Assembly (NCBI GenBank): GCA_964396965.1
Contig: CAYNGD010000007.1
Coordinates: 22,941 to 86,940, forward strand
Source: an uncultured Dehalococcoidales bacterium
GTDB taxonomy: Bacteria; Chloroflexota; Dehalococcoidia; Dehalococcoidales; BS750m-G39
DNA length: 64,000 bases
Direction of reading: 5' to 3'
Shown: one piece after another, positions 1-64,000 of the stretch
Layout of the letters: each line of letters begins with the position of its first letter
How positions within the stretch are numbered: position 1 is the first letter of the stretch
Program-made: the position numbers and the translations under genes
The notes under the pieces: generated by a model
The model's input: the letters and a program-made list of their open reading frames with translations, nothing else
Databases searched by the model: none
Told to the model about the DNA's origin: nothing

Positions 1-13
1 AAGGTAAACTCTT

Positions 14-1276
14 ATGCATATCAGTTTAGTCGGGATAAATCACCAGACAGCACCAGTAACTATCCGGGAGAAGGTAGCAATCAGTGCCGAGAAGCTGAAC
101 GACTCCCTGTTACTGCTTCATTCCTACATGCCATACGGTATAATCCTGTCCACCTGTAATCGCACTGAAATTTATACTGCCGGGGATGGCCGCCGTATCC
201 AAGAGGCAGGCCTCAACTTCTTAAAAGCTCACACAAATAACTCCGGCGCTGACCTTCTCCAGTATATTTACCTCTCCAGTGACAAAACAGCGGTGGAACA
301 CCTCTTTCGTGTTACTTGCGGGCTTGAGTCTATGATTATTGGCGAATACGAGGTTCTAGGACAGGTACGGCAGGCACTGGAAGCCGCCGAGAAGGCAGGA
401 ATGGTAAATCTGCCACTACGTCGTATTTTCCAGGATGCAATCAGGACGGGAAGGTGTGTTCGTCAGTACACCGGCATCAGCAAAAACCCCGTTTCCGTCA
501 GCTCAGTAGCCGTTGATTTGGCAGTGAGCATTCTCGGTAGCCTGCAAAACGCGAAGGTTCTGGCTATCGGCGCTGGTGAGGCAGGTCGGCTTGTGGTCAA
601 GGCAGCTAAAGAGAGAGGAGCCTCTAAAATAGCCGTTGCCAGTCGGACCCGGGAGAGGGCTGCTGCCTTAGCGGCAACACTGGGTGGTATGCCAATTGAC
701 CTGGGAAACCTAACGGAGGAGCTAAGTACGACTAACATAGTTGTTGCCTGCGCTGGTGCACCTCATCCGATACTGGGTGTTCGGCAGGTGGATGAGGCAA
801 TGAAGAAACGTCCAAAACTTCCCTTAGTAATAATTGATATCGCCGTTCCCCGAAATATTGAGCCGGCGGTAGGACAAGCAAACAACGTTTTCCTCTACAA
901 TATTGATGGCCTGACCAAGATTGCTGATTCACACCGAAAACAGCGAGGGGGAGAGATTCAGAAAGCTGAGGCAATAATAACTGCCGAAGTTGACAAGTTT
1001 ATGTCGTGGTGGCGAATCCTTGAGATTCAGCCTGTAGTCAGTGCTCTTATGAGAAAGGCTGAAGACATACGCTCCACACAACTAAAGAAAACCCTGAAGC
1101 GACTTCGCCCCCTCTCAAGTGAGGAGCAGGAAAGCCTCGAGGCGATGACCAAGTCAATAGTAACCAAAATACTAAAAGACCCTATCCAGTGTCTTAAGAC
1201 AAATTCTGATGGGGACAGAGATTATGCTGGGATAATAAGCAAAATCTTCCGGCTAGGATGGAGGAAATGGGAATGA
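14..1276 (+). CDS. hemA: glutamyl-tRNA reductase
   Basis: 420-aa ORF with the HemA N-terminal signature LSTCNRTEIY (catalytic Cys) and a central NAD(P)-binding loop (AIGAGEAGRL). First gene of a hem operon. Confidence 0.9.
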   Translation: MHISLVGINHQTAPVTIREKVAISAEKLNDSLLLLHSYMPYGIILSTCNRTEIYTAGDGRRIQEAGLNFLKAHTNNSGADLLQYIYLSSDKTAVEHLFRVTCGLESMIIGEYEVLGQVRQALEAAEKAGMVNLPLRRIFQDAIRTGRCVRQYTGISKNPVSVSSVAVDLAVSILGSLQNAKVLAIGAGEAGRLVVKAAKERGASKIAVASRTRERAAALAATLGGMPIDLGNLTEELSTTNIVVACAGAPHPILGVRQVDEAMKKRPKLPLVIIDIAVPRNIEPAVGQANNVFLYNIDGLTKIADSHRKQRGGEIQKAEAIITAEVDKFMSWWRILEIQPVVSALMRKAEDIRSTQLKKTLKRLRPLSSEEQESLEAMTKSIVTKILKDPIQCLKTNSDGDRDYAGIISKIFRLGWRKWE

Positions 1277-2193
1277 TGCGGAGACTCATTGTCGGTTCAA
1301 GGGGTAGCCGACTGGCCCTAAGTCAAACTGAGGCTGTAGTGTCCGAGCTGAAGAAGGTAAATCCCGATCTCGAGATTAGCATAAGCAGAGTGTTGACTCA
1401 GGGTGACCGTGACCGCCGTACCTCGCTTGACCGAATGGGAGAAGTCGGGGTATTCGTCAAGGGGCTTGAGGAGGCCTTACTTGATGGCAGAATTGACTTG
1501 GCAGTGCACAGTCTCAAGGACGTGCCCTCCGAGATTCCTCAGGGATTACGTTTGCTGGCGGTAACCAAAAGACTTGACCCCAGGGATGTTCTGGTAGCGA
1601 AATCGAAGCTTGACGAGCTTTCTTCCGGCGCCCGAATAGGTAGCGGAGGCTTACGCCGTGCAATTCAGCTCACTCAATACCGCCTTGACCTTAAGGTATG
1701 CAGCATAAGGGGGAATGTTGATACTCGCCTGCGCAAGGTTACCAATGGTGAATTTGATGGTGTGATCGTGGCAGCCGCGGCGCTCTTGCGGCTTGGCTGG
1801 GAAGACAAAATAACTGAATACCTGCCATTGAGGCATTTTCTGCCAGCAGTGGGACAAGGAGCACTGGTGATAGAAGCACGGGCTGGCGACGAAGACATTG
1901 TTCAGGCTGTTTCGCCGATAAACCATCTTCCTACCTGGCGGAGCGTAACTGCAGAGCGAGCTTTTCTTCGTGCCTTGGGTGGTGGTTGCCGTGCCCCGAT
2001 CGCCTCCCTAGGGACGGTGATTGACACCACTTTGAGGCTTGAAGGAATGGTAGCTGACGTTAACAGTAGGGAAGTACTGCGTACCTCAGATGAAGGTAGT
2101 ACAATGTCTCCAGAAGAAGTGGGCGAACGGCTAGCACAAAGGATGCTTGCTATGGGAGCATCTGAATTCATTAGTAAAGCGAGGCTCAGTTGA
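1273..2193 (+). CDS. hemC: hydroxymethylbilane synthase (porphobilinogen deaminase)
   Basis: Motifs RLIVGSRGSRLALSQT, HSLKDVP and the cofactor Cys in GGGCRAPIA. The ATG at 1273 overlaps the hemA stop (ATGA) and GGAGG lies about 10 nt upstream. The ORF-track start at 1258 is an alternative. Confidence 0.87.
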   Translation: MMRRLIVGSRGSRLALSQTEAVVSELKKVNPDLEISISRVLTQGDRDRRTSLDRMGEVGVFVKGLEEALLDGRIDLAVHSLKDVPSEIPQGLRLLAVTKRLDPRDVLVAKSKLDELSSGARIGSGGLRRAIQLTQYRLDLKVCSIRGNVDTRLRKVTNGEFDGVIVAAAALLRLGWEDKITEYLPLRHFLPAVGQGALVIEARAGDEDIVQAVSPINHLPTWRSVTAERAFLRALGGGCRAPIASLGTVIDTTLRLEGMVADVNSREVLRTSDEGSTMSPEEVGERLAQRMLAMGASEFISKARLS

Positions 2194-3710
2194 AGGTAGG
2201 CAAAGTCTATCTAGTTGGTGCTGGCCCGGGAGACCCGGGGCTGATTACCCAGAAAGGGCTAGAGTGTCTAGCACTGGCTGATGTTGTTATCTACGACCAC
2301 CTGCTTGATGAACGACTTCTGGACTCAGCGCCAGCCGGCGTAGAAAGGATATACGTGGGCAAGCAGGCGGAAGAGCATGCCAAGGAGCAGGATGAGATAA
2401 CCCAGTTGCTGGTGCAGAAAGCAAATGAGGGGAAATCTGTAGTACGGCTTAAGGGGGGCGACCCGTTCGTTTTGGGACGGGGAGGTGAGGAGGCAGAGGT
2501 GCTAAAGAATAACCGCGTCCCCTTTGAGGTGGTGCCAGGAGTATCCTCGGCAGTAGCCGTTCCGGCTTATGCCGGCATTCCGGTCACTCACCGTGGACTG
2601 GCATCCTCTTTTGCGGTCATTACTGGTCATGAGGACCCGAGCAAACTTGGCTCCAGCATCGCCTGGGAGAAGCTGACTGCAGGCGTAGATACCTTAGTGT
2701 TCCTCATGGGAATGCGGAACTTGCCCCAGATAGTAGCCAAGTTACTGGAACACGGCAGACCTGCTGACACTCCTGTAGCCGTGATTAAGGATGGAACCAG
2801 ACCGGGGCAGAAAACAGTTACCGGCAATCTTAAGGACATTGTTGCCAGGGCAAGAGAGCAATCTCTCAACCCACCGGTAGTAATCGTGGTGGGTGAGGTG
2901 GTCAGGCTCAGGGAAAAACTCTGTTGGTTTGACAATCGTCCCCTCTTTGGCAAACGTGTGCTGGTCACCAGGGCACGCCATCAGGCAAGCTCATTGAGCC
3001 AGCTTCTCTCTGAGCGCGGCGCTCAGCCTATTGAGTTACCCGCGATTGATATCCAGGCTTTAGCCCGTAGCGAAGAACCCGACCGGGCTATCTCTAATTT
3101 GAGACAATACCAGTGGATAATCTTTACCAGCGTCAACGGTGTTGAAGCATTCTTTCAACGACTATATAACCTAAATTTAGATGTTCGTGCCCTTGGGAAT
3201 CTCAGGATTGGAGTGATTGGACCGGCCACCGCCAAGGCACTCAGGGGGCAGGGAGTAATCCCTGACTTCGTCCCCAAGGTCTACTCTAGTGAAGGCATTA
3301 TCGCCGGACTCAGAAGCTGGGATATTGCCGGTAAGCGCTTTTTGCTTCCCAGAGCTGATATGGCCGATAGGGAATTGACGAAAGGACTTACCCAACTGGG
3401 AGCTGAAGTGCATGAAATAGTCACTTACAGAACTGTCAGACCAACTGAAGAAATCTCTCAAGCTAGAGGTTTACTCCTATCAGGTGAAATTGATGTTATC
3501 ACCTTCACCAGTTCATCAATGGTGTCCAACCTATTAGCAGCTTTTAGTAAAGAATTGTCAGCAATGAGTAGGGCTAAAGTTGCTTGTATTGGTCCCAAGA
3601 CAGCGGATACTGCTGCCAAAGCCGGGATTAAGGTTGACATCGTTGCCAGGGAGCATACGATACCTGGTTTGGTAGCCGCTATCGAAGAATATTTTAAAGA
3701 GGAGACTTAA
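2190..3710 (+). CDS. cobA-hemD: fused uroporphyrinogen-III C-methyltransferase / uroporphyrinogen-III synthase
   Basis: 506 aa. The N-terminal half carries SUMT motifs (VYLVGAGPGDPGLIT, GGDPFVLGRGGEE). The C-terminal ~250 aa are HemD-like. The TTG start overlaps the hemC stop. Confidence 0.87.
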   Translation: MKVGKVYLVGAGPGDPGLITQKGLECLALADVVIYDHLLDERLLDSAPAGVERIYVGKQAEEHAKEQDEITQLLVQKANEGKSVVRLKGGDPFVLGRGGEEAEVLKNNRVPFEVVPGVSSAVAVPAYAGIPVTHRGLASSFAVITGHEDPSKLGSSIAWEKLTAGVDTLVFLMGMRNLPQIVAKLLEHGRPADTPVAVIKDGTRPGQKTVTGNLKDIVARAREQSLNPPVVIVVGEVVRLREKLCWFDNRPLFGKRVLVTRARHQASSLSQLLSERGAQPIELPAIDIQALARSEEPDRAISNLRQYQWIIFTSVNGVEAFFQRLYNLNLDVRALGNLRIGVIGPATAKALRGQGVIPDFVPKVYSSEGIIAGLRSWDIAGKRFLLPRADMADRELTKGLTQLGAEVHEIVTYRTVRPTEEISQARGLLLSGEIDVITFTSSSMVSNLLAAFSKELSAMSRAKVACIGPKTADTAAKAGIKVDIVAREHTIPGLVAAIEEYFKEET

Positions 3711-4703
3711 ATGGCAATCTTTCCACAGTTACGTTTACGCCGCTTGCGCCGGACAGAGTCGCTAAGGGCACTGGTTCGGGAGAATCGGGTTGATATTAGC
3801 GATTTGGTTTACCCGCTGTTCGTTGTTGAGGGAAAGGGCATAAAGCAAGAGATATCTTCAATGCCGGGTGTTTTTCGCTTTTCTCCTGACCAATTATCAC
3901 AAGAAACTGAGGAGGTAGCCAGACTTGGTATCCCTGCTGTTCTTTTGTTCGGTATACCTGAACACAAGGACGAATATGGGACAGCGGCTTACCATCCAGA
4001 GGGTGTTGTTCAGCAGGCGATACGAACCATAAAAAACTCGGTACCCAAGCTCTTGGTGGTAACCGATGTCTGCCTCTGCGAATATACCGCTCACGGGCAC
4101 TGTGGCATAGTAGCTGATGGCGATGTAGACAATGACCAGACCTTACCTCTTCTGGCAAAAACGGCTATGTCCCATGTTAAAGCTGGCGCTGACATTGTTG
4201 CTCCCTCAGACATGATGGATGGCAGAGTGCAAGCAATTCGAGAGACACTGGATGAAGCCGGATTTGAGCATATACCCATACTTGCTTATGCGGCCAAGTA
4301 TGCTTCTGCATTCTATGGACCTTTCCGTGAGGCGGCGGAGTCAGCGCCGCAGTTCGGCGACCGCCGTTCTTACCAGATGGACCCGTCCAATCTGCAAGAG
4401 GCGCTGAGAGAAATAGAACAGGATATCAACGAGGGGGCAGATATCATCATGGTCAAACCTGCTTTGGCTTATCTTGATGTATTACGGCGGGCACGTGATA
4501 CCTTCAACTATCCCCTCGCGGCATATAATGTCAGCGGTGAATATGCTATGGTGAAAGCAGCTACCCAACAGGGTTGGCTGGAGGAGAAACGAACTGTGAT
4601 GGAGATTCTCACTTCAATAAAGAGAGCCGGGGCAGATATCATTATTACCTACCATGCCAAAGATGTCGCTCGGTGGCTACAGCCACGAGAAAGAAGTCTA
4701 TGA
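3711..4703 (+). CDS. hemB: porphobilinogen synthase (delta-aminolevulinate dehydratase)
   Basis: 330 aa with the zinc-type Cys triad [14 protein letters not shown] and an ALAD core including the Schiff-base Lys (IIMVKPA). Confidence 0.9.
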
Positions 4704-5992
4704 ATTTAGAGCGCTCTCAAAAACTGTTTGATGAAGCCCAAAACTATTTACCCGGTGGCGTTGATAGCCCGGTGCGCGCCTTCAAGGCAGTTGGGGGAAC
4801 TCCACCTTTTATAGCAAGGGGGCAGGGTGCAAAGATTTATGACGCGGACGGCAACGAGTACACTGACTACGTCTGTTCCTGGGGGTCTCTCATCTTGGGG
4901 CATTCTCACCCCGAGGTAGTCGCAGCCCTGAAAAAAGCCGTGGAGCGGGGGGCAAGTTACGGTGCTCCCACTCAACTGGAGGTAGACCTGGCCAAGATGA
5001 TTTCCACCGCGATGCCTTCCATTGAAATGATTCGTTTTGTAAACTCGGGCACAGAAGCCACCATGACAGCACTGCGTTTGGCAAGGGCGTACACCAAAAG
5101 AGACATAATTGTAAAGTTTGGCGGGGGCTATCATGGTCATGCCGATGGTTTGCTTGCTAAAGGTGGCTCAGGTTTAACGACTTTCGGAATACCTGATTCC
5201 CCCGGTGTTCCTTCAGGTTATGTGCAAAACACTCTAACGGCACCGTACAATAATGCTAAAGCCGTGGAGCAACTTTTCCAGCGCTATCCTAAAGAAATTG
5301 CGGCGATAATAGTCGAACCAGTGGCAGCCAACATGGGCGTAATAATGCCTCAGCCTGGTTTTTTGGACAACCTGCGCAGGCTGACTAAGGAGTTTGGTGC
5401 CCTCCTTATTTTTGACGAGGTCATTACCGGCTTTCGTGTCGCTTATGGAGGAGCTCAAGCTCTCTATAGTGTTATTCCTGACCTGACCTGTCTTGGGAAA
5501 ATCATCGGCGGTGGACTCCCAGTCGGCGCTTATGGGGGAAGAAGAGAGATTATGGAAATGATGGCTCCGGTAGGGCCAGTCTATCAGGCAGGGACACTCT
5601 CAGGAAATCCTTTAGCAATGACCGCCGGAATAGAGACAGTTAGAGCCTTGAACCACCCCGGGGTCTATAGTCAACTGGAAAACAAAGCAGCAAGTCTCCA
5701 AGAGGGAATAGCTGCTGTCGCAGCTAAAGCTGGTATGCATTTGCATATTTCGCGTGTCGCCTCACTTCTTACAGTGTTTTTCACCGATAGTCCGGTAGTT
5801 GACTATGAATCAGCAAAGAAGAGTAATGCCACACTGTTCAGCCGATTCTTCCACAGTCTGCTGGAGGGGGGCATCTACTGGCCACCCTCTCAATTTGAGG
5901 CGATTTTTGTCTCGCTGGCGCATACTGATAATGATATTCAGACCACAGCCAATACAATTGGTAAGGTTTTTAGCCGTCTACGCAGGCAATAG
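4700..5992 (+). CDS. hemL: glutamate-1-semialdehyde 2,1-aminomutase
   Basis: Class-III aminotransferase fold beginning [28 protein letters not shown], with the PLP Lys in LGKIIGGG. The ATG at 4700 overlaps the hemB stop (ATGA). The ORF-track extension back to 4574 lies inside hemB and is rejected. Confidence 0.9.
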
Positions 5993-6020
5993 GCCCACTA
6001 TGAGACAATTTTCTGCCAAG

Positions 6021-6644
6021 CTAACGTTGATATGTACCCGTAAGCTGACCTTGAGCAAGAATGTGCCCTTTCATAGCGTCAACAATTTGTTTCTTAGACG
6101 CGCCGGGCTTTGAATCTAAGGACTTGTCCAGCGCATAGAGCATGAAAAGGTATCGGTGTGCAGAACCACGCGGTGGGCAAGGACCACTGTAGCCAATCCT
6201 GCCAAAGTCATTCTTCCCCTGCAAAGCCCCGTTCTGAAGTCGCTCCTGAGCAGCGATATCCTCTCCAAGCAGGCGGGCACTAGCTGGGAGGTTGAACAAA
6301 ACCCAGTGTGTAAACACGCCCCCAGGAGCATCCAGATCATCAATTATCAGAGCAATGGCCTGAGTATTCTGTGGTGGCTCACCCCATGCGAGCGGAGGAG
6401 ATATATCCTGTCCATCACAGGTGTACTTGATGGGTATCTTGTCCCCTTCTTTGAAGGCAGTGCTGGATAGTGACAATGTCATCTCATCCTCCTTTTGCGG
6501 CGCTGGTGCTTCTCTGGCGCAGGCTATCATAGTTGGGGAAATTACGATCAATATTGCAAGCAATAAGACCACCTGCCTAACAAGAACTGCCCCAACACAG
6601 CTTTCAAGATCACGAACTATTCTTGATACGAAGTTGAATAGCAA
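6021..6644 (-). CDS. PEBP / YbhB-YbcL family protein with N-terminal membrane or lipoprotein signal
   Basis: Motifs DDLDAPGG.FTHW and GYSGPCPPRGSAHRY are typical of bacterial phosphatidylethanolamine-binding-like proteins. The N-terminus is hydrophobic. The start is a TTG, so it is uncertain. Confidence 0.78.
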   Translation of the reverse strand: MLFNFVSRIVRDLESCVGAVLVRQVVLLLAILIVISPTMIACAREAPAPQKEDEMTLSLSSTAFKEGDKIPIKYTCDGQDISPPLAWGEPPQNTQAIALIIDDLDAPGGVFTHWVLFNLPASARLLGEDIAAQERLQNGALQGKNDFGRIGYSGPCPPRGSAHRYLFMLYALDKSLDSKPGASKKQIVDAMKGHILAQGQLTGTYQR

Positions 6645-6850
6645 TCCTTTTCTCTAAAGGCCATTTCTGTCGGGTGTTTGTATTCGCATTCTAAATCTGT
6701 TTTGGCTCTTGGTCAATGCACGGGGTATTCATTGATGCGTATGGATTCTGGGGCGAGAGTCAGGATCGAATAGTTAGAGTATCATGTCAAAATTTTCACC
6801 TGAAAAAGGTGTAGTATAATAACTACAAATCAGAAAAAGGGAGGTCAAGA

Positions 6851-6988
6851 ATGGAGAACTTGTGCCATAGCACGCAGGAGGTCACAAGTTCAAGTCTTGT
6901 ACCGCCCGCTTACTGTACAATACGTAGAACTGTTCTGAATACCTACAACCTCGAAATGAACGCATTCCTCTTTCGAGCTTTTCAATAA
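6851..6988 (+). CDS. hypothetical 45-aa micro-ORF
   Basis: Not in the ORF track because it is under 60 aa. The ATG is preceded by a strong SD (AAAGGGAGG, 7-nt spacer). It sits in a low-GC intergenic gap and has no recognisable domain. Confidence 0.25.
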   Translation: MENLCHSTQEVTSSSLVPPAYCTIRRTVLNTYNLEMNAFLFRAFQ

Positions 6989-7017
6989 CCTTTCCCATGA
7001 CGCAAAAGCCTGAGGAG

Positions 7018-7131
7018 CTACTTGTTTGAGTCTTTGTCTTTCTTTCTACGTCTCCATCTGTAAATTATGATAACAATTATGAGGACTACGACAATTAAAC
7101 TTGCTCGCAGAATTATGCCACCAACATTCAT
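7018..7131 (-). CDS. hypothetical 37-aa single-pass membrane peptide
   Basis: MNVGGIILRASLIVVVLIIVIIIYRWRRRKKDKDSNK: one TM helix plus a basic tail. The ATG lies 6 nt after the stop of the ABC-2 permease on the same strand. The SD is weak. Confidence 0.3.
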   Translation of the reverse strand: MNVGGIILRASLIVVVLIIVIIIYRWRRRKKDKDSNK

Positions 7132-7137
7132 ATCAAA

Positions 7138-7875
7138 TCACGTCCATTTGGTGAGTATCTCTTCTCTCTGAAATGTCTTTGTGCTCAGGAAGAAAAGAAT
7201 AATGTCCGCAGCCATAATGACGGCAGAAATAATGAGGATATTCCCGGTGTTCAGCGATATTGCCCCGACCTCGCTGGCAACATAAACGGCGGCTAAAGGA
7301 AGCACAATAAAGAGACCCTGCATCTGGGCGGAGCGTGGGTCGCTGGCTCTCGAAGAGACAATGACACTCCATTCGATAGAAAGAATGGCTGAAATCGGCA
7401 CCATCAGGAGAAGTATTATCCCGATAGTCCAGTTCGGGAAATATAAATAGCCCAGGGTGTTATGGGTCACCAGGTCAGATAACGCCATGAAAATGATAGC
7501 ACTGATGTAGATTGCGGCAGCGGATGGGATAAAGGCGGCAATGCTCTTGCCGAGGAGAAGCTCACTATCTGTAATTGGGGCCGCCAGGAGCGGTTCGAGG
7601 CTTTTCTCGATCTTTTCGCCGACCAGGCTATAGGAGGCCAGGACGGTAGGTAGTGACGATGCCCCGATGATGAAGAAGAAAGAAAATGCGTTCATAATGG
7701 TCAATAGCTGCGCACCATGAAGGCCTCCCTGTCTTGCGCCCGCAAAACGGAGTACAAATGGAAGCCCGATACCGATTATAACAGGAAATATAATTAATGA
7801 GTTGACGGCGTACCTTTTTCTCAGGAGCACCCTCATATCCTTGGTAGCGACAATCCAGGCCTTCGAGATTCTCAT
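7138..7875 (-). CDS. ABC-2 type transporter permease
   Basis: 245-aa polytopic membrane protein. Its start overlaps the upstream ATPase stop by 4 nt. Confidence 0.75.
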   Translation of the reverse strand: MRISKAWIVATKDMRVLLRKRYAVNSLIIFPVIIGIGLPFVLRFAGARQGGLHGAQLLTIMNAFSFFFIIGASSLPTVLASYSLVGEKIEKSLEPLLAAPITDSELLLGKSIAAFIPSAAAIYISAIIFMALSDLVTHNTLGYLYFPNWTIGIILLLMVPISAILSIEWSVIVSSRASDPRSAQMQGLFIVLPLAAVYVASEVGAISLNTGNILIISAVIMAADIILFFLSTKTFQREEILTKWT

Positions 7876-8792
7876 TTCGTTCCCTTCGTGATTTGCAAGT
7901 ATACGTCTTCTAGTGTCGGGACAAGCTGGGTGACCTCCAGAATCTGACCTCCGTTTGAGGTGATGGCCGCAATGATAGCCGGATTCTCTTTGTTAGGGTC
8001 GGTCACATCAATAATTAGCTTGTTGTCGGAGACTTCAATCTTGTTTGGAATGAGCTTTCTTAATTCACTAACCAGAGTCTCGCTTACTTGAGCCAGTCTA
8101 ATCTCTGTTTTGGGTCTGGAGAGAGATTCCCTCAGTTGTTCGGGGGTGCCGATGGTCAGTAATTTCGTTTTTAATATACCGATTCGGTCGCATATTCTCT
8201 GGGCCTCATCAAGATTATGGGTGTTGAGGAAAATGGTCCTGCCTTGCTTCTTGACCTCCAGTATAAAATCCCTGACGGTCTTGGCTGATTCCGGGTCCAA
8301 GTTGGCGGTCGGCTCATCCATGAACAGTATTTTCGGCTCATGAACCAGGGCACGGGCTAACGCCAGCTTCTGCCTCATCCCTTTGGAAAACGAACCCGCC
8401 CGGTCGTCTTTCCTCTCCCAGAGTCCCAGCATTTTGAGAAAATGCTCGATGTTTTCCTTCCTGCGCCCTTCAGGACACTCATAAAGTTTTCCATAGAAGT
8501 CGAGGTTCTCGAAGGCAGTCAAATCGTCGTAAAGGCCGACATTGTCCGGGACCAGGCCAACCATTTTCCTGATTAGCAGGGAATCGGCTGCTTTGCCTAT
8601 CTGATAGTCAGCTATCCTGGCCTCGCCGCTGGTCATCGAGATTAGGCAGCAGAGCATTCTTATGGTTGTGGTCTTGCCGGCGCCGTTCGGCCCGAGAAAT
8701 CCAAAGACCTCGCCTTCCTTAACCCTAAAGGTAAGCCCCTCAACCGCGGTGACTTCGCCAAACTTCTTAGTAAGTTTTTCAACAGTTATCAT
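7872..8792 (-). CDS. ABC transporter ATP-binding protein
   Basis: Walker A GPNGAGKTT, signature FSKGMRQK, Walker B ILFMDEPT. Confidence 0.9.
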   Translation of the reverse strand: MITVEKLTKKFGEVTAVEGLTFRVKEGEVFGFLGPNGAGKTTTIRMLCCLISMTSGEARIADYQIGKAADSLLIRKMVGLVPDNVGLYDDLTAFENLDFYGKLYECPEGRRKENIEHFLKMLGLWERKDDRAGSFSKGMRQKLALARALVHEPKILFMDEPTANLDPESAKTVRDFILEVKKQGRTIFLNTHNLDEAQRICDRIGILKTKLLTIGTPEQLRESLSRPKTEIRLAQVSETLVSELRKLIPNKIEVSDNKLIIDVTDPNKENPAIIAAITSNGGQILEVTQLVPTLEDVYLQITKGTK

Positions 8793-9078
8793 AGCATGGC
8801 GCCCAGACCACCGAATATGAATAATGGACTCTTATCTATGCTTCGCATGTAAACACCTTAACTTGAAATTAAGACTAATTCTGTGCGTAATATTAAACCT
8901 CTATAAATGGAATAGTCATAAAATCGGCGAGGAAAAGATGACAGATTTATTACATTTTCGCAGATGAAGGTTAACAGCTCTTCAAAATCAAATTGTGCTC
9001 AAGGTCACAGGCTGAACGCCAGCTCAAAAATCACAGTTCTACCTACCGTACAGTACCGCCCACCACAGCAGAGTTTGG

Positions 9079-9264
9079 CCTTCGGCCACTATAAGGGATA
9101 ATGGCACGGGCTTCCAACTTCCGGAAAACCTTGGGGCTCTGCTATACAAAGGCAAACTGGGCTTGACTGGGATACAGGAGCGAGTGCAGTTACTCGGCGG
9201 CAGCTTAAAGCTGAGTTCCGAGTTAGGTAAGGGCACTACAGTATTTGTCGAGGCTCCAATCTAG
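9079..9264 (+). pseudogene. 3' remnant of a HisKA_3-type sensor histidine kinase (HATPase_c tail only)
   Basis: The open frame runs 9016-9264 with no start codon. It translates ...ATIRDNGTGFQLPENLGALLYKGKLGLTGIQERVQLLGGSLKLSSELGKGTTVFVEAPI*. This aligns by eye with the C-terminus of the intact kinase at 30318-31787 (VTDNGRGF...GKLGLAGMQERARLLGGTLEVNS.PGQGTTLVVDVPG). The minus-strand ORF 9039-9236 is its shadow. Confidence 0.6.
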
Positions 9265-9461
9265 CCGCTGAAAGATGCTATTTCATTACTTATGGCAAAA
9301 TAAATTCCCACTTTGTCCTATAGGCTCGCATTATATGAGTTCATTTATGAATGGTCAATACTAAGAATCAATATTCGATAGCATTTGACGTGGCCCCTAG
9401 AATTGACCTATGATATTCTCTTGTTGTCCCTAAAAAGTCACCTAAGGGGTGTCAGAGTAAT

Positions 9462-9944
9462 ATGAGTAGTTTAATAGAGGTAGACCTTAAAGATGTCGTG
9501 CCAAGCACATTTATGCTATTCGTGCAGACGGCGCAGGCAGTGCTGAAGTACACAGATGCCTATTTGTACCGAAGAACACGCTTGTCAGTAAGCAAGCTAA
9601 TAGTTCTTAAAGCCCTGTCTATCAATGGTCAGGGCATGATGCCTTCTAAGATAGCCGAGTGGACTGGTACCGAGAGGAATAATATCACTTCGCTAATCAG
9701 CCGCATGCAGCAGGAAGGTCTGGTAACCACCAAGCGCAACAGTAGCGACAAAAGATTGGTGAATGTCAAGCTGACTGACAAGGGACGGGAAGTTCTCGGT
9801 CAGGCTATTCCGGTGGCTCAAGAAGTTGTTAACCAGGTGATGTCATCAATCACTGAAAGTGACGCCGCCCTGCTCAAAGAAAAGCTAAGAGTCCTTAGGC
9901 AAAATGCCCACCATGGCTTGGATGCCCTGGCTAAACGTGTTTAA
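9462..9944 (+). CDS. MarR family transcriptional regulator
   Basis: 160 aa with a winged-HTH core (MMPSKIAEWTGTERNNITSLISRMQQEGLVTTKRNSSDKRLVNVKLTDKG). Confidence 0.8.
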   Translation: MSSLIEVDLKDVVPSTFMLFVQTAQAVLKYTDAYLYRRTRLSVSKLIVLKALSINGQGMMPSKIAEWTGTERNNITSLISRMQQEGLVTTKRNSSDKRLVNVKLTDKGREVLGQAIPVAQEVVNQVMSSITESDAALLKEKLRVLRQNAHHGLDALAKRV

Positions 9945-10068
9945 CCTCGAATCCATTAGAAAAAAGCTCCCACCATTCACGGCTTAAAAAGCTATTCTAT
10001 TTACTCAAAGCTGGCCCTACCGCAATTTCTGTAATAATCTGCAGAGAGTGAGGTAATTGGATAGCTAG

Positions 10069-12060
10069 CTATTTCTCAGTGAAGACCCCCCTGATGACTT
10101 TCCTATAGCGCTGGTATAGGTAGGCGCTGACCAGGAGAAGTATACCCAGGCCAACGAAGGCACCGATGCGATATCCCAGTTCCAGCTTGAAAACATCAAA
10201 GACGAAGACTTTACCAATAGCTACCACCAGCAGAGACAATGCGCCCAGACGCACGTAGCGCCAGCGTTTTACAATACCGATAACTAGTCCGATAACAGCG
10301 TAAAATGCCCAGACAGCTGTCAGCGACAGGTGCTGAGCGCTCTTGAGGCCTTCTCTTGCCGGCAGCTCTGCAGCTCTCAGGGCGCTGGAGAAATAATCCC
10401 AGACCTCAAAGCTCAGTAGCCAGATAGTGAAGAAGTTAGCGGCTATCAGAAGAACTGCGGCGCCTGCTTTACTTATCCCGGATATCCTGCTTCCTCGCAG
10501 CAGAAAATAACTGGCCACACAAAGGGCAGCAATACTTACAGCAAAGGCCAGGAAGCGCTCGTTCAGTACCGGCTGAAAGGTGCGCAAACTGACCGGGGTA
10601 TCGAAAAAGAACAGGCGTATCACCACCGCGGAAAAAACAAGATAACTGTAGTAGCGGAAGACGGGTATTTTCGCTCTGAAGGCCAGCCACATCAGCACCG
10701 CCCCTTCCGCGGCCCAGGCTACGGTGGTCCAGGCCTTATCGCCCAGCTGAATTGGCAGAGCCACGGTGAGAAAGACCAGAGCGATGCCCAGAGTAAACAA
10801 GCCAAGTCTGGCGCTCTCGGCCAGCCGCTTGAAAGCCAGGTAAGACACGGCACTGTAGAGTACAGCTATCAGGAAGACAAAGCCCCCCATCCACACCCGA
10901 TAAACGTCCCACATCAAGCCGAGGCTTATACCAAAGTAAGCGGCGGCATTAATCATCATCAGGGTAAAGTCAAAAGCCTGAGGAGCACGACGCCAGATGA
11001 TGTGGAAGACAGTTGTGGCACCGACGAAGATGAGAAAGATTATGGTCATGCCTGTCTCGGCAATGGCAACGTTAATATATCTCTCAAACTCACCGTGCCA
11101 GACGCCGAAGGCTATCAGTGAGCCGAACAGCGCCAGCAGGGTAAACCAGCGCCAGTTGCGAAAGCTGGATAAGATAAGGACACCGATGTCAACTAGAATG
11201 ACATAGGCCAGCAGCTGAATGGCCTGACCTGTTCCGCTTGGCCCCCTTTCCCCAAAAGCACCCAGAATAAAGGGGGCAATGAAGGCACCGAGGATGCCTA
11301 TTATAGCCAGGGACATGGAATTATAGCCAAGTGCCAGGACTGCCGAGCCAATACTAACCAGAAACAGGAAGACAAAGGCTACGTAGAAGTGAACTAGGTC
11401 ATAGATGGCGAAGGAGGCGAAGATAGAGAGGTAAAGGACCGCTATACCACCACCGCTGAGGACCTGGGTTAAGACCGGATAGCGTTTTCTCCAGTAATAA
11501 CCAGTCCCGAGCATAGCCAGGCCGATGATAACGCCCAGAATAACCCGCCCGGTGGGACCGAGCCAATTATTATCAAAGGCGAATTTGAGGAAAAAGCCTA
11601 TACCAATGATAAGGGCAAGGACGCCTATCCGCGCCAGCCAGCTGCCGCCCAAAATCTGCTCCCACTCACCCTTCTTGGCTTTAGGTGGCTTAACCTTAGG
11701 CGGCTTGGCTTCAGGTACCGGAGCTTTCTCTACAACTGGTGGGACTATCTCCTGAATTGGCTCTACCCGAACTGGCTCCGGTGGAGGTGTGGGCACAGCT
11801 GCCGCCTCGGGCGGAGGTGTGCTTATCCCCTGCCTGCCCTCCAGGTCCATCAAACGGCCGTTCATTATGATAATCAGGTCCCGCAGGCGGCGCACCTCTT
11901 CCCGAAGTGCCTTTAGTTCCTGAGAGTCTTCAGCTTTAGGCTCCTCAGTTTTCAGCAGGGGAGCACCACAGAATATGCAGAAGCGGGCGTTTGGCTGGTT
12001 ATCCCGGTTACACTTGGGACACAGCATGGTTAGCCTCCTTGCTCTCTTTTGCTCTTGCAT
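10069..12060 (-). CDS. zinc-ribbon + coiled-coil + polytopic membrane protein (DUF2339-like)
   Basis: N-terminal CPKCNRDNQPNARFCIFCGAPL, a Pro-rich linker, then about 20 predicted TM segments. The true start may be MLCPKCN at 12027. It overlaps the upstream gene either way. Confidence 0.6.
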   Translation of the reverse strand: MQEQKRARRLTMLCPKCNRDNQPNARFCIFCGAPLLKTEEPKAEDSQELKALREEVRRLRDLIIIMNGRLMDLEGRQGISTPPPEAAAVPTPPPEPVRVEPIQEIVPPVVEKAPVPEAKPPKVKPPKAKKGEWEQILGGSWLARIGVLALIIGIGFFLKFAFDNNWLGPTGRVILGVIIGLAMLGTGYYWRKRYPVLTQVLSGGGIAVLYLSIFASFAIYDLVHFYVAFVFLFLVSIGSAVLALGYNSMSLAIIGILGAFIAPFILGAFGERGPSGTGQAIQLLAYVILVDIGVLILSSFRNWRWFTLLALFGSLIAFGVWHGEFERYINVAIAETGMTIIFLIFVGATTVFHIIWRRAPQAFDFTLMMINAAAYFGISLGLMWDVYRVWMGGFVFLIAVLYSAVSYLAFKRLAESARLGLFTLGIALVFLTVALPIQLGDKAWTTVAWAAEGAVLMWLAFRAKIPVFRYYSYLVFSAVVIRLFFFDTPVSLRTFQPVLNERFLAFAVSIAALCVASYFLLRGSRISGISKAGAAVLLIAANFFTIWLLSFEVWDYFSSALRAAELPAREGLKSAQHLSLTAVWAFYAVIGLVIGIVKRWRYVRLGALSLLVVAIGKVFVFDVFKLELGYRIGAFVGLGILLLVSAYLYQRYRKVIRGVFTEK

Positions 12061-12589
12061 TTACCACATAGGTGCTGGCAATCTTGTCATGCCAGCCCTG
12101 TTTCTGTTTATCCCAGATGACCCATAGAAATCCCAGGTATATCGCAATGGTGGATAGAATCTTGCCCGGTATCTCCCGCAGGGCGGCGCGGCCCAACCCG
12201 GGCACGGAACCAGTAGCGTTGAACACTTTAATGCCAACCGCCATCTTGCCCAGGGTCTGCCCTTTGAGTCCGGTGAAAAGCCAATAATAAAGCCAGGGTA
12301 GTGCTAAAACAGTAAACAAAATTGATGGAACATGCTCAAAGCTAGCAACTATGAAGGTGATAACCGAAAGCGCCAGATAATCTATAATCAGCGCCGCCAA
12401 ACGTATCCAGAAGCCCATGTATTCAACGGCTGCCCCTGGTGCGGCTGGTTCAACACCCCGTGCTACCGCCGGGGCAGGTGGCTCAATAGTAGTCGCCAAA
12501 CTTGAGCCGCAGTTGGCGCAGAAGCGCGCTTCAGGAGGATTATCATACCCACAACTTTTGCACCGCAACGATGCCATACCCCCTGACAC
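12008..12589 (-). CDS. zinc-ribbon + RDD family membrane protein
   Basis: N-terminal CKSCGYDNPPEARFCANCGSSL. RDD-domain features are RLAALIIDY, GQTLGKMAVGIKV and WHDKIASTYVV. Confidence 0.7.
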   Translation of the reverse strand: MSGGMASLRCKSCGYDNPPEARFCANCGSSLATTIEPPAPAVARGVEPAAPGAAVEYMGFWIRLAALIIDYLALSVITFIVASFEHVPSILFTVLALPWLYYWLFTGLKGQTLGKMAVGIKVFNATGSVPGLGRAALREIPGKILSTIAIYLGFLWVIWDKQKQGWHDKIASTYVVNARAKESKEANHAVSQV

Positions 12590-12667
12590 TCAGTGCTCTA
12601 AGAATATGCCTGTTTGCCTAGTTGTCAAATTGGGCGGCCTACCAGGATTATGGTGGCGTTGTGCCAT

Positions 12668-13426
12668 TCAGCCCAAGTATTTTGCAAACCAGCCAAAGAT
12701 CCGGCTGTTTCTGTCCGGTCTGTTATTATTAAGGCCATGGTCTCCTCCGGGATAGACCTTCAACTCAAAAGTCTTCCCCAGCTCTTCCAGTTTTTCGGCC
12801 AGTTTTTTCGCCTGTGTAACATCCACTCTCCAGTCAGCTCCGCCGTGGAGTATCAGCACCGGGATATCTATCTTTTCCGGCCAGAAGTAGGCGGACCGTT
12901 TCTGATACTCTGCTTCTTTTTCTTCTGGAGTTCCCCCAATCAATTCTATACAGACCTGTTTCATCTCCTCTTCACGTTCATTGTACATCTGTATCAAGTC
13001 AGTGACTCCACCGACTACTGCAGCAGCTTTAATCTTGTCGGTTATTGATATGGCAATATAGGTCATCATGCCACCTCGGGAATAGCCCAGCATCACTATC
13101 TTCTCAGGGGTAACAAACGGCAGGCTTTCGGCCAAAGGTATCAAATTTAGCACATCATCTATGTCGCTACCGCCAAATTCTTCTCTTCCCTGGCCTCCAT
13201 CATTCCCTCGATATTGAGAAGCGACAACCACATACCCGTTCGACGAGAGGTAAGGCAAATATATTGATAAGTCGGTGCCTTCGATTTTACCAAACTCGCG
13301 ATTCCCGCCGCGATTGTAGATTAGTACTGGATACTCAACATCATTCCCTTTCGGCTTTACCACAAAGCCCACTACCTCCAATCCGTCACTCAGGTACCCT
13401 ATTCTATAAGCCTCCACCTTTTCCAT
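12668..13426 (-). CDS. alpha/beta hydrolase (S9 prolyl-oligopeptidase / dienelactone-hydrolase-like)
   Basis: Nucleophile elbow GYSRGG, an acid/His region in ILHGGADWRV...GGDHGL, 252 aa. Confidence 0.8.
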   Translation of the reverse strand: MEKVEAYRIGYLSDGLEVVGFVVKPKGNDVEYPVLIYNRGGNREFGKIEGTDLSIYLPYLSSNGYVVVASQYRGNDGGQGREEFGGSDIDDVLNLIPLAESLPFVTPEKIVMLGYSRGGMMTYIAISITDKIKAAAVVGGVTDLIQMYNEREEEMKQVCIELIGGTPEEKEAEYQKRSAYFWPEKIDIPVLILHGGADWRVDVTQAKKLAEKLEELGKTFELKVYPGGDHGLNNNRPDRNSRIFGWFAKYLG

Positions 13427-13480
13427 ATAAGTGGACTCAATTTCTACTGGTTCGAAAGTGACTATTAACCCATCGGAGTC

Positions 13481-13948
13481 CTATAGTGAAGCCAAGCTTT
13501 GACCCAGGCAGACCTCTCTAATTACTCGAAAGTTTGCCGTTTGGCCGCCAACATCCAAATCGTAAATGCCGGCAGTGCCCCCTACCAAATCAAAGGTCAC
13601 CATCTCGCTGGCTCCAGCGCTTATGCGGACATCTTCCTTAGCTTCTTCAATGCCGTTAATCTTTAGCACCGCGGTGTACACCCCATCGGCCTCGCCGATA
13701 TTGGTGACCCCTGCGCTCACCATGAAAGGTTCTCCCTCGACGACTGCAACCGATGCAATTTCTACAGAGTCAACCTGAAACTCTGCTTCTGCCGTCTCTT
13801 CGGGTGGGGGTGGCACTACTTCTTCCTCTGGAGGGGACACCTCTTCCTCTGGCGGTGGTAGTGCTGCTTGCTGCTGGCAGCTGAGTACCAGAGCCACCTG
13901 TAGGCAACCAAGCAGGATTATGATAGATAGTAGGACTACTTTCTTCAT
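13481..13948 (-). CDS. secreted lipoprotein with Pro/Glu-rich linker and Ig-like (CARDB-type) domain
   Basis: Signal peptide and lipobox (LLGC), repeat PPPEEEVSPPEEEVVPPPPEE, beta-rich C-terminal domain. Confidence 0.6.
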   Translation of the reverse strand: MKKVVLLSIIILLGCLQVALVLSCQQQAALPPPEEEVSPPEEEVVPPPPEETAEAEFQVDSVEIASVAVVEGEPFMVSAGVTNIGEADGVYTAVLKINGIEEAKEDVRISAGASEMVTFDLVGGTAGIYDLDVGGQTANFRVIREVCLGQSLASL

Positions 13949-14461
13949 TGGCCAGACCTCCTGGTTTATTTAACAAAAAAAGGCGGCGGCCACTACTATT
14001 TAGCAGTCCGCTGCCTTTTACTAACCTACTCAGCGTACAAAATACCGCCTTTTGCTTAGTTTGATATAAAATTACATCATTTCACATATGAACATAACAT
14101 CCTGTGGGTCGCATTCTAAGGGTTCGTTTATGAATTGTCAATACCTCGAATAAAAATGCGTCACCCAGGCGTACAAACGTAACAATCAGCCCTAGGGAAA
14201 TAGAATACAAGCCATTTTGTGTCACCCTCACAGAAAGACGACCTAGCCCAAAATCGAGGCTAAAGTGGGCGGTAGAGGACATGATTCGGTATCTGGATCC
14301 AAGCTAGTATACAGATAGTAACCCCAATCACAAGCAGTATTACACCCAATATATGTAAAACTAGGGCAAATGAGTTTATTTTCAGTAGTAATTAGCTGGA
14401 TATATGGTCATTCCGGTCTCGATTGCCAACACAAAACACTATCAACTATAACCTGGTAATA

Positions 14462-14504
14462 TTGACATCTCATACAAGGTATGATATATCAAGGTACGAT
14501 ATAA
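14462..14504 (+). promoter_or_regulatory. putative promoter (TTGACA) followed by a tandem 15-nt direct repeat
   Basis: TTGACA at 14462-14467. CAAGGTATGATATAT (14475-14489) and CAAGGTACGATATAA (14490-14504) are 13/15 identical. They overlap the expected -10 region about 165 nt upstream of the DUF169 gene. Confidence 0.3.
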
Positions 14505-14668
14505 CTCGTAGTCCCCGAAGAAGCCACACTTAAATCGTGAATACGTTTTAAAAGGGAGGTGAATTTGATATTCTGATCTAGTTGATTCGTGTAACCCCGA
14601 TATATTTATTTATTTGCTGTAGCTAATTTCAGAGGAGCAAAGGTTAAAAATATTTTACGGAGTTTATT

Positions 14669-15424
14669 ATGAAAAAATTGACGCAGGACCTTTCCATCTT
14701 CAACAAATTCAAGTTTAAGTATCCACCTGTAGGTGTCAGTTTCCTAGTTTCTAAACCAAAAGGAATAGAGCCGCTAGATAAAAGCATGCCTTTCTGTCAA
14801 ATGATTAGAGAAGCACAGGAAAGAGGAAAGCCTTTTTATTTCACTAAAGAGAATGAGGACTGCTTCGGAGCAATGGTACTGGGAATGATGGATATGCCGC
14901 CATTCGCCGAGGCCGGACTGCTGGGAGCGGGATTTGAAATATTTCAGGATGCGCGGGCTAACAGGAGACTTTATCAAGACCTCCCTAAATTACCGAAAGG
15001 TACGGTTAACTACGTCGTTCTGGCCCCGTTAGACAAACTGACATTCGAGCCGGACCTCTTAATCATTATGGCTACTACCAAGCAGGCAGAGATTGTGCTG
15101 CGGGCGATGTCCTATTCGACCGGCGAGCTGTGGGAATCCAAGAAAACAGGTGTACTGGGATGTGCCTGGCTTTACGTCTATCCCTATCTAAGCGGCAAGG
15201 TCAACTACTTTCCTACCGGCATGTCCTTCGGTATGATAGCGCACGAGGTATTCCCGGAGGGATGGATATTGATATCCATCCCCTATGACTGGATACCGAC
15301 TATAGTACAGAACCTGAAGGAAATGAAATGGGAACTACCGTCATACACAGATGGTAGGGAAAAATTTCTGAAAAGAAAAGGAAGAGTGATGGCAGAAGCT
15401 GTCAAAGAAACCCAGAATCCCTAA
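14669..15424 (+). CDS. DUF169 domain protein
   Basis: 251 aa. The pattern FCQMIREAQERGKPFYFTKENEDCFGA...GCAWLYVYPY is typical of the DUF169 (COG2043) family. GGAG lies 7 nt upstream of the ATG. Confidence 0.7.
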   Translation: MKKLTQDLSIFNKFKFKYPPVGVSFLVSKPKGIEPLDKSMPFCQMIREAQERGKPFYFTKENEDCFGAMVLGMMDMPPFAEAGLLGAGFEIFQDARANRRLYQDLPKLPKGTVNYVVLAPLDKLTFEPDLLIIMATTKQAEIVLRAMSYSTGELWESKKTGVLGCAWLYVYPYLSGKVNYFPTGMSFGMIAHEVFPEGWILISIPYDWIPTIVQNLKEMKWELPSYTDGREKFLKRKGRVMAEAVKETQNP

Positions 15425-15447
15425 ATTTGGCAGAAAGGAGACGAACA

Positions 15448-16740
15448 GTGTCCGAGAGAAAGTACCCCTCACTCGAGGAAAGTTATAACGACGTCGTCCG
15501 TCGGGCGATAGAGGAATGTATTCTCTGCGGTGACTGTGTGAGTGATTGCCTGAGTTTTCCGTTTACTGAGCTAAAGGATAAAGACCCGACGGATATTATA
15601 GAAAAGATGATTGATTTCTTAAAAGAAGGGACTTTATCGGAAGAAGTCTACCTCAAGGCTTTCGGCTGTGCCGGATGTGGCTACTGTTCCGATATTTGCC
15701 CTCAGGGAATTGACCCCCTGCTGCTCCATGAAGCCATCAAGATTGAGTTGCTTAAACATGGGGAAAAGCCGCCCGAAGCGATGAACTTCGTTGTTCCCGG
15801 CCAGAGGATGAGCCTATATGAAATTCTGGCGGCTCTTCAGACCAAGCCTGCCGAGGTTAGGTGGTTAAAAAGAATACCCCCCAAGCCGAAAAAGACGGAA
15901 AATGTGGTGTTTCTGGGGTGTTCTCCTCAGACGCTCCCGCATAACATATTCGCCTTCTTAGATATCCTTGAAAGAATGGGGGTTGATTCGGTTACCCTGG
16001 GGGGAGGGGAACTCTGCTGCGGCACCATTTTTTGCCCTGCGGGCGGTAAGGTCAAAGAGTCAGAGGAGAAGGCACGGGAGTTAGTCGCGGCACTTAAAGC
16101 CTTTTCTCCGAAGAAGATTATCCTTGTCTGTACCGGTTGTTATCGTCAGTTTACCGAGTTCTTTCCCAGCTTTCTCGAGCTGGATTTTGAGGTCCAATTC
16201 TATACCCAGTTCCTGAACGAAAACCTGGGGAAGATAAAGTTTGTCAAACCCCTGGGTAAAACGGTAACCCTCCATGAGTCCTGCATGACTCGGCGCACCA
16301 AAGCCACTGAACCGGCAATAAAGCTACTCAAGGCTATTCCGGGGTTGAAGCTGCTGGAAAGGGAAAATAAGGAGGAAGACCTCTGCTGCGGGGGACTGGC
16401 CAACATGACCAATCCTCCGCTGGGTCAGAAGTTGGGGCAAATTATGGTGGAAGAGACCATAAAAATCGGCGCTGACTATATTGCCAATACCTGTCCATTC
16501 TGCGCCCTGGCTTTCTATCCGTACCTGAGGCGATATTCATTCAAGGTGAAGGACATTAGCTCCATAATTAACGAGTCCATGGGAGGCAAGGAGTACGAGG
16601 ATAAATTAGAGAAATACTGGCGGTGTAAAAGCGTTGACGAGCTAATAGAAAAATCGAGGGATAACTTTGAGGCCAATGGCTACAAGGAAGAGGAAATGAG
16701 GCACGTACTGCCTCTTCTTTTCGGCTTTGCTGGCCCGTAA
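15448..16740 (+). CDS. HdrD/GlpC-like iron-sulfur protein (2x[4Fe-4S] + two CCG domains)
   Basis: CILCGDCVSDC and CAGCGYCSDICP, with two cysteine-rich CCG motifs (GGELCCGT, DLCCGGL). I prefer the GTG at 15448 (AAGGAG, 7-nt spacer) over the ORF-track TTG at 15427. Confidence 0.8.
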   Translation: MSERKYPSLEESYNDVVRRAIEECILCGDCVSDCLSFPFTELKDKDPTDIIEKMIDFLKEGTLSEEVYLKAFGCAGCGYCSDICPQGIDPLLLHEAIKIELLKHGEKPPEAMNFVVPGQRMSLYEILAALQTKPAEVRWLKRIPPKPKKTENVVFLGCSPQTLPHNIFAFLDILERMGVDSVTLGGGELCCGTIFCPAGGKVKESEEKARELVAALKAFSPKKIILVCTGCYRQFTEFFPSFLELDFEVQFYTQFLNENLGKIKFVKPLGKTVTLHESCMTRRTKATEPAIKLLKAIPGLKLLERENKEEDLCCGGLANMTNPPLGQKLGQIMVEETIKIGADYIANTCPFCALAFYPYLRRYSFKVKDISSIINESMGGKEYEDKLEKYWRCKSVDELIEKSRDNFEANGYKEEEMRHVLPLLFGFAGP

Positions 16741-16932
16741 AGAAGACACGATAGGCTTTAATTAATTTACGGCTGACTTGGCATGACTTGGCCAACGCTC
16801 ATATCCTGTTCGGGGAGGAAGTCTATTAATATCAACCAAACAATATTTATTTCATGAATACACTGTTTAAGGAGGGACTATGTAAGGAAAGCAAACTGGA
16901 TAACTGGGAATCTTACCAAAGGAGGAAAAATA

Positions 16933-18279
16933 GTGAAAAGGCCTCTTATCTTGTTGATAGCTGCGCTGGCCGGCGTTCTAATCGCCAGCGGTTGCCCTAA
17001 ACCGACATCTGAAATCCCCACGGAAATTCGGATAGGCGATACTGTATCCTATACGGGGGCTTACGCATCTTTCGGCCTTGGTTCATTTGGGGTGCAAGCG
17101 GCTGTTGATGATATCAACGCACAGGGTGGAATATACGTAAAGGAGTATGATAAGAAAATACCTGTCAGATGGATAACCGTCGATTGCGAAAGCGACCCGC
17201 TCAAGGTAGCGCCTCTTACCGAAGACCTGATTCTCCGCGATAAGGTGCAATTTCTTGGGATGCATCTGGAGGTGCCAACTATACGCCAGGGTACGGCTAT
17301 GATGGCTGAAAAGTACAAGATACCAGCCGTTTTTGGAGTGGGCCCTCTTGAATCCTGGATGGAAATTAAGAAATCAGCTAATGCGGAGTGGAAATATAGC
17401 TGGGTGTTTGGTTTTGATATGGGCACCCCGTTTCCAGCGGGAGATTTTCGGGAAGGCAACCCGGGATACCAGTTCGTACCGACAATTTTCGGCGCGCTGC
17501 AATCTGCTACTGCCCAGACCAACAAGAAAATGGCTTGTTTTGCCCTGGATGATGCCGACGGCAGAGCTTGGTACACGGTATTTACCGGGCTTTCAATACA
17601 GCAAGGTTATGACTGTTACCGTGCCGCAGACCAATTTGGCATATATCCTGGGGGGACTACCGATTTCTCGCCCCTAATAGAGGAGTGGAAGAACGCAGGC
17701 TGCGATATACTCTGGGGTAACTGCCCCGGGCCTGATTTTGGGATAATTTTGAGACAATGTAAAGCGCAAGGCTTTGAGCCTAAGGTAGTTTTCGCTACCA
17801 GGGCGGCAGACTACTATGCTGATATAACAGCTTGGGGCGGAGATTTGCCGAACGGCGTCTATATGGAAAGCTGGTTTGTCCGAAATCCAAAAACTATAAA
17901 TGACCCCGGCATTGGTGATACAACCACTGAATCGCTGGCGGAAAGATGGTATCAAAAGACAGGACAGCTGTATGAGGGAAGCGGCATAGGCTGGGAATAT
18001 ATGGGAGCACAAATACTATTTAACGCCATTGAAAAAGCCGGCACGCTTGACGCAGACGCAGTCAATAAGGCTTTAAGTGAAACCGACTTCATGTCAATGG
18101 ATGGGGGACGTGTCGTTTTTAGTAATTTTGATGGTACCCATTTTCACGCGTGGCCGGTTGCCGTGGGACAGTGGCAAAAGACTGATAATCCATGGGTATG
18201 GGAACCGAAGACAGTCTTTTCCTTAAACGACGTCTATGTGCCAACGGCTGAACAGATATTCCCCAAGCCTTGGGACTAA
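16933..18279 (+). CDS. ABC transporter substrate-binding lipoprotein (Leu/Ile/Val-binding, type-I PBP family)
   Basis: Lipobox LIASGC and a LivK-like architecture, 448 aa. No cognate permease or ATPase is adjacent. Confidence 0.78.
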   Translation: MKRPLILLIAALAGVLIASGCPKPTSEIPTEIRIGDTVSYTGAYASFGLGSFGVQAAVDDINAQGGIYVKEYDKKIPVRWITVDCESDPLKVAPLTEDLILRDKVQFLGMHLEVPTIRQGTAMMAEKYKIPAVFGVGPLESWMEIKKSANAEWKYSWVFGFDMGTPFPAGDFREGNPGYQFVPTIFGALQSATAQTNKKMACFALDDADGRAWYTVFTGLSIQQGYDCYRAADQFGIYPGGTTDFSPLIEEWKNAGCDILWGNCPGPDFGIILRQCKAQGFEPKVVFATRAADYYADITAWGGDLPNGVYMESWFVRNPKTINDPGIGDTTTESLAERWYQKTGQLYEGSGIGWEYMGAQILFNAIEKAGTLDADAVNKALSETDFMSMDGGRVVFSNFDGTHFHAWPVAVGQWQKTDNPWVWEPKTVFSLNDVYVPTAEQIFPKPWD

Positions 18280-18294
18280 GCCAGATATGAGTAG

Positions 18295-18335
18295 ATCAAG
18301 CAGGGTTTGGGTGACATACCCAAACCCTGCTTGAT
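18295..18335. terminator. perfect 18-bp stem / 5-nt loop hairpin between convergent genes
   Basis: ATCAAGCAGGGTTTGGGT-gacat-ACCCAAACCCTGCTTGAT. It starts 16 nt after the stop at 18279. No U-tract follows on either side. Confidence 0.6.
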
Positions 18336-18453
18336 GCAATCGAAAGCGCCACCGGCAAGAACTACAATCAGAGCCACTGCCAGACCTACATAGGGTATCA
18401 GAACCGAGGTCTTATTTATTGGGTAGACCGTACCGCCCACCACAGTTGCCAGA

Positions 18454-19668
18454 CTATGCGCTCCTTAGGTTCCGTATAATCTCCCCAAGGTTCGGCCTTT
18501 TGCCGTACATCAGCACATAAGCCCTCAGCAGCCTGGCGGCCAGCAACAGTCCCCCGACGATGGATAACGCCAGCACGGCTGTACTGACGGCCAGCTGCCA
18601 TACCGGCACGCCGGCCAAACCAAGCCTCAGCATGGTTACGACCGGCGCGGTGAAGGGGAAAATATTGAAAGCAATCCAGACCGGACTGTTGGGGAAGAGG
18701 AGGAGCAGGGAGATAAACCAGAATGGGGCAAAGTTGAAAACGGTATATATCGCGGCTATTCCCTGCGCTTCCTGGACAGTGGAGGTTACCGCGGCGACAC
18801 TGGCCGACAGGACGGCGAATAATGAGTAGCCCAGGACAAAGTAGATTACCCCCAGAACCCAGAAGCTGGCCGGTATCTGTATAGCGCTGACCACACCCCC
18901 GATAGCGGTAGAGGCCAGGTTAAGCAGGAGCGGGAACGAGATGACCCAGACGACCACCTGTACCAGCCCGGCGGCGCCGAGTCCCAAAACCTTGCCGGCG
19001 AGTAACTGCCGGGTCGAGACCGAGGACAATAATATCTCCATCAGTCGGTTCTCTTTCTCCTCGCTGAGGCTCTGCAACACGTAGGTGGAAGTGAAAATAA
19101 GGGAGAGGGCGAGCAGAAAACTGAAAACACCGGGAACGATGAAACTGGCGTACCCCCCCTGCTGGGGCGCCACCGCTCCGGTTGAGGTAAGCGTGGTGGT
19201 GGCCAGATGCAGGGGCGTCTCCACCCTGGTAATAACGTCGGCGGCTACCTTCCCCCCGAGCAGGTTACTCGAGATGAAATTCTTGATGGCGGCGGTAGTG
19301 GCGTCGGGCGGGGCCAGCTCTCTCTGCGTGACGTACCGGTTGATTACTCCCGTCGAGATAAAGTCCGGCGGGACGACGAAATATTCCTTAATATCCTTGT
19401 TAATCAAGGCCTGCTTGGCCGCTTCCGGGCTGTCGAAGCTGACCAGGGTTATGTTCCCCTGGGTGGTGAACTGGTCGAGGCCGCCGACCTCATCGACGTA
19501 GCCGATTCTGGTCACTTCCGGTGGAGGTTTAGTAACTCCTGAGACGATATGCTGAACTCCTATTGCCAGCAGGGCGATAACCGGCAGGGAGAGGGCCAGG
19601 ACGATAAATCCGGTCCTTCTTATGGTGCGCAGGAACTCCTGCCTGACTATCAAAAAAGTCTTATTCAT
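18454..19668 (-). CDS. ABC-2 family transporter permease (NatB-like)
   Basis: 404 aa with one N-terminal TM, a large extracytoplasmic loop and a C-terminal bundle of about 5 TM segments. It overlaps the upstream ATPase by 8 nt. Confidence 0.75.
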   Translation of the reverse strand: MNKTFLIVRQEFLRTIRRTGFIVLALSLPVIALLAIGVQHIVSGVTKPPPEVTRIGYVDEVGGLDQFTTQGNITLVSFDSPEAAKQALINKDIKEYFVVPPDFISTGVINRYVTQRELAPPDATTAAIKNFISSNLLGGKVAADVITRVETPLHLATTTLTSTGAVAPQQGGYASFIVPGVFSFLLALSLIFTSTYVLQSLSEEKENRLMEILLSSVSTRQLLAGKVLGLGAAGLVQVVVWVISFPLLLNLASTAIGGVVSAIQIPASFWVLGVIYFVLGYSLFAVLSASVAAVTSTVQEAQGIAAIYTVFNFAPFWFISLLLLFPNSPVWIAFNIFPFTAPVVTMLRLGLAGVPVWQLAVSTAVLALSIVGGLLLAARLLRAYVLMYGKRPNLGEIIRNLRSA

Positions 19669-20557
19669 GGTTCTTACCCGCCACCTTCAGGAATATTTCG
19701 TTCAGTGAGGGAGTGGCCACCTCGAAGCGATTGATGGTTAGGCCGGCACCGGCCAACCGTTCCAAGACCTGCTGGGGGGTCGTAGTTCTATCCAGGACCA
19801 GCTCAAGGTAGCCCTTGTGGGCCCTCTTTTTGGCAACTCCCGGTATCTGCCCCAGCTCGCCTTCCAAATCGACAATGACCGAGTTGCTTCTATATTTCGA
19901 CTTGATTTCGGTGAGGTTCCCGTAGAGAACAGCGCGTCCGTTGTCTATCATCAGTATGCGGTCGCAGAGTTCCTCAACCTGGTTCATCTGGTGTGTGCTC
20001 AGGATTACCGCTTTGCCTTTATTCCGCAAGTCCATGACCATGCTTTTCAGCAACTCGGTGTTGACCGGGTCGAGGGCAGAAAATGGCTCGTCCAGAATCA
20101 CCAGTTCCGGGTCATGGATGATGGTGACAATGAACTGAATAATCTGCCCCATACCTTTGCTCAATTCATCAATCTTCTTTCCCCTCTGGGGGAGCATGCC
20201 TGTCTCCTTGAGCAGCTCGTCAGCCTTTGCCTCGATGGAATGCCTTTTCATGCCCTTGAGAGAGGCAAGGTAGATGATGGAATCGATGACCCTCAGCTTT
20301 TTATACAGCCCTCTTTCCTCGGGCAGATAGCCGAGCCTGCTCTTGCTGGCTTCACTCAACTTTTGGTCGAGGATGGTCACCTCGCCCGAGTCCGGCTTGA
20401 TAATGTCCATCATCATCCTGATGGTGGTGGTCTTGCCGGCGCCGTTAGGCCCAATCAGACCGAATATCTCACCCTGGGCCACCGAGAAAGACAGGTCGTT
20501 AACGGCGACCTTATCCGCGAAGGACTTGACTATATGGCTGACTTCAACTGCGGGCAT
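19661..20557 (-). CDS. ABC transporter ATP-binding protein (NatA-like)
   Basis: Walker A GPNGAGKTT, signature LSKGMGQ, Walker B LVILDEPF. Confidence 0.9.
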   Translation of the reverse strand: MPAVEVSHIVKSFADKVAVNDLSFSVAQGEIFGLIGPNGAGKTTTIRMMMDIIKPDSGEVTILDQKLSEASKSRLGYLPEERGLYKKLRVIDSIIYLASLKGMKRHSIEAKADELLKETGMLPQRGKKIDELSKGMGQIIQFIVTIIHDPELVILDEPFSALDPVNTELLKSMVMDLRNKGKAVILSTHQMNQVEELCDRILMIDNGRAVLYGNLTEIKSKYRSNSVIVDLEGELGQIPGVAKKRAHKGYLELVLDRTTTPQQVLERLAGAGLTINRFEVATPSLNEIFLKVAGKNHE

Positions 20558-20618
20558 AGCCGAAGCACTCTCTACAATTCTTGGTATTATAGCACAGGCT
20601 CCAGAGGGGGAACAATGT

Positions 20619-21494
20619 TCAAGGCTCCTCGCCGCTATCCTCCAGAGGGACCTGCACCGGCGGTTCCCTGAAGGGTAGCTTCAGAGCCCTTATCATATCG
20701 ACGGCATTGCGCGGGGCATAGCCCTGCCAGTGGTTGTTAAAAAAGGCAAACAGCAGACTGGCCTTAGTTCCGGCAGTCTTCACCCCCTCGGCCAGCTCGT
20801 CAATTTCTTCCGGTGAATACAGATATTTATAACGTGTCTCGCTATCTCCCTGCCACCACATCTCTCTGTTCCTGCCGTGAAAGCGGAAATAGGCTATATC
20901 CGAGGTCAGCGGTATATCGGCGGAGATTGAAGACCGGAACTTGGGCTCGTCAATCTTTACCCAGGCAACGTTATTATCTTTTAGAAAGTGGGCGGTGTTC
21001 TCGTCGTCGCTCCAGCTCCGGTGCCTCAGCTCAACCGCCAGCCTGTAGTCACTGAAGGTCCTGATCACGGCGCCGAGTATCTGCTGCCCGAAACCGTCGT
21101 TCTTGAAGCCCGGCGGAAACTGGGCGAGGAGAGCCCCCAGCCTGCCGTATCTGGCCAGCGGCTCGAGGCTGCGCTTGAAAAGGTCAACGTCGTCCTGAGA
21201 GATAGCCGCCACCTCGCCGGTAGCCTCCTGGTACATCCTGGGGTGGGTGAACTTCTGCCAGAGCTTGACGGTGAATAGAAAACCCCCGGGGACGCGCCTT
21301 ACCCAGTTATAGACATAGCCGGGGTTGGGCGGCCGGTAGAACGAGCTGTTGATTTCCACCGTGTTGAAGAACCGGCTGTAGTACTCCAGCTCATTTACCA
21401 TGCCCGGCGGGTAGAAGCGGCCTTTCCAGCTACCCTCCCCTTTGGGGTAGGACCAGCCGGAGGTGCCGACGTAAATCCTGGCATCAGGAGGCAT
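20619..21494 (-). CDS. DUF72 (UPF0759) family protein
   Basis: YVGTSGWSY...FNTVEINSSFYRPP is typical of DUF72. I prefer the ATG at 21494 (MPPDARIYVGTSGW) over the TTG at 21515. Confidence 0.8.
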   Translation of the reverse strand: MPPDARIYVGTSGWSYPKGEGSWKGRFYPPGMVNELEYYSRFFNTVEINSSFYRPPNPGYVYNWVRRVPGGFLFTVKLWQKFTHPRMYQEATGEVAAISQDDVDLFKRSLEPLARYGRLGALLAQFPPGFKNDGFGQQILGAVIRTFSDYRLAVELRHRSWSDDENTAHFLKDNNVAWVKIDEPKFRSSISADIPLTSDIAYFRFHGRNREMWWQGDSETRYKYLYSPEEIDELAEGVKTAGTKASLLFAFFNNHWQGYAPRNAVDMIRALKLPFREPPVQVPLEDSGEEP

Positions 21495-21634
21495 GTCTCT
21501 CACCACTACCCACAATTATACCCCCAGTAAACGGCGGCTAAAACCCCCAATCAGTTGAACGATTGTTCTAGTATAATGATATCCCCCACCCTCCTGTGGC
21601 CGGTTTACCCCCTTACAAAACCAGCCCAAAAGAG

Positions 21635-21663
21635 TTGACAGGAAATTTATTTGGTGCTAATGT
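21635..21663 (+). promoter_or_regulatory. sigma70-like promoter
   Basis: TTGACA-N17-TAATGT with a TG extended -10. It lies about 210 nt upstream of the acyl-CoA ligase start. Confidence 0.35.
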
Positions 21664-21872
21664 TCAATAGCTTGAAACAGCAGCCCAAATAAACGAAAAG
21701 CCGGCTAGAAAGCCCTGCGATATTCCACAGTGTAAGGACAGACCCAGAGTTACAGACCCCCAGGTGGAACTAGTACGTCCGAAGCAAAGAAAAACAGAAG
21801 CCTGAATAACCAGCCGTCCCCATGCCCCTCAAGAGCTCATACCTTGCGCTAAAAGTGAGGATAGACAAAAAA

Positions 21873-23474
21873 ATGACAGCCAAGCTTTTGTTGAGAGAGC
21901 TAAGCCGGTATAAAGTGGGCACCTACGCCGATGTTATCTACCGAAACGCCCTCCTGCATCCAGACCGGGAGGCCTTGATATTCGGCTCAGAGAGGGTAAC
22001 CTTTGCCGCATTCAATGCCAGGGTAAACAGCCTGATACACGCCCTCCAGTCGATGGGGGTTAAGAAGGGGGATGTACTCGGCGTCCTGTCCTGGAACTGC
22101 CTGGACTACATCTATGTCTTCGGGGCGGCCATGAAGGGGGGCTTTATCATCTCGCCCTTCAACTGCCGGCTTCAGGCGGATGAGCTGGACTACCTCATTA
22201 ACAACTCGGAGGCGAACACCCTTTTTGTCGGGCCTGAATTCGTGGAGATGGCCGAACGGCTGCGCCCCCGTCTGCCCGGGGTCAGGCACTTTGTCTCATT
22301 TGAGGGTTCCACCCCCAATATGCTATCCTACCGTGACCTGCTGGCCAATTTTAGTCAAGAGGAGCCTGATGCCCAGGTGGAGGAGGACGACCCCCTCTAT
22401 ATCTTCTACACCAGCGGCACCACCGGCGTTCCCAAGGGGGCATTATATACCCACCGCTGTGCCATCGACGACGCCCGGACCCGCGCTATCGAGATGAGCC
22501 TGGAAGCGGGAGACAGGAATATCCTGATGATGCCCCTCTTCCACGTCGGCGGGGCCGACCCCCTCAGGGTCCTGTTTTATGTCGGCGGCACCAGCATTAT
22601 CCTCAGGGATTTCGACCCGGTAAAAGTCTTAAAGGCCATTCAGGATGAGAGGGCTACCGATATCCAGATTGTGGCCACCCACCTGGCCGCCTTCCTCGCC
22701 CTGCCCGATCTCAAAAACTATGATGTCAGTAGCCTGAAGCGAATCTACTATACCAGTTCCCCTATGCCATTGGAGCTGCTGAAGAGGGGAATAGAAATGT
22801 GGGGGTTTATCTTCTGCCAGGGGTACGGCCTGACCGAGACCGGCCCGAACGTCAGCACGCTGCACGAGGAAGAGCACCGTGTCCTCTACGGGCCGCCTGA
22901 AGGGCAGGAGATACTTGCCTCCGCCGGCCAGCCGAATGTTGGGGTTCAGGTCAGGGTGGTGGACAAGGATGATCATGACGTTGAAGTCGGGGAAGCGGGA
23001 GAGATAATGGTCAAGAGCAAGCAGATGATGGTGGAGTGGTGGCATAAACCGGAGGAGACCCGCCAAACGGTGGTCAACGGCTGGCTGCACACCGGGGATA
23101 TTGGCCGCTATGACCAGAGGGGCTATATCTACATTGTGGACAGAAAGAAGGACATGATCTGCTCCGGCGGGGAGAACATCTATCCCCGTGAGGTGGAGGA
23201 GGTTATCTACCAGCACCCGGCAGTGCTGGAGGCGGCGGTCATCGGTCTCCCCGACCCCTACTGGGTGGAGAAGGTCCACGCCGTAGTCAGTCTGAAGAAG
23301 GGAGCAAGCCTTACCGCCGAGGAAATTATCAACTTCTGCAAGGGCAAAATAGCCCGCTACAAGGCACCCAAGTCGGTGGAATTCGTTGAATCCCTGCCCA
23401 AGAACCCCTCAGGCAAAATCCTGAAGAAAGAACTGAGGCAGAGCTATCTAGGCAGGCAACCGGAAAAGGGTTAA
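21873..23474 (+). CDS. AMP-dependent acyl-CoA synthetase/ligase
   Basis: AMP-binding motif YTSGTTGVPKGA, plus GWLHTGDIG and PKNPSGKILKKEL. I prefer the MTAKLLLREL start at 21873 over 21822, which has no SD. Confidence 0.85.
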   Translation: MTAKLLLRELSRYKVGTYADVIYRNALLHPDREALIFGSERVTFAAFNARVNSLIHALQSMGVKKGDVLGVLSWNCLDYIYVFGAAMKGGFIISPFNCRLQADELDYLINNSEANTLFVGPEFVEMAERLRPRLPGVRHFVSFEGSTPNMLSYRDLLANFSQEEPDAQVEEDDPLYIFYTSGTTGVPKGALYTHRCAIDDARTRAIEMSLEAGDRNILMMPLFHVGGADPLRVLFYVGGTSIILRDFDPVKVLKAIQDERATDIQIVATHLAAFLALPDLKNYDVSSLKRIYYTSSPMPLELLKRGIEMWGFIFCQGYGLTETGPNVSTLHEEEHRVLYGPPEGQEILASAGQPNVGVQVRVVDKDDHDVEVGEAGEIMVKSKQMMVEWWHKPEETRQTVVNGWLHTGDIGRYDQRGYIYIVDRKKDMICSGGENIYPREVEEVIYQHPAVLEAAVIGLPDPYWVEKVHAVVSLKKGASLTAEEIINFCKGKIARYKAPKSVEFVESLPKNPSGKILKKELRQSYLGRQPEKG

Positions 23475-23507
23475 TATTTACTTCTTGAGACTCAGTGGAG
23501 GCGTATC

Positions 23508-24281
23508 ATGGCTATCATTGAATACACCAAGGAAGACAAAATCGCCCTGTTTACCATCAAACGGCCCGAAGCTTTGGGGGCCTTAAATGTCGAGGGCATG
23601 AGACAGCTACAAGACGCCCTCCTTGATTTCCGTGACGATGACAAGCTTCTGGTGGGCATAATCACCGGCACCGGCAACAAGGCCTTCAGCGCCGGGGTGG
23701 ATATAAAAGACTATCTGCCCTTTGTCAGAAGTACGGTGGATAAACCGTGGCAAAGGCCGACCGGGATAATACGTGGGCTGAATATATGGAAGCCGCTTAT
23801 CGCCGCCTGCAACGGCCTGACCGTAGGCGGCGGCCTGGAGCTGGCCCTGGCCTGTGATATTATGATCGCCTCGAAAAACGCTACATTCGGCCTGCCCGAG
23901 GTAAGGAACGGCGTCTGCCCGGGGGGCGGCGGCACGCAGAGACTGCCCAGGACTATCCCGAGACGCATCGCCGCCGAGATGCTGTTCACCGGCAAAACAA
24001 TTGACGCCCAGGAGGCCTACCGCATCGGCCTGGCCAACAGGGTGGTGCCTCCAGCCGGGCTTATGAGCGAGGCCAGGAAGCTGGCTTTAGCTATCTGCCA
24101 GAATGCCCCGCTGGCGGTGAGGGCGGTTAAAGAGGCTATGGTCAGGGGCCTGAGCCTGAGCCTTGAGGACGGCCTGCAACTTGAGGATGACATCGTAAAT
24201 TATGTTATGTCAACCAGAGACTTTGAGGAGGGGATCACCGCCTTTAAGGAGAAGAGGAAGCCTAAATTCGAGGGTAGGTAG
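23508..24281 (+). CDS. enoyl-CoA hydratase/isomerase (crotonase) family protein
   Basis: FSAGVDIKD and ACNGLTVGGGLELALACDI. GGAGG SD upstream. Confidence 0.85.
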   Translation: MAIIEYTKEDKIALFTIKRPEALGALNVEGMRQLQDALLDFRDDDKLLVGIITGTGNKAFSAGVDIKDYLPFVRSTVDKPWQRPTGIIRGLNIWKPLIAACNGLTVGGGLELALACDIMIASKNATFGLPEVRNGVCPGGGGTQRLPRTIPRRIAAEMLFTGKTIDAQEAYRIGLANRVVPPAGLMSEARKLALAICQNAPLAVRAVKEAMVRGLSLSLEDGLQLEDDIVNYVMSTRDFEEGITAFKEKRKPKFEGR

Positions 24282-24390
24282 CCCGCGGCTTTGTCACAGT
24301 TTTGTAACTCTTTTCCGTCGAAATTTATGACTTTTAAACGCCCTGTGATTTAGGATAGTCTGGATAAACCATTAAGACCGGAGGTAAATC

Positions 24391-24855
24391 GTGAAAAGGG
24401 TGCTGATAGCCTACTTCAGTCCGGGCGGTAACACTGAGGAAATGGCCAGCTACATCGCCGAGGGTGTCCGTTTCGGGGGAGACCAGGCGGTGAACAAGAA
24501 GATATCGGAAATAAAGAAGGCGGAGGACCTGGCCGGCTACGACGGCTACATATTCGGCTCGCCCACCTATTCCCTGGACGTGCCCGAGCCGATGAAGAAG
24601 TTCCTCCTCATGGTAGAGAAGGCGGGGCTAGAGGGGAAGCTGGGGGGCGCCTTCGGTTCCTATACCCACGAAGTTGCCTACAAACACGACGACTATGCCC
24701 CCGCCATCATCTTCAGTTCCCTGCGGGACGTTGGCAAGATGGAAGCCTTTGAGCTGGGCCCCTTCCACCTGAAGGAAGAGCTGGTGACCACCCCCGAGGG
24801 AATCAAGGCCTGCCAGGACTACGGGAAGACCTTCAGCCAGAAGCTGGCCGGCTGA
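24391..24855 (+). CDS. flavodoxin family protein
   Basis: FMN-binding N-terminus VLIAYFSPGGNTEEMA, 154 aa, GTG start with GGAGG SD. Confidence 0.78.
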   Translation: MKRVLIAYFSPGGNTEEMASYIAEGVRFGGDQAVNKKISEIKKAEDLAGYDGYIFGSPTYSLDVPEPMKKFLLMVEKAGLEGKLGGAFGSYTHEVAYKHDDYAPAIIFSSLRDVGKMEAFELGPFHLKEELVTTPEGIKACQDYGKTFSQKLAG

Positions 24856-24864
24856 AGGTGGGCC

Positions 24865-25098
24865 TCACTTGCCCCCGCCCCTGAGCTGTTGCCACCTCTC
24901 CTCACCGAGGCACTGGCGGGCTGAGGCACACCATTCGATGCAGGAAGGCACCTTCTCCCGGTAGACCTTGGCCCCGCACTTGGGACACTTCACCTTCATC
25001 TCGTCGGAGAACATCTCGACCTCGGCCCCACAGCCCGGGCACTTATGCAGCGAGACCCGCAGATTACGCATATCCTGACCGGGACACCGGTTGTACAT
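24865..25098 (-). CDS. small Cys-rich zinc-ribbon protein
   Basis: MYNRCPGQDMRNL...CPGCGAEVEMFSDEMKVKCPKCGAKV...PSCIEWCASARQC. The ATG at 25098 has a strong GGGAGG SD 7 nt upstream. The ORF-track start at 25128 is rejected. Confidence 0.6.
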   Translation of the reverse strand: MYNRCPGQDMRNLRVSLHKCPGCGAEVEMFSDEMKVKCPKCGAKVYREKVPSCIEWCASARQCLGEERWQQLRGGGK

Positions 25099-25162
25099 AA
25101 ACAACCTCCCTACTAAAAATGATACCACCTATCGGCTCACGGAAACAAGCAAACCATCCCCT

Positions 25163-26092
25163 TTATTCCTCGCCCCGGTTCTGTTCCGGCGAGATACCGC
25201 AGACAAGGCCGGTGGGGCAGCTCTGGCACTCGAGCTGAAGGGTGGTGTGCCTGATATCGAAATCCTGGGCCAGGTGCTGATTGACCGCCTCCACAATCTC
25301 GGCGCTGCGGCTCACCGTCTGGTCCTCGATGCGCAGGTGAGCGCTCAGGGCGTTCAGGCCCGAGGTAATCGTCCAGATATGGATATCGTGCACATCCTGC
25401 ACCCCGGGGACAGCTTTGATGGCCGCTACCACCTCAACAACCTTGATATTCTGGGGAACGGACTCCAGGAGAATATTTGACGATTCCCCGACTATCCGCA
25501 CCGCCCCCCACAGTATGATGACGCCGATGAGGACGGCGATGATCGGGTCGGCGATATACCACCCCGTGAACAGAATGATTACTCCGCCAATAATCACCCC
25601 CACCGAGGATATGGTATCCCCGACGATATGCCAGAAGGCGGCTTTTATATTCAAGCTCCGGCGGCTCCTCCTCCTGAGCAGCAGCACCATGGCCAGGTTG
25701 GCTACCAAGCCGATGGTAGCCACCGCTATCATCAGCGGGGTACGCACCTGGGGCGGGTTGAAGAACCGCCAGTATGCCTCGTAGAAGATAAAGAGTGAGA
25801 CCAGGACCAGGACGATGCCGTTGGTCAGGGCGGCCATGATTTCGGCGCGATGATAGCCGTAGGTCCTGCTGGCCGTCGCCGGCCGTCTGGCCAGGGCCAT
25901 GGCAAAGAGGCTCAGCCCCAGCGCCAGGCCGTCAACCAGCATATGCCCGGCATCGCCGAGAAGGGCCAGGCTGTTGCTCAGGATGCCGCCGACGACCTCG
26001 ACCGCCGTAATTACCCCTACGATGACCAGGGTTATCTTCAACGGCTGGCCGCTTTTGTCAGCTAAATGGCTGGCTTCGGTGTACTGGCTCAT
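25163..26092 (-). CDS. cation diffusion facilitator (CzcD/ZitB-type) metal efflux transporter
   Basis: Metal-site motifs HMLVDGLALG (TM2) and HIVGDTISSVG (TM5), with a C-terminal cytoplasmic domain. Confidence 0.88.
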   Translation of the reverse strand: MSQYTEASHLADKSGQPLKITLVIVGVITAVEVVGGILSNSLALLGDAGHMLVDGLALGLSLFAMALARRPATASRTYGYHRAEIMAALTNGIVLVLVSLFIFYEAYWRFFNPPQVRTPLMIAVATIGLVANLAMVLLLRRRSRRSLNIKAAFWHIVGDTISSVGVIIGGVIILFTGWYIADPIIAVLIGVIILWGAVRIVGESSNILLESVPQNIKVVEVVAAIKAVPGVQDVHDIHIWTITSGLNALSAHLRIEDQTVSRSAEIVEAVNQHLAQDFDIRHTTLQLECQSCPTGLVCGISPEQNRGEE

Positions 26093-26183
26093 CTAATACG
26101 CTAACATTCTAGTCGGCGGGGGATGAAAAAGTTATAAAATGAGGGAGGAAGAACTTACAAAATTATGACATTTGCCAAAAAAG

Positions 26184-26210
26184 AAAGGGAAGCCCTAGGG
26201 CTTCCCTTTT
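26184..26210. terminator. palindromic rho-independent terminator (bidirectional)
   Basis: AAAGGGAAGCCC-ta-GGGCTTCCCTTT, flanked by an A-run on the left and a T-run on the right. It sits 23 nt downstream of the minus-strand gene ending at 26233. Confidence 0.65.
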
Positions 26211-26232
26211 AAATTAGATACCAACCGGCGGT

Positions 26233-26949
26233 TTAAGAAGGGGCCGCCGCCTCCTTTGTCATCATCGCCTCGATTTCAGCATAGGGTATCTTCACCCTGG
26301 GCAGCACCGGTTTGCCGTCGGGCCCCATCTTGATGGCACCGGTGGGGCAGATGAAGACGCAGTCGCCGCAGCCGATGCACTCCTCATTAAGCTCATAGGC
26401 GTAGAAGGGAGCGGCCACCTCGCGGTAAATACCGCGATTGACCAGGCTTATCGCCGACTTGCCGATTATCTCCTGGCAGGCCCGGACGCAGAGGCCGCAG
26501 AGAATGCAGTCCTGGTCCCCCAGCACGAACCTCGGCTTCTCCACCCCGTACTCCTCGGCCAGCTCCTGTATCCTCCTCACGTTGGGGCACCGGGCCAGCA
26601 TCAGCTCGATTATCCCCTCGCGCAGCTTATTAATCTTCTCGGTGCTGGTCCTGACTATCAGTCCATTTTTCACCGGGTAGAGGCAGGCGGCGACGAACTT
26701 GAACTTACTACCGCCGTCCTCGCTCACCTCGACAGTGCAAAGCCGACAGGCCCCGTAGGGCTTGACCGCCGGATGATTGCAGAGCGCCGGGATGTTACCG
26801 ATGCCCTTCATGCGCTGCACCGCCTGAAGGATTGTCTGACCAGCCGAAACGATAACCCCCTTGTCGTCAACAGTCATGTATACCGAATGCACCCCATCAG
26901 CCTCCCTCACCTCAATAGTGGTCTCGCCATCAATCCATACCTTAGCCAT
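26233..26949 (-). CDS. HoxU / NuoG-N-terminal-like [2Fe-2S] + 2x[4Fe-4S] protein (HydA-like N-terminus without H-cluster domain)
   Basis: 238 aa. Plant-type 2Fe-2S pattern (CNHP...GACRLCTVEV...AC), then CILCGLCVRAC and CIGCGDCVFICP. No hydrogenase or molybdopterin catalytic domain is present. Confidence 0.8.
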   Translation of the reverse strand: MAKVWIDGETTIEVREADGVHSVYMTVDDKGVIVSAGQTILQAVQRMKGIGNIPALCNHPAVKPYGACRLCTVEVSEDGGSKFKFVAACLYPVKNGLIVRTSTEKINKLREGIIELMLARCPNVRRIQELAEEYGVEKPRFVLGDQDCILCGLCVRACQEIIGKSAISLVNRGIYREVAAPFYAYELNEECIGCGDCVFICPTGAIKMGPDGKPVLPRVKIPYAEIEAMMTKEAAAPS

Positions 26950-26961
26950 AACACACCTCCT

Positions 26962-28842
26962 TCACTGCCTTATTACGGCATTGAATTTACAGACGTCGTA
27001 GCAGGCGCCGCATCTTATACACAGACCCTGGTTCAGGGTGTGGGGCTCCCTTTTCTCCCCAGTGATAGCGCCAGTAGGACAGCCCCTCAAGCAGCGGAGA
27101 CAGCCCACGCACTTCTCCGGGTCAATGGAATACTTTATCAGCTCCCGGCAGACGCCGGCCGGGCACCTCTTCTGCTCGATGTGGGCGATGTACTCGTCCC
27201 GGAAATACCTGAGGGTGCTCATCACCGGATTGGCCGCCGTCTGGCCCAGAGCACAGAGGGCGCCGGTGCTCAAGACCCCGGCCAGGTCTTCCAGCGTATC
27301 CAGGTCTTCCGACTTGCCCTTTCCCTGGGTGATCCGGGTCAAGACCTCGCTCATCCGGTTTATCCCCTCCCGGCAGGGGGTGCACTTGCCGCAGGACTCA
27401 CCTTTCAGGAACTCAACGAAGTAGCGGGCGACATCAACCATACAGGTGTCCTCGTCCATGACAATCATGCCGCCGGAGCCCATCATCGAGCCCAGCTTGG
27501 TCAACTCGTCAAAGTCAACCGGGGTGTCCAGGAACTGCTCCGGGATGCAGCCGCCCGATGGCCCGCCGGTCTGCACCGCCTTGAACTTCTTGCCGTTGGG
27601 GATGCCGCCGCCGATGTCAAAAATCATCTCCCTCAGGGTTATCCCCATTGGCACCTCCACCAGGCCGGTGTTGTTGATATTGCCCACCAGTGAGAATATC
27701 ATCGTCCCCTTGCTGCCGGCGGTGCCTATCTTGGAGTACCAGTCCGCCCCCCTGTTTATTATCAGGGGCACGTTGGCCCAGGTCTTGACATTGTTCAGCA
27801 GGCTGGGGCTGTCCCAGAGGCCCTTCTCCGACATGTGGACGTATTTCGCCCTCGGCTCGCCTATCTTGCCCTCAAGTGAGGCCATCAGGGCGCTGGACTC
27901 GCCGCAGACGAAGGCGCCGCCGCCCTTGTTTATCGTCACCGTGAAATTAAAGCCGGAGCCGAGAATGTTCTCACCCAGCAGTCCGTAGTCCATAGCCTGC
28001 TCGATGGCAATGCGGGCGTGCCTCACCGCCAGCGGATACTCGTTACGGACGTAGATATAGCCGTGGTGGGAGCCGATGGCATAGGCGCCGATAATCATCC
28101 CCTCGATGACGCTGTGGGGATTACCCTCTAGGATGCTCCGGTCCTGATAGGCGCCGGGGTCACCCTCATCAGCGTTGCAGATAACATATTTAATATCAGC
28201 CTTGGCGTCGAGGCATGACTGCCACTTCCTGCCGGTGGGGAAGCCACCGCCGCCCCGCCCCCTCAGGCCCGACTTCTTAATCTCATCAATAATCTGCTGG
28301 GGCTTCATCCCGGTAAACACCTTGCTTAAGGCGGAATAGCCGCCGACAGCGATGTAGTCTTCAATATTGGTGGGGTCAATTTCACCGTTGGCGCCGAAGA
28401 CGGTCCGCGTCTGCCTCTTGTAGAACGGCACATCGGGCTCATAGATAATCTTTTCTTTGGTGGCCGGGGCCACATAGAGCAAGCGCTCGATGATGTTGCC
28501 CTCGAGCACGGTCTCGGTGATAATCTCCGGGATGTCCTCGGGCTTCACCCGCTGGTAGAAAATCCGCTTGGGCCTGATGACCACCACCGGTCCCCGCTCA
28601 CAGAAACCGTGGCAGCCGGTCTCCTTCATCTCCACGGTTAGCTGGAGCTCCCGCTTCTCGATTTCATCCAGGAAAGCCTCGACCACCGCCTCGGCTCCGG
28701 AGGCACGGCAGCCGGTGCCGCCACAGACCGAGATGCAGATCCGGCTGGTGTCTCTCTTATCAAGTATTGACTGCCGCAGCTTCTCCAGCTCGGCGGCACT
28801 CTCCACCCTCTTCTCTAACAACCTTCTTACCTGCTCTACCAT
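26962..28842 (-). CDS. NuoF/HydB-like NAD(P)H-binding FMN iron-sulfur flavoprotein
   Basis: 626 aa. N-terminal thioredoxin-like 2Fe-2S domain, FMN/NADH site GLRGRGGGGFPTGRKW, N3 cluster ESCGKCTPCREG, and a C-terminal 2x[4Fe-4S] (CVGCLRCLRGCP, CIRCGACYDVC). Confidence 0.9.
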   Translation of the reverse strand: MVEQVRRLLEKRVESAAELEKLRQSILDKRDTSRICISVCGGTGCRASGAEAVVEAFLDEIEKRELQLTVEMKETGCHGFCERGPVVVIRPKRIFYQRVKPEDIPEIITETVLEGNIIERLLYVAPATKEKIIYEPDVPFYKRQTRTVFGANGEIDPTNIEDYIAVGGYSALSKVFTGMKPQQIIDEIKKSGLRGRGGGGFPTGRKWQSCLDAKADIKYVICNADEGDPGAYQDRSILEGNPHSVIEGMIIGAYAIGSHHGYIYVRNEYPLAVRHARIAIEQAMDYGLLGENILGSGFNFTVTINKGGGAFVCGESSALMASLEGKIGEPRAKYVHMSEKGLWDSPSLLNNVKTWANVPLIINRGADWYSKIGTAGSKGTMIFSLVGNINNTGLVEVPMGITLREMIFDIGGGIPNGKKFKAVQTGGPSGGCIPEQFLDTPVDFDELTKLGSMMGSGGMIVMDEDTCMVDVARYFVEFLKGESCGKCTPCREGINRMSEVLTRITQGKGKSEDLDTLEDLAGVLSTGALCALGQTAANPVMSTLRYFRDEYIAHIEQKRCPAGVCRELIKYSIDPEKCVGCLRCLRGCPTGAITGEKREPHTLNQGLCIRCGACYDVCKFNAVIRQ

Positions 28843-28858
28843 CTCACGCCCCTCCCGT

Positions 28859-29356
28859 TTATTTGTAGCCCCTCAAGACGCGGTCGAGCTTATCCGGGGT
28901 CATCTGGCTTTCGTATTTGCCATCGACCACCGCCACCGGACCCAGCGCGCAGCAGCCCAGGCAGTTGACCGCCTCCAGGGTGAACCTCATGTCCTCGGTG
29001 GTCTCACCCGGTTTTATCCCGTAGTCCCTCTCAATCTTGTCCACCAGCCTATGGCCGCCCTTGACGTGACAGGCGGTACCCAGACAGACAGTGACCAGGT
29101 GACGCCCCCTGGGCTTCAGGCTGAAAGCCCGGAAAAAGGTGGCCACGCTGAAGACCTGGCTCAAGGATATATCCAGCCTCTGACTGATTTTTATCAGCAC
29201 ATCCTGGGGCAGATAGTTAAACTCAGCCTGGACATCCTGAAGCAGTGATATCAGCTGTTCCTTACTGCCAGCATAGCTATCAATGAGAGAGTCAACCTTT
29301 TCCGGGTAGCTCTCAACGATAGCCTTCACTTTCGGAAAATCAAGGGTTAAGTTCAT
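28859..29356 (-). CDS. NuoE/HydC-like thioredoxin-fold [2Fe-2S] protein
   Basis: 165 aa with the Cys pattern CLGTACHVKG...CLGCCALGP. Confidence 0.88.
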   Translation of the reverse strand: MNLTLDFPKVKAIVESYPEKVDSLIDSYAGSKEQLISLLQDVQAEFNYLPQDVLIKISQRLDISLSQVFSVATFFRAFSLKPRGRHLVTVCLGTACHVKGGHRLVDKIERDYGIKPGETTEDMRFTLEAVNCLGCCALGPVAVVDGKYESQMTPDKLDRVLRGYK

Positions 29357-29619
29357 CAGCTATAACCTCCTTCATCAACCGCTAATTTTATGTTAATACT
29401 TCCAGGGCCTGTCTCCATCCGTTATCACGCCCGTTTTCACCACTAGTTTTGACGGTATCTGCCAGGTATTTTCCAGCGCTAACTACACCTAGCCTATAAC
29501 TCAATATCAAGTATTTTTACGCAGGTATTTCCACCTAATACCAGAGAGAACAGCTTCGGCAATGGCTGTGCTTGAACAGGTGCACCCGGCTTTGATATGA
29601 TTACATACGGGGTTAGACT

Positions 29620-30285
29620 ATGAGCAATATTAATGTGCTTCTGGCTGAGGACCACGTGATAACGCGGCAGGGCATCCGCCGGCTTATCGAGGACGAGAAG
29701 GGGATTACCGTTGTCGGCGAGGCCAGCAACGGCGAGGAAGCGGTGCAGATGACCACCGAGCTTAAACCGGATATCGTCATCATGGACGTCGCCATGCCCA
29801 AGCTCAACGGCATCGAGGCCACCCGGCAGATAAAGCTAATCAGCCCTCGCACCGCAGTGCTTATCTTAAGCGCCTATGACGACGACGAGTACGTCTTCGC
29901 CCTGCTCAAGGTGGGCGCCGCCGGCTACCTGCTCAAGAATGTCAGCGGCGATGAGCTCACCCGCGCCATCCGGGCGGTGTACAAGGGTGAGCCCGTCCTC
30001 GACCCTATGGTCGCCCGCAAGGTCATGAACTACTTTAAACTGCCAGATAAGACGCGGGGGCTGGACAGGCCCTCCGAGCACCTGAGCAGCCGCGATACCG
30101 ACATCCTCAAGCTGGCGGCCAAGGGCATGACCAATAAGGACATCGCCGATAAGCTTCACCTGAGCAGCCGCACCGTCGAGGGCCACCTGAGAACCGTCTT
30201 CAACAAGCTCGGCGTTGGCTCCCGCACCGAGGCGGTGCTCTACGGCCTGAGAAAGGGCTGGTTCACCCTGGAAGAGCTGCCTTGA
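29620..30285 (+). CDS. NarL/LuxR-family response regulator
   Basis: Canonical receiver (LLAEDH, DIVIMDVAMP, LILSAY, GYLLK) plus a C-terminal LuxR HTH (LSSRDTDILKLAAKGMTNKDIADKLHLSSRTVEGH). Confidence 0.9.
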   Translation: MSNINVLLAEDHVITRQGIRRLIEDEKGITVVGEASNGEEAVQMTTELKPDIVIMDVAMPKLNGIEATRQIKLISPRTAVLILSAYDDDEYVFALLKVGAAGYLLKNVSGDELTRAIRAVYKGEPVLDPMVARKVMNYFKLPDKTRGLDRPSEHLSSRDTDILKLAAKGMTNKDIADKLHLSSRTVEGHLRTVFNKLGVGSRTEAVLYGLRKGWFTLEELP

Positions 30286-30317
30286 CTCTCTTCATTTAAG
30301 ATAGCGGAGTAATAGCT

Positions 30318-31787
30318 ATGCCACTGAGTCTATTAGGTTCCGAGATGCTGGCCAAGATTATTGATGGTTCCCCTATCCCATCATTTGTAATCAATAAGCA
30401 ACATAAAGTAGTGTACTGGAACACAGCGATTGAGGCCCTCTCTGGCATAGGAAGTAAGGAGATAATCGGGACAGATAAGCAATGGAGGGCGTTTTACGCG
30501 GGAAAGAGGCCAGCTATGGCCGACTTAATAGTGGACGGAGCACCGGCAAACGAAATTGAAGCCCATTATCCAGGTAAATGTAAAATATCCCACTTAATAG
30601 ATGGTACTTATGAAGCTGAAGATTTTTTCCCAGATCTTGAGAGGAATGGAAAGTGGCTCCATTTCACAGCAATTCCCATAAGAGATAACACTGGAAAGAT
30701 AATAGGTGCCATAGAGACCCTGGAAGATATCACCGAGCGAAAGCGTGCTGAGGAGGCACTACATGAGTCAGAGAAAAGCTTCAGGGCTTTATTCGAGGGT
30801 GCCTATGATGCCATCTGGGTTCACGATTTAGAGGGTAACATTCAAACTGCGAATAAGGCGGCGGCGGAACTTGGTGGTTACCCTGTAGTAGAACTGGTGG
30901 GGATGAATGTAAAGTCATTTCTCAGTGATGAAAGCCTGAAGCTGGCAAGAGAGGTGAGCCATAAGCTAACCGAACACCAGCCCATAGACCTCCCCTACGA
31001 ATTAAGGTTAATTAGGAAGGATGGCTCGGAGGCAATATGCATGGTTTCTACCAACTTGATTACCAGCGATGGTGAGCCAAAGGGTTTTCAGAACATCGCT
31101 AGAGACGTTACTCAAGAGAAGCGAATGCAGGAAAATGTGCGCTACTACCTGCAGCAGATAACCAGGGCCCAAGAAGAGGAGCGAAAACGTATCGCCCGGG
31201 AGCTTCATGATGATACGGCCCAGGTGCTGGGTTCTCTCTCGCGGCAATTGGACAATTTCATTCGCAAGAAGCATGGTCTGGCACCTAGTGAGGTCTTGTT
31301 CCTTAAAGACCTGCAGGCTCAGCTTAATCGTGGAGTGCAGGGTGTGCACCGTTTCATTCAGGACCTGCGCCCATCATTACTGGACGATTTAGGTTTAATC
31401 CCGGCGTTAAGGTCGTTAATGAAGGATCTACAAGAGTACGATGGGATAAGTACAAGCCTAAATGTGTTTGGCGGAGAAAGACGTTTCTCGTCTGAAGTTG
31501 AGTCATTGCTCTTCCGCATTGTCCAGGAGGCGCTCAACAATATTAGGCGGCATGCCCAGGCCTCGGAGGCCCGGGTGGTAATGGAGTTCATGGCAGATGA
31601 GGTGAGGGTGACCGTAACCGATAACGGGCGAGGGTTTGAGCTGCGTGGGGACGTGGACGACCTTCCCCGCATTGGTAAGCTGGGGCTGGCCGGGATGCAG
31701 GAGAGGGCGCGGCTGCTGGGCGGCACCCTTGAGGTCAACTCGGTACCGGGCCAGGGGACGACGCTGGTGGTAGATGTGCCCGGCTAG
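30318..31787 (+). CDS. PAS-domain sensor histidine kinase (HisKA_3 + HATPase_c)
   Basis: Two PAS-like regions, H-box ARELHDDTAQVL, N/G boxes QEALNNIRRHA and DNGRGF...GLAGMQERARLLGG. Confidence 0.88.
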   Translation: MPLSLLGSEMLAKIIDGSPIPSFVINKQHKVVYWNTAIEALSGIGSKEIIGTDKQWRAFYAGKRPAMADLIVDGAPANEIEAHYPGKCKISHLIDGTYEAEDFFPDLERNGKWLHFTAIPIRDNTGKIIGAIETLEDITERKRAEEALHESEKSFRALFEGAYDAIWVHDLEGNIQTANKAAAELGGYPVVELVGMNVKSFLSDESLKLAREVSHKLTEHQPIDLPYELRLIRKDGSEAICMVSTNLITSDGEPKGFQNIARDVTQEKRMQENVRYYLQQITRAQEEERKRIARELHDDTAQVLGSLSRQLDNFIRKKHGLAPSEVLFLKDLQAQLNRGVQGVHRFIQDLRPSLLDDLGLIPALRSLMKDLQEYDGISTSLNVFGGERRFSSEVESLLFRIVQEALNNIRRHAQASEARVVMEFMADEVRVTVTDNGRGFELRGDVDDLPRIGKLGLAGMQERARLLGGTLEVNSVPGQGTTLVVDVPG

Positions 31788-33526
31788 GGTGAGTAGTAGC
31801 CTGCCCAGAGCCCGCTGAAGAAGCGGCGGGCATTTATGCCCAGCACCCTGGTATCATAGCCGCCTTCCTGAACGACCAGCGTCGGCAGGTGCAGTTCACC
31901 GATCAGCCTGCCCACCGCCTCAAAATCGTCAGCCTCAAGGCTCCAGCTTCCGGTGGGGTCTTCCTTGGCGGTATCCAGTCCCAGCGCCACGATGAGAAAC
32001 TGGGGACGGAAGCGGGCGACCCGTCTCAGCGCCTCGCTCAAGACCTGCTGGTATCTCTTACCCTCAAACTCTTCAGCTAAGAGGGGGATATTTATATTGT
32101 AGCCCTTGCCCGCCCCTTCTCCCTTCTCGTCAGCAAAGCCGCTGAAGTAGGGATAGGCATAACGGGGATGCCGGTGGATGGACAGGGTCAGGACGTCAGG
32201 CCGTTCGTAGAATATGTCCTGCTGACCGTTGCCGTGGTGATAGTCGATATCCAGGATGGCCACCCTGCCGTAGGCGCTCAAATACTGGGCGGCCACCGCC
32301 GCCGAGTTGAAGTAGCAGAAGCCGCCGAAGGAACGGCGCCCGGCGTGGTGACCAGGCGGGCGCACCAGGGCGTAGGCCAGCCGGTAGCCCTCCAGGATTT
32401 GCTCGGCGGCGGTCAGGGTGCAGTCCACCGCCCGCTTGGCGGCCAGGTAGGCGTTGCCGTTTATCGGGGTAAAGGTGTCGATGCAGTAGTAGCCGGCGCG
32501 GACGGCGAGCTCCCTGGGGGGGCGGGCGATGTTGCGGATGGGGAAGACATAGGGGTAGACGGACTGCCCCGCCGCAAGGCCAGCACAGACCTTCCTGAAA
32601 TAGTCAACGAACTGGCTGTCGTGCACCGTCTTGATATAGCGCTCGGAGAAGTGGCGGGGGGCAACCCTGTTAAACAGCCCCGTCTTGTCCAGCTCCTTTA
32701 TGATGGCGTCTATCCTCACCGGCGATTCAACATAGCCCAGTTCTTCGACGTGGTGGATGAGGTGGCGGTCGTTGATGACCAGGACAACCTGCTTGTCCAC
32801 CGCTACCGTCCGGCGGGGCAAGAGCGGCGCCTTCTTGATATACCTCGGCTCACGCAGGCGCACCGGGTCGTCCTGAAAGGAATCAACCACCATCTCAACG
32901 TAGCTGGGGGAAACCACCCCCCGGTATTTCCGCTCCAGCACCGCCCGGACCACCTCTCGGGCGACATCACGGGAAAGCCCGTCACCCTGCCCCAGGTCGT
33001 CATAGACCAGATAGGGGGGGTTGTCGCCGCCGGGCTTTAAGGGGGTCTCATACTTGGTGTTGACGATGGGGCGGGCGCCGTACCTCTCGTAGAAGCGCAG
33101 GCGGGCGGCATTTTGCTTCCGGACGAGCGGGTCTCGGCTTAAATGGGGGTCGTCGGGGAGGCACTCGAAGAAAAGGCCGATTAGGTTCAGGTCCAGCGCT
33201 TCCTCACGCACCCTTTCGTAGAGGGCGCCGCCGATGCCGCCGCCGGTTCTCCGCTCGGCGGCGGATATATAGTCCAGGTAGCCGAAGTGCAGGATAGGCT
33301 CGTGGTAGAGCAGGGCAAAGCCGATGATGCGCCCCTTCACCCCCTCGGCAACGAAAAGGATGGAGCGGAAGCGGTACTTCAGCGGGTTGCGCAGCTGCTC
33401 CGGCAGCTTGGCAATGTCCCTCTTTGAGAGGCCAGGAAACTGGGCGCGGAGAATCTCCTGAACCTGGGTGATGGCCTCCTTGTTGGCCGGGGTTATATCA
33501 TCGTGGACGCGGCGGATACGAAACAT
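31784..33526 (-). CDS. GNAT acetyltransferase fused to HDAC-family (acetylpolyamine amidohydrolase / AcuC-like) deacetylase
   Basis: 580 aa. The N-terminal ~190 aa carry GNAT motif A (RRTGGGIGGALYERV). The C-terminal ~340 aa carry the HDAC zinc site (HHAGRRSFGGFCYFN, ILDIDYHHGNGQQDIF). Confidence 0.85.
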   Translation of the reverse strand: MFRIRRVHDDITPANKEAITQVQEILRAQFPGLSKRDIAKLPEQLRNPLKYRFRSILFVAEGVKGRIIGFALLYHEPILHFGYLDYISAAERRTGGGIGGALYERVREEALDLNLIGLFFECLPDDPHLSRDPLVRKQNAARLRFYERYGARPIVNTKYETPLKPGGDNPPYLVYDDLGQGDGLSRDVAREVVRAVLERKYRGVVSPSYVEMVVDSFQDDPVRLREPRYIKKAPLLPRRTVAVDKQVVLVINDRHLIHHVEELGYVESPVRIDAIIKELDKTGLFNRVAPRHFSERYIKTVHDSQFVDYFRKVCAGLAAGQSVYPYVFPIRNIARPPRELAVRAGYYCIDTFTPINGNAYLAAKRAVDCTLTAAEQILEGYRLAYALVRPPGHHAGRRSFGGFCYFNSAAVAAQYLSAYGRVAILDIDYHHGNGQQDIFYERPDVLTLSIHRHPRYAYPYFSGFADEKGEGAGKGYNINIPLLAEEFEGKRYQQVLSEALRRVARFRPQFLIVALGLDTAKEDPTGSWSLEADDFEAVGRLIGELHLPTLVVQEGGYDTRVLGINARRFFSGLWAGYYSP

Positions 33527-33547
33527 AGCTCAAAATCCCTCCGGCTT

Positions 33548-34153
33548 TTAGCCGGTCACCGCCTTAATTATACCGGTCAGCTCCAGCCCGTGTATAACCA
33601 TGCTGATGGCGATGGCCGCCAGCAGCAGGCTGAACACCCGGGAAATCGCCCTCAGGCCTCCCTGCCCCAGAACACGGGCCACCTGCTCCCCCCCCAGAAA
33701 GATGCCCCAGGTGATGGCCATGTTCAGGGTGAAGGAGATGAGCACCATATAGAGGGGGAACTGGGTGGCCAGGAGCAGCAGGGTGGTTATGGTGGCCGGG
33801 CCGACCGTCAGCGGGGTGCCGATGGGCACCACCGCCACCAGCTCCTCCTTGACAGCTTCCACCATGTGGCCGGTGGTCATGTACTTGATGGCGAAGGCCA
33901 GCAGGATTATGCCGCCGGCGATGGCGAAGGAGCCCACCGAAATCCCCATTAACTTCAGAATCAGCTGGCCGAAGAATAAAAAGAAAAGGCCGACGATGAT
34001 AGCGGTCAGGATAGCCAGGTGAATCATACGGTGGCGCTGGGGCCTGATCATATCCTCGCTCATGGCAAGCACGAAGGGCAGGTTGCCCAGGGCGTCGATA
34101 ACGATAAACAGCGGGACGAAGGTTACGATGAAGTTTTGCAGAAGGCTGCCCAT
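33548..34153 (-). CDS. MarC / UPF0056 family integral membrane protein
   Basis: 201 aa with six predicted TM segments. N-terminal FVPLFIVIDALGNLPF is typical of the MarC family. Its ATG overlaps the upstream stop by 1 nt. Confidence 0.75.
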   Translation of the reverse strand: MGSLLQNFIVTFVPLFIVIDALGNLPFVLAMSEDMIRPQRHRMIHLAILTAIIVGLFFLFFGQLILKLMGISVGSFAIAGGIILLAFAIKYMTTGHMVEAVKEELVAVVPIGTPLTVGPATITTLLLLATQFPLYMVLISFTLNMAITWGIFLGGEQVARVLGQGGLRAISRVFSLLLAAIAISMVIHGLELTGIIKAVTG

Positions 34154-34647
34154 TAAGATTGCCCTTCCGGCTCAAGACGTTTCTGCAGAATAACCTTATC
34201 GTCGCCGGGGGCGTAGAAATCGGGGAGGCGGGCTATAACCTGGTAGCCATGCTTTGTGTAAAAGCGTCGGGTCTTTTCGTAGCTTTCCTGAGAGGATGTT
34301 TCGATGATTACCAGCCGACCTTTAGCCTCTCTGATTCTGTCCTCGGCATAGGCCATAAGAGCCCCGCCCACGCCCCTCCCCTGCTCCCCAGCCGCCACCG
34401 CTATCCAGTAAACGTCCCAGGTACCATCGGTGAGGGGGGTAGGGCCATAGCAGATATAGCCTTTAATGGCCGCGCCGTCCTCAGCGGCCAGTACGTGGTA
34501 GCCTGAGCCAGCCGGACCGGCCAGGTAGCTGTCGATGACCTCCTCAGCCACCACCACCTCAGCCGGCTTGAACTCAGGCAGGCCGCGCAGCAGCGCCATC
34601 ACGGCCGAATTGTCCCTTTTCAGCATCGGGCGTATCCTGACCGCCAT
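34153..34647 (-). CDS. GNAT family N-acetyltransferase
   Basis: 164 aa with motif A QGRGVGGALMAYAE. The N-terminus MAVRIRPMLKRDNSAV is typical of GNATs. Confidence 0.8.
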   Translation of the reverse strand: MAVRIRPMLKRDNSAVMALLRGLPEFKPAEVVVAEEVIDSYLAGPAGSGYHVLAAEDGAAIKGYICYGPTPLTDGTWDVYWIAVAAGEQGRGVGGALMAYAEDRIREAKGRLVIIETSSQESYEKTRRFYTKHGYQVIARLPDFYAPGDDKVILQKRLEPEGQS

Positions 34648-35638
34648 CCTCTTTGTTCTCCAGGGCCAGTTCTACAATCCTACCGATAAACTGCGGGTAG
34701 GTCATGCCGGCGGCCTCGGCCTGCCGCACCGCCCCCGAGCCGGGGGAGATATCGGGGTTGGGGTTGGCCTCGATAACATTAAGCTGCCCCGCCTCATCCC
34801 GCCGCATATCAACTCTAGCATAGCCGCGGCAGCCGAGCAAGCCGAGGGCGGCAAGGGCGGTTTTAGCGATTTCCTCCCTCTCGCTGTCTTCGATTTGGGC
34901 CGGGCAAATTACCTTAGTACCCTGAAAATATTCGCTTTCGGGCTGCCACTTGGCAGCGAAGGTGAGCAGGCGGGGCACCCCCTCCGGCAACGAGTAATCT
35001 ATCTCGGAAACGGGCAGGACGGTATCACCGAGCACGGTAGCGTTGAACTCGTGGCCTTCGATGAAATGCTCAACCAGGGCCTGCCCGCCGTAGTAGCGGC
35101 TGACCGCGGTCACCTGCTTTTCCAACGAGGCAAAGTCACTGACCACGTTCTGCGCCGAGAGCCCGTGGCTGGCGTCCTCACGGCGGGGCTTGACGATGCA
35201 GGGGTAGCTCAGGTGGAAGCTGGAGAGATTCTCCGGCCGGAGCAGCTGGAAATCGGGGGTGGCAATACCGGCGTTCTTTAAGAGCGCCTTGGTCCTGGCC
35301 TTGTCCAGGGCTAATTTGAGGGCCGCGGCAGAACAGCCGGTGAAGGGCAGTTTGAGCGCCGCTAGCATTTCGACTATCTCGGCCTCTGTCTCCGGGTGGC
35401 CGGCAAAGCCCTCGAAGAGATTGAAGACCAGGTCGGCCTTCAGGGCAGCCAGCCTTTCCCGGGCGCGGGGCAGGGGCGGCACCAGGGGGAGCTTGACCAC
35501 GCCGTAGCCTGATTTGAGCAGGGCATCCTCCACCGCCTCCACCGCCTCAAGGACACCGCTGACGGCGGCCCGCTCACCGCGCTCGTCATAGCGGCTCTTC
35601 AGGGGTTCGTTATAGACGATGGCTACACGGCGACGCAC
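34574..35638 (-). CDS. D-alanine--D-alanine-ligase-like ATP-grasp amidoligase (paralog 2)
   Basis: 354 aa with Ddl-family architecture (FNLFEGFAGHPETEAEIVEMLAALKLPFTGCS; ATP-grasp core with ARVDMRRDEAGQLNVIEANPNP). Its 3' end overlaps the GNAT start by 74 nt. Confidence 0.8.
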   Translation of the reverse strand: MRRRVAIVYNEPLKSRYDERGERAAVSGVLEAVEAVEDALLKSGYGVVKLPLVPPLPRARERLAALKADLVFNLFEGFAGHPETEAEIVEMLAALKLPFTGCSAAALKLALDKARTKALLKNAGIATPDFQLLRPENLSSFHLSYPCIVKPRREDASHGLSAQNVVSDFASLEKQVTAVSRYYGGQALVEHFIEGHEFNATVLGDTVLPVSEIDYSLPEGVPRLLTFAAKWQPESEYFQGTKVICPAQIEDSEREEIAKTALAALGLLGCRGYARVDMRRDEAGQLNVIEANPNPDISPGSGAVRQAEAAGMTYPQFIGRIVELALENKEDGGQDTPDAEKGQFGRDGAAARPA

Positions 35639-36621
35639 GGAGAGTACCTTTTCAAGGCGGCCTCAAAGACTGCCTGTATCAGCCCCTGTTGCGTCCAGCC
35701 CAGCTTCTGGGCCATGATAATCAGGTCGCTGTAACTGCCCAGCCCGGGCAGGGGGTTTATCTCCAGGAAATAGGGAATTCCACCTGGGCCGATTCTGAAG
35801 TCGATACGGGCGAAGTCTCGGCAACCCAAGACTTTAAAAACCTTGAGGCTGGCCAGAGCAATCCTCTCATTAACCTCGTCGGCCAGCCTGGGGGGAGACT
35901 CGTAGTCAACCAGGTTGAGGTAATCTCGCTTTACCTCCAGTGAGTAGACGAAGTGCCCCTCACTTTTCCGGGGCAGGATGCGCATCAGGCCCACCAGGCG
36001 GGGCGGAGCATTGCCGATAATACCGGCGGTGACCTCGTCACCGCTGATGAACTCCTCAGCCATCACCGGCTGCCGGTAATCGTTAAGCAGGCGGCTCACC
36101 TCTCTGGTCATCTCCTCCCGGCTTTCCACCACCGAGCTGGAGCGGATGCCCTTGCTCGAGCCTTCGTAGGCCGGCTTGACGATGGCCGGGAATTTCTCCC
36201 AGGCTAGTTTACCCAGCTCCTCCTCGTCGTTTACCATCTGCCACTGCGGAGTAGCGATACCTTCGGCGGCCACCAGCCTCTTGGCTAGCGGTTTGTCCAG
36301 GCAGACGGTCAGGCAGTGGGAGTCCGAGCCGGAATAGAGGATGCCCAGCATCTCCAGAACAGCCGGCACCTGGGACTCGCGGCTGCGTGAGCTGCCCCTC
36401 CCCTCGGCGATGTTAAAAACGATGTCAACCTTCTCCCGCCGTATGTTGTCCAGGAACTCCTCGCCCCCGCCCAGCAGCACCACCGAGTGTCCGGCGGCAG
36501 CCAGCGCGGCAGCGATAGTCTCCACCGTCTCCCGGGAGTCATACTCCTCTAAAGCGTCTTCGGGGGCGGCGGCGTCCAAGGGTATGGCTGACTTAAGATC
36601 GTAGGCTAAGCCTATCCGCAT
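35623..36621 (-). CDS. D-alanine--D-alanine-ligase-like ATP-grasp amidoligase (paralog 1)
   Basis: 332 aa (FNIAEGRGSSRSRESQVPAVLEMLGILYSGSD; ARIDFRIGPGGIPYFLEINPLPG). It overlaps both neighbouring genes. Confidence 0.8.
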   Translation of the reverse strand: MRIGLAYDLKSAIPLDAAAPEDALEEYDSRETVETIAAALAAAGHSVVLLGGGEEFLDNIRREKVDIVFNIAEGRGSSRSRESQVPAVLEMLGILYSGSDSHCLTVCLDKPLAKRLVAAEGIATPQWQMVNDEEELGKLAWEKFPAIVKPAYEGSSKGIRSSSVVESREEMTREVSRLLNDYRQPVMAEEFISGDEVTAGIIGNAPPRLVGLMRILPRKSEGHFVYSLEVKRDYLNLVDYESPPRLADEVNERIALASLKVFKVLGCRDFARIDFRIGPGGIPYFLEINPLPGLGSYSDLIIMAQKLGWTQQGLIQAVFEAALKRYSPCVAV

Positions 36622-37948
36622 CCCTGGTTCCTGCCTTCTTGACCGCTACCGGCACCTTAACCGACAAGGGCAGTTGCGCCGGCACTGGCTTGGCCCTGGC
36701 CTTCAGCCTGGGGTTGTGGCAGTGGTAGATATGGCCGCGGTAGTTCCTCACCAGAATCCTGTCCCCGTTCTGAGAGAGGATATAGTTGGGCTGCACCGGC
36801 ACCTTGCCCCCTCCCTGGGGCAGGTCAATAACGAAAGTGGGCACCGCCAGCCCCGAGGTGTGGCCGCGCATACCCTCGATTATATCCAGGCCAGTTGCCA
36901 GCGGCGTGCGCAGGTGCTCCGTCCCCTCCACCTCGTCACACTGGAAGAGGTAGTAGGGTCGCACCTTAATCCTTAGCAGCCCCTGGCACAGTTTGGTCTG
37001 TGCCTCCACACTGTCGTTGATGCCGCGCAGCAGCACGCTCTGGTTGTTCACCGGGACGCCGCTCCGCACCAGCCTGTCGCAGGCGGCAGCTGCCTCCGGA
37101 GTTATCTCGCGGTAGTGGTTGAAATGGGTGTTGAGCCATATCGGGCCATATCTGGAAAGCATGGCGCAAAGCTCGTCATCGATGCGCTGGGGCAGCACCA
37201 CCGGGAAGCGGCTGCCGATGCGGATAATCTCGACGTGCTCTATCTGCCGCAAGCTGCCGATAACGCCCTCAAGGTGGTGGGTGGATAGAGTCAAGGGGTC
37301 ACCGCCGGAGATGACCACATCCCTGACCGCCTTATGATTGCGGATGTAGTCCAGCATGGCCTCAATTTCGCCGAGGGTGCGCACCCAACCGCCATGCCTC
37401 CACTCCCGCTTGCGGGTGCAGTGGCGGCAGAGCATGGGGCAGATATCGGTCAGCACCATTAAAACACGGTCGGGGTAGCGGTGTACCAGTCCGGGGACAA
37501 CCGAGTCCCTCTTCTCCTCAAGGGGGTCTTCGCTGCCGATTCCGGCCAGGGCTATCTCCTCAAAGGCGGGCACGGACTGAAGCCGAATGGGGTCTTGGGG
37601 GTCATCGGGGTCAATCAGGGAAAGATAATAAGGGGTTATTGCCAGCGGGTACTTGATGGTGACCAGCCTGAGCCTGGCCTGTTCTTCAGCAGTCAGGGGT
37701 ATATAGCTGGCCAGTTGTTCGACGGTGGTGATGCGGTGGCGGAAGTGCCACCTCCAGTCTTTCCAGAGGCTATCGGGTATGTGCCCAAAGAATCTTCGTC
37801 TCTGGGCGCTGGTACTGGGAGGTTCCCCCTCCGGGGTGGTAACTATAGCTGCGCCGGGAGGTTCCTCCTCGGCCTCAGCCGCGGTCTCTATAGAATATTT
37901 TTCCGCCCTCAGGGCGGGTTGTTTTTTAATTATTCCAGGTGCTTTCAC
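36593..37948 (-). CDS. kamA: KamA-family radical-SAM aminomutase (lysine 2,3-aminomutase-like)
   Basis: Radical-SAM CPMLCRHCTRKR, plus WKDWRWHFRHRITTVEQL, AITPYYLSLIDP, HRYPDRVL, VRPYYLFQCD and FVIDLPQGGGK. GTG start. The first ~60 aa form a low-complexity N-terminal extension. Confidence 0.88.
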   Translation of the reverse strand: MKAPGIIKKQPALRAEKYSIETAAEAEEEPPGAAIVTTPEGEPPSTSAQRRRFFGHIPDSLWKDWRWHFRHRITTVEQLASYIPLTAEEQARLRLVTIKYPLAITPYYLSLIDPDDPQDPIRLQSVPAFEEIALAGIGSEDPLEEKRDSVVPGLVHRYPDRVLMVLTDICPMLCRHCTRKREWRHGGWVRTLGEIEAMLDYIRNHKAVRDVVISGGDPLTLSTHHLEGVIGSLRQIEHVEIIRIGSRFPVVLPQRIDDELCAMLSRYGPIWLNTHFNHYREITPEAAAACDRLVRSGVPVNNQSVLLRGINDSVEAQTKLCQGLLRIKVRPYYLFQCDEVEGTEHLRTPLATGLDIIEGMRGHTSGLAVPTFVIDLPQGGGKVPVQPNYILSQNGDRILVRNYRGHIYHCHNPRLKARAKPVPAQLPLSVKVPVAVKKAGTRDADRLSLRS

Positions 37949-38041
37949 CTTTTTTATGTTCTCCTCTAGTGTTAGATTTCAGTATTTCAGGCTCGTTTAT
38001 GAGGTCACATCTTCGGTTTTTACCCCCTATAAACAAAAAGA

Positions 38042-38082
38042 GTTAGGAAATACTTGTCCTAACCTTCTTTTCCTGTTATAAT
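38042..38082 (+). promoter_or_regulatory. inverted repeat overlapping a sigma70-like promoter in the kamA / wHTH divergent region
   Basis: GTTAGGA-N8-TCCTAAC at 38042-38063 overlaps a -35-like TTGTCC (38054-38059). After N17 comes TATAAT (38077-38082) with an extended TG. Confidence 0.35.
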
Positions 38083-38189
38083 ATACACTAAATATATTTC
38101 CTAAATAAATTATACACATTTTGTACCGGTTGTCAATAGGATTTTAGTTATTTTTGACAGCCGATTAGCTGGAAGCAGGAGGTGTCAGA

Positions 38190-38498
38190 ATGGGGGAATG
38201 GAAATTCATCACCAACCACGCCCTGGTGTTCTGCCTGATTGCCCAGCAGCCGCGAAGCACCGCCCGGGAGATCGCCGCCACCATAGGCATTACCGAGAAG
38301 ACAACACGCAATATTATTAATGACCTTGAGGCCGATGAATACATAACCAAGACCAAGGAGGGACGGCGCCTGCGTTACAGCATAGACCCGGAGATGCCCC
38401 TCCGCCACGAGCTGCACGAAGACAAGTCGGTGGGCGACCTGCTGGAAATTCTGGGCTGGGAGAAGCGGCGCCGGAGGGTAAAGAGCGCCGCCGGCTAA
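38190..38498 (+). CDS. small winged-helix (MarR/ArsR-like) DNA-binding protein
   Basis: 102 aa with an HTH around STAREIAATIGITEKTTRNIINDLEADEYITKTKEGRR. GGAGG SD upstream. Divergent from the kamA operon. Confidence 0.65.
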   Translation: MGEWKFITNHALVFCLIAQQPRSTAREIAATIGITEKTTRNIINDLEADEYITKTKEGRRLRYSIDPEMPLRHELHEDKSVGDLLEILGWEKRRRRVKSAAG

Positions 38499-38512
38499 AA
38501 TTGGGCCTTAGT

Positions 38513-39523
38513 TTACAGCTCCCAGAAGCTGCGCAGCTCCCGGAAGTCAATCAAGCCGTTCTCGGCGACATTTTCAATCTCGATACCGGCCTCAACGGCG
38601 GCCGCCACCGGATTAAGACCGCCGAGCTGGACGATACCAACCCGGTTCAGGGCCACCGGAATCTGGCAGAGCGGCTCGCTGGTACCGCCAACGGCAAAGA
38701 TGCCGCCGATGCCGACCTCCTTGAGCCGGGCTATCCTCTCCTCGACAACCTCCCGGGCCGGTGCCGGCACCGTCCGGAAAACGCCCAGTATCTTGCCGCT
38801 CCCCGTACTAGCGGCCTTGCCGACGCTGGTCATCCTGGCCTGGATGAACTGCTCGGAAGGGTCAACCGAGGTACCGGCATAGTCAATTATGGCGACAAAG
38901 CGCCTGGGCTTTAGATTTCTAACCTCAAGCAGGCCGCCAAAGCGGAACTCCACCGGCACCCCTGCCTTGAGCAGCACGCCGTTTGTGGCCACGCTGCAGA
39001 CGGTGGCCAGGCCAATCTTACCCTCGGGCACCACCGCCGTCCCCAGCTTCTCCCCCTCATTGGCGGTGGCCACCAACTCGCTGACGCAGAGCCCGGATTT
39101 AAAGGCGCCCTTCATCACCGCCAGCGCCTTCTTGAACTGCTCCCTATCGATGAGCGAGGTGTTTATCGGTAATTGGCCGCTGCCCTTTTCCGGGTCGAAA
39201 CTGGTCTGGTAGGCCAGCAGCTCCAGCTTATCGCGCACAAAGCCGAGGTGCTGAGGGGCCAGGGCCTCCTTGACCTCCCGCCGCCCTTCCTCAGTAATCA
39301 TCCGCCCATCCCGTCCGGCGGGCTGGGTATAGCCGCGTTCGTCGGCTATCTTCAGGTGATACCTCACCCCCCGCTCGCTCAAGAAAACCCCTTCGTCCTC
39401 AAGCCGGCGGGCAATAGTGATTGAACCCAGTGGTTCCGAGGACTCGCTCAAGACCTTGAGAATAGATATTAGCTTACCTTCGGCGTCGGAACCAACGACC
39501 TGTTCCGCCATCAGCCTCGCCAC
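38513..39523 (-). CDS. nrpR: NrpR-type nitrogen repressor homolog (wHTH + one DUF128/NRD domain)
   Basis: 336 aa. N-terminal wHTH (LISILKVLSESSEPLGSITIARRLEDEGVFLSERGVRYHLK), then a DUF128-like body. It is the last gene of the nitrogen cluster. GTG at 39523 or ATG at 39511. Confidence 0.72.
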   Translation of the reverse strand: MARLMAEQVVGSDAEGKLISILKVLSESSEPLGSITIARRLEDEGVFLSERGVRYHLKIADERGYTQPAGRDGRMITEEGRREVKEALAPQHLGFVRDKLELLAYQTSFDPEKGSGQLPINTSLIDREQFKKALAVMKGAFKSGLCVSELVATANEGEKLGTAVVPEGKIGLATVCSVATNGVLLKAGVPVEFRFGGLLEVRNLKPRRFVAIIDYAGTSVDPSEQFIQARMTSVGKAASTGSGKILGVFRTVPAPAREVVEERIARLKEVGIGGIFAVGGTSEPLCQIPVALNRVGIVQLGGLNPVAAAVEAGIEIENVAENGLIDFRELRSFWEL

Positions 39524-39541
39524 CCCCTGCCGTTTTCCCGC

Positions 39542-39570
39542 ATTATACCACGCCCGCTCACAAAGCTGTA
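39542..39570 (-). promoter_or_regulatory. extended -10 promoter (TGGTATAAT) with upstream TACAGCTTTGTGA element
   Basis: Read on the minus strand: TACAGCTTTGTGA (39558-39570), 7 nt, TGGTATAAT (39542-39550), then about 18 nt to the nrpR start. Confidence 0.3.
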
Positions 39571-39572
39571 GC

Positions 39573-41573
39573 TTAAGGCTGCTTACCAGCCGGGCGCAGC
39601 TTGTGGTACATAGTCTCTAAATCTTCGAGCCACAGCTGGTCTTGAGCCTCCGAGGGCATTCTCCAGTCCCCCCGGGGGGAGAGGCTCACCGAGCCTACCT
39701 TCGGCCCCTCGGGCAGGCAGGTCCTCTTGAACTGGTTGGCGAAGAAGCGGCTGATGAAACTCTTCAGCCACTTATACAGGTCGTCCAGAGAGTACTTGCC
39801 TTCAAAAAGCCCCTGCCGGCTCACCTCGTTGGCCAGGTAGAGAATCCGGCCTGGCCTCATGCCGAAGCGGATGAAGGGATAGAGGTAGAAATCGGCCAGC
39901 TCAAACGGCCCGATAAGCTCCTCGCTCTTCTGCCTTATCAGGCCGTTTTCGGGCCGGATTAACTCCGGGGAGATCGGGGTCTTAAGAATATCATACAATA
40001 CCTTCTGGGCCGGTGTGCCGGCCATCTCTTCATCGGCCACCCAGCGCACCAGAAAGCTCACCAGGGTCTTGGGCACCGAGGCGCTGACGTGGTAGTGTGA
40101 GATGTGGTCTCCGGCGAAGGTGCACCAGCCCAGGGCAATCTCGGTGAGGTCGCCCGTCCCCAGCACGATGCCGTCGAGCTGGTTAGCCTTGTTAAAGAGG
40201 AACTCGGTGCGGTAGCGGGCCTGGACGTTCTCGAAAACCACATCCTCCCCGCCGTCGTGCTCCAGGTCTTTCAGGTGCGAGTTGCAGCTCCGGCTGATGT
40301 TCACCCGGTCCAGGCTCACCCCCAGTGCCTGGCACAGCCTGGTGGCGTTAGCCCTGGTCCTCCGGGTAGTCCCAAAACCGGGCATGGTGAAGGCATGGAC
40401 ACTGGTCCGCGGCAGCTTGAGAAAGTCTATCGTCTTGGCGGCAACCAGCAGTGATAGTGTGGAATCAAGGCCACCGGAGACCCCCAGCACCAGCCGGCTC
40501 TTCTTAGCGCCGGCCAGCTTCTGAGCGAGCGCCCCCACCTGCATGGCAAAGATTTCGCGGCAGCGGTCTGCCCTTCTCGCCGGCTCCTCGGGGACAAAGG
40601 GATGGGGGTCGAGCGTCCGCTCCAGACGGCGAGGGGAGAGGTCGCTGACCTCGGCCTCGACCACCCGGCAGGCTTCCACGCCGGCCGCCTGCTCCCGAAA
40701 GCTGGTCATCACGCTGCGGTCGTGCCCAAGCCGCTCCAGGTCAATATCGACCACGATAAGCCGGGAATCCGGCGACAAGCGCGCCGATTCCCTTAATATC
40801 GTCCCGTTCTCAGCGATGATGATATGACCGCCGTAGACCAGGTCGTTGGATGACTCCCCGATGCCAGATGAGACATAGCAGTAGGCGGCGATGCACCGGC
40901 CTGACTCCGAAGAGACCATTGTCCGGCGCCAGTCCGCCTTGCCCAGCACCTCGTTGCTCGCCGAGAGGTTGACCAGCACCGTCGCCCCGGCCAGCGCCTG
41001 GTACTCGTGAGGGGCCAGCGGCACCCACAGGTCCTCACAGATCTCAACACCGATGATAGCGGATTTAATTCCGCGCAGTCTGAAGAGAATGTCGCTGCCA
41101 AAAGGAACTTCCTGGCCGGCCAGCTCGACGAGAGTGGAACCGACCTCGGTAGCCGGGGCAAACCAGCGGTCTTCGTAGAACTCCCGGTAGCCGGGCAAAA
41201 GGGTCTTGGGGATAACCCCCAGAATACGGCCAGAGTTCAGGACCACAGCACAGTTAAAAATCTTCTGCTCGACCACGAGGGGCAGCCCCACCATCACCAC
41301 CATCGCCCTCCTGGCGCTCTCCGCCAGAACCGCCTCCAGCCCCTTCTCCGCCTTGGCCAGCAGCGCCCGGTGCTGGACCAGGTCACCGAGGGTATAGCCG
41401 GTGATAGCCATCTCGGGAAAAGTGAGCACCTGCACCCCCTGCTCCCCGGCCTTCCTCATGGTGCTGATAATTGCTTTAACGTTAAAATCAACGTCGGCCA
41501 GGCGGAGCGCGGGCACCGCCCCGCCGATGCGCAGAAAACCGAGATCGCTATTCAGTTGAACGCCTTCAGCCAC
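39573..41573 (-). CDS. nadE: glutamine-dependent NAD+ synthetase (nitrilase domain + NAD synthetase domain)
   Basis: 666 aa. CN-hydrolase catalytic Cys in VEICEDLWVP and the PP-loop GVSGGLDS. GTG start with a GGAAGGGGG SD. Confidence 0.9.
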   Translation of the reverse strand: MAEGVQLNSDLGFLRIGGAVPALRLADVDFNVKAIISTMRKAGEQGVQVLTFPEMAITGYTLGDLVQHRALLAKAEKGLEAVLAESARRAMVVMVGLPLVVEQKIFNCAVVLNSGRILGVIPKTLLPGYREFYEDRWFAPATEVGSTLVELAGQEVPFGSDILFRLRGIKSAIIGVEICEDLWVPLAPHEYQALAGATVLVNLSASNEVLGKADWRRTMVSSESGRCIAAYCYVSSGIGESSNDLVYGGHIIIAENGTILRESARLSPDSRLIVVDIDLERLGHDRSVMTSFREQAAGVEACRVVEAEVSDLSPRRLERTLDPHPFVPEEPARRADRCREIFAMQVGALAQKLAGAKKSRLVLGVSGGLDSTLSLLVAAKTIDFLKLPRTSVHAFTMPGFGTTRRTRANATRLCQALGVSLDRVNISRSCNSHLKDLEHDGGEDVVFENVQARYRTEFLFNKANQLDGIVLGTGDLTEIALGWCTFAGDHISHYHVSASVPKTLVSFLVRWVADEEMAGTPAQKVLYDILKTPISPELIRPENGLIRQKSEELIGPFELADFYLYPFIRFGMRPGRILYLANEVSRQGLFEGKYSLDDLYKWLKSFISRFFANQFKRTCLPEGPKVGSVSLSPRGDWRMPSEAQDQLWLEDLETMYHKLRPAGKQP

Positions 41574-41639
41574 TACGGCCCCCTTCCACCTGATATAGCT
41601 ACCTCTATTTTACAACATTTTTATTTTTATAGCATAAAT

Positions 41640-42983
41640 TTACAGTACTGGCAGGTATTTTTTAAGCTCGTACTCGGTTACCTGAGCCTTGTACTGGTTC
41701 CATTCTATCTTCTTGTTCTCGATAAAGGCCTTGAAAGTGTGCTCACCGAGGGCCTTGCGCACCACCTCGCTCTTCTCGGCCAGCAGTATAGCCTCCAGCA
41801 GGCTGGCGGGCAAGGTGCCGATACCTCGCTCCTGCCTTTCTGCCTCGGTCATCTCATATACGTTTTCTTCTATCGGCTTCGGGACTTCGTAACCCTTTTC
41901 GATGCCTTCCAGCCCGGCGGCCAGCATAACGCTGAAGGTGAGGTAAGGATTACAGGCCGGGTCAGGAGACCTGAATTCTATCCTGGTGGCTTTTTCCTTG
42001 CCCGGCTTATATTCGGGAACCCTCACTAAGTCAGCCCGGTTTCGCCTTGCCCAGGATTGGTATACCGGCGCCTCGTAGCCGGGCACCAGCCGCTTATAGG
42101 AGTTGACCCACTGGTTACAGACAGCCGTAATCTCAGGGGCGTGTTTGAGCAAGCCGGCGATATAACACTTGGCTATCTTGGACAGGTGGTAGGCATCATC
42201 TTTATCAAAGAAGGCGTTACGTTCGCCCTTGAAAAGCGACTGGTGGACGTGCATACCGCTGCCGTTGATGCCGAAGATGGGCTTGGGCATAAAGGTAGCG
42301 TAGAAACCGTTTTGGATAGCAACCTGCTTCACCACCAGCCGATAGGTCATCACGTTATCGGCCATGGTCAGGGCGTCGGTATAGCGCATATCTATTTCAT
42401 GCTGGCTACCGGCCACTTCATGGTGAGAATACTCTACGCCGATGCCAAGCTCCTCCAGGGCGAGCACGGTCTCACGGCGCAGGTCGGTGGCCATATCCAG
42501 CGGGATAAGGTCGAAATAGCCGCCAAAGTCGAGCTGTTCGGTGTCCTGGGAATTCCTGAAGTAGAAGTATTCCAGCTCCGGCCCCACGTAAAAGGTATAG
42601 CCTAGGTCGGCCGCCCGCTTGAGGTTCCTCTTGAGGACAAACCTGGGGTCGCCCTCAAAAAGCTCGCCCCCCGGCCTCAAGACGTCACAGAACATACGGG
42701 CCACGGCGCGGTGCTCGCGCGGACGCCAGGGTAGCAACCGGAAGGTCTCCGGGTCGGGCAGGGCAACCATATCGCTTTCGTCGATGCGGGCAAACCCCTC
42801 AATCGAAGAACCGTCAAACCCCATGCCTTCCTCCAGGGCCCCTTCCAATTCCTCCACAGTGATGGCAAAGCTCTTGAGCATCCCTAAGATATCGGTAAAC
42901 CACATACGGATAAACTTAACATCGTGCTCTTTGGCCATCTTCAGGACATAGGCTTTACCTTCTTCCCGGCTTCTGTTTGTCAT
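41640..42983 (-). CDS. glnA: glutamine synthetase, type I
   Basis: 447 aa with GFDGSSIEGFARIDESDM and GINGSGMHVHQSLF. AGGAGG SD upstream. Confidence 0.92.
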   Translation of the reverse strand: MTNRSREEGKAYVLKMAKEHDVKFIRMWFTDILGMLKSFAITVEELEGALEEGMGFDGSSIEGFARIDESDMVALPDPETFRLLPWRPREHRAVARMFCDVLRPGGELFEGDPRFVLKRNLKRAADLGYTFYVGPELEYFYFRNSQDTEQLDFGGYFDLIPLDMATDLRRETVLALEELGIGVEYSHHEVAGSQHEIDMRYTDALTMADNVMTYRLVVKQVAIQNGFYATFMPKPIFGINGSGMHVHQSLFKGERNAFFDKDDAYHLSKIAKCYIAGLLKHAPEITAVCNQWVNSYKRLVPGYEAPVYQSWARRNRADLVRVPEYKPGKEKATRIEFRSPDPACNPYLTFSVMLAAGLEGIEKGYEVPKPIEENVYEMTEAERQERGIGTLPASLLEAILLAEKSEVVRKALGEHTFKAFIENKKIEWNQYKAQVTEYELKKYLPVL

Positions 42984-43062
42984 ATTTACCTCCTATTACA
43001 GCTTTTGTACCTTTCTTTTTTGATTAACTATTATAATATATCCGCCTAAATATATACACACC

Positions 43063-44627
<1,565 letters not shown>

Positions 44628-44733
44628 TTAAAAACCCCCGTGGTCTAGTTATCCCAAATAGTCTAACCGGCGATTGTTTCCAACAGATTACAGGGGAGTT
44701 AAATTTAGGTTACAGATTGATAAACAGGGGCTT

Positions 44734-45414
44734 TTAAGCCTTAAAGCGGTAGCCGATGTTCCTCACCGTCTCGATGAAAGAATGGCTGGCGTCCTCAATC
44801 TTGCTCCTGAGCCTACGCACGTGCACGTCCACCGTCCGGTCGCCGCCGTAGTAGTCGTAGCCCCAGACCTGGTTGAGCAGGGCTTCACGGCTGTAGACGC
44901 GGCCCCGGTGGCTGGCCAGGAACTTGAGCAGCTCGTACTCCTTAAAGGTAAGCTCGACTGTTCTGCCCTCCAGGGTCACCTCGCAACTGGCCAGGTCGAG
45001 CAGCAGGCCGTCGCACTGGACCAGCTCGCCGCCCTCTATGTTCCGGGCTTTGCTCAAAAGCCTCTTGGCCCTTAAGGCAAGCTCCCGTCCCTCGCCGGGG
45101 CTGGTGATGAAGTCATCGATATCGAGGCTGCCGTTAAGGTTGTCCAGCATCTCCCGGGGGAGCAGGGCTATAACCGGCAGGTGTTTTTCCTCTTTCAGCC
45201 CCCGGACGATTGCCTGCATTTCAGCGGCCGGCAGGCTGCCGTCTATTTCAAGCAGGACTAAATCGGGGCGATAGGTGCTTATCTCCTTGTCCAGCTTCTG
45301 GCCGTGAGGAACGATGGAGCAGGCAAAGCCGCTGCCGGTCATCTGGGAACGAAACTCGGCCAGCTCCCCGGTCTCCCTAGCTATCATCAGCAGCCGCAGC
45401 ATGGTCATCCCCAT
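44734..45414 (-). CDS. OmpR/PhoB-family regulator with degenerate (pseudo-)receiver domain
   Basis: The C-terminal winged helix is intact (ELTFKEYELLKFLASHRGRVYSREALLNQVWGYDYYGGDRTVDVHVRRLRSKIE). Aligned by eye to PhoB, the receiver loses the acidic pair (VVEDE -> MIARE). It also changes the phospho-Asp (LLD -> LLE), Thr (MLTA -> ALLP) and Lys (ITKP -> ITSP). Confidence 0.85.
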   Translation of the reverse strand: MGMTMLRLLMIARETGELAEFRSQMTGSGFACSIVPHGQKLDKEISTYRPDLVLLEIDGSLPAAEMQAIVRGLKEEKHLPVIALLPREMLDNLNGSLDIDDFITSPGEGRELALRAKRLLSKARNIEGGELVQCDGLLLDLASCEVTLEGRTVELTFKEYELLKFLASHRGRVYSREALLNQVWGYDYYGGDRTVDVHVRRLRSKIEDASHSFIETVRNIGYRFKA

Positions 45415-46172
45415 CAGTAGGCGTAGAGGCGGCCATAAGGCCGCAGCCAGCGGGGGAAAAGTTTTATAAAATTGCGCTTCATTATTTCTTCGGCATTATA
45501 GCCGAAGTGAGCGGCGAATTCGCCGACCAGCTGCTTAAGGACCTTTAGGTCGGCCTCCTCAAGCTGAGTAACGCCCACCTCTTTGCCCAGCTGGTGCTCC
45601 TCGACATTGCCCCTCAGGTAGATAACGCCGCCGTGCATGCCGGTACCGATGAAATTGGCCTTGTGGTTCTCGCCCTCTTTTAGATTAAGACCCAGCAGAA
45701 TAAGCACGCCGCCGGCCATGTACTCGCCGAGGAAGTCCTGGGCGGTTCCACCGATGACCAGCGCCGGCCCCCGTCCCTGGTACTCTTTCATATGGATGCC
45801 CGCCCGGTAGCCAACGTCCTCTTTGACGAAGATTTTACCGCCTCGCGCCGATAGCCCGATGATATCGCCGGCGTGGCCGTGGATGACTATCTCGCCCTCG
45901 TTCATGGTGTTGCCGCAGCCGTCCTGGGCGTTGCCGTGGACGATAATCCGGGGCCCGTTCATAAACGCCCCCAGGTCGTTGCCGGGGGTGCCAAATATCT
46001 CAATCTCCACCGGCCTGTCCAGGTCGGTGCCGATGTACCTCTGCCCGTGGACGTTGCGCAGCTCGATGCGGCGGGGGCTATTGGTGATGGCCTCCCTCAA
46101 ACTGGCGTTGAGCTCGCGGTAGTACACGCCGCTGGCGTCTATCTTGACTATCGAGTTCTTCCGACTAGCCAT
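45414..46172 (-). CDS. glutamate synthase domain 3 (GXGXG-motif / GltB C-terminal domain) protein
   Basis: 252 aa from MASRKNSIVKIDASG. Repeated beta-helix G-rich motifs (GTPGNDLGAFMNG, HGNAQDGCGNTM, HGHAGDIIG). The ATG at 46172 lies 2 nt after the upstream stop. The ORF-track extension to 46427 overlaps the preceding gene and is rejected. Confidence 0.85.
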   Translation of the reverse strand: MASRKNSIVKIDASGVYYRELNASLREAITNSPRRIELRNVHGQRYIGTDLDRPVEIEIFGTPGNDLGAFMNGPRIIVHGNAQDGCGNTMNEGEIVIHGHAGDIIGLSARGGKIFVKEDVGYRAGIHMKEYQGRGPALVIGGTAQDFLGEYMAGGVLILLGLNLKEGENHKANFIGTGMHGGVIYLRGNVEEHQLGKEVGVTQLEEADLKVLKQLVGEFAAHFGYNAEEIMKRNFIKLFPRWLRPYGRLYAY

Positions 46173-46174
46173 CT

Positions 46175-47677
46175 CTAGCTCCCGGCCATCCTCACTCCCA
46201 GTATCTCCAGCTCGGTATCGGTCAGGCCAACCCCCCTCAGGTGCAGGCGGTTGCCCCTCAGGCTCTCGATGGCGTTGACCCCCAGCCCGCCCAGTATATC
46301 TTTTAGCTCGATGCTCCAGCCTCTTAATAAATTGGCCAGCCTTCGGGCGCCGATGTCGGGGTTGACCCGCTTGGTCAGGCGGAGGTCGGTGGTGCATATT
46401 CCCCAGGCGCACTTGCCGGTGTGGCACTGCTGGCAGACATGGCAGCCCAGGGCGATTAAGGCCGCCGTGCCGATATAGACGGCGTCCGCCCCCAGGGCGA
46501 TGGCCTTGGCCACGTCGCCGCTGTTCCTGATGCCGCCGGAGACAACGATAGAGGCCTGGTTGCGTATCCCCTCTTCGCGCAGACGTGTGTCCACCGAGGC
46601 CAGCGCCAGCTCTATAGGGATACCCACGTTATCCCGGATAACCTTGGGCGCCGCCCCGGTAGCGCCCCGGAGCCCGTCCAGGACGATAATATCGGCACCG
46701 CCCCGCACCATGCCGCTGGCGATGGCCGCCGAGTTGTGGACGGCGGCAATCTTGACCGAGATAGGCTTGGTATAGTTGGTCGCCTCCTTTAAAGCGTAGA
46801 TAAGCTGGGCCAGGTCTTCTATAGAGTAGATATCGTGCTGGGGCGCCGGCGACAGGGCGTCCGTACCCCGGGGAATCATTCGCGTTAATGATACTTCAGC
46901 GCTCACCTTTTCTCCGGGCAGGTGCCCGCCGATGCCCGGCTTGGCCCCCTGACCAATCTTGATCTCGACCACCCTGGCCGCGTCCAGGTAGTCGGCATAA
47001 ACGCCGAAGCGCCCGGAGGCCACCTGGACGATGGTGTTGTCGCCATACTTATATAAGCTGGGGTGGAGACCGCCCTCACCGGTGTTCCATAAAGTCCCCA
47101 TCTCGGTGGCCGCCCTGGCCAGAGAGGTATGCACGTTGAGGCTGACCGCCCCGTAGGACATGGCGGCGAACATCACCGGCACCTCCAGCCTCACCTGCGG
47201 GGCCAGCTTTGTCTTTAGATGATTGGACTTATCCAGCTCCAGCCGGTCGGGCTTACTCCCCAAGTATGTGGTAAGCTCCATCGGCTCACGGAGGGGGTCG
47301 ATGGAGGGGTTGGTAACCTGGCTGGCGTTGAGCACCAGGTGGTCCCAGTAGATTCGCTGCCCCTTGTCGTCGCCCATGCCGGTTAGCAGCACCCCGCCGG
47401 TCTCGGCCTGCTTCAGGATGTCATCGACCACTTCGGGGCGCCAGTTATAGTTCTCGCGGTACTCCTGAGGGTTGCGGATGATGGTCAGCGCCTGGGTAGG
47501 GCAAAAGACCTCGCAGCGGTGGCAGCCGACGCAGTTCTCCTCCCGGCTCCTGACCTCGTTGTCCTCGGCGTCATAGTAGTTGGCGTCAAACGAGCACTGG
47601 TTGACGCAGACCTTGCACTGGATGCAGCGCTCCGGGTCCCGCCTTACTATAAATTTAGGTGCTATATAGGTCTTCAT
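46175..47677 (-). CDS. glutamate synthase domain 2 (FMN-binding) with N-terminal 2x[4Fe-4S] ferredoxin domain (archaeal-type)
   Basis: 500 aa with CIQCKVCVNQC and CVGCHRCEVFCP, then the GltB FMN/TIM-barrel core (GEGG, KIGQGAKPGIGGHLPG, GGTGAAP-like RGATGAAP, and 3Fe/4Fe Cys in CHVCQQCHTGKC). Confidence 0.9.
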   Translation of the reverse strand: MKTYIAPKFIVRRDPERCIQCKVCVNQCSFDANYYDAEDNEVRSREENCVGCHRCEVFCPTQALTIIRNPQEYRENYNWRPEVVDDILKQAETGGVLLTGMGDDKGQRIYWDHLVLNASQVTNPSIDPLREPMELTTYLGSKPDRLELDKSNHLKTKLAPQVRLEVPVMFAAMSYGAVSLNVHTSLARAATEMGTLWNTGEGGLHPSLYKYGDNTIVQVASGRFGVYADYLDAARVVEIKIGQGAKPGIGGHLPGEKVSAEVSLTRMIPRGTDALSPAPQHDIYSIEDLAQLIYALKEATNYTKPISVKIAAVHNSAAIASGMVRGGADIIVLDGLRGATGAAPKVIRDNVGIPIELALASVDTRLREEGIRNQASIVVSGGIRNSGDVAKAIALGADAVYIGTAALIALGCHVCQQCHTGKCAWGICTTDLRLTKRVNPDIGARRLANLLRGWSIELKDILGGLGVNAIESLRGNRLHLRGVGLTDTELEILGVRMAGS

Positions 47678-47687
47678 CCTCTTACCC

Positions 47688-48455
47688 CTAAAGCCTCACC
47701 GGTATTCCCCGCTCGGCCAGATATTTCTTTATATCACCGATGGAGTAGGTCCCGTAGTGAAAGATGCTGGCCGCCAGCACGGCATCGGCCTTGCCCAGGA
47801 CCAGCGCCTGATAGAGGTCCTCGGGAGAACCGGCACCGCCGCTGGCAATCACCGGCACGCTCACCGCCTCGGAGATGGCCCGGGTAAGCTCGTTGTCGTA
47901 GCCGGTCTGGTGTCCGTCGGCGTCCATGCTGGTAAGAAGTATCTCGCCGGAGCCGAGCTCAACCACCTTATTAGCCCACTCGATGGCGTCAAGCCCGGTG
48001 GGTTTCTGGCCGCTCTGGATATAGACCTCCCATTTAGGCTTCTCACCCCCGTTTACCCTCTTGGCGTCAATGGCCACCACGATGCACTGGCTGCCGAACT
48101 TATCGGCGCCCTCCTTAATCAGATCGGGCTTGAGCACCGCCTCGGTATTGATAGATACCTTATCGGCGCCGGCCAGCAGCATCCGCCGCATGTTGGCTAT
48201 TGTTCGCAGTCCCCCGCCGACGGTAAGCGGCATGAATACCTTCTCTGATATACGCTCGACGACGTCAACCATGGTGTCGCGCCCCTCCGGGGTGGCGGTG
48301 ATGTCTAGAAAGACCAGCTCGTCGGCGCCCTCTTTATAGTAGAAGTCAGCCCTCTCCACCGGGTCTCCAGCGTCACGCAGCTGGACAAAACTCTTGCCCT
48401 TGACCACCCGCCCGCCTTTGACGTCCAGGCAGGGTATGATTCTTTTGGTCAGCAT
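47688..48455 (-). CDS. hisF: imidazole glycerol phosphate synthase cyclase subunit
   Basis: 255 aa with [33 protein letters not shown] and ASGGAG. Confidence 0.92.
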
Positions 48456-48456
48456 T

Positions 48457-49581
48457 TTATTTAACTCCCCCGGCCACTCTATTCCTAGCCCCTACCTTTA
48501 ATCTGCCCACCACCGGCTGGCCGCCCATCGGTATCCAGGCCTTGTCCAGATCGGGGGCTATCAGCCGTATCGCCGACTCCTCCGAGGATAGATAGAGCAT
48601 CTCCCCCTTCTCCCCCACCGTGAGCGGCCTCAGGCGAATACGGTCGGTCAGACCTATCATCTCGCCGTGGTGGGCGATAATCACGGCGAAGGGTCCGTTC
48701 AATAGCAGGCTGCCGTAGACCTGGCGCAGTGCCAGCATCAGCTTCTGCTCCTCCAGCGGCATACGCCCGATGACCTCCCAGAAGGGCGGCGCCAGTATCT
48801 TGGCCACTATCTCCAGGGGCAGGTGGTGCTGGCGCATCAATAAATCAACGGCGTAGGCCACCACCTCGGTATCGGTCTGCATGGTACACTGGTAGCCAAA
48901 CTGCTCCAGGTAGCGCCTGTTTATTCCGTAGGAAGAAATCTCGCCGTTGTGGATGACCGTCCAGTCCAGTATGCAGAAGGGGTGCGCCCCACCCCACCAG
49001 CCGGGGGTGTTGGTCGGGAAGCGTCCGTGGGCGGTCCAGAGGCAGCCCTGGTACTGTTCCAGGCAGAAGTAGTCGGCAATCTCCTCGGGGTAGCCAACAC
49101 CTTTAAAGACCCCCATGTTCTTGCCGCTGGAGAAGACGAAGCTGTCGCACAGCTCGGTATTTATGGTCATTACCTTTTCCAGCACGTAGTCATCAGCGGA
49201 CTTCCGGCCTGGTTTATTTATGTCAAGGAAATAGCGCCGGACCAGCGGCGGGTCCTTGATTACCGGCACCGGCCTGGTCGGCACCTCCTCCTGCTCGATG
49301 ACCTTGAAATTGTCCTTTAGAAACGCCTCCGTCTCCTGCCTCCCCTGCTGGCTCAGGAACATGATGTGCAGGGCGTACTGGTCGGCGTATTCGGGGTAGA
49401 GGCCGTAGATGGCGAAGCCGCCGCCCAGCCCGTTGCCGCGGTCGTGCATGTTGGCGATAGCCTTAATTACCCCCTCACCGGAGAAGCGCCGGCCGGTAAT
49501 GTTCATTGCCCCGAATACGGAACAGGCGTCGATTACCTTGTTATCGTTATTGGGGTTATTTATCCGCCAGATGTTTTTCAC
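48457..49581 (-). CDS. glutamate synthase domain 1 (class-II glutamine amidotransferase) protein
   Basis: 374 aa. The Ntn-type catalytic Cys context (DACSVFGAM) is preceded by a short propeptide. [12 protein letters not shown] also present. Confidence 0.85.
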
Positions 49582-49583
49582 CG

Positions 49584-50933
49584 CTATTCTCCAATAACCG
49601 CCTCTTCCGGTTGCTCGGGCGGCGGTACTATAGAACCCGCCTCAGCGGGCGGTGCCGCCAGCCTATCCCGCCAGATTGCCTCGGGCAGGGAGGCCAGGCC
49701 GAAGTCATCGGCAACCAGCATCTCTTTGAAGGCCGCCACATCTATTCTGTCCTTCATCAGATTGTAGATAATGCCCGCCTTTTCGATATCGCCGACCAAA
49801 ATCATGCCCAGTATCTTACCGTCCTTTAATATTATCTTTTTATAGATGCCGTCGCCCCTCTTTAGCAAGACTTCATAGCTGTCATCAGGCGGGCTGACCA
49901 TCCCCGCCGAGAGGATATTCACCCCGAAATACTTGAGGGCGTTCATGGCGGTGCCGCCCTGATATTCGGCCTTCTTACCGGCCATATTCAGGCCGGCCAC
50001 CCTGCCACCGATATAGGCATTGGGCCAGACCGGAGTCAGCCGGTTCTCGCCGTAAACGAAATCATAGGCCTGACTGGCATCGCCGCAGGCATAGACGCCG
50101 GAAACTGAGGTCGCCATGCGGCGGTCAACGATGATGCCCCGGTTAGTCTTGACCCCGCTGCCGGTCACCAGGTCGAGACGCGGCCTGACGCCGATGGCGA
50201 TGACGACCATGTCGCAGGCCAGAGAGCGCCCGTCGTCAAGGCTGACCCCGCTGACCTCGCCGAGCCGACTGCCATTGATTCTGGCCACGGTGTGTCCCGT
50301 TATCAGGTCAACGCCAGCCTTAACCAGGGCTTCCGCCTCGAAGCCCGCCGCCTCCTCATCGAGGATGGTGTTCAGGACCCAGTCCTTCATCTCAACGATG
50401 CTGACCCCAACCCCACGCTTGACTAAAGCCTCGGTGGCGCTCACCCCGATAAGCCCCCCGCCGATGACCACCGCCTTGAGCACTCCCTGGCGCTGCTTCA
50501 GGAATTTATCAATGGCCTCGGCGTCGCCGAGGGTGGTGAAGGTGAAAACGCCCTTTAGCTCTCTACCCTCTATACTATCGGGCACGATGGGCACGCCACC
50601 GGTGGCCAATAATAGCTTCTGCCAGGCAATTATTCGCCCGCTGGCCAGCTCAATATCACGTTCGGTGAAATTAATCCGCACCACTTTATCGCCCAGGATG
50701 GTCTTGATTTTGTTCTTCTCATAGAAATCGGCGGGGCGGTAGAGCATCCTCTCCAGGGGACGCCCCTCAGCCAGGTGCTCCGAGATAAGCGGGCGTGAGT
50801 AGGCCGGGTAGGGCTCTTCGGAGACGATAGCCAGCGTCCCCACCCGGTCCACCCCACGGATGGCCTCGGCGGCGGCGATGCCCCCAGCCGAGTTGCCGAT
50901 GATCAGATAGTTTATTTTCTCTTCTCTGGCCAT
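49584..50933 (-). CDS. FAD/NAD(P)-dependent pyridine-nucleotide-disulfide-family oxidoreductase (NADH-oxidase-like)
   Basis: 449 aa from MAREEKINYLIIGNSAGGIAAAEA (FAD GxGxxG), with a second dinucleotide fold VVIGGGLIGVSATEAL and ACGDAS. The ATG at 50933 lies 1 nt after the hisH stop. The ORF-track extension to 51056 is rejected. Confidence 0.85.
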   Translation of the reverse strand: MAREEKINYLIIGNSAGGIAAAEAIRGVDRVGTLAIVSEEPYPAYSRPLISEHLAEGRPLERMLYRPADFYEKNKIKTILGDKVVRINFTERDIELASGRIIAWQKLLLATGGVPIVPDSIEGRELKGVFTFTTLGDAEAIDKFLKQRQGVLKAVVIGGGLIGVSATEALVKRGVGVSIVEMKDWVLNTILDEEAAGFEAEALVKAGVDLITGHTVARINGSRLGEVSGVSLDDGRSLACDMVVIAIGVRPRLDLVTGSGVKTNRGIIVDRRMATSVSGVYACGDASQAYDFVYGENRLTPVWPNAYIGGRVAGLNMAGKKAEYQGGTAMNALKYFGVNILSAGMVSPPDDSYEVLLKRGDGIYKKIILKDGKILGMILVGDIEKAGIIYNLMKDRIDVAAFKEMLVADDFGLASLPEAIWRDRLAAPPAEAGSIVPPPEQPEEAVIGE

Positions 50934-50934
50934 T

Positions 50935-51576
50935 TTATTGCCGCCTGTCTGCTTTTTCGCCCAGGGCAATCCTGATAAAATTATCGTATATCTTGAGCCC
51001 CACCTCGCCGCTCTTCTCCGGGTGGAACTGGGTGGCCACCAGGTTTTCCCGGGCAATCACGCTGCAGAAGGTGACGCCGTAGTCAGTCGTGCCGGCCACC
51101 AGCGATCTGTCCTCCGGCTCGACATAGTAGCTGTGGACAAAGTAGAAGTTGGCCTCATCAGCTATGCCGGCGAAGATGGGGTGGGCGAACTTCTGTTTCA
51201 CCTGGTTCCAGCCCATGTGGGGGACCTTCAGGCCCGGGGAGAATTTGCGCACCGCACCGGGGATAATGCCCAAGCACTCGTTCCAGCCACCCTCCTCGGT
51301 GCCGCTGAAGAGCACCTGCAGCCCGATGCAGACCCCCAAGAAGGGCCTCCCCTCAGCGATGTAGCCCTTAATCGGGCCTTCCAGCCCCAGTTTGCGCAGG
51401 CCGGCCATAGTATCGGCGGCGGCGCCCACCCCGGGCAGGATAACCGCCCGCGCGCTCATAACCTCGTCAGGGCGGTCGGTCACCCTGGCCTCATAGCCCA
51501 GCCGGCTGACAGCGTTGACCACGCTGCACAGGTTGCCAGCGCCGTAATCGATTATGGCAATCACCTGAACTCCCAC
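50935..51576 (-). CDS. hisH: imidazole glycerol phosphate synthase glutamine amidotransferase subunit
   Basis: 213 aa with IAIIDYGAGNL, catalytic GVCIGLQ, HMGWNQV and FYFVHSY. Confidence 0.9.
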   Translation of the reverse strand: MGVQVIAIIDYGAGNLCSVVNAVSRLGYEARVTDRPDEVMSARAVILPGVGAAADTMAGLRKLGLEGPIKGYIAEGRPFLGVCIGLQVLFSGTEEGGWNECLGIIPGAVRKFSPGLKVPHMGWNQVKQKFAHPIFAGIADEANFYFVHSYYVEPEDRSLVAGTTDYGVTFCSVIARENLVATQFHPEKSGEVGLKIYDNFIRIALGEKADRRQ

Positions 51577-51589
51577 TCTTCCTATTTTA

Positions 51590-52054
51590 TTACCGGCTCT
51601 TTAGCTCAGCGCTGCCCTCCGGGACCTCGATATAGACCAGCGCCTCGTTGGGGCAGTTGGCCACACAGACCGGGATCTCCTCCCCCTGGCAGAGGTCGCA
51701 CTTGAGCGCCTTCTTTTTCTCTATGTCCGGCCTTATCGCCGCCAGCGGGCAGACCAGCAGGCAGGTCCAGCAGCCGATGCACCTCTCCTCGTCCACCCTG
51801 ACCATGCCGCTCTCCAAGTCTCGGGCCAGCGCGCCGGTAAGGCAGGCCTGGACACAGGGGGCGTCCTCGCAGTGCTGGCAGCGCACCGAAAGCGATACTA
51901 CCCCCCCCTCATCCACCCGGAGCCTGGCCGGCGGCGGTGACTCCCTCTTGAACGCCTTGACCAGGTCTTTGGTACCGGCGTGCTTGAGCTGGCAGTACAC
52001 CTCGCAGAGGTGGCAGCCGATGCAGACCTCTTCCTTAACGTAGACCTTCCTCAC
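51590..52054 (-). CDS. 4x[4Fe-4S]-motif ferredoxin-like electron-transfer protein
   Basis: 154 aa with four Cys clusters (CIGCHLCEVYC, CQHCEDAPCVQAC, CIGCWTCLLVCP, CDLCQGEEIPVCVANCP). GTG start with a GGTGA SD. First gene of the operon. Confidence 0.85.
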   Translation of the reverse strand: MRKVYVKEEVCIGCHLCEVYCQLKHAGTKDLVKAFKRESPPPARLRVDEGGVVSLSVRCQHCEDAPCVQACLTGALARDLESGMVRVDEERCIGCWTCLLVCPLAAIRPDIEKKKALKCDLCQGEEIPVCVANCPNEALVYIEVPEGSAELKSR

Positions 52055-52074
52055 CTTGCTATCACCGCCCTTTT

Positions 52075-52130
52075 ATACGGTAAACGGTTACCGTATGCCA
52101 TATAATAGCAGATATAATAATATTTGTCAA
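52075..52130 (-). promoter_or_regulatory. sigma70-like promoter plus 22-bp perfect palindrome operator for the GOGAT/his/amt operon
   Basis: Read on the minus strand: TTGACA (52125-52130), N17, TATTAT (52102-52107). ATACGGTAA-N4-TTACCGTAT (52075-52096) covers the predicted +1 region, 21 nt upstream of the GTG start. Confidence 0.45.
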
Positions 52131-52256
52131 CTCTCCCGAATCAGACCTGAATACGGAGACTACAACAGCCACTATTTTAACATTAAATCAGGGGGTAAGC
52201 CAAGATGAAGGGCTGACCATAATGAGCTTACCGCGGAGCATCTTGTTTCCCCTTTT

Positions 52257-52312
52257 TTGACCCCGGCTGCCCTTTTGTGCTAAAATTATTTGTTGACCAA
52301 AATAGTCAACAA
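52257..52312 (+). promoter_or_regulatory. sigma70-like promoter plus palindrome operator upstream of a small Cys-rich ORF
   Basis: TTGACC (52257-52262), N18, TGcTAAAAT (-10 at 52281-52286). TTGTTGAC-N7-GTCAACAA (52290-52312) lies over the predicted transcription start. Confidence 0.4.
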
Positions 52313-52344
52313 AAGGCCTTCGCCTAAGAGAGGAGATAGAGAAG

Positions 52345-52500
52345 ATGAAAACGGTGAAGCTGTGTCGGGAAGGGACGTGCTGTCCCGCAGTCAGGGTAAC
52401 AGAATCAAAGGTGGAAATCGGTGAGGGAGAAAACACCTGCACCCTCACCAGGGAACAGTGGGAAATCCTCAAAGAAAAGGTAATCAAGAAAGAGCTTTAA
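52345..52500 (+). CDS. hypothetical 51-aa Cys-rich protein
   Basis: Not in the ORF track because it is under 60 aa. Sequence MKTVKLCREGTCCPAVRVTESKVEIGEGENTCTLTREQWEILKEKVIKKEL. GAGGAG SD lies 8 nt upstream of the ATG. It explains the region better than the antisense ORF 52188-52487. Confidence 0.55.
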   Translation: MKTVKLCREGTCCPAVRVTESKVEIGEGENTCTLTREQWEILKEKVIKKEL

Positions 52501-52578
52501 CCGGCCAAACCGGAATCAAACACCGTAAATAAACTGTCAGCCCCCTGTTTACCCAATTTAAAGCGCCGCTAGGCAAGG

Positions 52579-52908
52579 ATGCCGGACTTAGAGTTTACCG
52601 ATATCGTCCTGTTTATTACCACGGCCGATGCTGAAGAAGCCAGCCGCATCGCCGAAGTGCTGGTGAAGAAAAGGAAGGCGGCCTGCGTAAATATCCTGCC
52701 CGGGGTCAGCTCCCTTTTCTGGTGGCAGGGCAAAATGGAGAGAGTTGACGAAAGCCTGCTGATGGTCAAGTCCCGGGCCTCGTTACTGGACCAGATTATA
52801 AAACTGGTTAAAGAGCACCACAGCTACGACGTGCCGGAGATAATCGCCCTGCCCATTATCGGCGGTAATCCGGATTATCTGAAGTGGATAGCTAAAGAGC
52901 TGAAATAG
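52579..52908 (+). CDS. cutA: divalent-cation tolerance protein CutA
   Basis: 109 aa with the CutA1 pattern (AACVNILPGVSSLFWWQGK...HSYDVPEIIALPI). Confidence 0.85.
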   Translation: MPDLEFTDIVLFITTADAEEASRIAEVLVKKRKAACVNILPGVSSLFWWQGKMERVDESLLMVKSRASLLDQIIKLVKEHHSYDVPEIIALPIIGGNPDYLKWIAKELK

Positions 52909-52958
52909 ACCGCCGCTTGCTTTAGACGCCGGAGTCAGCTACTATTATGTAGCGTAAA

Positions 52959-53699
52959 ATGCTTAACCAGGACGAACAGGAAAGGTATGCCCGCCAGATA
53001 ATGCTCAGGGGATTCGGGCAGGAGGGGCAGGAGAAGCTCAAAGGGGCCAGGGTCTTTATCGCCGGCGCCGGCGGGCTGGGCTCATCTTCGGCCACCTATC
53101 TCGCCGCCGCCGGAGTGGGCACAATACGCATCGTTGACCACGATAGGGTCGAGCTGAGCAACCTGAACCGACAGGTGATGCACTGGCCGGGGGACATCGG
53201 CCAGACCAAGGTCAGCTCGGCAGCAGGCAAGCTCAAGCAGCTGAACCCCGAACTAGAGATAGAGGCTGTCGAGGAAAAGATAACCGAAGCCAATGTTTCG
53301 CAGTTGGTGGCTGGCTTTGACCTCATCGTTGACGCCATGGACAACCTGCCCACCCGCTATCTGCTCAATAAGACAGCCATAGAGAACAACATACCCTTCT
53401 TCCACGGGGCGGTCTACGGCTTTGAGGGACGGGCGATGACGGTGATACCGGGGAAGAGCGCCTGCCTGAGGTGCGTCTACCGGGGAGCTATACCTGAGGA
53501 GAAATTCCCGGTAATCGGGGTTACCCCGAGCGTCATCGGCTGCATCCAGGCAACCGAGGTGATAAAATATATTATAGGAATGGGGCAGCTTCTGGCCGAC
53601 AGGCTTTTGGTCTATGACGGTCTTAATATGAAATTCAGCGAGTTCAAGGTTAAGAAAGACCCTAAATGCCCGCACTGCGGGCAGCTAGCAGGAGGTTAG
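52959..53699 (+). CDS. ThiF/MoeB/HesA-family adenylyltransferase (E1-like)
   Basis: 246 aa with RYARQIML, nucleotide loop AGAGGLGS, LNRQ, and zinc CxxC pairs (CLRC ... CPHC). Confidence 0.85.
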   Translation: MLNQDEQERYARQIMLRGFGQEGQEKLKGARVFIAGAGGLGSSSATYLAAAGVGTIRIVDHDRVELSNLNRQVMHWPGDIGQTKVSSAAGKLKQLNPELEIEAVEEKITEANVSQLVAGFDLIVDAMDNLPTRYLLNKTAIENNIPFFHGAVYGFEGRAMTVIPGKSACLRCVYRGAIPEEKFPVIGVTPSVIGCIQATEVIKYIIGMGQLLADRLLVYDGLNMKFSEFKVKKDPKCPHCGQLAGG

Positions 53700-53706
53700 C
53701 CGAAAT

Positions 53707-54315
53707 TTGGAAGGCAGGATAGTCTATTTTGACCAGCCGGGAAAGAAAAACACCGACGAGGTTCTGCGTCTGGCCAAAACCCGGGCGAAAGAGCTGGGCA
53801 TCAAGAGCATTCTAGTAGCCTCCACCACTGGCGAGACCGCGGTCAAGGCGGTTAATGTCTTCAAGGGAGCCAAAGTAGTGGCGGTCAGCCACTTTACCGG
53901 CATGAAGGGGCCCAACACCCAGGAGTTCACCGAGGAGAACCGCCAGAAGGTCTTGAGTGCCGGCGGCACTGTTCTCACCGCCACCCACCTCTTTTCCGGG
54001 CTGGGCCGGGCGATGCGCAAGAGGTTCGGTATGTACCTCTTCGAGGAAACAGTGGCCAACACCCTGCGTCTCTTCGGGGAGGGGATGAAGGTGGTCTGCG
54101 AAATCACCATGATGGCCGCCGACGCCGGGCTGGTGCGCACCGATGAGGATGCCATCGTTATCGCTGGCTCCAGCCGGGGAGCGGATACGGCGGTGGTGCT
54201 GCGGCCGGTCAACTCCGAGGACTTCTTCGACCTCAAGGTCAGGGAAATCCTCTGCAAACCCCTCTACGGGCTAAAGGTTACTCGTCAGCCTTCACCGGGC
54301 AGCAGGCAGCTTTAA
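53707..54315 (+). CDS. pyruvate-kinase-C-terminal-domain-like (alpha/beta) protein of unknown function
   Basis: 202 aa. N-terminal YFDQPGKKNTDEVLRLAKTRAKELGIKSILVASTTGETA resembles the archaeal and bacterial PK_C-like stand-alone family. TTG start. The 3' end overlaps the convergent gene by 38 nt. Confidence 0.55.
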   Translation: MEGRIVYFDQPGKKNTDEVLRLAKTRAKELGIKSILVASTTGETAVKAVNVFKGAKVVAVSHFTGMKGPNTQEFTEENRQKVLSAGGTVLTATHLFSGLGRAMRKRFGMYLFEETVANTLRLFGEGMKVVCEITMMAADAGLVRTDEDAIVIAGSSRGADTAVVLRPVNSEDFFDLKVREILCKPLYGLKVTRQPSPGSRQL

Positions 54316-54733
54316 TATCTATAGTCGCTGTGGCCTGACCGCCCCGGCCATCGGTCACGGTAACGGCGATGGTATAGGTGCCCGACTTCTCAGGGGCCTC
54401 CCAGCTAACCATCTCCCCCTCGCCGGTTATAGTCCCGCCGGTGGCTGACCAGACGTAGTTCAGCACGTCTCCGTCCGGGTCCGAGGCAGAGCATTTGACC
54501 GGGGTGGCCGTAGACCTTTTAACCTGCCGGTACTCCGAAGAAAGCCTGTCAATAACCGGGGGCTGGTTAGGCGGCGGGTAACTCGGTGACGGCTCAAGCC
54601 CTGGCTGGCTGGGCGGCGGCAGGTAGGTCGAGGGCTGGATAGTTGAAGAGCAGCCGCCGATAAAAAGGGCGGCGGCAATAACTAAAACCAAAAGAGCCAG
54701 CCACCTGGGCTGATCTGGTAGCATCTTTACCAC
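54278..54733 (-). CDS. lipoprotein with PKD/Ig-like domain
   Basis: Lipobox FIGGCS, a Pro-rich linker, and a PKD-type motif (SASDPDGDVLNYVWSATGGTI...YTIAVTVTDGRGG). Confidence 0.65.
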   Translation of the reverse strand: MVKMLPDQPRWLALLVLVIAAALFIGGCSSTIQPSTYLPPPSQPGLEPSPSYPPPNQPPVIDRLSSEYRQVKRSTATPVKCSASDPDGDVLNYVWSATGGTITGEGEMVSWEAPEKSGTYTIAVTVTDGRGGQATATIDIKAACCPVKADE

Positions 54734-54751
54734 CTCTAGCCGCCGAAAGGG

Positions 54752-55525
54752 CTAACCCGACCGCCTGACCTTGATTACCTCGGCCAGGATGCTGACGGCT
54801 ATCTCCTCCGGCGTCTGCGCCCCTATCTCCAGGCCGATGGGGGAATGGACTTCATCCAGCTGCTCCTTGGTTATCCCCCTGGACAGCAGGTGGGAGAATA
54901 CCGTCTTGACCTTGGTCTTACTGCCAATCATGCCGATATACCTGGCCGGAGTGCCCACCGCCCACTCCAGCACCACCTCGTCGTGCTTGTGACCGTGGGT
55001 AACAATCACGATATAGCTCAACCTATTTATCTTCAGCTTTGAAAACGACTCGGTGAATTTTTCGGCCAGGATGACCTCGGCTTCGGGGAACCGCTCGGTG
55101 TTGGCGAATTCAGGCCGGTCGTCAATAACGGCGATATTAAAGCCGCACAGCTTGCCCATCTTGGCCAGCGCCAGTGCGATATGGCCACCACCGAATATAT
55201 ATAATGTAGATGGGGTCAGGATAGGCTCGATAAAGACCTCGGTATCACCACCGCATATCATCCCCAGCTCCCCGGCCCCCTTGGCGGTAAGGGTAAAATG
55301 GTGGTGCTTCGGCTTGCCCTCCTTTATCACCCCGATTGCCTCCTTGATTACCCGGGCCTCCAGGCTGCCACCGCCTATCGTCCCGAAGATGCTGCCGTCG
55401 GGCCTGACCAGCATCTTGGCCCCCTCCTCGCGCGGGGTGGAGCCGCTGGCTGAAACTATGGTGACCAGCGCCGCCTCCCCACCCTCCGCCTTGACCCTGA
55501 CTATCTCCTGGTAGATATCTTCCAT
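54752..55525 (-). CDS. XdhC/CoxI-family molybdenum-cofactor insertion accessory protein
   Basis: 257 aa with an N-terminal XdhC_CoxI region and a Rossmann part LYIFGGGHIALALAKM. Confidence 0.8.
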   Translation of the reverse strand: MEDIYQEIVRVKAEGGEAALVTIVSASGSTPREEGAKMLVRPDGSIFGTIGGGSLEARVIKEAIGVIKEGKPKHHHFTLTAKGAGELGMICGGDTEVFIEPILTPSTLYIFGGGHIALALAKMGKLCGFNIAVIDDRPEFANTERFPEAEVILAEKFTESFSKLKINRLSYIVIVTHGHKHDEVVLEWAVGTPARYIGMIGSKTKVKTVFSHLLSRGITKEQLDEVHSPIGLEIGAQTPEEIAVSILAEVIKVRRSG

Positions 55526-55536
55526 CTCGATAACCC

Positions 55537-56343
55537 CTAAACATTGTAGCGCATCATTATCGCCTCTAAAACCCCGCCGGCGATGGCCCTCATCCTGGGG
55601 CGTATGGTGTAGCAGTCCTCTACATTACCGGAGGGGTCTATCTCGCCCAGCTTGGTCCCCTTGGTTACCTCTATCCCGTTCCGCAGCAGCGCCCTTATTA
55701 TACCGCCTATCTCCGCCTTTACCGGCTCTCCGGCAACTGAGGCCACCACCTCACCGGCGCTGGTCATCTCCCCAATATCTCTATCGGTCTGGAAAAGGCC
55801 GCCTCCAGCGGCGTGGAGCGCCCGCTCTCTGGTAAAGCCGCCTATCTCCACCGGAATTCCGGTGTCCGCCTCGGCCTCCCCTTTTAGGATTACCCTCCCC
55901 TGCCGCTCGCTGTTGCTGGTCTCCACCACCATGTGGACATCTTTGCCCGCCCTGAATCCGGGCCCCAGCCCGATAACCAGGGGGGCATGGCCAATTTTTG
56001 TCCCCAGGTTCTTTTTGGCCATAATGGCGTCAACCAGTACCTCCGGTTTAAGCATCTTCCTAATTGATGTCTCCGGATCAACGATGACGGCTATCCGGCC
56101 CTCCCGCCACAACCTCAGCACCTCAACCCCCGACTCCGCCCGCCGGGCGGTTATCCCCTCCACCTCCTTCTCCCCGTCATAGACCGCCTCGCAGAAGGCA
56201 ACCCCCCGGCTGACCGCCAGGGGCTGAGCGGTCTCAGTGAGGCAGACGCGGAAGCCGGCGCGGGCCAGCTTGTGGGCCACCCCGCTGGCCACCTCCCCAC
56301 CTCCCTTTATCAGAACCACCATTCGGCTCAGTTCAGAACCCAT
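55537..56343 (-). CDS. YqeB-like (XdhC-Rossmann) protein associated with selenium-dependent molybdenum hydroxylase systems
   Basis: 268 aa. VVLIKGGGEVASGVAHKLARAGF is followed by the typical C-terminal beta-rich domain. The family assignment is from memory. Confidence 0.6.
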   Translation of the reverse strand: MGSELSRMVVLIKGGGEVASGVAHKLARAGFRVCLTETAQPLAVSRGVAFCEAVYDGEKEVEGITARRAESGVEVLRLWREGRIAVIVDPETSIRKMLKPEVLVDAIMAKKNLGTKIGHAPLVIGLGPGFRAGKDVHMVVETSNSERQGRVILKGEAEADTGIPVEIGGFTRERALHAAGGGLFQTDRDIGEMTSAGEVVASVAGEPVKAEIGGIIRALLRNGIEVTKGTKLGEIDPSGNVEDCYTIRPRMRAIAGGVLEAIMMRYNV

Positions 56344-56407
56344 TCTCTAACCATCAGACTTTATAGCTTGCCCAGAGATTATACCACAATGTTATAATGT
56401 AGCTAAA

Positions 56408-56785
56408 ATGGACAGGGAAAGTTTTGAACAGCTGGTGGCACAAGCGGTGGATGACCTGCCCGAGGAGTTCCGGGAGAGGCTGGAGAACATTGATATCGTC
56501 GTCGAGGACTATCCCGCCCCCAGCCAGATGCGCCGTATGGGGCTGGGGGAGGATAAAATCCTGCTCGGCCTCTATGAGGGGGTGCCCCAGACTGAGCGGG
56601 GTGGCCACTACGGGCTGGTGCCGCCGGACAAGATAACCATATTCCAGCGGCCAATCGAGGCCATCTGCCGCTACAGCGGCGTCAGCATCCGCACCGAGAT
56701 ACAGCGGGTGGTCAAGCACGAGATAGCCCACCACTTCGGCATCAGCGATGCCCGCTTGAGGCAGCTGGAGAAGGAGACAGACTGA
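56408..56785 (+). CDS. small zinc metallopeptidase-like protein (DUF1025 / zincin-like)
   Basis: 125 aa with HEIAHHFG (HExxH) near the C-terminus. Confidence 0.7.
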   Translation: MDRESFEQLVAQAVDDLPEEFRERLENIDIVVEDYPAPSQMRRMGLGEDKILLGLYEGVPQTERGGHYGLVPPDKITIFQRPIEAICRYSGVSIRTEIQRVVKHEIAHHFGISDARLRQLEKETD

Positions 56786-56822
56786 TTATCCAAGACTGGT
56801 ATAATGCGTTAGAGGAGAGGCT

Positions 56823-57848
56823 ATGAAAGCACAGGTCTTAAGACAAATCGCTCCAATTGATAGCAAGCCGCTGGAGCTGGTGGAGATGCCAACTCCAGAG
56901 CCCAAAGCCGGGGAAATACTGGTAAAGGTGGCCGCCTGCGGGGTCTGCCACACCGAGCTGGACGAAATCGAGGGCAGGCTCAAGCCCAAGCTGCCGGTAA
57001 TTTTAGGCCACGAAATCATCGGCCGGGTGGAAAAGAGGGGGGCGGTGGCAAAGAGGTTCAATACCGGCGACCGGGTGGGTATCGCCTGGATTCACTCCGC
57101 CTGCGGCCACTGCCACTTCTGCCACAGCGACCGGGAAAACCTCTGCCCCGACTTCCAGGGCACCGGCTGCCAGGCCGACGGCGGCTATGCCCAGTACACC
57201 GTAGTTGCCGAGGACTTCGCCTACCCCATCCCCGCCCGCTTCAGCGGCGCCCAGGCCGCCCCCCTCCTCTGCGCCGGGGCCATCGGCTACCGGGCGCTAA
57301 GGCTGACCAATCTGGAGGATGGGCAGGTGCTGGGGCTTTTCGGTTTCGGGGCTTCCGCCCACATCGTTATCCAGATAGCCAGATATAAATTTCCCAAAGG
57401 CAAGATTTTCGTCTTTACCCGGCCCGGCCAGAAGGAGCACCAGGCGCTGGCCAGAAAGCTTGGCGCCGACTGGGCCGGGGCCACCGGAGAGACGCCGCCC
57501 CAAAAGCTCGACGGCGCTATCGACTTTACCCCGGTCTGGCAGCCGATAATCGAGGCACTAAAGGTCCTGGAAAAAGGGGGCCGGCTGGTCATCAACGCCA
57601 TCCGCAAGGAAAATGTAGATAAAAAAGCCCTCCTGGAGCTGGACTACTCGACCCACCTCTGGTCGGAGAAGGAGATCAAGAGCGTGGCCAACATCACCCG
57701 GCGGGACGCTAGGGAGTTTCTGCCCCTGGCCGCCGAGATTCCCATCATCCCCGAGGTGCAGGAGTTCAAGCTGGAAGAAGCCAACGAGGCACTAATTTTG
57801 CTAAAAAGGGGCAAAATCCAGGGGGCGGCCGTCCTGAGAATAGATTAG
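56823..57848 (+). CDS. zinc-dependent alcohol dehydrogenase family oxidoreductase
   Basis: Catalytic zinc ligands in CGVCHTE and GHEIIG, structural zinc CGHCHFCHSDRENLC, NAD fold GLFGFGASAH. Confidence 0.88.
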   Translation: MKAQVLRQIAPIDSKPLELVEMPTPEPKAGEILVKVAACGVCHTELDEIEGRLKPKLPVILGHEIIGRVEKRGAVAKRFNTGDRVGIAWIHSACGHCHFCHSDRENLCPDFQGTGCQADGGYAQYTVVAEDFAYPIPARFSGAQAAPLLCAGAIGYRALRLTNLEDGQVLGLFGFGASAHIVIQIARYKFPKGKIFVFTRPGQKEHQALARKLGADWAGATGETPPQKLDGAIDFTPVWQPIIEALKVLEKGGRLVINAIRKENVDKKALLELDYSTHLWSEKEIKSVANITRRDAREFLPLAAEIPIIPEVQEFKLEEANEALILLKRGKIQGAAVLRID

Positions 57849-57904
57849 GCGGAGAATGGGGAGGGGGCTTGACTTTTGTCACCAACCGAAGCACAATCTA
57901 GTCA

Positions 57905-58288
57905 ATGAATCCTGGTGATACTAAGCTGAGCACCATAATCAAGCGGCAGAGGGTTATGGTGCCATTGACCCTGCGGGAGCTGGCCGCCAAGGCCGGCGTA
58001 TCGGCGTCGCACCTGGGCCGAATCGAAAGAGGCGAGCGTTTCCCCTCGGCCAACATCCTGCGCAAGATAGCCCAGCCCCTCGGCTTCGACGAGGACGAGC
58101 TCTTTATGCTGGCCGGCTATCTCTCCCCCGGTACCCCCATCGGTGCCGAAAGCCACCAGGGGCTGGACCCCTACGTGGCCAAGATGCTGTCACGAGAGCC
58201 GGTGGAAACACAGCGCGCCATCATCGGCATCCTGAGCATGCTTAAGAGCCTGGCCCAGAGCGGCCGGGAAAAAGAACCACCCGAATAG
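57905..58288 (+). CDS. XRE-family helix-turn-helix transcriptional regulator
   Basis: HTH LTLRELAAKAGVSASHLGRIERGER. The next gene starts 2 nt after its stop. Confidence 0.75.
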   Translation: MNPGDTKLSTIIKRQRVMVPLTLRELAAKAGVSASHLGRIERGERFPSANILRKIAQPLGFDEDELFMLAGYLSPGTPIGAESHQGLDPYVAKMLSREPVETQRAIIGILSMLKSLAQSGREKEPPE

Positions 58289-58289
58289 A

Positions 58290-58874
58290 ATGCAGCCAAT
58301 GCTATCAGCCATCCTTCTGGCCGCCGGTGAGTCAAAGCGCATGGGCAAGCCCAAGCAGCTTATGCCCCTGGGCCAGAGCACTCTTCTGGAACAGGCCATC
58401 GATAACCTGCTGGGCTCCTCGGTTGATGAGACCATCGTGGTGCTGGGTCATAAAGCCGAGGAAATAGTCAAGGCGATAGCCAACAAACCAGTCAAAATAG
58501 TGATTAACCCTGACTACAGCCAGGGGATGAGCACCTCCATCATCGCCGGCCTGATCATGGTTGACCCCCGTTCCCAGGCGTTGATGCTGGCTATGGGCGA
58601 CCAGCCTCTGGTGGCCAGCAGCACCATCAACCAGCTGATAGACGCCTTTAATAAAAACAGGAAGGGCATCGCCGTCCCCACCTACCGGGGGCGGAGGGGC
58701 CACCCCATTATCTTTGACATCAAGTACAAAACGGAACTGCTTATGCTCAAGGGCGATATCGGCGGGAGGGAGATAATCCACAACCACCCCAATGATGTCC
58801 TCATGGTGGCTATTGATTCGGAGAGCGTTATCTCCGACATTGATACCCAGGAAGACTACCAGTCACTGGGCTAG
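58290..58874 (+). CDS. MobA/MocA-like molybdenum cofactor nucleotidyltransferase
   Basis: LSAILLAAGESKRMGKPKQLMPL plus GDQP, 194 aa. Confidence 0.8.
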   Translation: MQPMLSAILLAAGESKRMGKPKQLMPLGQSTLLEQAIDNLLGSSVDETIVVLGHKAEEIVKAIANKPVKIVINPDYSQGMSTSIIAGLIMVDPRSQALMLAMGDQPLVASSTINQLIDAFNKNRKGIAVPTYRGRRGHPIIFDIKYKTELLMLKGDIGGREIIHNHPNDVLMVAIDSESVISDIDTQEDYQSLG

Positions 58875-59011
58875 CATTTGACAAAATGGCTATATCGCCT
58901 GTAATATAACACTGACCGCTTTTAGCAGGACCTAGAAAGGTAACCGAGATACCCAAATTCACCGTCAAAAAACCGCCCCAGCATTCCCGCCACCCCAGCC
59001 CGGGCTACACG

Positions 59012-59323
59012 GTGAGGGGGCGGATATGGCTGGAAAAGGACGGCGAACTCTACATGGGCGGGGGCCGGGAGATGCTGCTGGAGCGCATCGATAAGTTCGG
59101 CTCAATCGCCGCCGCCGCCCGCTCGATGAAGCTAGGCTACCGCAACGCCTGGCTCTGGGTGGAGGCGGCCAACCGGCTGGCGCCTTCGCCGCTAGTAGAG
59201 AAGGTCACCGGCGGGGCGGGGGGAGGCCATGCCCGACTGACTGACGAAGGCCGAAAAGCGGTAGAAAAATACAAGCAACTGCGGGCCAAGTTCGATGATT
59301 TCGTCAAAGAGGTAGAAGAGTAA
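59012..59323 (+). CDS. ModE-N-terminal-like winged-helix regulator (no molybdate-binding Mop/TOBE domains)
   Basis: RIWLEKDGELYMGGGREMLLERIDKFGSIAAAARSMKLGYRNAWLWVEAANRL matches the ModE/LysR-type HTH_1 N-domain. GTG start. Confidence 0.7.
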   Translation: MRGRIWLEKDGELYMGGGREMLLERIDKFGSIAAAARSMKLGYRNAWLWVEAANRLAPSPLVEKVTGGAGGGHARLTDEGRKAVEKYKQLRAKFDDFVKEVEE

Positions 59324-59388
59324 CGCTATAATTTTTTAGTTGACGTTATATCAAAAGCAATATAGCCACCAATCTAGAAAGGGAAAAA

Positions 59389-60396
59389 ATGAAAAAACGG
59401 CTGTTTCTAGTTCTGATAGTCCTGCTGGCCCTAGTCCCCGTTCTCGGCTGTTCCGCCCCGAAGGAGGCACCGATGGGCATGGCGGTGGAGTTTATGGACC
59501 ACGCCGCCTGCGCCTATGTCAGCCTGGACAAGGGCTGGTTTGAAGAGGCAGGACTTAAACTCAACGCCTATGATTGCTATGTCACCGGCATGGCGCTGGC
59601 GGCGGCTTTAGCCCGGGGTGATATTCAGGTCGCCTACATCTGCGTGGTGCCGGCGATAAATGCCTACGCCAACGCCGGCGTTCCCATAAAGATAATAGCC
59701 GGAACTCACAGATACGGCTACGGCCTGGTGGTTGACCCGACCAAGATAAAAACGGTCAAGGACTTGGAAAAGCCCGGTATCCGCCTTGGCTGTGTCAGGG
59801 AAGGCGGCGCCGTTGACGTGCTGATGCATAAGACCATAGATAAATACGGCCTTAATGAAGAAAAGGTGCTGGCCAATGTCCAGCGAATGAACCCGCCCCA
59901 ACTGGTGCTGGCTATCCAGATGGGGCAGCTAGACGCCGCCTTTCTCCCCGAGCAGTGGGCTACCATGGCCGAGGAGTCCGGCTTTAACATGCTTTTGATG
60001 AGTCAGAATGTCTGGCCCAACATGCAGGGCAGCGTGCTGGTGGTCAAGCAGAGCCTGATAGACGACCACCCGGAGACCGTACAGAAGCTGGTGAACGTAA
60101 CGCAGAAGGCGACGGACTGGATAAACGAACACCCGCAAGAGGCCGCCGGTATTGTGGCCAGCCAGCTTCAGGCCGCTAGCGGAAAGGTCTTCCCGACCAG
60201 CGCAGTAGATGTCACTTCCCAGCTGGAAATCACCCCCGAGGTATTGCTGCGGTCAATGGGCAGGTTGGAATACACCACCGCTATTGACCCGAAGATGGTT
60301 CAGAATACCATAGACTATATCGCCAGCCTCGGCTATATCAAGAGCAGCTTTAAGGCCGAGGATATCCTGGACCTGAGCTTCTTGGAGGCTCAATAG
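59389..60396 (+). CDS. ABC transporter substrate-binding lipoprotein (NMT1/SsuA/TauA-like)
   Basis: Lipobox VLGCS, 335 aa, NitT/TauT-type PBP features judged by eye. Confidence 0.7.
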   Translation: MKKRLFLVLIVLLALVPVLGCSAPKEAPMGMAVEFMDHAACAYVSLDKGWFEEAGLKLNAYDCYVTGMALAAALARGDIQVAYICVVPAINAYANAGVPIKIIAGTHRYGYGLVVDPTKIKTVKDLEKPGIRLGCVREGGAVDVLMHKTIDKYGLNEEKVLANVQRMNPPQLVLAIQMGQLDAAFLPEQWATMAEESGFNMLLMSQNVWPNMQGSVLVVKQSLIDDHPETVQKLVNVTQKATDWINEHPQEAAGIVASQLQAASGKVFPTSAVDVTSQLEITPEVLLRSMGRLEYTTAIDPKMVQNTIDYIASLGYIKSSFKAEDILDLSFLEAQ

Positions 60397-61151
60397 TGCT
60401 CAAAAAGCTCAGGCCGGGGTGGGGACTTCTGCCGGTAGCCGTCTTCCTGGCCGTCTGGGAGCTGGTGGCCAGATTGAACCTGGTCCCCGGCGAGCTATCC
60501 TTTCCCCCCTTCTCGGCGGTGGTCGTGGAGTTCTACCACCTCGCCGCCAGCGGGGTGCTGGGGGATAATTTTCTGGCCAGCCTGGTTAGAGTCTTAATCG
60601 GCTTCTGCGCTGGCTCCATCGCCGGTATCGCCGTGGGCATGATTATGGGCTGGGTGGAGAATCTCAACAAGGCGCTGCACCCCATAGTCAGCCTGTTCTA
60701 CCCCATCCCCGCCCTGGGCTGGCTGCCCCTGCTCATGCTCTGGATTGGCATCAACGAGATGCTGCCCATCACCATAATCTTTATCTGCTCCTTTTTCCCC
60801 GTCCTCTATAACACCGTCACCGGCATCAGAACCGTGGACAAGGAATACATACAGGTAGCCAGGACGCTGGGGGCCTCCGACGCCAGAGTCCTAATCACAG
60901 TGGTCATGCCCCTGGCCCTGCCCAATATCTTCACCGGCCTGAGGCTGGAAGCGGGCATGGCCTGGCGGGTGATTATCGCCGCCGAGATGGTGGCCATACC
61001 CACCGGCATTGGCGCCCTGATGATGAGAGCACAGAGCCTCATTCGCATTGACATCATCATCGTCTGCCTGATAGTCTTAGCGGTGATGTGCCTCGCCTTC
61101 GAGGGGTTCTTCCAGTACCTGGAAGCCAAAATAACCACCAGATGGAGATGA
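60396..61151 (+). CDS. ABC transporter permease (BPD_transp_1, NitT/TauT-type)
   Basis: 251 aa with six TM segments and an EAA-like loop (ARTLGASDARVLITVVMPLALP). Confidence 0.85.
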   Translation: MLKKLRPGWGLLPVAVFLAVWELVARLNLVPGELSFPPFSAVVVEFYHLAASGVLGDNFLASLVRVLIGFCAGSIAGIAVGMIMGWVENLNKALHPIVSLFYPIPALGWLPLLMLWIGINEMLPITIIFICSFFPVLYNTVTGIRTVDKEYIQVARTLGASDARVLITVVMPLALPNIFTGLRLEAGMAWRVIIAAEMVAIPTGIGALMMRAQSLIRIDIIIVCLIVLAVMCLAFEGFFQYLEAKITTRWR

Positions 61152-61152
61152 T

Positions 61153-62223
61153 ATGCCTTCTATCGAACTGAAGAATATCTGCCAGTATATCTGCCGCGAT
61201 GTTAGCCTGAAGATAGAGGATAAAGAATTAATGGTCCTGCTGGGTCCTAACGGCGCCGGTAAGACTACCATCGTCAGAATTATCGCCGGGCTGACCGACT
61301 ACCAGGGCTCGGTTCTCTTTGACGGGGTAGCGGTGGACAGGTTGCCGGCCAACAAGCGGGAGGTGGGCTACCTCTTTCAAGACCTAGTCCTGTTTCCTCA
61401 CCTCGATGTCGCCGCCAATATCGCCTACGGCCTGAGCGCTCGAAAACAGCCACCCCAGCAGATAGAGGCCAGGGTGAAAAAGCTGCTACAGATGATGAAG
61501 ATAGAGCACCTGGCCCAGCGCTACCCCAAGCACCTTAGCGGCGGGGAAAAACAGCGGGTGGCCCTGGCCCGGGCACTGGCGCCGTCGCCCAGGGTGCTGC
61601 TGCTGGACGAACCGCTTTCCAGCCTGGACGTACCCACCGCCAAATACCTCAGAACCGAGCTCAGGCAGCTCCAGCAGCGGCTGGGCATCACCAGCGTCTA
61701 CGTCACCCACGATTTACAGGAGGCCGAGGAGATGGCCGACCGGGTAGCCTTCCTCCAGAACGGCTGCCTGGAGCAGGTGGACAGGCCGCAGAGAGTCTTT
61801 TTCTACCCCAAGAACGAGAGGGTCTCCGATTTTATCGGGGCTCCCAATATTTTAGACTGCGACTACTGCCACAGCCTGGGTAGGGGGATGATGGAGGTCG
61901 GCTGCGGGGGCCTGTCCATAATCGTCCCCCACGACGGGGAGGCGGTCCACCGCATCGCCCTACTCCCCAGCGACATCCATATCTCGGAGAGCCACCCGCC
62001 GGGGCCGGAGGTAAACCGTTTCAAGGCGCTGGTCACCAGCATCACCCCCACCGACGAAACAGTCAGGATAGGGCTCAAGGCAGGAGGGAATAACCTGCTG
62101 GCCGGCGTGCCCCACCACATTTTTGAGGACATGAATCTAGCGGTGGGTAAAGAGGTCTTCTTGATACTCAAGCTGCGCCGGATAAGGGTCTACGAAAACA
62201 AGGAAAGCCAGCGGTCAACTTGA
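61153..62223 (+). CDS. ABC transporter ATP-binding protein with C-terminal TOBE-like domain (ModC/CysA-like)
   Basis: Walker A GPNGAGKTT, LSGGEKQRVALARAL, LLLDEPLSSLD, and a ~120-aa C-terminal beta domain (FKALVTSITPTDETVRIGLKAGGNNLLAGV). Confidence 0.88.
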   Translation: MPSIELKNICQYICRDVSLKIEDKELMVLLGPNGAGKTTIVRIIAGLTDYQGSVLFDGVAVDRLPANKREVGYLFQDLVLFPHLDVAANIAYGLSARKQPPQQIEARVKKLLQMMKIEHLAQRYPKHLSGGEKQRVALARALAPSPRVLLLDEPLSSLDVPTAKYLRTELRQLQQRLGITSVYVTHDLQEAEEMADRVAFLQNGCLEQVDRPQRVFFYPKNERVSDFIGAPNILDCDYCHSLGRGMMEVGCGGLSIIVPHDGEAVHRIALLPSDIHISESHPPGPEVNRFKALVTSITPTDETVRIGLKAGGNNLLAGVPHHIFEDMNLAVGKEVFLILKLRRIRVYENKESQRST

Positions 62224-62373
62224 CGGCATACCACATGTACTGATAAATTAAGATTCGGAAGGCAAGAAACTCTGTCGATTGCCGCTAGTTGAAGCACGCA
62301 CTGGAATACCTCGCTAAAATCCGTCGGAGAAATAGGTCACGGCAAGGCCACTAAGACAAAGGAGACAGAGGAC

Positions 62374-64000
62374 ATGGCGGGTGCTAAAAAAGTCGGAGGC
62401 TACAACAATCGCATCCTGAGGGTCAACCTGACCGACGGCAAGTTCTCCGAAGAAACGCTGAGCGATGAGCTGGTCCACGACTATATCGGCGGGCGCGGCT
62501 TCGGGGCCAAGCTCCTCTATGACGAATTGAAACCGGGCACCGACCCCCTTGGTGAGCAGAACGAGCTTATCTGCCTGGTCGGTCCCATGACCGGGACCAG
62601 TTCTCAGAGCTTCCACCGCTGGAAGGTCACCTTTAAGTCTCCCCTGACCGGCGGCTACTTTACTTCCTCCGCCGGGGGGTTTTTCGGCCCCGAGCAGAAA
62701 GCCGCCGGATTTGACATCATCATTATCAGCGGAGCAGCCGATAAGCCCGTCTATCTCTGGGTCCACGATGGGAAATACCAGCTACGAGACGCCAGTTATC
62801 TCTGGGGGCTGGACTGCGACGATACCCACACCCTGATTCGCGAGGAGTTGAACGACCCCCGTATCCGGATTGCCTGCATCGGGGCCGCCGGAGAAAATGG
62901 GGTCAAGTATGCCGGCATATTCACCGACCGGCGCGCCGCCGGCCGGGGCGGCGGGGGCGCCGTTATGGGGGCTAAGAAAATCAAGGCAATAGCCATCAGG
63001 GGGAGCGGCAAGGTGGCTATAGCTGAACCGGAGGCTTTCCGGCGGGCTGCCCGGGAGCAGATAAAGGTGATGAAAGACAATGAGGGCCTGAAAGAATTTT
63101 CTGAGACCGGAACCCAGATCGCCGAGTTCACCAATCTGCTGGGTATGTTTCCCACCCGTAATTTCCAGAAAGGCGTCCTGCCTCACTGGGAGAAGATTGA
63201 GGGTTCGGTCTACACCAAGTTTCGGGAGCGCAAGACTGGCTGCTACCGGTGCATGGTCCACTGCGGTAGCCTTGTCAAGATGAATACCGGCCGGCATTCC
63301 GGGGCCTGGACCGAGGGACCCGAGTACGAAACAATCTGGGCTTTCACCGGCTCTACCGGCAAGGCGGACATCGGCCTGACCATTGCCGCCGACAAGTTCT
63401 GTGATGACCTTGGCCTGGACACTATCTCCACCGGCAGCTCCATCGGCTTCGCCTACGAGCTATATAACCGGGGAATCATTACCAGAGAGGACACCGGCGG
63501 CCTGGAGCTGATATACGGCAACGGGGAGCCAGTCCTGGAGATGATCAGACAGATTGCCTACCGAAAGGGCATCGGTGATTTGCTGGCCGAAGGCACCCGC
63601 GAGGCGGCCAGGCGCATCGGGAAAGGGGCTGAGCAGTATGCCATGCAGGTAAAGGGTTTAGAGATGCCCGCCTACGACCCACGCGGGGCCAAAGCCCACG
63701 GCCTTAACCTGCTCACCAGCAACCTTGGCGCTGACCACAACCTAGGCTACGCCGGCCAGGAGCTCTTCGATATCGCTATCCCCAGAGAGGTTGATCGCTT
63801 CGAGATAGAGAGCAAAGGCGAGCTGACCAAGTATAACCAAGACCTCACCTCCATGCTGAATACAGGTATCCACTGCGACTTCCTGGTCAGCATGTTCGTG
63901 ACCACGCCTGAGCTTTATGCCAAGCTGCTATCGGCAGTCACGGGCATCAGTGACTTCGCTGACCCGGACTATCTCTGGCGGGTGGGGGAGCGGATTACCA
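62374..64000 (+). CDS. aor: aldehyde:ferredoxin oxidoreductase family tungstopterin enzyme (3' end beyond window)
   Basis: Not in the ORF track because it has no stop in the window. The ATG at 62374 follows AAAGGAG. It translates MAGAKKVGGYNNRILRVNLTDGKFSEETL...GGRGFGAKLLY...DRRAAGRGGGGAVMGAKKIKAIAIRG, the typical AOR N-domain, and stays open to 64000. Confidence 0.9.
   Translation, partial: MAGAKKVGGYNNRILRVNLTDGKFSEETLSDELVHDYIGGRGFGAKLLYDELKPGTDPLGEQNELICLVGPMTGTSSQSFHRWKVTFKSPLTGGYFTSSAGGFFGPEQKAAGFDIIIISGAADKPVYLWVHDGKYQLRDASYLWGLDCDDTHTLIREELNDPRIRIACIGAAGENGVKYAGIFTDRRAAGRGGGGAVMGAKKIKAIAIRGSGKVAIAEPEAFRRAAREQIKVMKDNEGLKEFSETGTQIAEFTNLLGMFPTRNFQKGVLPHWEKIEGSVYTKFRERKTGCYRCMVHCGSLVKMNTGRHSGAWTEGPEYETIWAFTGSTGKADIGLTIAADKFCDDLGLDTISTGSSIGFAYELYNRGIITREDTGGLELIYGNGEPVLEMIRQIAYRKGIGDLLAEGTREAARRIGKGAEQYAMQVKGLEMPAYDPRGAKAHGLNLLTSNLGADHNLGYAGQELFDIAIPREVDRFEIESKGELTKYNQDLTSMLNTGIHCDFLVSMFVTTPELYAKLLSAVTGISDFADPDYLWRVGERIT

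What the first reader, a model, noticed from the sequence alone, without database searches (positions are those of the whole stretch)
31784..37948. Overlapping six-gene operon (KamA aminomutase, two Ddl-like ATP-grasp ligases, GNAT, MarC, GNAT::HDAC): candidate pathway for an acetylated beta-lysine peptide
What the sequence shows:
- Six minus-strand CDS are packed with overlaps: 29 nt at 36593-36621, 16 nt at 35623-35638, 74 nt at 34574-34647 and 1 nt at 34153. Only a 21-nt gap precedes the last gene. They look like one translationally coupled unit.
- Gene 1 is a KamA-family radical-SAM aminomutase (CPMLCRHCTRKR).
- From memory, the two Asp that bind the lysine epsilon-amino group in Clostridium lysine 2,3-aminomutase sit in ..QCD.. 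and ..VVDAPGGGGK. Both appear conserved here (FQCDEVEG, FVIDLPQGGGK). That favours a basic substrate such as lysine over glutamate.
- Genes 2 and 3 are paralogous D-Ala-D-Ala-ligase-like ATP-grasp amidoligases.
- Gene 4 is a 164-aa GNAT.
- Gene 5 is a MarC/UPF0056 membrane protein. That family includes an archaeal small-amino-acid transporter.
- Gene 6 fuses a GNAT to an HDAC/acetylpolyamine-amidohydrolase-type deacetylase.

Known systems cover only parts of this combination:
- AblA/AblB (aminomutase + acetyltransferase) make the osmolyte N-epsilon-acetyl-beta-lysine in methanogens.
- Ngg (GNAT + ATP-grasp) makes the acetylated dipeptide osmolyte NAGGN.
- EpmB/EpmA beta-lysylate EF-P.
- Streptothricin producers acetylate beta-lysine for self-resistance.

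Inference: the operon may assemble an N-acetylated beta-lysine-containing di- or tripeptide without ribosome or NRPS. The product could be a compatible solute, a nitrogen store or a bioactive compound. The operon would also supply a dedicated membrane component and a deacetylation or turnover enzyme. It directly abuts the nitrogen-control locus.
Basis: partly seen in the sequence, partly recalled or inferred. Interest (0 to 1): 0.8.

Follow-up and report, generated by a model that had tools for sequence, protein, structure and literature searches.

The report
Conserved beta-lysine ligase–acetyltransferase gene cluster
A lysine-to-beta-lysine enzyme, two ATP-driven amide-bond ligases and an acetyltransferase form a gene cluster conserved across several bacterial phyla, and it probably makes a still-unidentified acetylated beta-lysine compound without ribosome or NRPS.

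Summary

**Operon structure.** It is a strict four-gene core, KamA–AG1–AG2–GNAT. In 80 Dehalococcoidia/Chloroflexota genomes AG1 is present in 76/76 loci, AG2 in 70/70 and GNAT in 67/67. The accessory parts are MarC (22/63), GNAT::deacetylase (11/52) and a divergent wHTH regulator (49/76). Adjacency to the nitrogen locus is incidental (1/61).

**Enzymes.**
- KamA keeps every lysine-binding residue of Clostridium lysine 2,3-aminomutase. It is not EpmB.
- Both ligases keep all ATP-grasp catalytic residues. They fail the Ddl family cutoffs and lack Ddl substrate residues.

**New findings.**
- The small GNAT is an ortholog of PDB 2R7H (Dde_3044, Oleidesulfovibrio alaskensis G20).
- The same cluster, often with the GNAT::deacetylase, occurs in Desulfovibrio, Woeseia and other Gammaproteobacteria, and on a Spirochaetales contig.
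- Natural KamA::AG1 and AG1::AG2 fusion proteins exist.

**Conclusion.** These results support a dedicated pathway that makes an N-acetylated, amide-linked beta-lysine product. The product and its physiological role (osmolyte, exported metabolite or other) remain unknown. I found no description of the cluster in the searchable literature.

The parts
36593..37948 (-). kamA: lysine 2,3-aminomutase-type radical-SAM/PLP enzyme (451 aa). First gene of the core.
   Evidence: It scores 454 bits and is 55% identical to Clostridium LAM (2A5H). The Cx3Cx2C motif, R179, D338, D375 and K382 are conserved. It is below the AblA, Glu-AM, Arg-AM and EpmB equivalog cutoffs.
37814..37876 (-). Part of the KamA N-terminal extension carrying two acidic E-E-P-P-[GS] motifs (aa 25-32 EAEEEPPG, aa 40-45 EGEPPS). 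Function unknown.
   Evidence: An E(x)PP motif is present in 69/69 Dehalococcoidia cluster KamAs, in the Desulfovibrio, Woeseia and L088 KamAs, and in KamA::AG1 fusion P0503. It is absent from Clostridium LAM.
35623..36621 (-). AG1: Ddl-like ATP-grasp carboxylate-amine ligase (332 aa), with orthogroup signature E73, R81, D299.
   Evidence: All ATP, Mg and catalytic residues are invariant in 67 orthologs. Its Ddl subfamily score is 162 bits against a cutoff of 243. It occurs naturally fused to KamA (P0424, P0453, P0503) and to AG2 (P0385).
34574..35638 (-). AG2: second Ddl-like ATP-grasp ligase (354 aa), 28% identical to AG1, with orthogroup signature E76, A156, W231, G302.
   Evidence: It forms a separate orthogroup from AG1 across phyla.
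34153..34647 (-). Small GNAT N-acetyltransferase (164 aa). Ortholog of PDB 2R7H / Dde_3044.
   Evidence: (121 bits, E 5e-34). It does not hit the AblB model.
33548..34153 (-). MarC/NAAT-family membrane protein (201 aa). Accessory transporter.
   Evidence: TIGR00427 at 120 bits against a cutoff of 99. It is present in 22/63 loci.
31784..33526 (-). GNAT::acetylpolyamine-amidohydrolase-type deacetylase fusion (580 aa). Accessory gene, and the most conserved protein of the system across phyla.
   Evidence: APAH at 245 bits against HDAH at 130. The N-terminal domain is predicted as a GNAT fold with pLDDT 92.6. It lies next to the core in 11/52 Dehalococcoidia loci and in L085, L086, L088, L092 and L094. 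It is 59-64% identical across phyla.
38109..38136 (-). Promoter of the kamA operon: TTGACA-N16-TATAAT (12/12 matches), giving a 5' UTR of about 150 nt.
   Evidence: The CTATTGACAA…TGTATAAT block is conserved upstream of kamA in related loci.
38054..38082 (+). Promoter-like element facing the wHTH gene (TTGTCC-17-TATAAT with TG), overlapping the conserved motif TATAACAGGAA (38070-38080, minus strand). Probably a divergent promoter/operator module.
   Evidence: The motif occurs in 23/38 loci with an adjacent HTH gene and in 0/38 without one.
38190..38498 (+). Divergent winged-HTH regulator (102 aa, HTH_24/MarR_2-like). Presumed local regulator.
   Evidence: It is found upstream and divergent in 49/76 loci and in L001, L002 and L004.

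Best explanation
This is a dedicated biosynthetic module, independent of ribosome and NRPS, for a small beta-lysine-derived amide.

**Step 1 (well supported).** KamA isomerises L-lysine to beta-lysine (3,6-diaminohexanoate) by radical-SAM/PLP chemistry.

**Steps 2-3 (enzyme class shown, substrates inferred).** AG1 and AG2 are two catalytically intact Ddl-like ATP-grasp ligases. Each would form one amide bond through an acyl-phosphate intermediate. AG1 probably acts directly on the aminomutase product, because it is naturally fused to KamA in other organisms. AG2 probably acts with AG1, because the two are naturally fused elsewhere. The product would therefore contain beta-lysine and two amide bonds: a di- or tripeptide-like compound or a short beta-lysine oligomer.

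**Step 4 (inferred).** The small GNAT N-acetylates a free amine of the product or of an intermediate.

**Accessory functions (inferred).**
- The GNAT::APAH-type fusion adds or removes an acetyl group on an aminoalkyl chain, for example the N-epsilon position. This could serve turnover, a protecting-group cycle or activation.
- MarC, or in other genomes an ArsB-like or DHA2-type permease, moves the product or a precursor across the membrane.
- Expression is controlled locally: by a divergent wHTH in Dehalococcoidia and by a sigma54 enhancer-binding protein in Desulfovibrio.

**Open question.** The physiological role is not established. A compatible solute and an exported cationic metabolite are the two leading options.
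For: **Aminomutase**
- It is 55% identical (454 bits) to the solved Clostridium LAM. R134, D293, D330 and K337 are all conserved, both here and in the cross-phylum cluster copies.
- Its best equivalog model is AblA, at 479 bits.

**Ligases**
- K97, K144, E180, E187, R255, D257, E270 and N272 (DdlB numbering) are invariant or nearly so in 67 AG1 and 67 AG2 orthologs.
- Ddl substrate positions are replaced in an orthogroup-specific way. H63 is Glu in both; AG1 has E68 to Arg and L282 to Asp; AG2 has Y216 to Trp. These replacements hold across three phyla.

**Synteny**
- AG1 76/76, AG2 70/70 and GNAT 67/67.
- The same order is found in D. mangrovi, O. alaskensis G20, Woeseia, another Gammaproteobacteria MAG and further contigs.

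**Fusions**
- KamA::AG1, AG1::KamA-like and AG1::AG2 fusion proteins exist.

**Deacetylase**
- The domain is closest to acetylpolyamine amidohydrolases, which act on small molecules.
- The sequence shows the PGHHA, DIDYHHGNG, GLDTAKEDP and EGGY motifs. I recognise these from memory as the catalytic and Zn motifs of this family.

**Transporters**
- MarC occurs in 22 loci, an ArsB-like permease in 12 and a DHA2-like MFS in 7.
Against: - No product has been observed, and no enzyme of the cluster has been assayed.
- Substrate assignments for AG1, AG2 and both GNATs are inferences from context.
- The window KamA is closer to Clostridium LAM (55%) than to the KamAs of the Desulfovibrio and Woeseia clusters (43-46%). 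The cluster's evolutionary history is therefore not simple.
- Other basic amino acids cannot be excluded as substrate. The Arg-2,3-aminomutase model scores 407 bits.
- The conserved acidic EEPP tail on KamA is unexplained. It could mean that a protein-bound intermediate is involved.
- The deacetylase and the transporters are absent from the neighbourhood in most genomes.
Confidence: 0.6

Rival explanations
1. The module is simply a variant of the AblA/AblB osmolyte pathway. KamA plus the GNAT make N-epsilon-acetyl-beta-lysine as the end product. The two ligases either extend a fraction of it or serve another purpose.
For: - AblA is the best-scoring equivalog model for KamA.
- Having a GNAT in the same operon mirrors ablA-ablB.
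- The APAH-type deacetylase would suit an N-epsilon-acetyl-aminoalkyl group.
- Several carriers come from saline habitats, such as Woeseia and marine Desulfovibrio.
Against: - The GNAT does not hit the AblB model. It is RimI/2R7H-like, a different GNAT family.
- Both ligases are strictly co-conserved with KamA (76/76 and 70/70) and are catalytically intact.
- KamA::AG1 fusions place a ligase, not the acetyltransferase, directly after the aminomutase.
- Many carriers come from groundwater, peat and soil.
Confidence: 0.12
2. The module modifies a macromolecule. Beta-lysine is ligated by the ATP-grasp enzymes onto a protein. This could be an EF-P-like target, or the acidic EEPP tail of KamA acting as a LysW-like carrier. 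It would not be built into a free metabolite.
For: - ATP-grasp ligases such as RimK, LysX and TTLs do modify proteins (established knowledge).
- EpmB/EpmA set a precedent for protein beta-lysylation.
- A conserved acidic E-E-P-P tail is specific to cluster KamAs.
Against: - No EF-P or EpmA gene lies near any of 93 loci.
- The EpmB model scores far below its cutoff.
- AG1 and AG2 are Ddl-like, not RimK/LysX-like.
- The recurrent membrane transporters and the small-molecule-type deacetylase fit a free metabolite.
- Conditional regulators (wHTH, sigma54 EBP) are unusual for a housekeeping protein modification.
Confidence: 0.1
3. The two ATP-grasp genes are ordinary peptidoglycan D-Ala-D-Ala ligases, and the cluster is a chance or cell-wall-related juxtaposition.
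For: - Ddl models and Ddl structures are the best database hits.
- Only AG1 and AG2 match DdlB in the 64-kb window.
Against: - The scores (about 162 bits) are far below the Ddl subfamily cutoff (243) and the equivalog cutoffs.
- Ddl substrate residues H63, E68, Y216 and L282 are replaced in fixed, orthogroup-specific ways.
- No mur genes are adjacent.
- The ligases are strictly co-conserved with an aminomutase and a GNAT and are fused to them.
- 841 representative clusters are closer to AG1 than solved Ddl structures are.
Confidence: 0.02
4. The cluster is catabolic: the first steps of lysine fermentation or of acetyl-polyamine salvage.
For: - KamA is the first enzyme of clostridial lysine fermentation (established knowledge).
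- APAH enzymes are catabolic.
Against: - None of the downstream fermentation genes appears in any locus (beta-lysine 5,6-aminomutase, 3,5-diaminohexanoate dehydrogenase, and so on).
- ATP-consuming ligases and an acetyltransferase are biosynthetic.
Confidence: 0.03

Closest known systems
[quoted passage not shown]
   Same: - It pairs a lysine 2,3-aminomutase with a GNAT acetyltransferase in one operon.
- AblA is the best-scoring curated model for the KamA here.
   Different: - KamA is below the AblA equivalog cutoff (479 against 525). It lacks the C-terminal part of the model and has an extra N-terminal EEPP extension.
- The GNAT is not AblB-type.
- Two obligatory ATP-grasp ligases are added.
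NAGGN synthesis (Ngg GNAT/ATP-grasp enzyme plus AsnO) and mammalian NAAG synthesis (NAT8L plus RIMKLA/B)
   Same: The logic is the same: a GNAT plus one or more ATP-grasp ligases make an N-acetylated di- or tripeptide without a ribosome or NRPS (recalled from memory).
   Different: - Neither has an aminomutase or a beta-amino acid.
- Their ligases are RimK-like, not Ddl-like.
- I did not test sequence relationship here beyond the absence of such hits.
Pyrrolysine biosynthesis, PylB/PylC
   Same: A radical-SAM enzyme rearranges lysine, and a Ddl-related ATP-grasp ligase (PylC) then joins the rearranged product to an amine (recalled from memory).
   Different: - PylB belongs to a different radical-SAM family and makes 3-methylornithine.
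- The pathway has a single ligase and no GNAT.
- PylC structures did not appear among the PDB sequence hits of AG1 or AG2 at E<=1e-3.
D-alanine-D-alanine ligase (Ddl/VanA family)
   Same: - The fold and the full ATP-grasp catalytic apparatus are shared.
- Ddl gives the best sequence hits.
   Different: - AG1 and AG2 score below all curated cutoffs.
- The substrate-site residues are replaced.
- The N-terminal GGxSxE motif region does not align.
- The genomic context has no mur genes.
EpmB/EpmA beta-lysylation of EF-P
   Same: It uses a KamA-family aminomutase to supply beta-lysine.
   Different: - The EpmB model is far below its cutoff (229 against 369).
- There is no EpmA or EF-P nearby.
- The ligases here are ATP-grasp enzymes, not aaRS paralogs.
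Acetylpolyamine amidohydrolase (APAH), and the AcuA/AcuC GNAT-deacetylase pair
   Same: - The C-terminal domain of gene 6 is most similar to APAH structures 9GKZ, 6PHR and 3Q9B.
- Pairing a GNAT with an HDAC-fold deacetylase recalls AcuA/AcuC, and JGI names the fusion 'AcuC-like/GNAT'.
   Different: - Here the two activities are fused in one 580-aa protein that travels with the KamA-ligase cluster.
- Its GNAT domain has no sequence-detectable solved homolog. By fold it resembles the cluster's own small GNAT.

Membership tests
KamA family / lysine 2,3-aminomutase | Radical-SAM Cx3Cx2C cluster motif and PLP-binding lysine | tested here: met
   C170, C174 and C177 (CPMLCRHC) and K382 align with C125, C129, C132 and K337 of 2A5H. 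TIGR00238 scores 335 bits against a cutoff of 199.
KamA family / lysine 2,3-aminomutase | Lysine-specific pocket: two Asp binding the epsilon-ammonium (D293, D330) and an Arg binding the carboxylate (R134) | tested here: met
   D338, D375 and R179 align to these positions. They are invariant in 13 orthologs and conserved in 4 cross-phylum cluster KamAs. The roles of these residues are recalled from the 2A5H literature.
KamA family / lysine 2,3-aminomutase | Inter-subunit Zn site (C268 plus C-terminal Cys residues) of Clostridium LAM | tested here: not met
   The C268 position is Ser here and Asp or Asn in the other cluster KamAs. The alignment to 2A5H ends at residue 408, before the C-terminal Cys region.
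AblA equivalog (TIGR03820) | Score at or above the curated cutoff | tested here: not met
   478.6 bits against a cutoff of 525.4. Only model positions 5-362 of 417 are matched.
EpmB (EF-P beta-lysylation) | Score at or above the curated cutoff, with EpmA or EF-P in the genomic context | tested here: not met
   228.9 bits against a cutoff of 369.3. There were 0 EF-P hits in 93 loci plus the window.
Glutamate 2,3-aminomutase (TIGR04368) | Score at or above the cutoff, with the two Asp replaced by Lys and Asn | tested here: not met
   433.5 bits against a cutoff of 650. Both Asp residues are retained. The Lys/Asn replacement rule is recalled from memory.
ATP-grasp carboxylate-amine ligases | ATP-binding Lys residues, Mg-binding Asp/Glu/Asn and catalytic Arg | tested here: met
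   K97, K144, E180, E187, R255, D257, E270 and N272 (DdlB numbering) are invariant or nearly so in 67 AG1 and 67 AG2 orthologs, and also across phyla.
D-Ala-D-Ala ligase (Ddl) | Score at or above the curated subfamily or equivalog cutoffs | tested here: not met
   The best model is NF002378, at 161.7 bits (AG1) and 162.5 bits (AG2) against a cutoff of 243. All equivalog models are far below their cutoffs.
D-Ala-D-Ala ligase (Ddl) | Substrate-site residues: E15, S150 and Y216 triad, plus H63, E68, S281 and L282 | tested here: not met
   - H63 is Glu in both ligases.
- E68 is Arg in AG1, and Thr, Leu or Met in AG2.
- Y216 is Arg, Ala or Glu in AG1 and Trp in AG2.
- L282 is Asp in AG1 and Gly in AG2.
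- S150 is Ala in AG2.
- The E15 column depends on the alignment and is not conserved across the orthogroups.
AblB beta-lysine acetyltransferase | Hit to the AblB-type GNAT model | tested here: not met
   No AblB model appears among the NCBIfam hits at E<=0.01. The best hit is RimI, at 37.7 bits against a cutoff of 86.4. The closest solved relative is 2R7H.
GNAT acetyltransferases | GNAT fold with the acetyl-CoA-binding R/Q-x-x-G-x-G/A motif | tested here: met
   - Small GNAT: Pfam 1e-12 and the sequence QGRGVGG.
- Fusion N-domain: RRTGGGIGG, with G97 and G99 invariant in 45 sequences. The AF2 model has pLDDT 92.6 and matches GNAT structures.
Acetylpolyamine amidohydrolase / HDAC fold | Hist_deacetyl domain with the His-His dyad, Asp-His-Asp Zn ligands and catalytic Tyr, closest to APAH | tested here: met
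   PF00850 hits at 1.4e-78. APAH structures score 245-208 bits against about 130 for HDAH. The motifs PGHHA, DIDYHHGNG, GLDTAKEDP and EGGY are visible in the translation. Their assignment as catalytic motifs rests on established knowledge.
MarC / NAAT transporters | Score at or above the TIGR00427 cutoff | tested here: met
   120.1 bits against a cutoff of 99.2. The transported substrate is not testable here.

The most novel reading that the evidence does not exclude
The cluster makes a previously unknown class of beta-lysine-based oligoamide, a polyamine-like or N-capped beta-peptide. The compound would be widespread in anaerobic and sediment bacteria of several phyla. It would be assembled on or next to the aminomutase itself, with the conserved acidic EEPP tail of KamA acting as a docking or carrier element for the two ligases. 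The GNAT and GNAT::APAH enzymes would run an acetyl protect-and-deprotect cycle coupled to export.
Probability: 0.15. Interest if true: 0.85.

Novelty: new variant of a known kind. Interest (0 to 1): 0.62.

Why it matters
**Scientific value.** If the prediction holds, this would be a new route, free of ribosome and NRPS, to beta-amino-acid-containing metabolites. It would assign a function to three things:
- a large family of 'Ddl-like' ligases that annotation pipelines routinely label as D-alanine-D-alanine ligase or leave unassigned. 841 representative clusters are closer to AG1 than solved Ddl structures are;
- a widespread GNAT::deacetylase fusion;
- an orphan structural-genomics entry, 2R7H.

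**Ecological reach.** The pathway occurs in hundreds of Dehalococcoidia species. These bacteria are abundant in sediments and aquifers and are mostly uncultured. Its product could matter for stress physiology or for interactions in those habitats.

**Testability.** The cluster also occurs in cultured organisms, including the genetically tractable Oleidesulfovibrio alaskensis G20. The hypothesis can therefore be tested directly.

Tried and rejected
1. **Riboswitch or attenuator in the roughly 150-nt kamA leader: rejected.**
   - Rfam found nothing, either at gathering thresholds for the whole window or at E<=1 for 37850-38250.
   - The conserved leader block tracks the presence of the divergent HTH gene (23/38 against 0/38). 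It coincides with that gene's predicted -35 and extended -10 elements.
   - The 3' arm of the hairpin plus T-run at 38064-38041 is not conserved in close relatives such as L005 and L008.
2. **Functional link to the NrpR/GlnA/Amt nitrogen locus: rejected.** NrpR is adjacent in 1/61 loci.
3. **EF-P modification: rejected as the main reading**.
4. **Genuine Ddl: rejected**.
5. **My recollection that Rodionov et al. 2004 placed kamA and Ddl-like genes in the Desulfovibrio LysX regulon: wrong.** The paper does not mention them.
6. **Iyer/Aravind 2009 amidoligase paper.** I could not retrieve it under the PMC id I remembered, so it remains unchecked.
7. **Literature searches.** Ten searches found only the canonical AblA/AblB pathway and nothing on this cluster. 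The terms combined aminomutase, beta-lysine, ATP-grasp, Dehalococcoidia, Chloroflexi, Desulfovibrio and sigma54.
8. **Sequence search of the fusion's N-domain against the PDB.** It found nothing, so I used fold prediction instead.
9. **Sigma54 pattern counts in L085 and L089.** They are not above chance overall. Only the position of the one-mismatch sites upstream of kamA is suggestive.

Full report
**1. Observation**

The ORF scan lists six minus-strand ORFs at exactly the coordinates given: 36593-37948, 35623-36621, 34574-35638, 34153-34647, 33548-34153 and 31784-33526. They overlap by 29, 16, 74 and 1 nt, and a 21-nt gap precedes the last gene.

Pfam and NCBIfam confirm every family assignment:
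- a KamA-family radical-SAM aminomutase;
- two proteins with the Ddl C-terminal ATP-grasp domain;
- a small GNAT;
- a MarC/NAAT membrane protein;
- a fusion of a GNAT with a histone-deacetylase-fold domain.

The scan found no minus-strand terminator-like site inside the block. The start codons are supported by N-terminal homology to orthologs and to natural fusion proteins.

**2. The aminomutase**

The protein aligns over residues 50-408 with the only solved relative, Clostridium subterminale lysine 2,3-aminomutase (2A5H), at 454 bits and 55% identity.
- The Cx3Cx2C motif is conserved.
- So are the carboxylate-binding Arg (R134, here R179), the PLP lysine (K337, here K382) and both Asp residues that hold the lysine epsilon-ammonium group (D293 and D330, here D338 and D375).
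- These residues are invariant in 13 orthologs.

Among curated models AblA scores best, at 479 bits. The protein still falls below the cutoffs of all four equivalog models: AblA, glutamate 2,3-aminomutase, arginine 2,3-aminomutase and EpmB. Only the generic KamA subfamily model is passed.

Two features set it apart from classical LAM:
- The Zn-site cysteine C268 is replaced.
- A conserved N-terminal extension of about 50-65 residues carries acidic E-E-P-P-[GS] motifs.

**3. The ligases**

AG1 and AG2 are 28% identical to each other and 22-29% identical to E. coli DdlB. I mapped DdlB residues onto 67 orthologs of each.
- All ATP-binding, Mg-binding and catalytic residues are invariant or nearly so. 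Both are therefore predicted to be active ligases.
- They are not D-Ala-D-Ala ligases. Their best Ddl model score is 162 bits against a cutoff of 243.
- HMMER alignments to Ddl structures begin only around residues 55-68 of the Ddl chain, so the N-terminal substrate motif region does not align.
- Ddl substrate positions carry fixed, orthogroup-specific replacements:
  - H63 is Glu in both.
  - AG1 has E68 to Arg and L282 to Asp.
  - AG2 has S150 to Ala, Y216 to Trp and L282 to Gly.
- These signatures persist in Desulfovibrio and gammaproteobacterial copies. The AG1/AG2 duplication therefore predates the spread of the cluster.
- The new invariant acidic residues fit amine-bearing substrates, but that is inference.
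- The E15 column differed between my two alignments, so I do not rely on it.

**4. Conservation within Chloroflexota**

Homologs of KamA at 65-92% identity are abundant in metagenomes. A scan of one genome per species found 446 genomes carrying a relative with the clade-specific peptides HCTRKREW or GPIWLNT[HQ]. The best 80 are all Dehalococcoidia/Chloroflexota MAGs, from marine sediment, groundwater, peat, lakes and soil. Two are labelled deltaproteobacteria and are probably mis-binned.

I ran tblastn of the window proteins against these loci and counted only loci with enough flanking sequence:

| Gene | Loci with the gene / informative loci |
|---|---|
| AG1 | 76/76 |
| AG2 | 70/70 |
| GNAT | 67/67 |
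| MarC | 22/63 |
| GNAT::deacetylase | 11/52 |
| divergent small wHTH | 49/76 |
| NrpR | 1/61 |

The unit is thus a strict four-gene core with variable accessories. The adjacency to the nitrogen-control locus in this window is real (NrpR, NAD synthase, GlnA, Amt) but incidental.

Other neighbours recur in subsets of loci:
- an ArsB/CitMHS-type permease in 12 loci, usually directly upstream on the same strand;
- a DHA2/EmrB-like MFS in 7 loci;
- two small proteins of unknown function.

**5. Beyond Chloroflexota**

The small GNAT has one strong solved relative: 2R7H, at 121 bits and E 5e-34. This is Dde_3044 of Oleidesulfovibrio (Desulfovibrio) alaskensis G20.

Searching with that sequence showed the GNAT family in Desulfovibrio species, Woeseia and other Gammaproteobacteria, Planctomycetota and Spirochaetales. 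The genomic contexts were as follows:
- D. mangrovi complete genome: sigma54-EBP | KamA-AG-AG-GNAT-GNAT::deacetylase.
- G20-type contigs: sigma54-EBP | KamA-AG-AG-GNAT.
- A 3.7-Mb chromosome and a Gammaproteobacteria MAG: KamA-AG-AG-GNAT::deacetylase-GNAT.
- Woeseia: the same, with a fragmentary second ligase.
- A Spirochaetales contig: cut at AG-GNAT.
- One more contig: KamA-AG-AG-GNAT.
- A Planctomycetota contig: the GNAT alone.
- A 2.5-Mb chromosome: what looks like a decayed copy, with two ligase genes and a truncated fusion and no KamA.

Identity to the window proteins is 45-48% for KamA, 35-36% for AG1, 30-33% for AG2 and 40-49% for GNAT. For the fusion protein it is 59-64%, which makes the fusion the most conserved component.

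**6. Natural fusions**

I searched AG1 against 1.84 billion representative proteins. This gave 841 clusters at E<=1e-30, which is closer than any solved Ddl (about 1e-27). Many of the best hits are long proteins. Pfam scans and inspection of their sequences show the following:
- KamA::AG1 fusions: P0424, P0453 and P0503.
- A reversed AG1::aminomutase fusion: P0486. Its aminomutase has Gln at the D293 position.
- An AG1::AG2 fusion: P0385.
- Tandem AG1-like fusions: P0374, P0375 and P0376.

The KamA::AG1 fusions retain the LAM active-site residues and the AG1 signature. This is independent evidence that the ligase works directly with the aminomutase, and that the two ligases work together.

**7. 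The deacetylase fusion**

- The C-terminal domain matches acetylpolyamine amidohydrolases (9GKZ, 6PHR, 3Q9B) at 208-245 bits. Protein-type bacterial HDAH scores about 130 bits.
- The sequence shows the expected His-His, Asp/His/Asp and Tyr motifs.
- The N-terminal 245 residues have no solved homolog detectable by sequence.
- That N-terminal domain is 54-86% identical across many phyla.
- With a 45-sequence alignment, AlphaFold2 gives a confident model, with pLDDT 92.6 and pTM 0.90.
- Foldseek places the model among GNATs. The cluster's own small GNAT (2R7H) has the highest target-normalised TM-score (0.80) and the lowest rmsd (3.3 Å) among the 50 listed hits.

The system can therefore carry two acetyltransferase domains and one small-molecule-type deacetylase.

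**8. Regulation**

- A perfect TTGACA-N16-TATAAT promoter lies at 38136-38109 on the minus strand.
- A conserved block in the leader (TATAACAGGAA…GGTTAGGACAAGT) coincides, on the plus strand, with a predicted TTGTCC-17-TGTTATAAT promoter facing the wHTH gene.
- That motif occurs only in loci with the adjacent wHTH gene: 23/38 against 0/38.
- I read this as a compact divergent promoter/operator module, not an RNA switch. Rfam finds nothing there.
- In Desulfovibrio, one-mismatch sigma54 -24/-12 elements (TGGCAT-N5-TTGC) sit just upstream of kamA, next to the EBP gene.
- This is only suggestive, because such matches are not enriched overall.

**9. Mechanism**

- *Shown by sequence:* a lysine-type 2,3-aminomutase, two intact ATP-grasp ligases that are not Ddl, an intact GNAT, an APAH-type deacetylase with a GNAT domain, strict co-conservation, and gene fusions.
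- *Inferred:* lysine is converted to beta-lysine. AG1 and AG2 each form an amide bond involving beta-lysine. The GNAT caps a free amine. The fusion protein adds or removes an acetyl group on an aminoalkyl group. The transporters move the product or a precursor.
- *Open:* the physiological role.
  - The osmolyte analogy (AblAB, NAGGN) is attractive. However, carriers are not restricted to saline habitats.
  - Two of the three recurrent transporter types belong to efflux families. That fits an exported, possibly cationic, product at least as well.
- The conserved EEPP tail on KamA is unexplained.

**10. Comparison and novelty**

- AblA/AblB shares the aminomutase-plus-GNAT idea but lacks the ligases and uses a different GNAT family.
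- NAGGN and NAAG synthesis share the GNAT-plus-ATP-grasp logic but have no beta-amino acid.
- PylB/PylC shares the pairing of a radical-SAM lysine rearrangement with a Ddl-like ligase.
- EpmB/EpmA and Ddl fail their membership tests.

Ten full-text searches found no description of this cluster (section 11 gives the limits of that search).

I rate it a new variant of a known kind: ATP-grasp-based small-peptide or amide biosynthesis. It is widespread, and it can be tested in cultured Desulfovibrio.

**11. Limits**

- Only open-access literature could be searched.
- The Iyer/Aravind amidoligase survey could not be retrieved.
- I could not search whole genomes for a separate ddl gene.
- The roles of the LAM and Ddl residues, and the DdlB N-terminal sequence, come from memory. 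DdlB residues 55-305 were verified.
- No chemistry was observed.

Noticed in passing
window 37814-37876 (KamA aa 25-45); also L085, L086, L088, L089 and P0503: Cluster-associated KamAs carry an N-terminal extension with acidic E-E-P-P-[GS] motifs. There are two in the Dehalococcoidia examples I inspected and at least one in the distant phyla. Clostridium LAM has none. The motif persists even in a KamA::AG1 fusion. Its function is unknown; it could be a docking or carrier element.
   Followed up: partly
window 38040-38140: This is a compact divergent promoter module. The consensus kamA promoter (38136-38109, minus strand) and a promoter-like element for the wHTH gene (38054-38082, plus strand) would give overlapping 5' ends. 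The conserved TATAACAGGAA motif occurs only where the wHTH gene is adjacent (23/38 against 0/38).
   Followed up: yes
window 38513-44627 (minus strand): A nitrogen locus lies directly beyond the wHTH gene: NrpR (38513-39523), glutamine-dependent NAD synthase (39573-41573), glutamine synthetase (41640-42983) and an ammonium transporter (43398-44627). An NrpR-type regulator in a Chloroflexota genome may be of interest in itself. Its adjacency to the cluster is not conserved (1/61).
   Followed up: partly
window 29620-31787 (plus strand): A LuxR-type response regulator and a PAS/HisKA_3 histidine kinase converge on gene 6. The kinase ORF and gene 6 overlap by 4 nt at their 3' ends (31784-31787). 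No link to the cluster was seen in other loci.
   Followed up: no
window 33567-33596 (minus strand): A promoter-like site (TATACA-18-TATAAT, 10/12) lies inside the 3' end of marC, about 40 nt upstream of the GNAT::deacetylase start. The accessory gene may also be transcribed on its own.
   Followed up: no
P0486 (695 aa): This is a reversed AG1::aminomutase fusion. Its aminomutase has Gln instead of the first epsilon-amine-binding Asp (YQCQLIQG) and an altered CxxxCxxC context (CRHCLRRDRF). It may be a sister system acting on a different amino acid.
   Followed up: no
L089 5465-6919 and L090 843-2426 (O. alaskensis G20-type contigs): The called kamA ORFs (484 and 527 aa) probably start too early. 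A sigma54-like TGGCAT-N5-TTGC element at L089 5488-5502 lies inside the called ORF, upstream of an in-frame Met (residue 35) that precedes the conserved AEPPSL motif.
   Followed up: partly
L094 7137-9999 (2.5-Mb chromosome, GCA_041299705.1): This looks like a decayed copy of the module: a truncated ligase (242 aa), a full ligase (341 aa) and a truncated GNAT::deacetylase (332 aa). There is no KamA. M20 peptidase genes lie downstream on the opposite strand.
   Followed up: no
L019, L032, L035, L052, L062, L080 (about 4.3-4.5 kb downstream of kamA, opposite strand): A B12-binding radical-SAM protein with DUF4070 recurs downstream of the core in one Dehalococcoidia sub-clade (7 loci). Its relevance to the pathway is unknown.
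   Followed up: no
L020, L021, L028, L029, L050, L051, L071, L072, L075 (directly upstream of kamA, same strand): Two families of small proteins of about 100-110 aa replace the wHTH gene immediately upstream of kamA in some loci. One is weakly DUF5752-like (E 8e-4, below the cutoff). The other has no Pfam hit.
   Followed up: partly

Follow-up and report, generated by a model that had tools for sequence, protein, structure and literature searches.

The window, by which we mean the whole 64 kb stretch of DNA that was analysed, comes from an uncultured Dehalococcoidales bacterium and carries on its minus strand a 13-gene nitrogen-assimilation string, at the head of which stands a split glutamate-synthase (GOGAT) operon with hisH and hisF interleaved among its genes. 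Seven minus-strand genes run from 52054 to 45414 with successive gaps of 13, 1, 2, 1, 10 and 2 nt, in the order four-cluster ferredoxin (Fer4), hisH, flavoprotein, GltB-domain-1 amidotransferase (GAT2), hisF, a Fer4 plus FMN GltB-domain-2 protein (FMN) and the GXGXG domain-3 protein. The GXGXG gene overlaps by 1 nt the gene of an OmpR-family regulator, which is therefore probably the last of the operon, and the same strand continues with amtB, glnB, glnA, a glutamine-dependent nadE (the third glutamine amidotransferase gene within the string) and nrpR. The seven gene identities and coordinates of an earlier, sequence-only reading of this DNA are borne out by the ORF positions and profile matches, as are the two separate insertion points of hisH and hisF by the gene order at the locus. 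The genes are as follows:

51590..52054, minus strand: four-[4Fe-4S] ferredoxin, HydN/DmsB/PadI-like, operon gene 1 (PF13247)
50935..51576, minus strand: hisH (TIGR01855, 224.6 bits)
49584..50933, minus strand: FAD/NAD(P)H Pyr_redox_2 flavoprotein, PadH/NirB-N-terminal-like (PadH-like, 300 bits; ATG start)
48457..49581, minus strand: GATase_2 class-II (Ntn) glutamine amidotransferase, "GltB domain 1" (family match)
47688..48455, minus strand: hisF (TIGR00735, 384.7 bits)
46175..47677, minus strand: N-terminal 2x[4Fe-4S] plus FMN Glu_synthase, "GltB domain 2" (PF01645, 459.8 bits)
45414..46172, minus strand: GXGXG protein, "GltB domain 3" (PF01493, 112.7 bits; true ATG start at 46172)
44734..45414, minus strand: atypical OmpR-family regulator (Trans_reg_C domain)
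43398..44627, minus strand: amtB, ammonium transporter (PF00909, 429 bits)
43063..43401, minus strand: glnB/glnK, P-II protein (family match)
41640..42983, minus strand: glnA, type I glutamine synthetase (TIGR00653, 531 bits)
39573..41573, minus strand: nadE, glutamine-dependent NAD+ synthetase with CN_hydrolase glutaminase and NAD_synthase domains (NF002730, 847.9 bits)
38513..39523, minus strand: nrpR, archaeal-type nitrogen repressor homolog (PF01995, 263.5 bits; winged-helix HTH_12, 62 bits)

The split glutamate synthase

Three of the ORFs correspond each to a different region of GltB, namely the amidotransferase, FMN and GXGXG regions (PRK11750 175-254, 864-1169 and 1266-1457), and a separate central-domain gene is absent from the cluster. 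The archaeal/Thermotoga-type split glutamate synthase likewise has separate COG0067, COG0069 and COG0070 proteins, together with an Fe-S protein and an NADH-oxidase-like flavoprotein; their counterparts here are the ferredoxin with its four clusters and the pyridine-nucleotide flavoprotein. The description of this enzyme as a split GOGAT of archaeal type holds. Unlike that type, two junctions here are occupied by histidine-pathway genes; his genes are not known from the GOGAT clusters of Thermotoga or archaea. The 154-aa Fer4 protein, in which 16 Cys make up four CxxCxxCxxxC-type motifs, would serve as the electron wire of the GOGAT, for which the flavoprotein would be the electron input; the split enzyme is probably NAD(P)H-dependent. 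That it forms glutamate is suggested by its context beside glnA, glnB and amtB. GAT2, the relatives of which are labelled "glutamate synthase domain-containing protein 1" by JGI, contains the conserved motif KVIDACS(V/I)FG, and as its Cys is residue 20 of the called ORF, an N-terminal nucleophile would require either a propeptide or a different start.

Promoter, candidate operator and probable transcription unit

Two features precede the operon:

52102..52130, minus strand: sigma-70-type promoter, TTGACA, 17 nt, TATTAT, with TG ahead of the -10 (11 of 12 matches, the best of the region)
52075..52096, no strand assigned: perfect 22-bp palindrome ATACGGTAA-N4-TTACCGTAT, candidate repressor operator, starting 5 nt past the -10 box

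The promoter lies 48 nt upstream of Fer4, and the palindrome, the sole match in the 64 kb, is likely to be located at the start of transcription. Both are conserved clade-wide in the aligned related loci: in most of them a -35/extended -10 pattern occupies a constant place with respect to the operator, and in 50 of 67 loci the sequence ahead of Fer4 matches the core ACGGNAA-N4-TTNCCGT at no fewer than 10 of 12 positions, as against about 1% of random windows. Independent transcription of the genes, with internal promoters and terminators, had been considered in the sequence-only reading; across the operon we observe no such signals above shuffle expectation, and genes only 1-13 nt apart offer no space for any. 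No Rfam family, such as the glutamine riboswitch, was found within 40000-54000. We infer that the Fer4, hisH, flavoprotein, GAT2, hisF, FMN and GXGXG genes and that of the atypical OmpR-type regulator form one transcript.

Identity of HisH and HisF

Both histidine proteins exceed the NCBIfam equivalog cut-offs of their families (105.4 for TIGR01855 and 294.55 for TIGR00735), whereas against the paralog models WbuZ and AglZ/HisF2 the HisF protein scores 274.6 and 219.4 bits, below the respective cut-offs of 299.7 and 310. It also matches the reconstructed LUCA HisF (4evz) with 355 bits. All six of the residues R5, D11, E46, K99, D130 and E167 are retained and are invariant in the alignment; in T. 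maritima numbering we take Asp11 and Asp130 to be catalytic and Arg5, Glu46, Lys99 and Glu167 to form the ammonia gate, as in established structural work. The phosphate-site motifs GGG, SGG and AAS are likewise conserved, and HisH, aligned with the HisH of 4gud, has the class-I triad motifs (the Cys in GVCIGLQ, the His and Glu in QFHPEKS). The HisF proteins of the cluster form one clade. Its sister group, at about 70% identity and with no long branch, is the canonical HisF that other Dehalococcoidia encode in linkage with hisA. By these sequence measures the two are orthodox imidazole-glycerol-phosphate (IGP) synthase subunits.

Conservation across related loci

The same interleaved order is found in 52 other related Dehalococcoidales loci covering both junctions, which argues that the arrangement is not due to chance. 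These 52, all with both his genes, are drawn from 61 genome and metagenome loci that span both junctions; in the other nine the GOGAT genes are present and hisH and hisF are both missing, and a single his gene occurs in none. Among the 80 genome loci retrieved, 27 have the order GAT2-hisF-FMN. The positions are fixed, hisH always lying at the Fer4/flavoprotein junction and hisF at the GAT2/FMN junction, and the lowest identity within the clade is about 72% for HisF and about 45% for the co-transcribed regulator. The best 120 matches each to GAT2, the regulator and HisA are environmental sequences of at least 61% identity, with no named isolate among the matches listed, and in a metagenome scan with the GAT2 alignment the best 80 of 568 matches are all at least 69% identical. 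That the order is common and already annotated in a well-studied clade would have counted against the sequence-only reading; it is in fact common within one bacterial order and present in public MAG annotations, and no published description of it was found in literature and keyword searches.

Versions of the cluster that lack the his genes exist in close relatives (L109, L130, L139 and L156), and in the junction gaps of such clusters no hisH or hisF remnant was found at E ≤ 1 besides one chance-level match (E = 0.28, 22 residues). Since the his-less loci are scattered in the GAT2 tree, the his genes appear to have left the cluster several times. The opposite loss is also seen: three loci (L012, L025 and L026) have kept hisH-hisF and the operator and have lost all five GOGAT genes, and in another (L023) the GOGAT genes are decayed and hisH and hisF intact. 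At one further locus (L044) hisH and hisF flank a different GltB-like gene set.

The canonical histidine locus

In canonical Dehalococcoidia relatives, hisH-hisA-MTase-hisF-hisI stands beside L31-L27-L21, and in three Dehalococcoidia lineages that site holds only hisA-hisI. The gene hisA itself is absent from the window and from every locus of the present clade examined. The order hisB-H-A-F is usually conserved in bacteria, and many lineages have their his genes dispersed (PMC10138114). Relative to this core the two proteins themselves are orthodox, and other Dehalococcoidia keep hisH-hisA-(MTase)-hisF-hisI; here, by contrast, neither hisH nor hisF adjoins hisA, two unrelated genes stand between them, and the promoter above them is one that nitrogen-assimilation genes share. 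The complementarity of the gene contents and the parallel identity levels suggest that the cluster hisHF and the hisA-hisI-only locus may correspond to each other.

Discussion

IGP synthase is the point at which histidine synthesis uses the glutamine pool and gives AICAR back to purine synthesis. On the evidence above, we consider it likely that the genes of this housekeeping enzyme have been relocated into a nitrogen-controlled operon without becoming enzymatically coupled to GOGAT. In a large clade of uncultured Dehalococcoidales, ordinary hisH and hisF would have moved out of the conserved hisH-hisA-hisF core and would now reside inside the operon of a split archaeal-type glutamate synthase. 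Their products would still feed histidine synthesis with imidazole glycerol phosphate and purine synthesis with AICAR. No ammonia would pass between them and the GOGAT, and they would not join it in a complex; what the location would bring about is co-expression of a glutamine-consuming anabolic enzyme with glutamine synthetase, GOGAT, the ammonium transporter and the glutamine-dependent NAD synthetase.

The sequence-only reading had also entertained a recruited HisHF paralog performing a non-histidine amidotransfer, with a canonical pair elsewhere serving histidine. HisF paralogs of this kind exist, as represented by the WbuZ and AglZ/HisF2 models, and two relatives (L017 and L096) have a second, intact-looking hisF directly after nrpR. 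The scores on either side of the equivalog and paralog cut-offs, the retention in the cluster HisF of all PRFAR-phosphate, catalytic and gate residues, its sister relation to canonical HisF without a long branch and the existence of a complementary his locus without exactly hisH and hisF do not support the suggestion, and we regard it as extremely unlikely. A second match in the HisF scan occurs in none of 45 assemblies with the cluster hisF, and canonical hisF (60-72% identity) was recovered from 35 other assemblies; this carries little weight, since MAGs are not complete and the scan relies on sequence patterns. A different proposal makes HisH and HisF part of the split GOGAT, either as subunits or as partners that it cannot do without, for instance in a shared glutamine-handling complex, so that glutaminase activity or glutamate recycling is coordinated and the interleaving reflects co-translational assembly. 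Physical association does predict fixed insertion points and a both-or-neither distribution such as that among the 61 loci, and the 1-13 nt gaps and the bracketing of a different GltB-like set by hisH and hisF at one locus also agree with it. However, HisH and HisF are an obligate heterodimer, and for this reason their joint presence or absence is expected anyway; moreover, hisH-hisF persist with the same promoter after the loss of all five GOGAT genes, and beside decayed ones, nine close relatives have a GOGAT cluster that does without hisH and hisF, the GOGAT has a class-II glutaminase of its own, and fused proteins are absent among the 120 GAT2 relatives listed, all of 366-394 aa. Such a partnership appears very unlikely to us, and the direct coupling of glutaminase capacity to GOGAT raised in the sequence-only reading is disfavoured, as each gene set has been lost where the other persists; its milder version, shared control, does agree with the promoter and operator common to both gene sets and with the nitrogen genes around them. 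Slightly less credible again is full physical integration into one multi-subunit glutamine-handling machine, in which two glutaminases and two TIM-barrel synthases share regulation or substrate. Were this true, the interleaving would encode an order of assembly, and the fixed positions and both-or-neither pattern would denote a protein complex, beyond shared transcription.

It is also conceivable, though in our estimation unlikely, that the arrangement is a neutral one, in which the genes landed by chance and were kept only since operons rearrange slowly, nitrogen control of hisHF being non-adaptive. This differs from our preferred explanation solely in whether the co-regulation is selected. 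It agrees with the scattering of his genes in many lineages (PMC10138114) and with the repeated departure of the his genes from the cluster, and the retention of the operator after GOGAT loss requires no selection: in the hisH-hisF-only loci it may reflect inheritance of the sole promoter available, and not selection for nitrogen control. Against it stand the maintenance of the order while the co-transcribed regulator has diverged to about 45% identity and the presence in the same string of a third glutamine amidotransferase gene, nadE.

If the genes have indeed been relocated under nitrogen control, a repressor bound to the palindrome would turn the operon off under nitrogen sufficiency, and the NrpR whose gene closes the string is the candidate for this role. 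In methanogens, NrpR acts at glnA and amtB. The present locus resembles the methanogen regulon in having an nrpR homolog within the same gene string and a palindrome with 4-nt half-site cores 6 nt apart at the presumptive transcription start, and NrpR homologs in Dehalococcoides have been noted earlier (PMC1852104). An NrpR operator before an anabolic glutaminase gene likewise has a methanogen counterpart, namely that upstream of pdxT in Methanobacterium formicicum (PMC4335013). The half-sites here read GG[T/C]A-N6-T[A/G]CC, however, and depart at the third base of each from the consensus GGAA-N6-TTCC (PMC2723118). The palindrome is also present at nrpR-hisF2 in one relative (L017), whereas a search ahead of glnA, amtB and nadE did not find it. 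Given the differing half-sites and the missing site at glnA and amtB, NrpR may not bind the palindrome; it is a candidate assignment, and another binder may apply.

The OmpR-family regulator is atypical in that only its Trans_reg_C domain reaches the Pfam threshold and, judged by eye against the PhoB pattern, it appears to have Glu in place of the phospho-acceptor Asp, Ala in place of the conserved Thr and Ser in place of the Lys. Its likely binding site, as predicted from the sequence, is the following:

44676..44713, minus strand: four pentamer boxes GTAAC-n6-TTAAC-n6-GTAAT-n6-GAAAC upstream of amtB, kept there in about 20 diverse loci

The co-transcribed regulator would act on these four-box sites ahead of amtB-glnB. 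Actinobacterial GlnR is an orphan OmpR-type nitrogen regulator with boxes gTnAc-n6-GaAAc, and in common with it an OmpR-family regulator is here encoded with nitrogen genes and four pentamers at 11-bp spacing precede amtB; the likeness of the boxes is only an analogy, and the present regulator differs in its apparent lack of the phospho-acceptor Asp.

Taken as a whole, the layout is real and common to dozens of related genomes, and it looks like ordinary enzymes under shared control and not a new enzyme system; what is new is the operon variant, its parts being already known, and the presumed functions of the enzymes are unchanged. It offers a well-footprinted bacterial promoter and operator, perhaps the first site to be recognisable as a target of NrpR in bacteria, and a set of boxes, GlnR-like by analogy, for a seemingly unphosphorylatable OmpR-type regulator. 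It would also constitute a clean natural experiment in operon remodelling, in which a conserved hisH-A-F core was emptied at one site and refilled elsewhere, with repeated both-or-neither changes. That hisHF share a promoter and operator with glutamate synthase, next to glutamine synthetase, P-II, AmtB, NAD synthetase and NrpR, suggests that a widespread uncultured lineage of sediment and groundwater uses transcriptional control to apportion its glutamine between the amidotransferases that compete for it.

Organization of the cluster

Seven open reading frames on the minus strand of the window, running from 52054 to 45414, combine the five genes of a split glutamate synthase (GOGAT) with hisH and hisF, the imidazole-glycerol-phosphate (IGP) synthase pair, and six further genes on the same strand extend the string to thirteen, ending at 38513. 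Families of the cluster ORFs were assigned by NCBIfam and Pfam profile matches.

51590-52054, minus strand: ferredoxin (Fer4), 154 aa, four Cys motifs (PF13247; HydN/DmsB/PadI-like)
50935-51576, minus strand: HisH (TIGR01855, 224.6 bits; cut-off 105.4)
49584-50933, minus strand: flavoprotein (Flavo), 449 aa, Pyr_redox_2, PadH-like (300 bits)
48457-49581, minus strand: class-II amidotransferase (GAT2), 374 aa, matching GltB model positions 175-254
47688-48455, minus strand: HisF (TIGR00735, 384.7 bits; cut-off 294.55)
46175-47677, minus strand: FMN subunit, 500 aa, N-terminal two-cluster ferredoxin domain and Glu_synthase FMN domain (459.8 bits)
45414-46172, minus strand: GXGXG-domain protein
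44734-45414, minus strand: OmpR-family regulator (RR); only the DNA-binding domain passes the Pfam threshold
following the regulator, minus strand: amtB
following amtB, minus strand: glnB
following glnB, minus strand: glnA
39573-41573, minus strand: glutamine-dependent NAD+ synthetase (NF002730, 848 bits)
38513-39523, minus strand: NrpR homolog (PF01995, 263.5 bits, plus winged helix)

With internal ATG starts corrected for the flavoprotein (50933) and the GXGXG gene (46172), the gaps between the seven cluster genes are 13, 1, 2, 1, 10 and 2 nt, and the GXGXG gene overlaps its downstream neighbor by one base. The sequence-only reading had described hisH and hisF as interleaved in a split GOGAT, and it was accurate in positions, families and spacing alike. 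The GOGAT is of the archaeal and Thermotoga type, with Fe-S and flavoprotein partners; JGI labels relatives of GAT2 'glutamate synthase domain-containing protein 1'.

The string as a whole holds one glutamine maker, three glutamine users, an ammonium transporter and three regulators. The same-strand order glnA, NAD+ synthetase, nrpR is repeated in many relatives, which argues that this third glutamine amidotransferase is part of the nitrogen string. Just downstream (35623-37948), a KamA-family aminomutase (478.6 bits to the lysine 2,3-aminomutase model, under its cut-off of 525.4) lies beside a D-Ala-D-Ala-ligase-like ATP-grasp protein; the pair may represent a beta-amino-acid or osmolyte pathway.

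Conservation of the interleaved order

Species-representative genomes scanned with the window HisF yielded 80 loci, whose synteny, read by tblastn, splits sharply at about 72% HisF identity. In the 45 assemblies with at least 72% identity, hisF lies among nitrogen genes, except at two stand-alone hisH-hisF loci (L019, L028), and hisA is present in none; GAT2-hisF-FMN is directly visible in 27 of them, and the order Fer4-hisH-Flavo-GAT2-hisF-FMN-GXGXG(-RR-amtB-glnB-glnA-nadE-nrpR) is complete in every contig long enough. Below about 72%, the canonical hisH-hisA-hisF order is found in other Dehalococcoidia, Chloroflexota and Verrucomicrobiota. The nitrogen-cluster copies form one clade in a neighbor-joining tree of HisF, sister to the canonical hisA-linked copies. 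Among the genome-scan loci, HisF identity is highest, reaching 92%, in Dehalococcoidales MAGs. Two of these, L001 and L002, the closest relatives of the window (HisF 92%, full synteny the same), are deposited as 'Deltaproteobacteria bacterium'; all other occurrences of the locus are in MAGs of Dehalococcoidales, which suggests taxonomic mislabeling or mis-binning.

Metagenomes scanned with an alignment of GAT2 contributed a further 80 loci, the best of 568 matches, all 69-91% identical. Of the genome and metagenome loci that span the two junctions, 52 have hisH together with hisF, 9 have neither and none has just one, a pattern with a naive probability of 5.8e-11 for loci that are not phylogenetically independent. 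The interleaved layout, for which comparison with related genomes had been proposed, is real and clade-wide. Clusters lacking the his genes are scattered across the GAT2 tree, and no recognizable hisH or hisF remnants lie in their junction gaps; the presence of the pair has changed state several times, and multiple losses or allele replacements would explain this more parsimoniously than multiple insertions into the same pair of junctions.

At two loci (L044, 487-9662; L016, 9292-17803) a different gene set stands between or beside hisH and hisF, consisting of MvhD (FlpD), a MetV-like DUF5981 protein, MetF (MTHFR), two Glu_synthase-domain proteins and a GATase/GXGXG fusion of about 880 aa, followed in L044 by nrpR, the regulator, amtB and glnB. 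The set could represent a GltB-like system, so far uncharacterised, equipped with an electron module of MTHFR and MvhD.

Identity and independence of HisHF

To account for the interleaving, the sequence-only reading had offered recruitment of a HisHF paralog to a non-histidine amidotransfer or coupling of glutaminase capacity or glutamine sensing between the two enzyme systems; the paralog idea is not supported, and direct coupling of HisHF to GOGAT is disfavored. Both proteins exceed curated equivalog cut-offs, and the models of the sugar-amidation paralogs WbuZ and AglZ/HisF2 score under their own. Compared with solved structures, the window HisF scores 355 bits against the LUCA HisF reconstruction and about 260 bits against the T. 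maritima HisF; it keeps Arg5, Asp11, Glu46, Lys99, Asp130 and Glu167 together with the GGG, SGG and AAS phosphate-site motifs, and HisH keeps its Cys and His-x-Glu motifs. Nothing in these residues suggests a change of substrate, and with sequences this orthodox a recruited paralog appears very improbable. Some genomes have two hisF genes, as judged from L017 (5857-7619) and L096 (3582-5328), where a second, intact-looking copy, 58-59% identical to the cluster copy and with catalytic residues kept, immediately follows nrpR.

Physical coupling is likewise disfavored, since each gene set persists without the other. Three loci nested within the interleaved clade (L012, hisH-hisF-RR-amtB; L025, hisH-hisF-amtB; L026, hisH-hisF-nadE-nrpR) are what deletion of the five GOGAT genes would leave, and conversely nine clusters keep GOGAT without hisH or hisF. 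These independent losses argue against an obligate complex, and we regard coupling as very unlikely. In L023 (1495-5425), full-length hisH and hisF accompany truncated or fused flavoprotein and GAT2 fragments and a 179-aa FMN remnant, reflecting either gene decay or assembly error.

Origin of hisH and hisF

In bacteria, his operons are described as having the conserved core hisB-H-A-F, in which IGP synthase provides the link to nitrogen metabolism, and his genes are often scattered in some groups (PMC10138114). With HisA of the canonical Dehalococcoidales locus L043 as query, we read the contexts of the matches. Among the HisA matches listed, a 238-aa class shows hisH-hisA-methyltransferase-hisF-hisI, then L31, L27 and L21 on the other strand. 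A 245-aa class, sampled from three lineages, occupies the same site with hisA-hisI as its only his genes, flanked downstream by the same DUF1385-L31-L27-L21 (L31 not called in L167) and in one case upstream by the same Cob_adeno_trans; its HisI, L31, L27 and DUF1385 are 53-84% identical to those of canonical loci. This bacterial class thus includes a his locus that lacks hisH and hisF and no other gene of the canonical his set. It complements the nitrogen-cluster clade, whose hisH and hisF sit elsewhere without hisA, and the 245-aa HisA and the cluster HisF are each 71% identical to their L043 counterparts; from this complementarity and these parallel identities we tentatively infer that the same organisms carry both. 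Between hisA and hisF, canonical Dehalococcoidia loci have a gene for a class-I SAM methyltransferase (L161, 8702-9346; L043, 9362-9997; L036, 3953-4597); the reduced loci lack this gene as well as hisH and hisF.

Predicted regulation

The top promoter match in 41000-53000, TTGACA-17-TATTAT with an upstream TG (52130-52102), lies 48 nt ahead of the Fer4 start. Within the operon, sites resembling promoters or terminators occur no more often than in shuffled sequence, and no Rfam family matched in 40000-54000. Five bases past the -10 box is a perfect 22-bp palindrome, ATACGGTAAACGGTTACCGTAT (52075-52096), the sole such site in the 64-kb window. Fer4 upstream regions of L001-L160, aligned with the palindrome as anchor, share TTGACA, 17 nt, an extended -10, about 5 nt, [A/G]CGG[C/T]AA-N4-TT[G/A]CCG[T/C], and 25-45 nt to the start codon. 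The promoter-palindrome pattern occurs at 61 of 69 loci with at least 9 of 12 core positions, and the palindrome precedes Fer4 at 50 of 67 with at least 10 of 12, compared with about 1% of random 210-nt windows, in his-containing and his-less clusters alike. The palindrome lies ahead of hisH, too, in L012 and L026, and ahead of the nrpR-hisF pair of L017; in the compared loci, the upstream regions of glnA, amtB and nadE have essentially none. Within the 520-nt divergent intergenic region from the operon promoter to cutA is an inverted repeat with an 11-bp stem, TTTGTTGACTATTTTGGTCAACAAA (52289-52313), a terminator-like match.

The half-site cores, GGYA...TRCC six bases apart, are arranged like those of the NrpR operator of methanogens, GGAA-N6-TTCC (PMC2723118), which also occurs upstream of the glutaminase gene pdxT in Methanobacterium formicicum (PMC4335013), and NrpR homologs were reported from Dehalococcoides in 2007 (PMC1852104). 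These parallels make NrpR a candidate, as yet unproven, for binding the palindrome; however, its absence at glnA and amtB opposes a simple transfer of the methanogen model.

Upstream of the window amtB lie four pentamers at 11-bp spacing, GTAAC-n6-TTAAC-n6-GTAAT-n6-GAAAC (44713-44676), a pattern kept in about 20 diverse related loci. Direct repeats with 11-bp periodicity are typical of OmpR-family binding, and the boxes are reminiscent of actinobacterial GlnR boxes; these predicted sites probably serve the adjacent OmpR-family regulator. Judged by eye, Glu appears to replace the phospho-acceptor Asp in the receiver of this regulator, and the conserved Thr and Lys also appear to be missing; the protein is likely phosphorylation-independent. 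Its gene is probably the final one of the GOGAT-hisHF operon, which makes a cascade plausible, in which derepression of the operon would yield the regulator and the regulator would then activate amtB-glnB.

Implications

All of the parts are known families, and we consider it likely that IGP synthase genes with a housekeeping role were relocated to a GOGAT operon under nitrogen control, a variant of operon organization. The arrangement already stands, unremarked, in many public MAG annotations; we found no paper in the searchable literature on his genes inside a GOGAT operon or on nitrogen control of hisHF in Dehalococcoidia. The interest of the layout lies in a regulon that can be tested and in an example of a his core coming apart, and not in any new biochemistry.

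Follow-up and report, generated by a model that had tools for sequence, protein, structure and literature searches.

PhoB of E. coli is phosphorylated at D53 by PhoR, and its pho boxes are tandem 11-nt repeats that take the place of the -35 element, about 10 nt upstream of the -10, at activator-dependent promoters. HP1043 (Helicobacter) and ChxR (Chlamydia), orphans of OmpR/PhoB type, have degenerate receivers and act independently of phosphorylation as constitutive dimers (PMC12632262); how pseudo-receivers are switched was called "a mystery" in that 2025 review. Actinobacterial GlnR (PDB 8HIH, 8HML, 8HIG; for the identity of the first two see PMC10235972) is another phosphorylation-independent orphan with an OmpR-type DNA-binding domain. 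Its conserved, unphosphorylated Asp is required for homodimerisation (PMC10704036, PMC12632262), its cis-element has the layout a-n6-b-n6-a-n6-b with the consensus GTAAC (PMC10235972), and its signal has been called unknown (PMC10704036). NrpR, which governs a regulon in methanogens, is a repressor of nif and glnA that is released by 2-oxoglutarate (PMC9765008, PMC4902934).

Here we analyse a regulator gene of an uncultured Dehalococcoidales bacterium within a stretch of 64,000 nucleotides (the window). Its product is an orphan OmpR/PhoB-type transcription factor with a pseudo-receiver and belongs to an undescribed family, nearly all of whose members are found in Dehalococcoidia genomes. To our knowledge, almost no transcription factors have been characterised in Dehalococcoidia, a class of importance in bioremediation and subsurface ecology, and the literature searched for GlnR or NrpR in combination with Dehalococcoides or Chloroflexi contained no description of the regulator. 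In public records these proteins go under the names "PhoP" or "OmpR family response regulator", which is misleading and needs an annotation fix. New here are a conserved array of four pentamers at the amt promoter and a palindrome behind the promoter of the glutamate synthase (GOGAT) operon. They lead to a first regulatory model of nitrogen assimilation for Dehalococcoidia, in which an archaeal-type NrpR and a GlnR-like regulator would be wired together in bacteria.

Gene cluster and distribution

The cluster comprises, in this order, an archaeal-type GOGAT operon, the regulator gene and amt-glnK-glnA-nadE-nrpR, an arrangement kept in about 80 loci at regulator identities of 45-74%. Its parts are as follows.

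45414..52054, minus strand: upstream operon ending in the regulator gene (Pfam; gene order kept in about 80 loci)
44734..45402, minus strand: regulator coding sequence, 222 amino acids from the probable start ATG 45402, stop codon 44734..44736
41640..44627, minus strand: predicted target operon amt-glnK-glnA (Pfam Ammonium_transp, P-II and Gln-synt; position weight matrix matches)
38513..39523, minus strand: nrpR homologue (Pfam NRD1_2, 1.8e-78, and HTH_12)

The initial annotation, made from the sequence of the window, had placed the regulator between glutamate synthase and amt-glnK, and this position is conserved in about 80 genomes. According to Pfam, the upstream operon encodes a Fer4 protein, HisH-like, pyridine-nucleotide oxidoreductase, GATase_2, HisF-like, FMN/Glu_synthase and GXGXG (45414..46172) components, and it is an archaeal-type split glutamate synthase. 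The predicted target genes are amt (43398..44627), glnK (43063..43401) and glnA (41640..42983), and nrpR stands at the cluster end in most of the loci that extend so far. In 80 loci the regulator gene is flanked by amt and by GXGXG or, in its place, an NrpR paralogue. By record title, these best 80 loci comprise 77 metagenome-assembled genomes of Dehalococcoidia or other Chloroflexota (one titled just "bacterium"), two labelled Deltaproteobacteria and one Thermodesulfovibrionales, with no actinobacteria among them. Whereas GlnR belongs to Actinobacteria, the present regulator is thus found in Chloroflexota/Dehalococcoidia, its gene lying inside a GOGAT operon behind a putative NrpR-type operator.

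The longest open reading frame of the regulator (44734..45414, minus strand, 226 amino acids) begins with a 1-base overlap (TGATG) with the stop codon of GOGAT domain 3. Homologues are mostly 222 amino acids long, and a start codon (ATG, GTG or TTG) equivalent to M5 of this frame is kept after a Shine-Dalgarno sequence in almost every one of the 45 orthologous loci shown, so that the true start is most likely ATG 45402, 11 nt past the upstream stop codon. The overlap reported initially therefore holds for the longest frame but not for the likely start; even with the latter, the regulator and the GXGXG gene remain tightly coupled.

Neither in the window nor in the 80 related loci does a histidine kinase lie beside the regulator gene, in agreement with the first reading. 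Among the window frames scanned there is likewise no kinase of the HisKA type that partners OmpR-type regulators: the sole kinase among the 20 large open reading frames scanned in the 64 kb is a PAS-HisKA_3 protein (30318..31787), which is paired with a canonical NarL-type regulator (29620..30285). An Rfam search of the whole window returned no RNA family, and therefore no riboswitch in the cluster. A gene for a GNAT-deacetylase fusion lies 11 kb from the regulator.

Pseudo-receiver and DNA-binding domain

45046..45402, minus strand: pseudo-receiver domain, residues 5-123 (AlphaFold2 secondary structure, alignments, weak Pfam scores, counts in 81 orthologues)
45247..45249, minus strand: codon GAA of E56, the phospho-acceptor position at the end of β3 (sequence, HMMER alignments, model β3 52-56)
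44737..45027, minus strand: winged-helix DNA-binding domain, residues 130-226 (Trans_reg_C; best match among DNA-binding-domain-only PDB chains GlnR 8HML)

Searched against Pfam, the full protein yielded Trans_reg_C alone (PF00486; residues 150-224, profile positions 1-77 of 77, E=1.9e-29), confirming over the full profile length that the C-terminal winged helix is intact. The N-terminal half alone reached E=0.18 and 12.4 bits against Response_reg (cutoff 30.2 bits) and E=0.021 against GlnR_1st. In the AlphaFold2 model (moderate confidence, mean pLDDT 75.5, α4 region poorly defined) the N-terminus adopts the (βα)5 receiver fold, from β1 (6-11) through α5 (109-123), and the regulator fits the definition of a pseudo-receiver as a recognisable receiver fold without key catalytic residues (PMC12632262).

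The loss of phosphorylation residues had initially been read by eye from the strings MIARE, LLE, ALLP and ITSP, all four of which are present, and the alignments agree: the acidic pair, the acceptor Asp, the Thr and the Lys are replaced by A12/R13, E56, L85 and S105. In a MAFFT alignment with PhoB and 23 homologues, A12/R13 stand opposite PhoB E9/D10, L85 opposite T83 and S105 opposite K105 (the PhoB sequence used with MAFFT and BLASTP was entered by hand), and in HMMER alignments to RegX3, TorR, ArcA, RstA and GlnR the acceptor Asp faces E56. In the model, β3 (52-56) ends with E56, L85 closes β4 and S105 immediately follows β5. Among 81 orthologues the acceptor position is occupied by Glu (45), Ala (15), Asp (12), Asn (3), Val (2), Thr (2), Tyr (1) and Pro (1), the 24 with A, N, V, T, Y or P sharing the same synteny; the Thr position is hydrophobic (V/I/L/A) in 80 of the 81, and the Lys position holds Ser in 21, Lys in 21, Glu in 19 and other residues in the remainder.

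That the protein nonetheless works as an ordinary response regulator, phosphorylated by a kinase encoded far away with D58 (or E56) as the acceptor, is a disfavoured reading to which we attach a very small probability. BLASTP and MAFFT are able to slide PhoB D53 onto D58, and position 56 is an Asp in 12 of 81 orthologues, but the Thr, the Lys and the acidic pair are missing whichever alignment is used, or variable among orthologues, the acceptor itself is A, N, V, T, Y or P in the 24 syntenic orthologues, and no HisKA-type kinase occurs among the window frames scanned or beside the gene in 80 loci. The initial annotation had allowed for an acceptor Asp two residues further on in an intact pocket; this residue, D58, sits in the β3-α3 loop of the model and is an Asp in only 41 of 81 orthologues (N20/G8/S7 in others), and it was rejected as a substitute acceptor. 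The variable acceptor, the hydrophobic Thr position and the unconserved D58 therefore mark the domain as a true pseudo-receiver which, as far as sequence and model can tell, cannot be phosphorylated.

The residues of the former phosphorylation pocket differ freely from orthologue to orthologue, which speaks against a conserved ligand site there. The suggestion that the protein senses a metabolite or PII found no support. Conservation is seen instead on the β5-α5 face of the receiver (D100, D101, F102, P106, E111, R115), and the α4-β5-α5 residues D100, D101, E111 and R115 recur in PhoB with the same numbering. Three cysteines are also conserved, C32 in 77, C144 in 69 and C134 in 64 of the 81 orthologues, which leaves room for redox or other post-translational input beyond a model of abundance only.

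The two halves of the protein differ in their nearest relatives. The receiver alone is closest in the PDB to the receivers of TorR, ArcA and RstA (E from 7e-8 to 1e-6), with GlnR receivers absent among its best 60 matches, and a word-index search with the receiver half gave 14 matches, all of the same family, reaching no other families. Whereas GlnR has a receiver type of its own (GlnR_1st, PF21695), the regulator scores 13-15 bits with this profile, under the 27-bit cutoff, and of 97 family members 51 match GlnR_1st at E<0.1 compared with 71 for the generic Response_reg. The essential Asp-50/Asp-48 of GlnR, moreover, is Glu in the regulator and also A, N, V or T in orthologues.

Among PDB chains that consist of a DNA-binding domain only, GlnR 8HML was the best match (125.9 bits), followed by VicR (98.5), YycF (97.7) and PhoB (89.6), a ranking among solved structures only and not a phylogeny. 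GlnR and the regulator share 43% identity over 148 residues (GlnR fragment copied from the PDB search output), and R193, V197, R200 and R201 correspond to the GlnR base contacts R186, V190, R193 and R194; R193, V197 and R201 are invariant among the 81 orthologues and R200 is kept in 79. C144 aligns with GlnR Y137, a residue of the interface between DNA-binding domains (PMC10235972); 12 orthologues have a Tyr there too. The recognition helix, RTVDVHVRRLR, is that of PhoB (RTVDVH(V/I)RRLR), with which the regulator also shares its fold, although PhoB retains the acidic pair, Asp, Thr and Lys that the regulator is without.

Foldseek against the PDB matched PrrA, RpaA, BaeR, GlnR, PhoP and MtrA at E around 1e-14 and also HP1043 (2hqr), which confirms the OmpR/PhoB two-domain fold and does not separate GlnR from other members. 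Although HP1043 and ChxR resemble the regulator in architecture, there is no specific sequence kinship, and their regulons are others, with no link to nitrogen. Membership of the NCBIfam equivalogs PhoB (TIGR02154, 126 bits against a cutoff of 296), YycF (124/340), MtrA (123/300) and NblR (NF045914, 110.7/300) was ruled out, all scores lying under the curated cutoffs. Cyanobacterial NblR is OmpR-type, connected with nutrient and nitrogen stress and among the better full-length profile matches (residues 8-224), but it is found in another genomic context.

Homology to GlnR thus appears to be confined to the DNA-binding domain. Since GlnR is the nearest match for this domain and not for the receiver, the regulator is best viewed as a functional analogue of GlnR that stands outside the GlnR family. 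The initial interpretation accordingly survives in part: synteny, the DNA-binding domain and an array of GlnR-box type speak for a GlnR-like, phosphorylation-independent nitrogen regulator, whereas sensing of a metabolite or PII is unsupported.

Pentamer array at the amt promoter

Just downstream of the regulator gene lies the array GTAAC-n6-TTAAC-n6-GTAAT-n6-GAAAC.

44676..44713, minus strand: predicted operator, four direct pentamers at 11-nt spacing (sequence, blind motif, position weight matrix, metagenome scan)
44709-44713, minus strand: pentamer a1, GTAAC
44698-44702, minus strand: pentamer b1, TTAAC
44687-44691, minus strand: pentamer a2, GTAAT
44676-44680, minus strand: pentamer b2, GAAAC
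44660..44665, minus strand: -10-like hexamer TAGACT, 10 nt downstream of b2 (sequence; conserved as cTAnAnT in other loci)

Gibbs sampling of 38 orthologous intergenic regions, with the window left out, recovered a 44-nt motif of 38 bits compared with 10 bits for shuffled regions. With a position weight matrix (PWM) built from other loci the window array scored 55.9 bits, whereas the next-best 42-nt score in the window was 5.7 bits, so that there is no second array, and the shuffled maximum was 2.0; two weak 19-nt matches at 19891 and 30387 are within chance. Across the loci the matrix matched upstream of amt (81), glnA (8) and glnK (4), and in no locus upstream of the GOGAT operon or nrpR. 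Since GlnR-type boxes are missing there, autoregulation of the regulator was rejected.

The array was also sought in metagenomes by a blind scan that used b1-a2-b2 only and gave 120 hits, 109 of them non-redundant. Nitrogen genes surrounded 74 of the 109, and the unsearched a1 pentamer stood in register in 65 of these 74 compared with 1 of the 35 others. The A at the fourth pentamer position, called irreplaceable in GlnR boxes (PMC10704036), is 96% conserved in a2 and b2. The predicted operator shares with that of actinobacterial GlnR the box layout, the GTAAC consensus and the position upstream of amt-glnK around -35. WalR sites are TGTAAT-like as well, and because the RTVDVHVRRLR helix is common to PhoB and WalR, the likeness of the half-sites to GlnR boxes is not specific to GlnR. 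That the array is the regulator's own operator is predicted from its place beside the gene, the geometry of its direct repeats and its likeness to GlnR boxes.

The array might instead be bound by a different factor, the regulator having other targets and its place in the cluster being a mere genomic association, as the 21 metagenome hits with an array before amt and no regulator gene directly upstream could suggest. Yet the regulator gene is immediately upstream in 53 of the 120 blind hits, the cluster contains no other OmpR-type gene, and direct pentamer repeats at 11 nt are a hallmark of OmpR/PhoB winged helices, unlike the inverted repeat of NrpR. As the array in addition fits the consensus known for GlnR, whose DNA-binding domain is the nearest among solved structures, we give a different factor little credence.

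The layout of the amt promoter bears on the direction of control. The hexamer at -35 distance, ATCTGT, matches TTGACA in 1 of 6 positions, a σ70 consensus scan of the regulator-amt intergenic region returned no promoter, and cTAnAnT recurs at a fixed distance from the array in other loci; the array would thus replace the -35 element, as the 11-nt tandem repeats of the pho boxes do. Between the regulator gene and amt no terminator was found. Such an array overlapping the core promoter region, with no terminator ahead of it, might also serve the regulator as a repressor or roadblock that shuts amt-glnK-glnA under nitrogen sufficiency by promoter occlusion or by stopping read-through, and GlnR does repress some of its targets (PMC10704036). 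However, a promoter with no -35 element and a -10 fixed 10 nt from b2 in dozens of loci has activator-dependent geometry, as for GlnR at amtB (PMC10235972), and a repressor from an operon induced by nitrogen limitation would shut ammonium uptake just when it is needed. Repression is in our judgement improbable, and the regulator most likely activates the adjacent ammonium-uptake genes, much as actinobacterial GlnR does.

GOGAT-operon promoter and the proposed cascade

52078..52130, minus strand: GOGAT-operon promoter and palindrome; TTGACA at 52125-52130, 17 nt, TATTAT at 52102-52107 (promoter scan, 11/12 matches)

Behind the promoter lies the palindrome CGGTAACCGTTTACCG (52078..52093), which agrees with GGnA-N6-TnCC without mismatch and is the sole intergenic zero-mismatch match in the window. 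Such a palindrome is present in 36 of 40 GOGAT promoters compared with 0.5 expected. Where the regulator gene is detached from GOGAT (loci L017, L031, L043, L068 and L080), a promoter with the same palindrome lies directly upstream of the regulator instead. The amt, glnA, nadE and nrpR promoters of the window carry no NrpR-type palindrome, and the other perfect match in the window, at 60180 inside a coding gene, is probably due to chance.

The NrpR operator consensus of Lie and Leigh is reportedly GGAA-N6-TTCC, a string that occurred in the literature searched only in an unrelated paper. Exact GGAA-N6-TTCC is found in two loci (L044 and L053), most others carrying GG(T/C)A...T(G/A)CC; because most loci deviate in this way from GGAA...TTCC, another repressor could bind the palindrome. 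It resembles the NrpR operator, and we regard the nrpR product as the candidate binder and 2-oxoglutarate sensor. Taken together, the comparative evidence points to control of regulator synthesis via an NrpR-type operator. The cluster thereby shares with the methanogen NrpR regulon an encoded NrpR homologue and a 14-nt GGnA-N6-TnCC palindrome, here at the GOGAT/regulator promoter. In contrast to methanogens, the NrpR concerned is bacterial and is predicted to control an intermediate activator instead of, or besides, the assimilation genes directly.

We consider it fairly probable that the cluster forms a two-tier cascade in which 2-oxoglutarate acts on NrpR, NrpR on GOGAT and the regulator, and the regulator on ammonium uptake and glutamine synthetase. 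Every step of the following mechanism is inferred. The signal would bypass the receiver, the regulator being the last gene of the glutamate-synthase operon. That operon would be driven from the strong σ70 promoter followed by the NrpR-type palindrome, with nrpR at the opposite end of the cluster. Because the regulator gene closes an operon behind such a palindrome, NrpR would determine how much of a constitutively competent activator is made; for HP1043 and ChxR, in contrast, no such setting of the level by an upstream repressor is suggested. When nitrogen is scarce, several protomers, probably four, would bind head-to-tail to the pentamers at 44676..44713, and the regulator, bound in the place of the -35 element 10 nt before the -10, would recruit RNA polymerase and switch on amt-glnK(-glnA).

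A fuller version, which we put forward tentatively and hold to be possible rather than probable, is a hitherto undescribed hybrid circuit of Dehalococcoidia in which NrpR gates an OmpR-type activator that has lost its Asp. The receiver would have become a constitutive module for oligomerisation and RNA-polymerase contact, and a head-to-tail tetramer on four GTAAC-type pentamers would activate amt-glnK-glnA. The receiver would have degenerated independently of GlnR, while DNA-binding domain and operator converged on the GlnR solution or were inherited with it.

Alternatively, the regulator may be switched post-translationally, by Cys redox, by Ser/Thr phosphorylation or acetylation as known for Streptomyces GlnR, or by binding of GlnK/PII or a metabolite, the NrpR-type promoter merely supplying the protein. 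Redox control of RitR and modifications of GlnR are documented (PMC12632262), the three cysteines are well conserved, C144 facing the interface residue Y137 of GlnR, glnK belongs to the predicted target operon, and the GNAT-deacetylase fusion gene is not far off. On the other hand, the unconserved phosphorylation pocket is an unlikely ligand site and C144 gives way to Tyr in a dozen orthologues. Such switching, which we think unlikely, is compatible with the cascade and not opposed to it.

Counting against the need for an activator, the lack of a terminator ahead of amt means that transcription running on from the GOGAT promoter could supply amt by itself. If the cascade is true, the signal is received upstream, by a repressor that senses 2-oxoglutarate, and control of the pseudo-receiver protein lies in how much of it is made, a simple answer for one case of pseudo-receiver switching. 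With its precisely predicted operator, fixed promoter geometry and naturally occurring variants at what was once the phosphorylation site, the family lends itself as a test system, the E/A/D/N/V/T acceptor series under one operator then amounting to an experiment, already set up in nature, on which features a pseudo-receiver still requires.

Receiver domain and start of the regulator

44734..45414, minus strand: regulator, a 226-aa entry of the ORF list
45319-45321, 45013-45015 and 44983-44985 (approximate), minus strand: codons of C32, C134 and C144

Searched as a full protein, the regulator has Trans_reg_C as its sole Pfam domain (residues 150-224, full profile length, E=1.9e-29), and the winged-helix C-terminal domain is thus intact, as the initial annotation had stated. 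The N-terminal 129 residues alone yield only sub-threshold Pfam matches (GlnR_1st, E=0.021; Response_reg, E=0.18 and 12.4 bits against a cutoff of 30.2), and the NCBIfam models PhoB, YycF, MtrA and NblR extend from residues 8-25 to 225 at about one-third of their cutoffs. Together these scores argue for an OmpR/PhoB-type two-domain protein whose receiver has strongly diverged.

The ATG at 45414 and the stop codon TGA of GXGXG, the gene upstream, have one base in common, which accounts for the overlap with the glutamate synthase (GOGAT) stop described earlier. However, M5 has a counterpart start codon (ATG/GTG/TTG), 10-20 nt past the upstream stop and behind a GGGG or GGAGG, in almost every one of 45 orthologous loci inspected, and most homologues among the matches listed are 222 aa long. 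The likely start is 45402, leaving a gap of 11 nt instead of an overlap. A scan of this junction revealed neither promoter nor terminator.

Phosphorylation residues of PhoB and their counterparts in the regulator, from a MAFFT alignment of the regulator, PhoB and 23 homologues
PhoB E9/D10 (acidic pair): A12/R13
PhoB T83: L85
PhoB K105: S105

At the acceptor position, MAFFT slides PhoB D53 onto D58, and BLASTP can do likewise; HMMER alignments to RegX3, GlnR, TorR, ArcA and RstA place E56 opposite the acceptor Asp. An AlphaFold2 model computed from 97 family members (mean pLDDT 75.5) adopts the (βα)5 fold with moderate confidence and a poorly defined α4. In this model, E56 is the last residue of β3 (52-56), L85 ends β4 and S105 directly follows β5, placing all three at the predicted canonical positions of the replaced phosphorylation residues. 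An Asp such as D58 acting as acceptor in an intact pocket was the refuting condition set by the initial annotation; D58 was rejected in this role, being located in the loop after β3 and an Asp in only 41 of 81 sequences.

Residues were counted in the translations of 80 related genome loci plus the window sequence (n=81). Position 56 is occupied by E45/A15/D12/N3/V2/T2/Y1/P1, position 58 by D41/N20/G8/S7, position 85 by V, I, L or A in 80 of the 81, position 105 by S21/K21/E19 and others, and position 13 by R, Q, E, N, D or K. All five phosphorylation positions thus tolerate almost anything across orthologues with common synteny and operator, and free variation of this kind marks a true pseudo-receiver. 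Alignment, model and counts hence bear out the loss of phosphorylation residues that had been read by eye. The conserved receiver residues (P50, L52, P80, D100, D101, F102, P106, E111 and R115) map mostly to the β5-α5 face, which in PhoB-family structures forms the α4-β5-α5 dimer interface.

Three cysteines, C32, C134 and C144, are conserved in 77, 64 and 69 of the 81 orthologues, respectively. By analogy with RitR, in which conserved cysteines can carry the signal of such an atypical regulator, they may provide a direct redox or metal input. C144 aligns with GlnR Y137 at the interface between DNA-binding domains, and the remaining 12 orthologues have Tyr at this position.

29620..30285, plus strand: canonical NarL/LuxR-type response regulator, paired with the following kinase
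30318..31787, plus strand: PAS-PAS-HisKA_3-HATPase kinase

The neighbours of the regulator are metabolic genes, and among the 20 large ORFs and the cluster scanned we found a single kinase, none being adjacent to the regulator. This kinase is of the HisKA_3 type and stands beside the NarL-type regulator; the earlier statement that no histidine kinase lies next to the regulator holds. The NarL-type/HisKA_3 pair (29620..31787, plus strand), the sole two-component system that the scan of the window turned up, has no relation to the regulator.

Conserved gene order and the array upstream of amt

47688..48455, minus strand: HisF-like gene inside the split glutamate-synthase operon
50935..51576, minus strand: HisH-like gene inside the same operon
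44660..44665, minus strand: -10-like TAGACT, 10 nt downstream of pentamer b2

OmpR-type matches to the protein number more than 7,600, of which the best 120 are full-length, 61-100% identical, almost all metagenomic and annotated merely as "OmpR family" or "PhoP". In the one-genome-per-species collection, relatives are encoded on 580 stretches; the best 80 comprise 77 from Dehalococcoidia or other Chloroflexota MAGs (one titled "bacterium"), two labelled Deltaproteobacteria, which are the closest (72-74% identity), and one labelled Thermodesulfovibrionales. Comparing the window's neighbouring proteins with these 80 loci by tblastn revealed one conserved order: Fer4 protein, (HisH-like), NAD(P)H oxidoreductase, GATase_2, (HisF-like), FMN/Glu_synthase, GXGXG, regulator, amt, glnK, glnA, nadE-like and nrpR. 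This order is kept at regulator identities of 45-74%, which ties the regulator to nitrogen assimilation. The HisF- and HisH-like proteins, subunits of imidazole-glycerol-phosphate synthase, are encoded in most related loci (absent, for example, from L008, L012 and L015) and could serve histidine synthesis or another glutamine-dependent module of the GOGAT operon.

The 106-nt spacer between regulator and amt contains the array GTAAC-CTAAAT-TTAAC-TCCCCT-GTAAT-CTGTTG-GAAAC (44676..44713, minus strand; pentamers a1, b1, a2 and b2), which was first spotted by eye and then subjected to three tests not relying on that reading. A Gibbs sampler given 38 orthologous spacers, the window left out, returned nAaATTTAAC-n6-GTAAT-n6-GaAAC-A...cTA at 38 bits, compared with about 10 bits for shuffled input. 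With a 42-nt PWM built from the orthologous loci only, again leaving out the window, the array scores 55.9 bits, whereas the runner-up in the 64 kb scores 5.7 and the shuffled-window maximum is 2.0; across all loci, a 19-nt a2-b2 PWM matches 81 times upstream of amt, eight times upstream of glnA and four times upstream of glnK, and not once before the GOGAT operon or before nrpR. Lastly, a blind scan of the whole metagenome collection with the pattern TTTAAC-n6-GTAAT-n6-GAAACA, using no gene information, hit 120 stretches, 53 with the regulator directly upstream and 73 with amt directly downstream. After removal of duplicates, 74 of 109 matches lie in nitrogen-gene context, and the unsearched GTAAC/GTAAT exactly 11 nt upstream is present in 65 of these 74, but in only one of the 35 outside. 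By these three tests, the array is a real four-site element that belongs to the amt, glnK and glnA promoters.

An array of four direct pentamers spaced 11 nt apart is what winged-helix domains bind when they line up in tandem, head to tail. Downstream of the array, cTAnAnT recurs at equal distance from b2 in other loci, the hexamer at -35 distance (ATCTGT) has one match to TTGACA, and the promoter scan of the spacer finds nothing. An array and a -10 without a -35 correspond to an activator-dependent layout, from which we infer that a regulator multimer on the array would activate amt-glnK and probably glnA. Read-through from the GOGAT promoter could also reach amt.

Likeness to GlnR

The GlnR cis-element reads a1(gTnAc)-n6-b1(GaAAC)-n6-a2-n6-b2 with the core consensus GTAAC, and in complex 8HIH (M. 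tuberculosis GlnR with RNA polymerase) four protomers occupy it around the -35 (PMC10235972). The A at the fourth position, reportedly irreplaceable for GlnR (PMC10704036), shows 96% conservation in a2 and in b2. The GlnR base readers R186, V190, R193 and R194 (S. erythraea numbering; PMC10235972) correspond to R193, V197, R200 and R201 of the regulator, all invariant except R200 (79 of 81 orthologues); PhoB has an identical recognition helix, so that this match does not separate GlnR from PhoB. Ranked against solved structures, the DNA-binding domain is by a clear margin most similar to that of actinobacterial GlnR (8HML, 125.9 bits; DNA-binding-domain chains of VicR 98.5, YycF 97.7 and PhoB 89.6), and BLASTP aligns 148 residues with S. 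erythraea GlnR at 43% identity.

In contrast, the receiver alone matches the receivers of TorR, ArcA, RstA, BfmR, MtrA and PhoP at 36-30 bits, and GlnR receivers are missing from its top 60 matches. At E<0.1, Response_reg matches 71 and GlnR_1st 51 of 97 family members, the first member being below the GlnR_1st cutoff. The GlnR hallmark, an unphosphorylated yet essential Asp that stabilises the dimer (PMC12632262, PMC10704036), is not conserved in this family. The proposal of a GlnR-like nitrogen regulator therefore stands for DNA-binding domain, operator and gene context but fails for the receiver and the essential Asp. The regulator would work like GlnR but lacks two of the features that define GlnR proteins, and we file it as a separate aspartate-less OmpR-type family and putative functional analogue of GlnR. 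The shared DNA-binding domain and operator could reflect either common ancestry or convergence; more remote analogues are HP1043, ChxR and NblR.

Full-text searches for GlnR or NrpR with Dehalococcoides, Chloroflexi, Chloroflexota or Dehalococcoidia, with subscription papers mostly outside their reach, found no description of regulator, operator or cascade; a phylogenomics paper of 2007 mentions both NrpR and Dehalococcoides. A phosphorylation-independent GlnR-type nitrogen activator is known as a kind; what appears to be new is its occurrence in this phylum, the apparently independent degeneration of its receiver and its placement behind an NrpR-type operator.

The palindrome at the GOGAT-operon promoter and NrpR

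Upstream of 52054, minus strand: GOGAT-operon promoter TTGACA-17-TATTAT (promoter scan, 11/12)
52078..52093, minus strand: palindrome CGGTAACCGTTTACCG, directly after the -10, with 14-nt core GGTA-N6-TACC
38513..39523, minus strand: bacterial homologue of the archaeal nitrogen repressor NrpR (NRD1_2, E=1.8e-78), closing the cluster

The operon ending in the regulator begins at the Fer4 gene (52054). At the equivalent place, GGnA-N6-TnCC occurs in 36 of 40 orthologous promoters, compared with 0.5 expected from shuffles, and in two loci (L044 and L053) it reads exactly GGAA-N6-TTCC. This is reportedly the operator of Methanococcus NrpR, said to have been described by Lie and Leigh in 2003 and by Lie and colleagues in 2005. 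NrpR represses nif and glnA and is released by 2-oxoglutarate (PMC9765008, PMC4902934).

In five loci (L017, L031, L043, L068 and L080) the regulator has no preceding GOGAT operon, and in all five a σ70-type promoter with a GGnA-N6-TnCC palindrome lies directly upstream of the regulator, in L017 and L043 ahead of a brief remnant of the end of GXGXG. That the palindrome stays with the regulator gene in this way is our strongest point in support of a proposed NrpR-regulator cascade. We infer from sequence that NrpR is the palindrome-binding protein and abundance the sole control on the regulator. High 2-oxoglutarate, signalling nitrogen limitation, would make NrpR leave the palindrome, GOGAT and regulator would be made, and the new regulator would activate amt-glnK-glnA.

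In about a dozen loci (L014, L029, L030, L032, L036, L038, L044, L046, L050, L057, L064 and L077), GXGXG and regulator are separated by another NrpR paralogue, more divergent and 48-57% identical to the NrpR of the window, about 1 kb upstream of the regulator. This is a hint that the function of NrpR-type proteins may be directly linked to that of the regulator. Genomes with two amt genes have the pentamer array before the first copy and an NrpR-type palindrome before the second (L017, ~5135; L043, ~12060; L068, ~15970); the two ammonium transporters would then be split between regulator and NrpR. A second perfect palindrome, CGGAAAGGTCTTCCCG (GGAA-N6-TTCC, 60180..60195), inside the NMT1-like substrate-binding protein gene (59389..60396), is probably due to chance. 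The ~900 bp between the GOGAT-operon promoter and a divergent ThiF-family gene (52094..52958) hold only short ORFs and a hairpin with an 11-bp stem (52289..52313), and match no Rfam family.

38109..38136, minus strand: perfect promoter TTGACA-16-TATAAT of the following genes
34574..37948, minus strand: lysine-2,3-aminomutase-like radical SAM gene, then two D-Ala-D-Ala-ligase-type ATP-grasp genes, directly downstream of nrpR
31784..33526, minus strand: fusion of an N-terminal GNAT acetyltransferase with a histone-deacetylase-family domain, 580 aa

The radical SAM and ATP-grasp genes may encode a pathway to a β-lysine-derived peptide or solute. Actinobacterial GlnR is under the control of lysine acetylation (PMC12632262), and the GNAT/deacetylase fusion represents an unusual pairing of writer and eraser.
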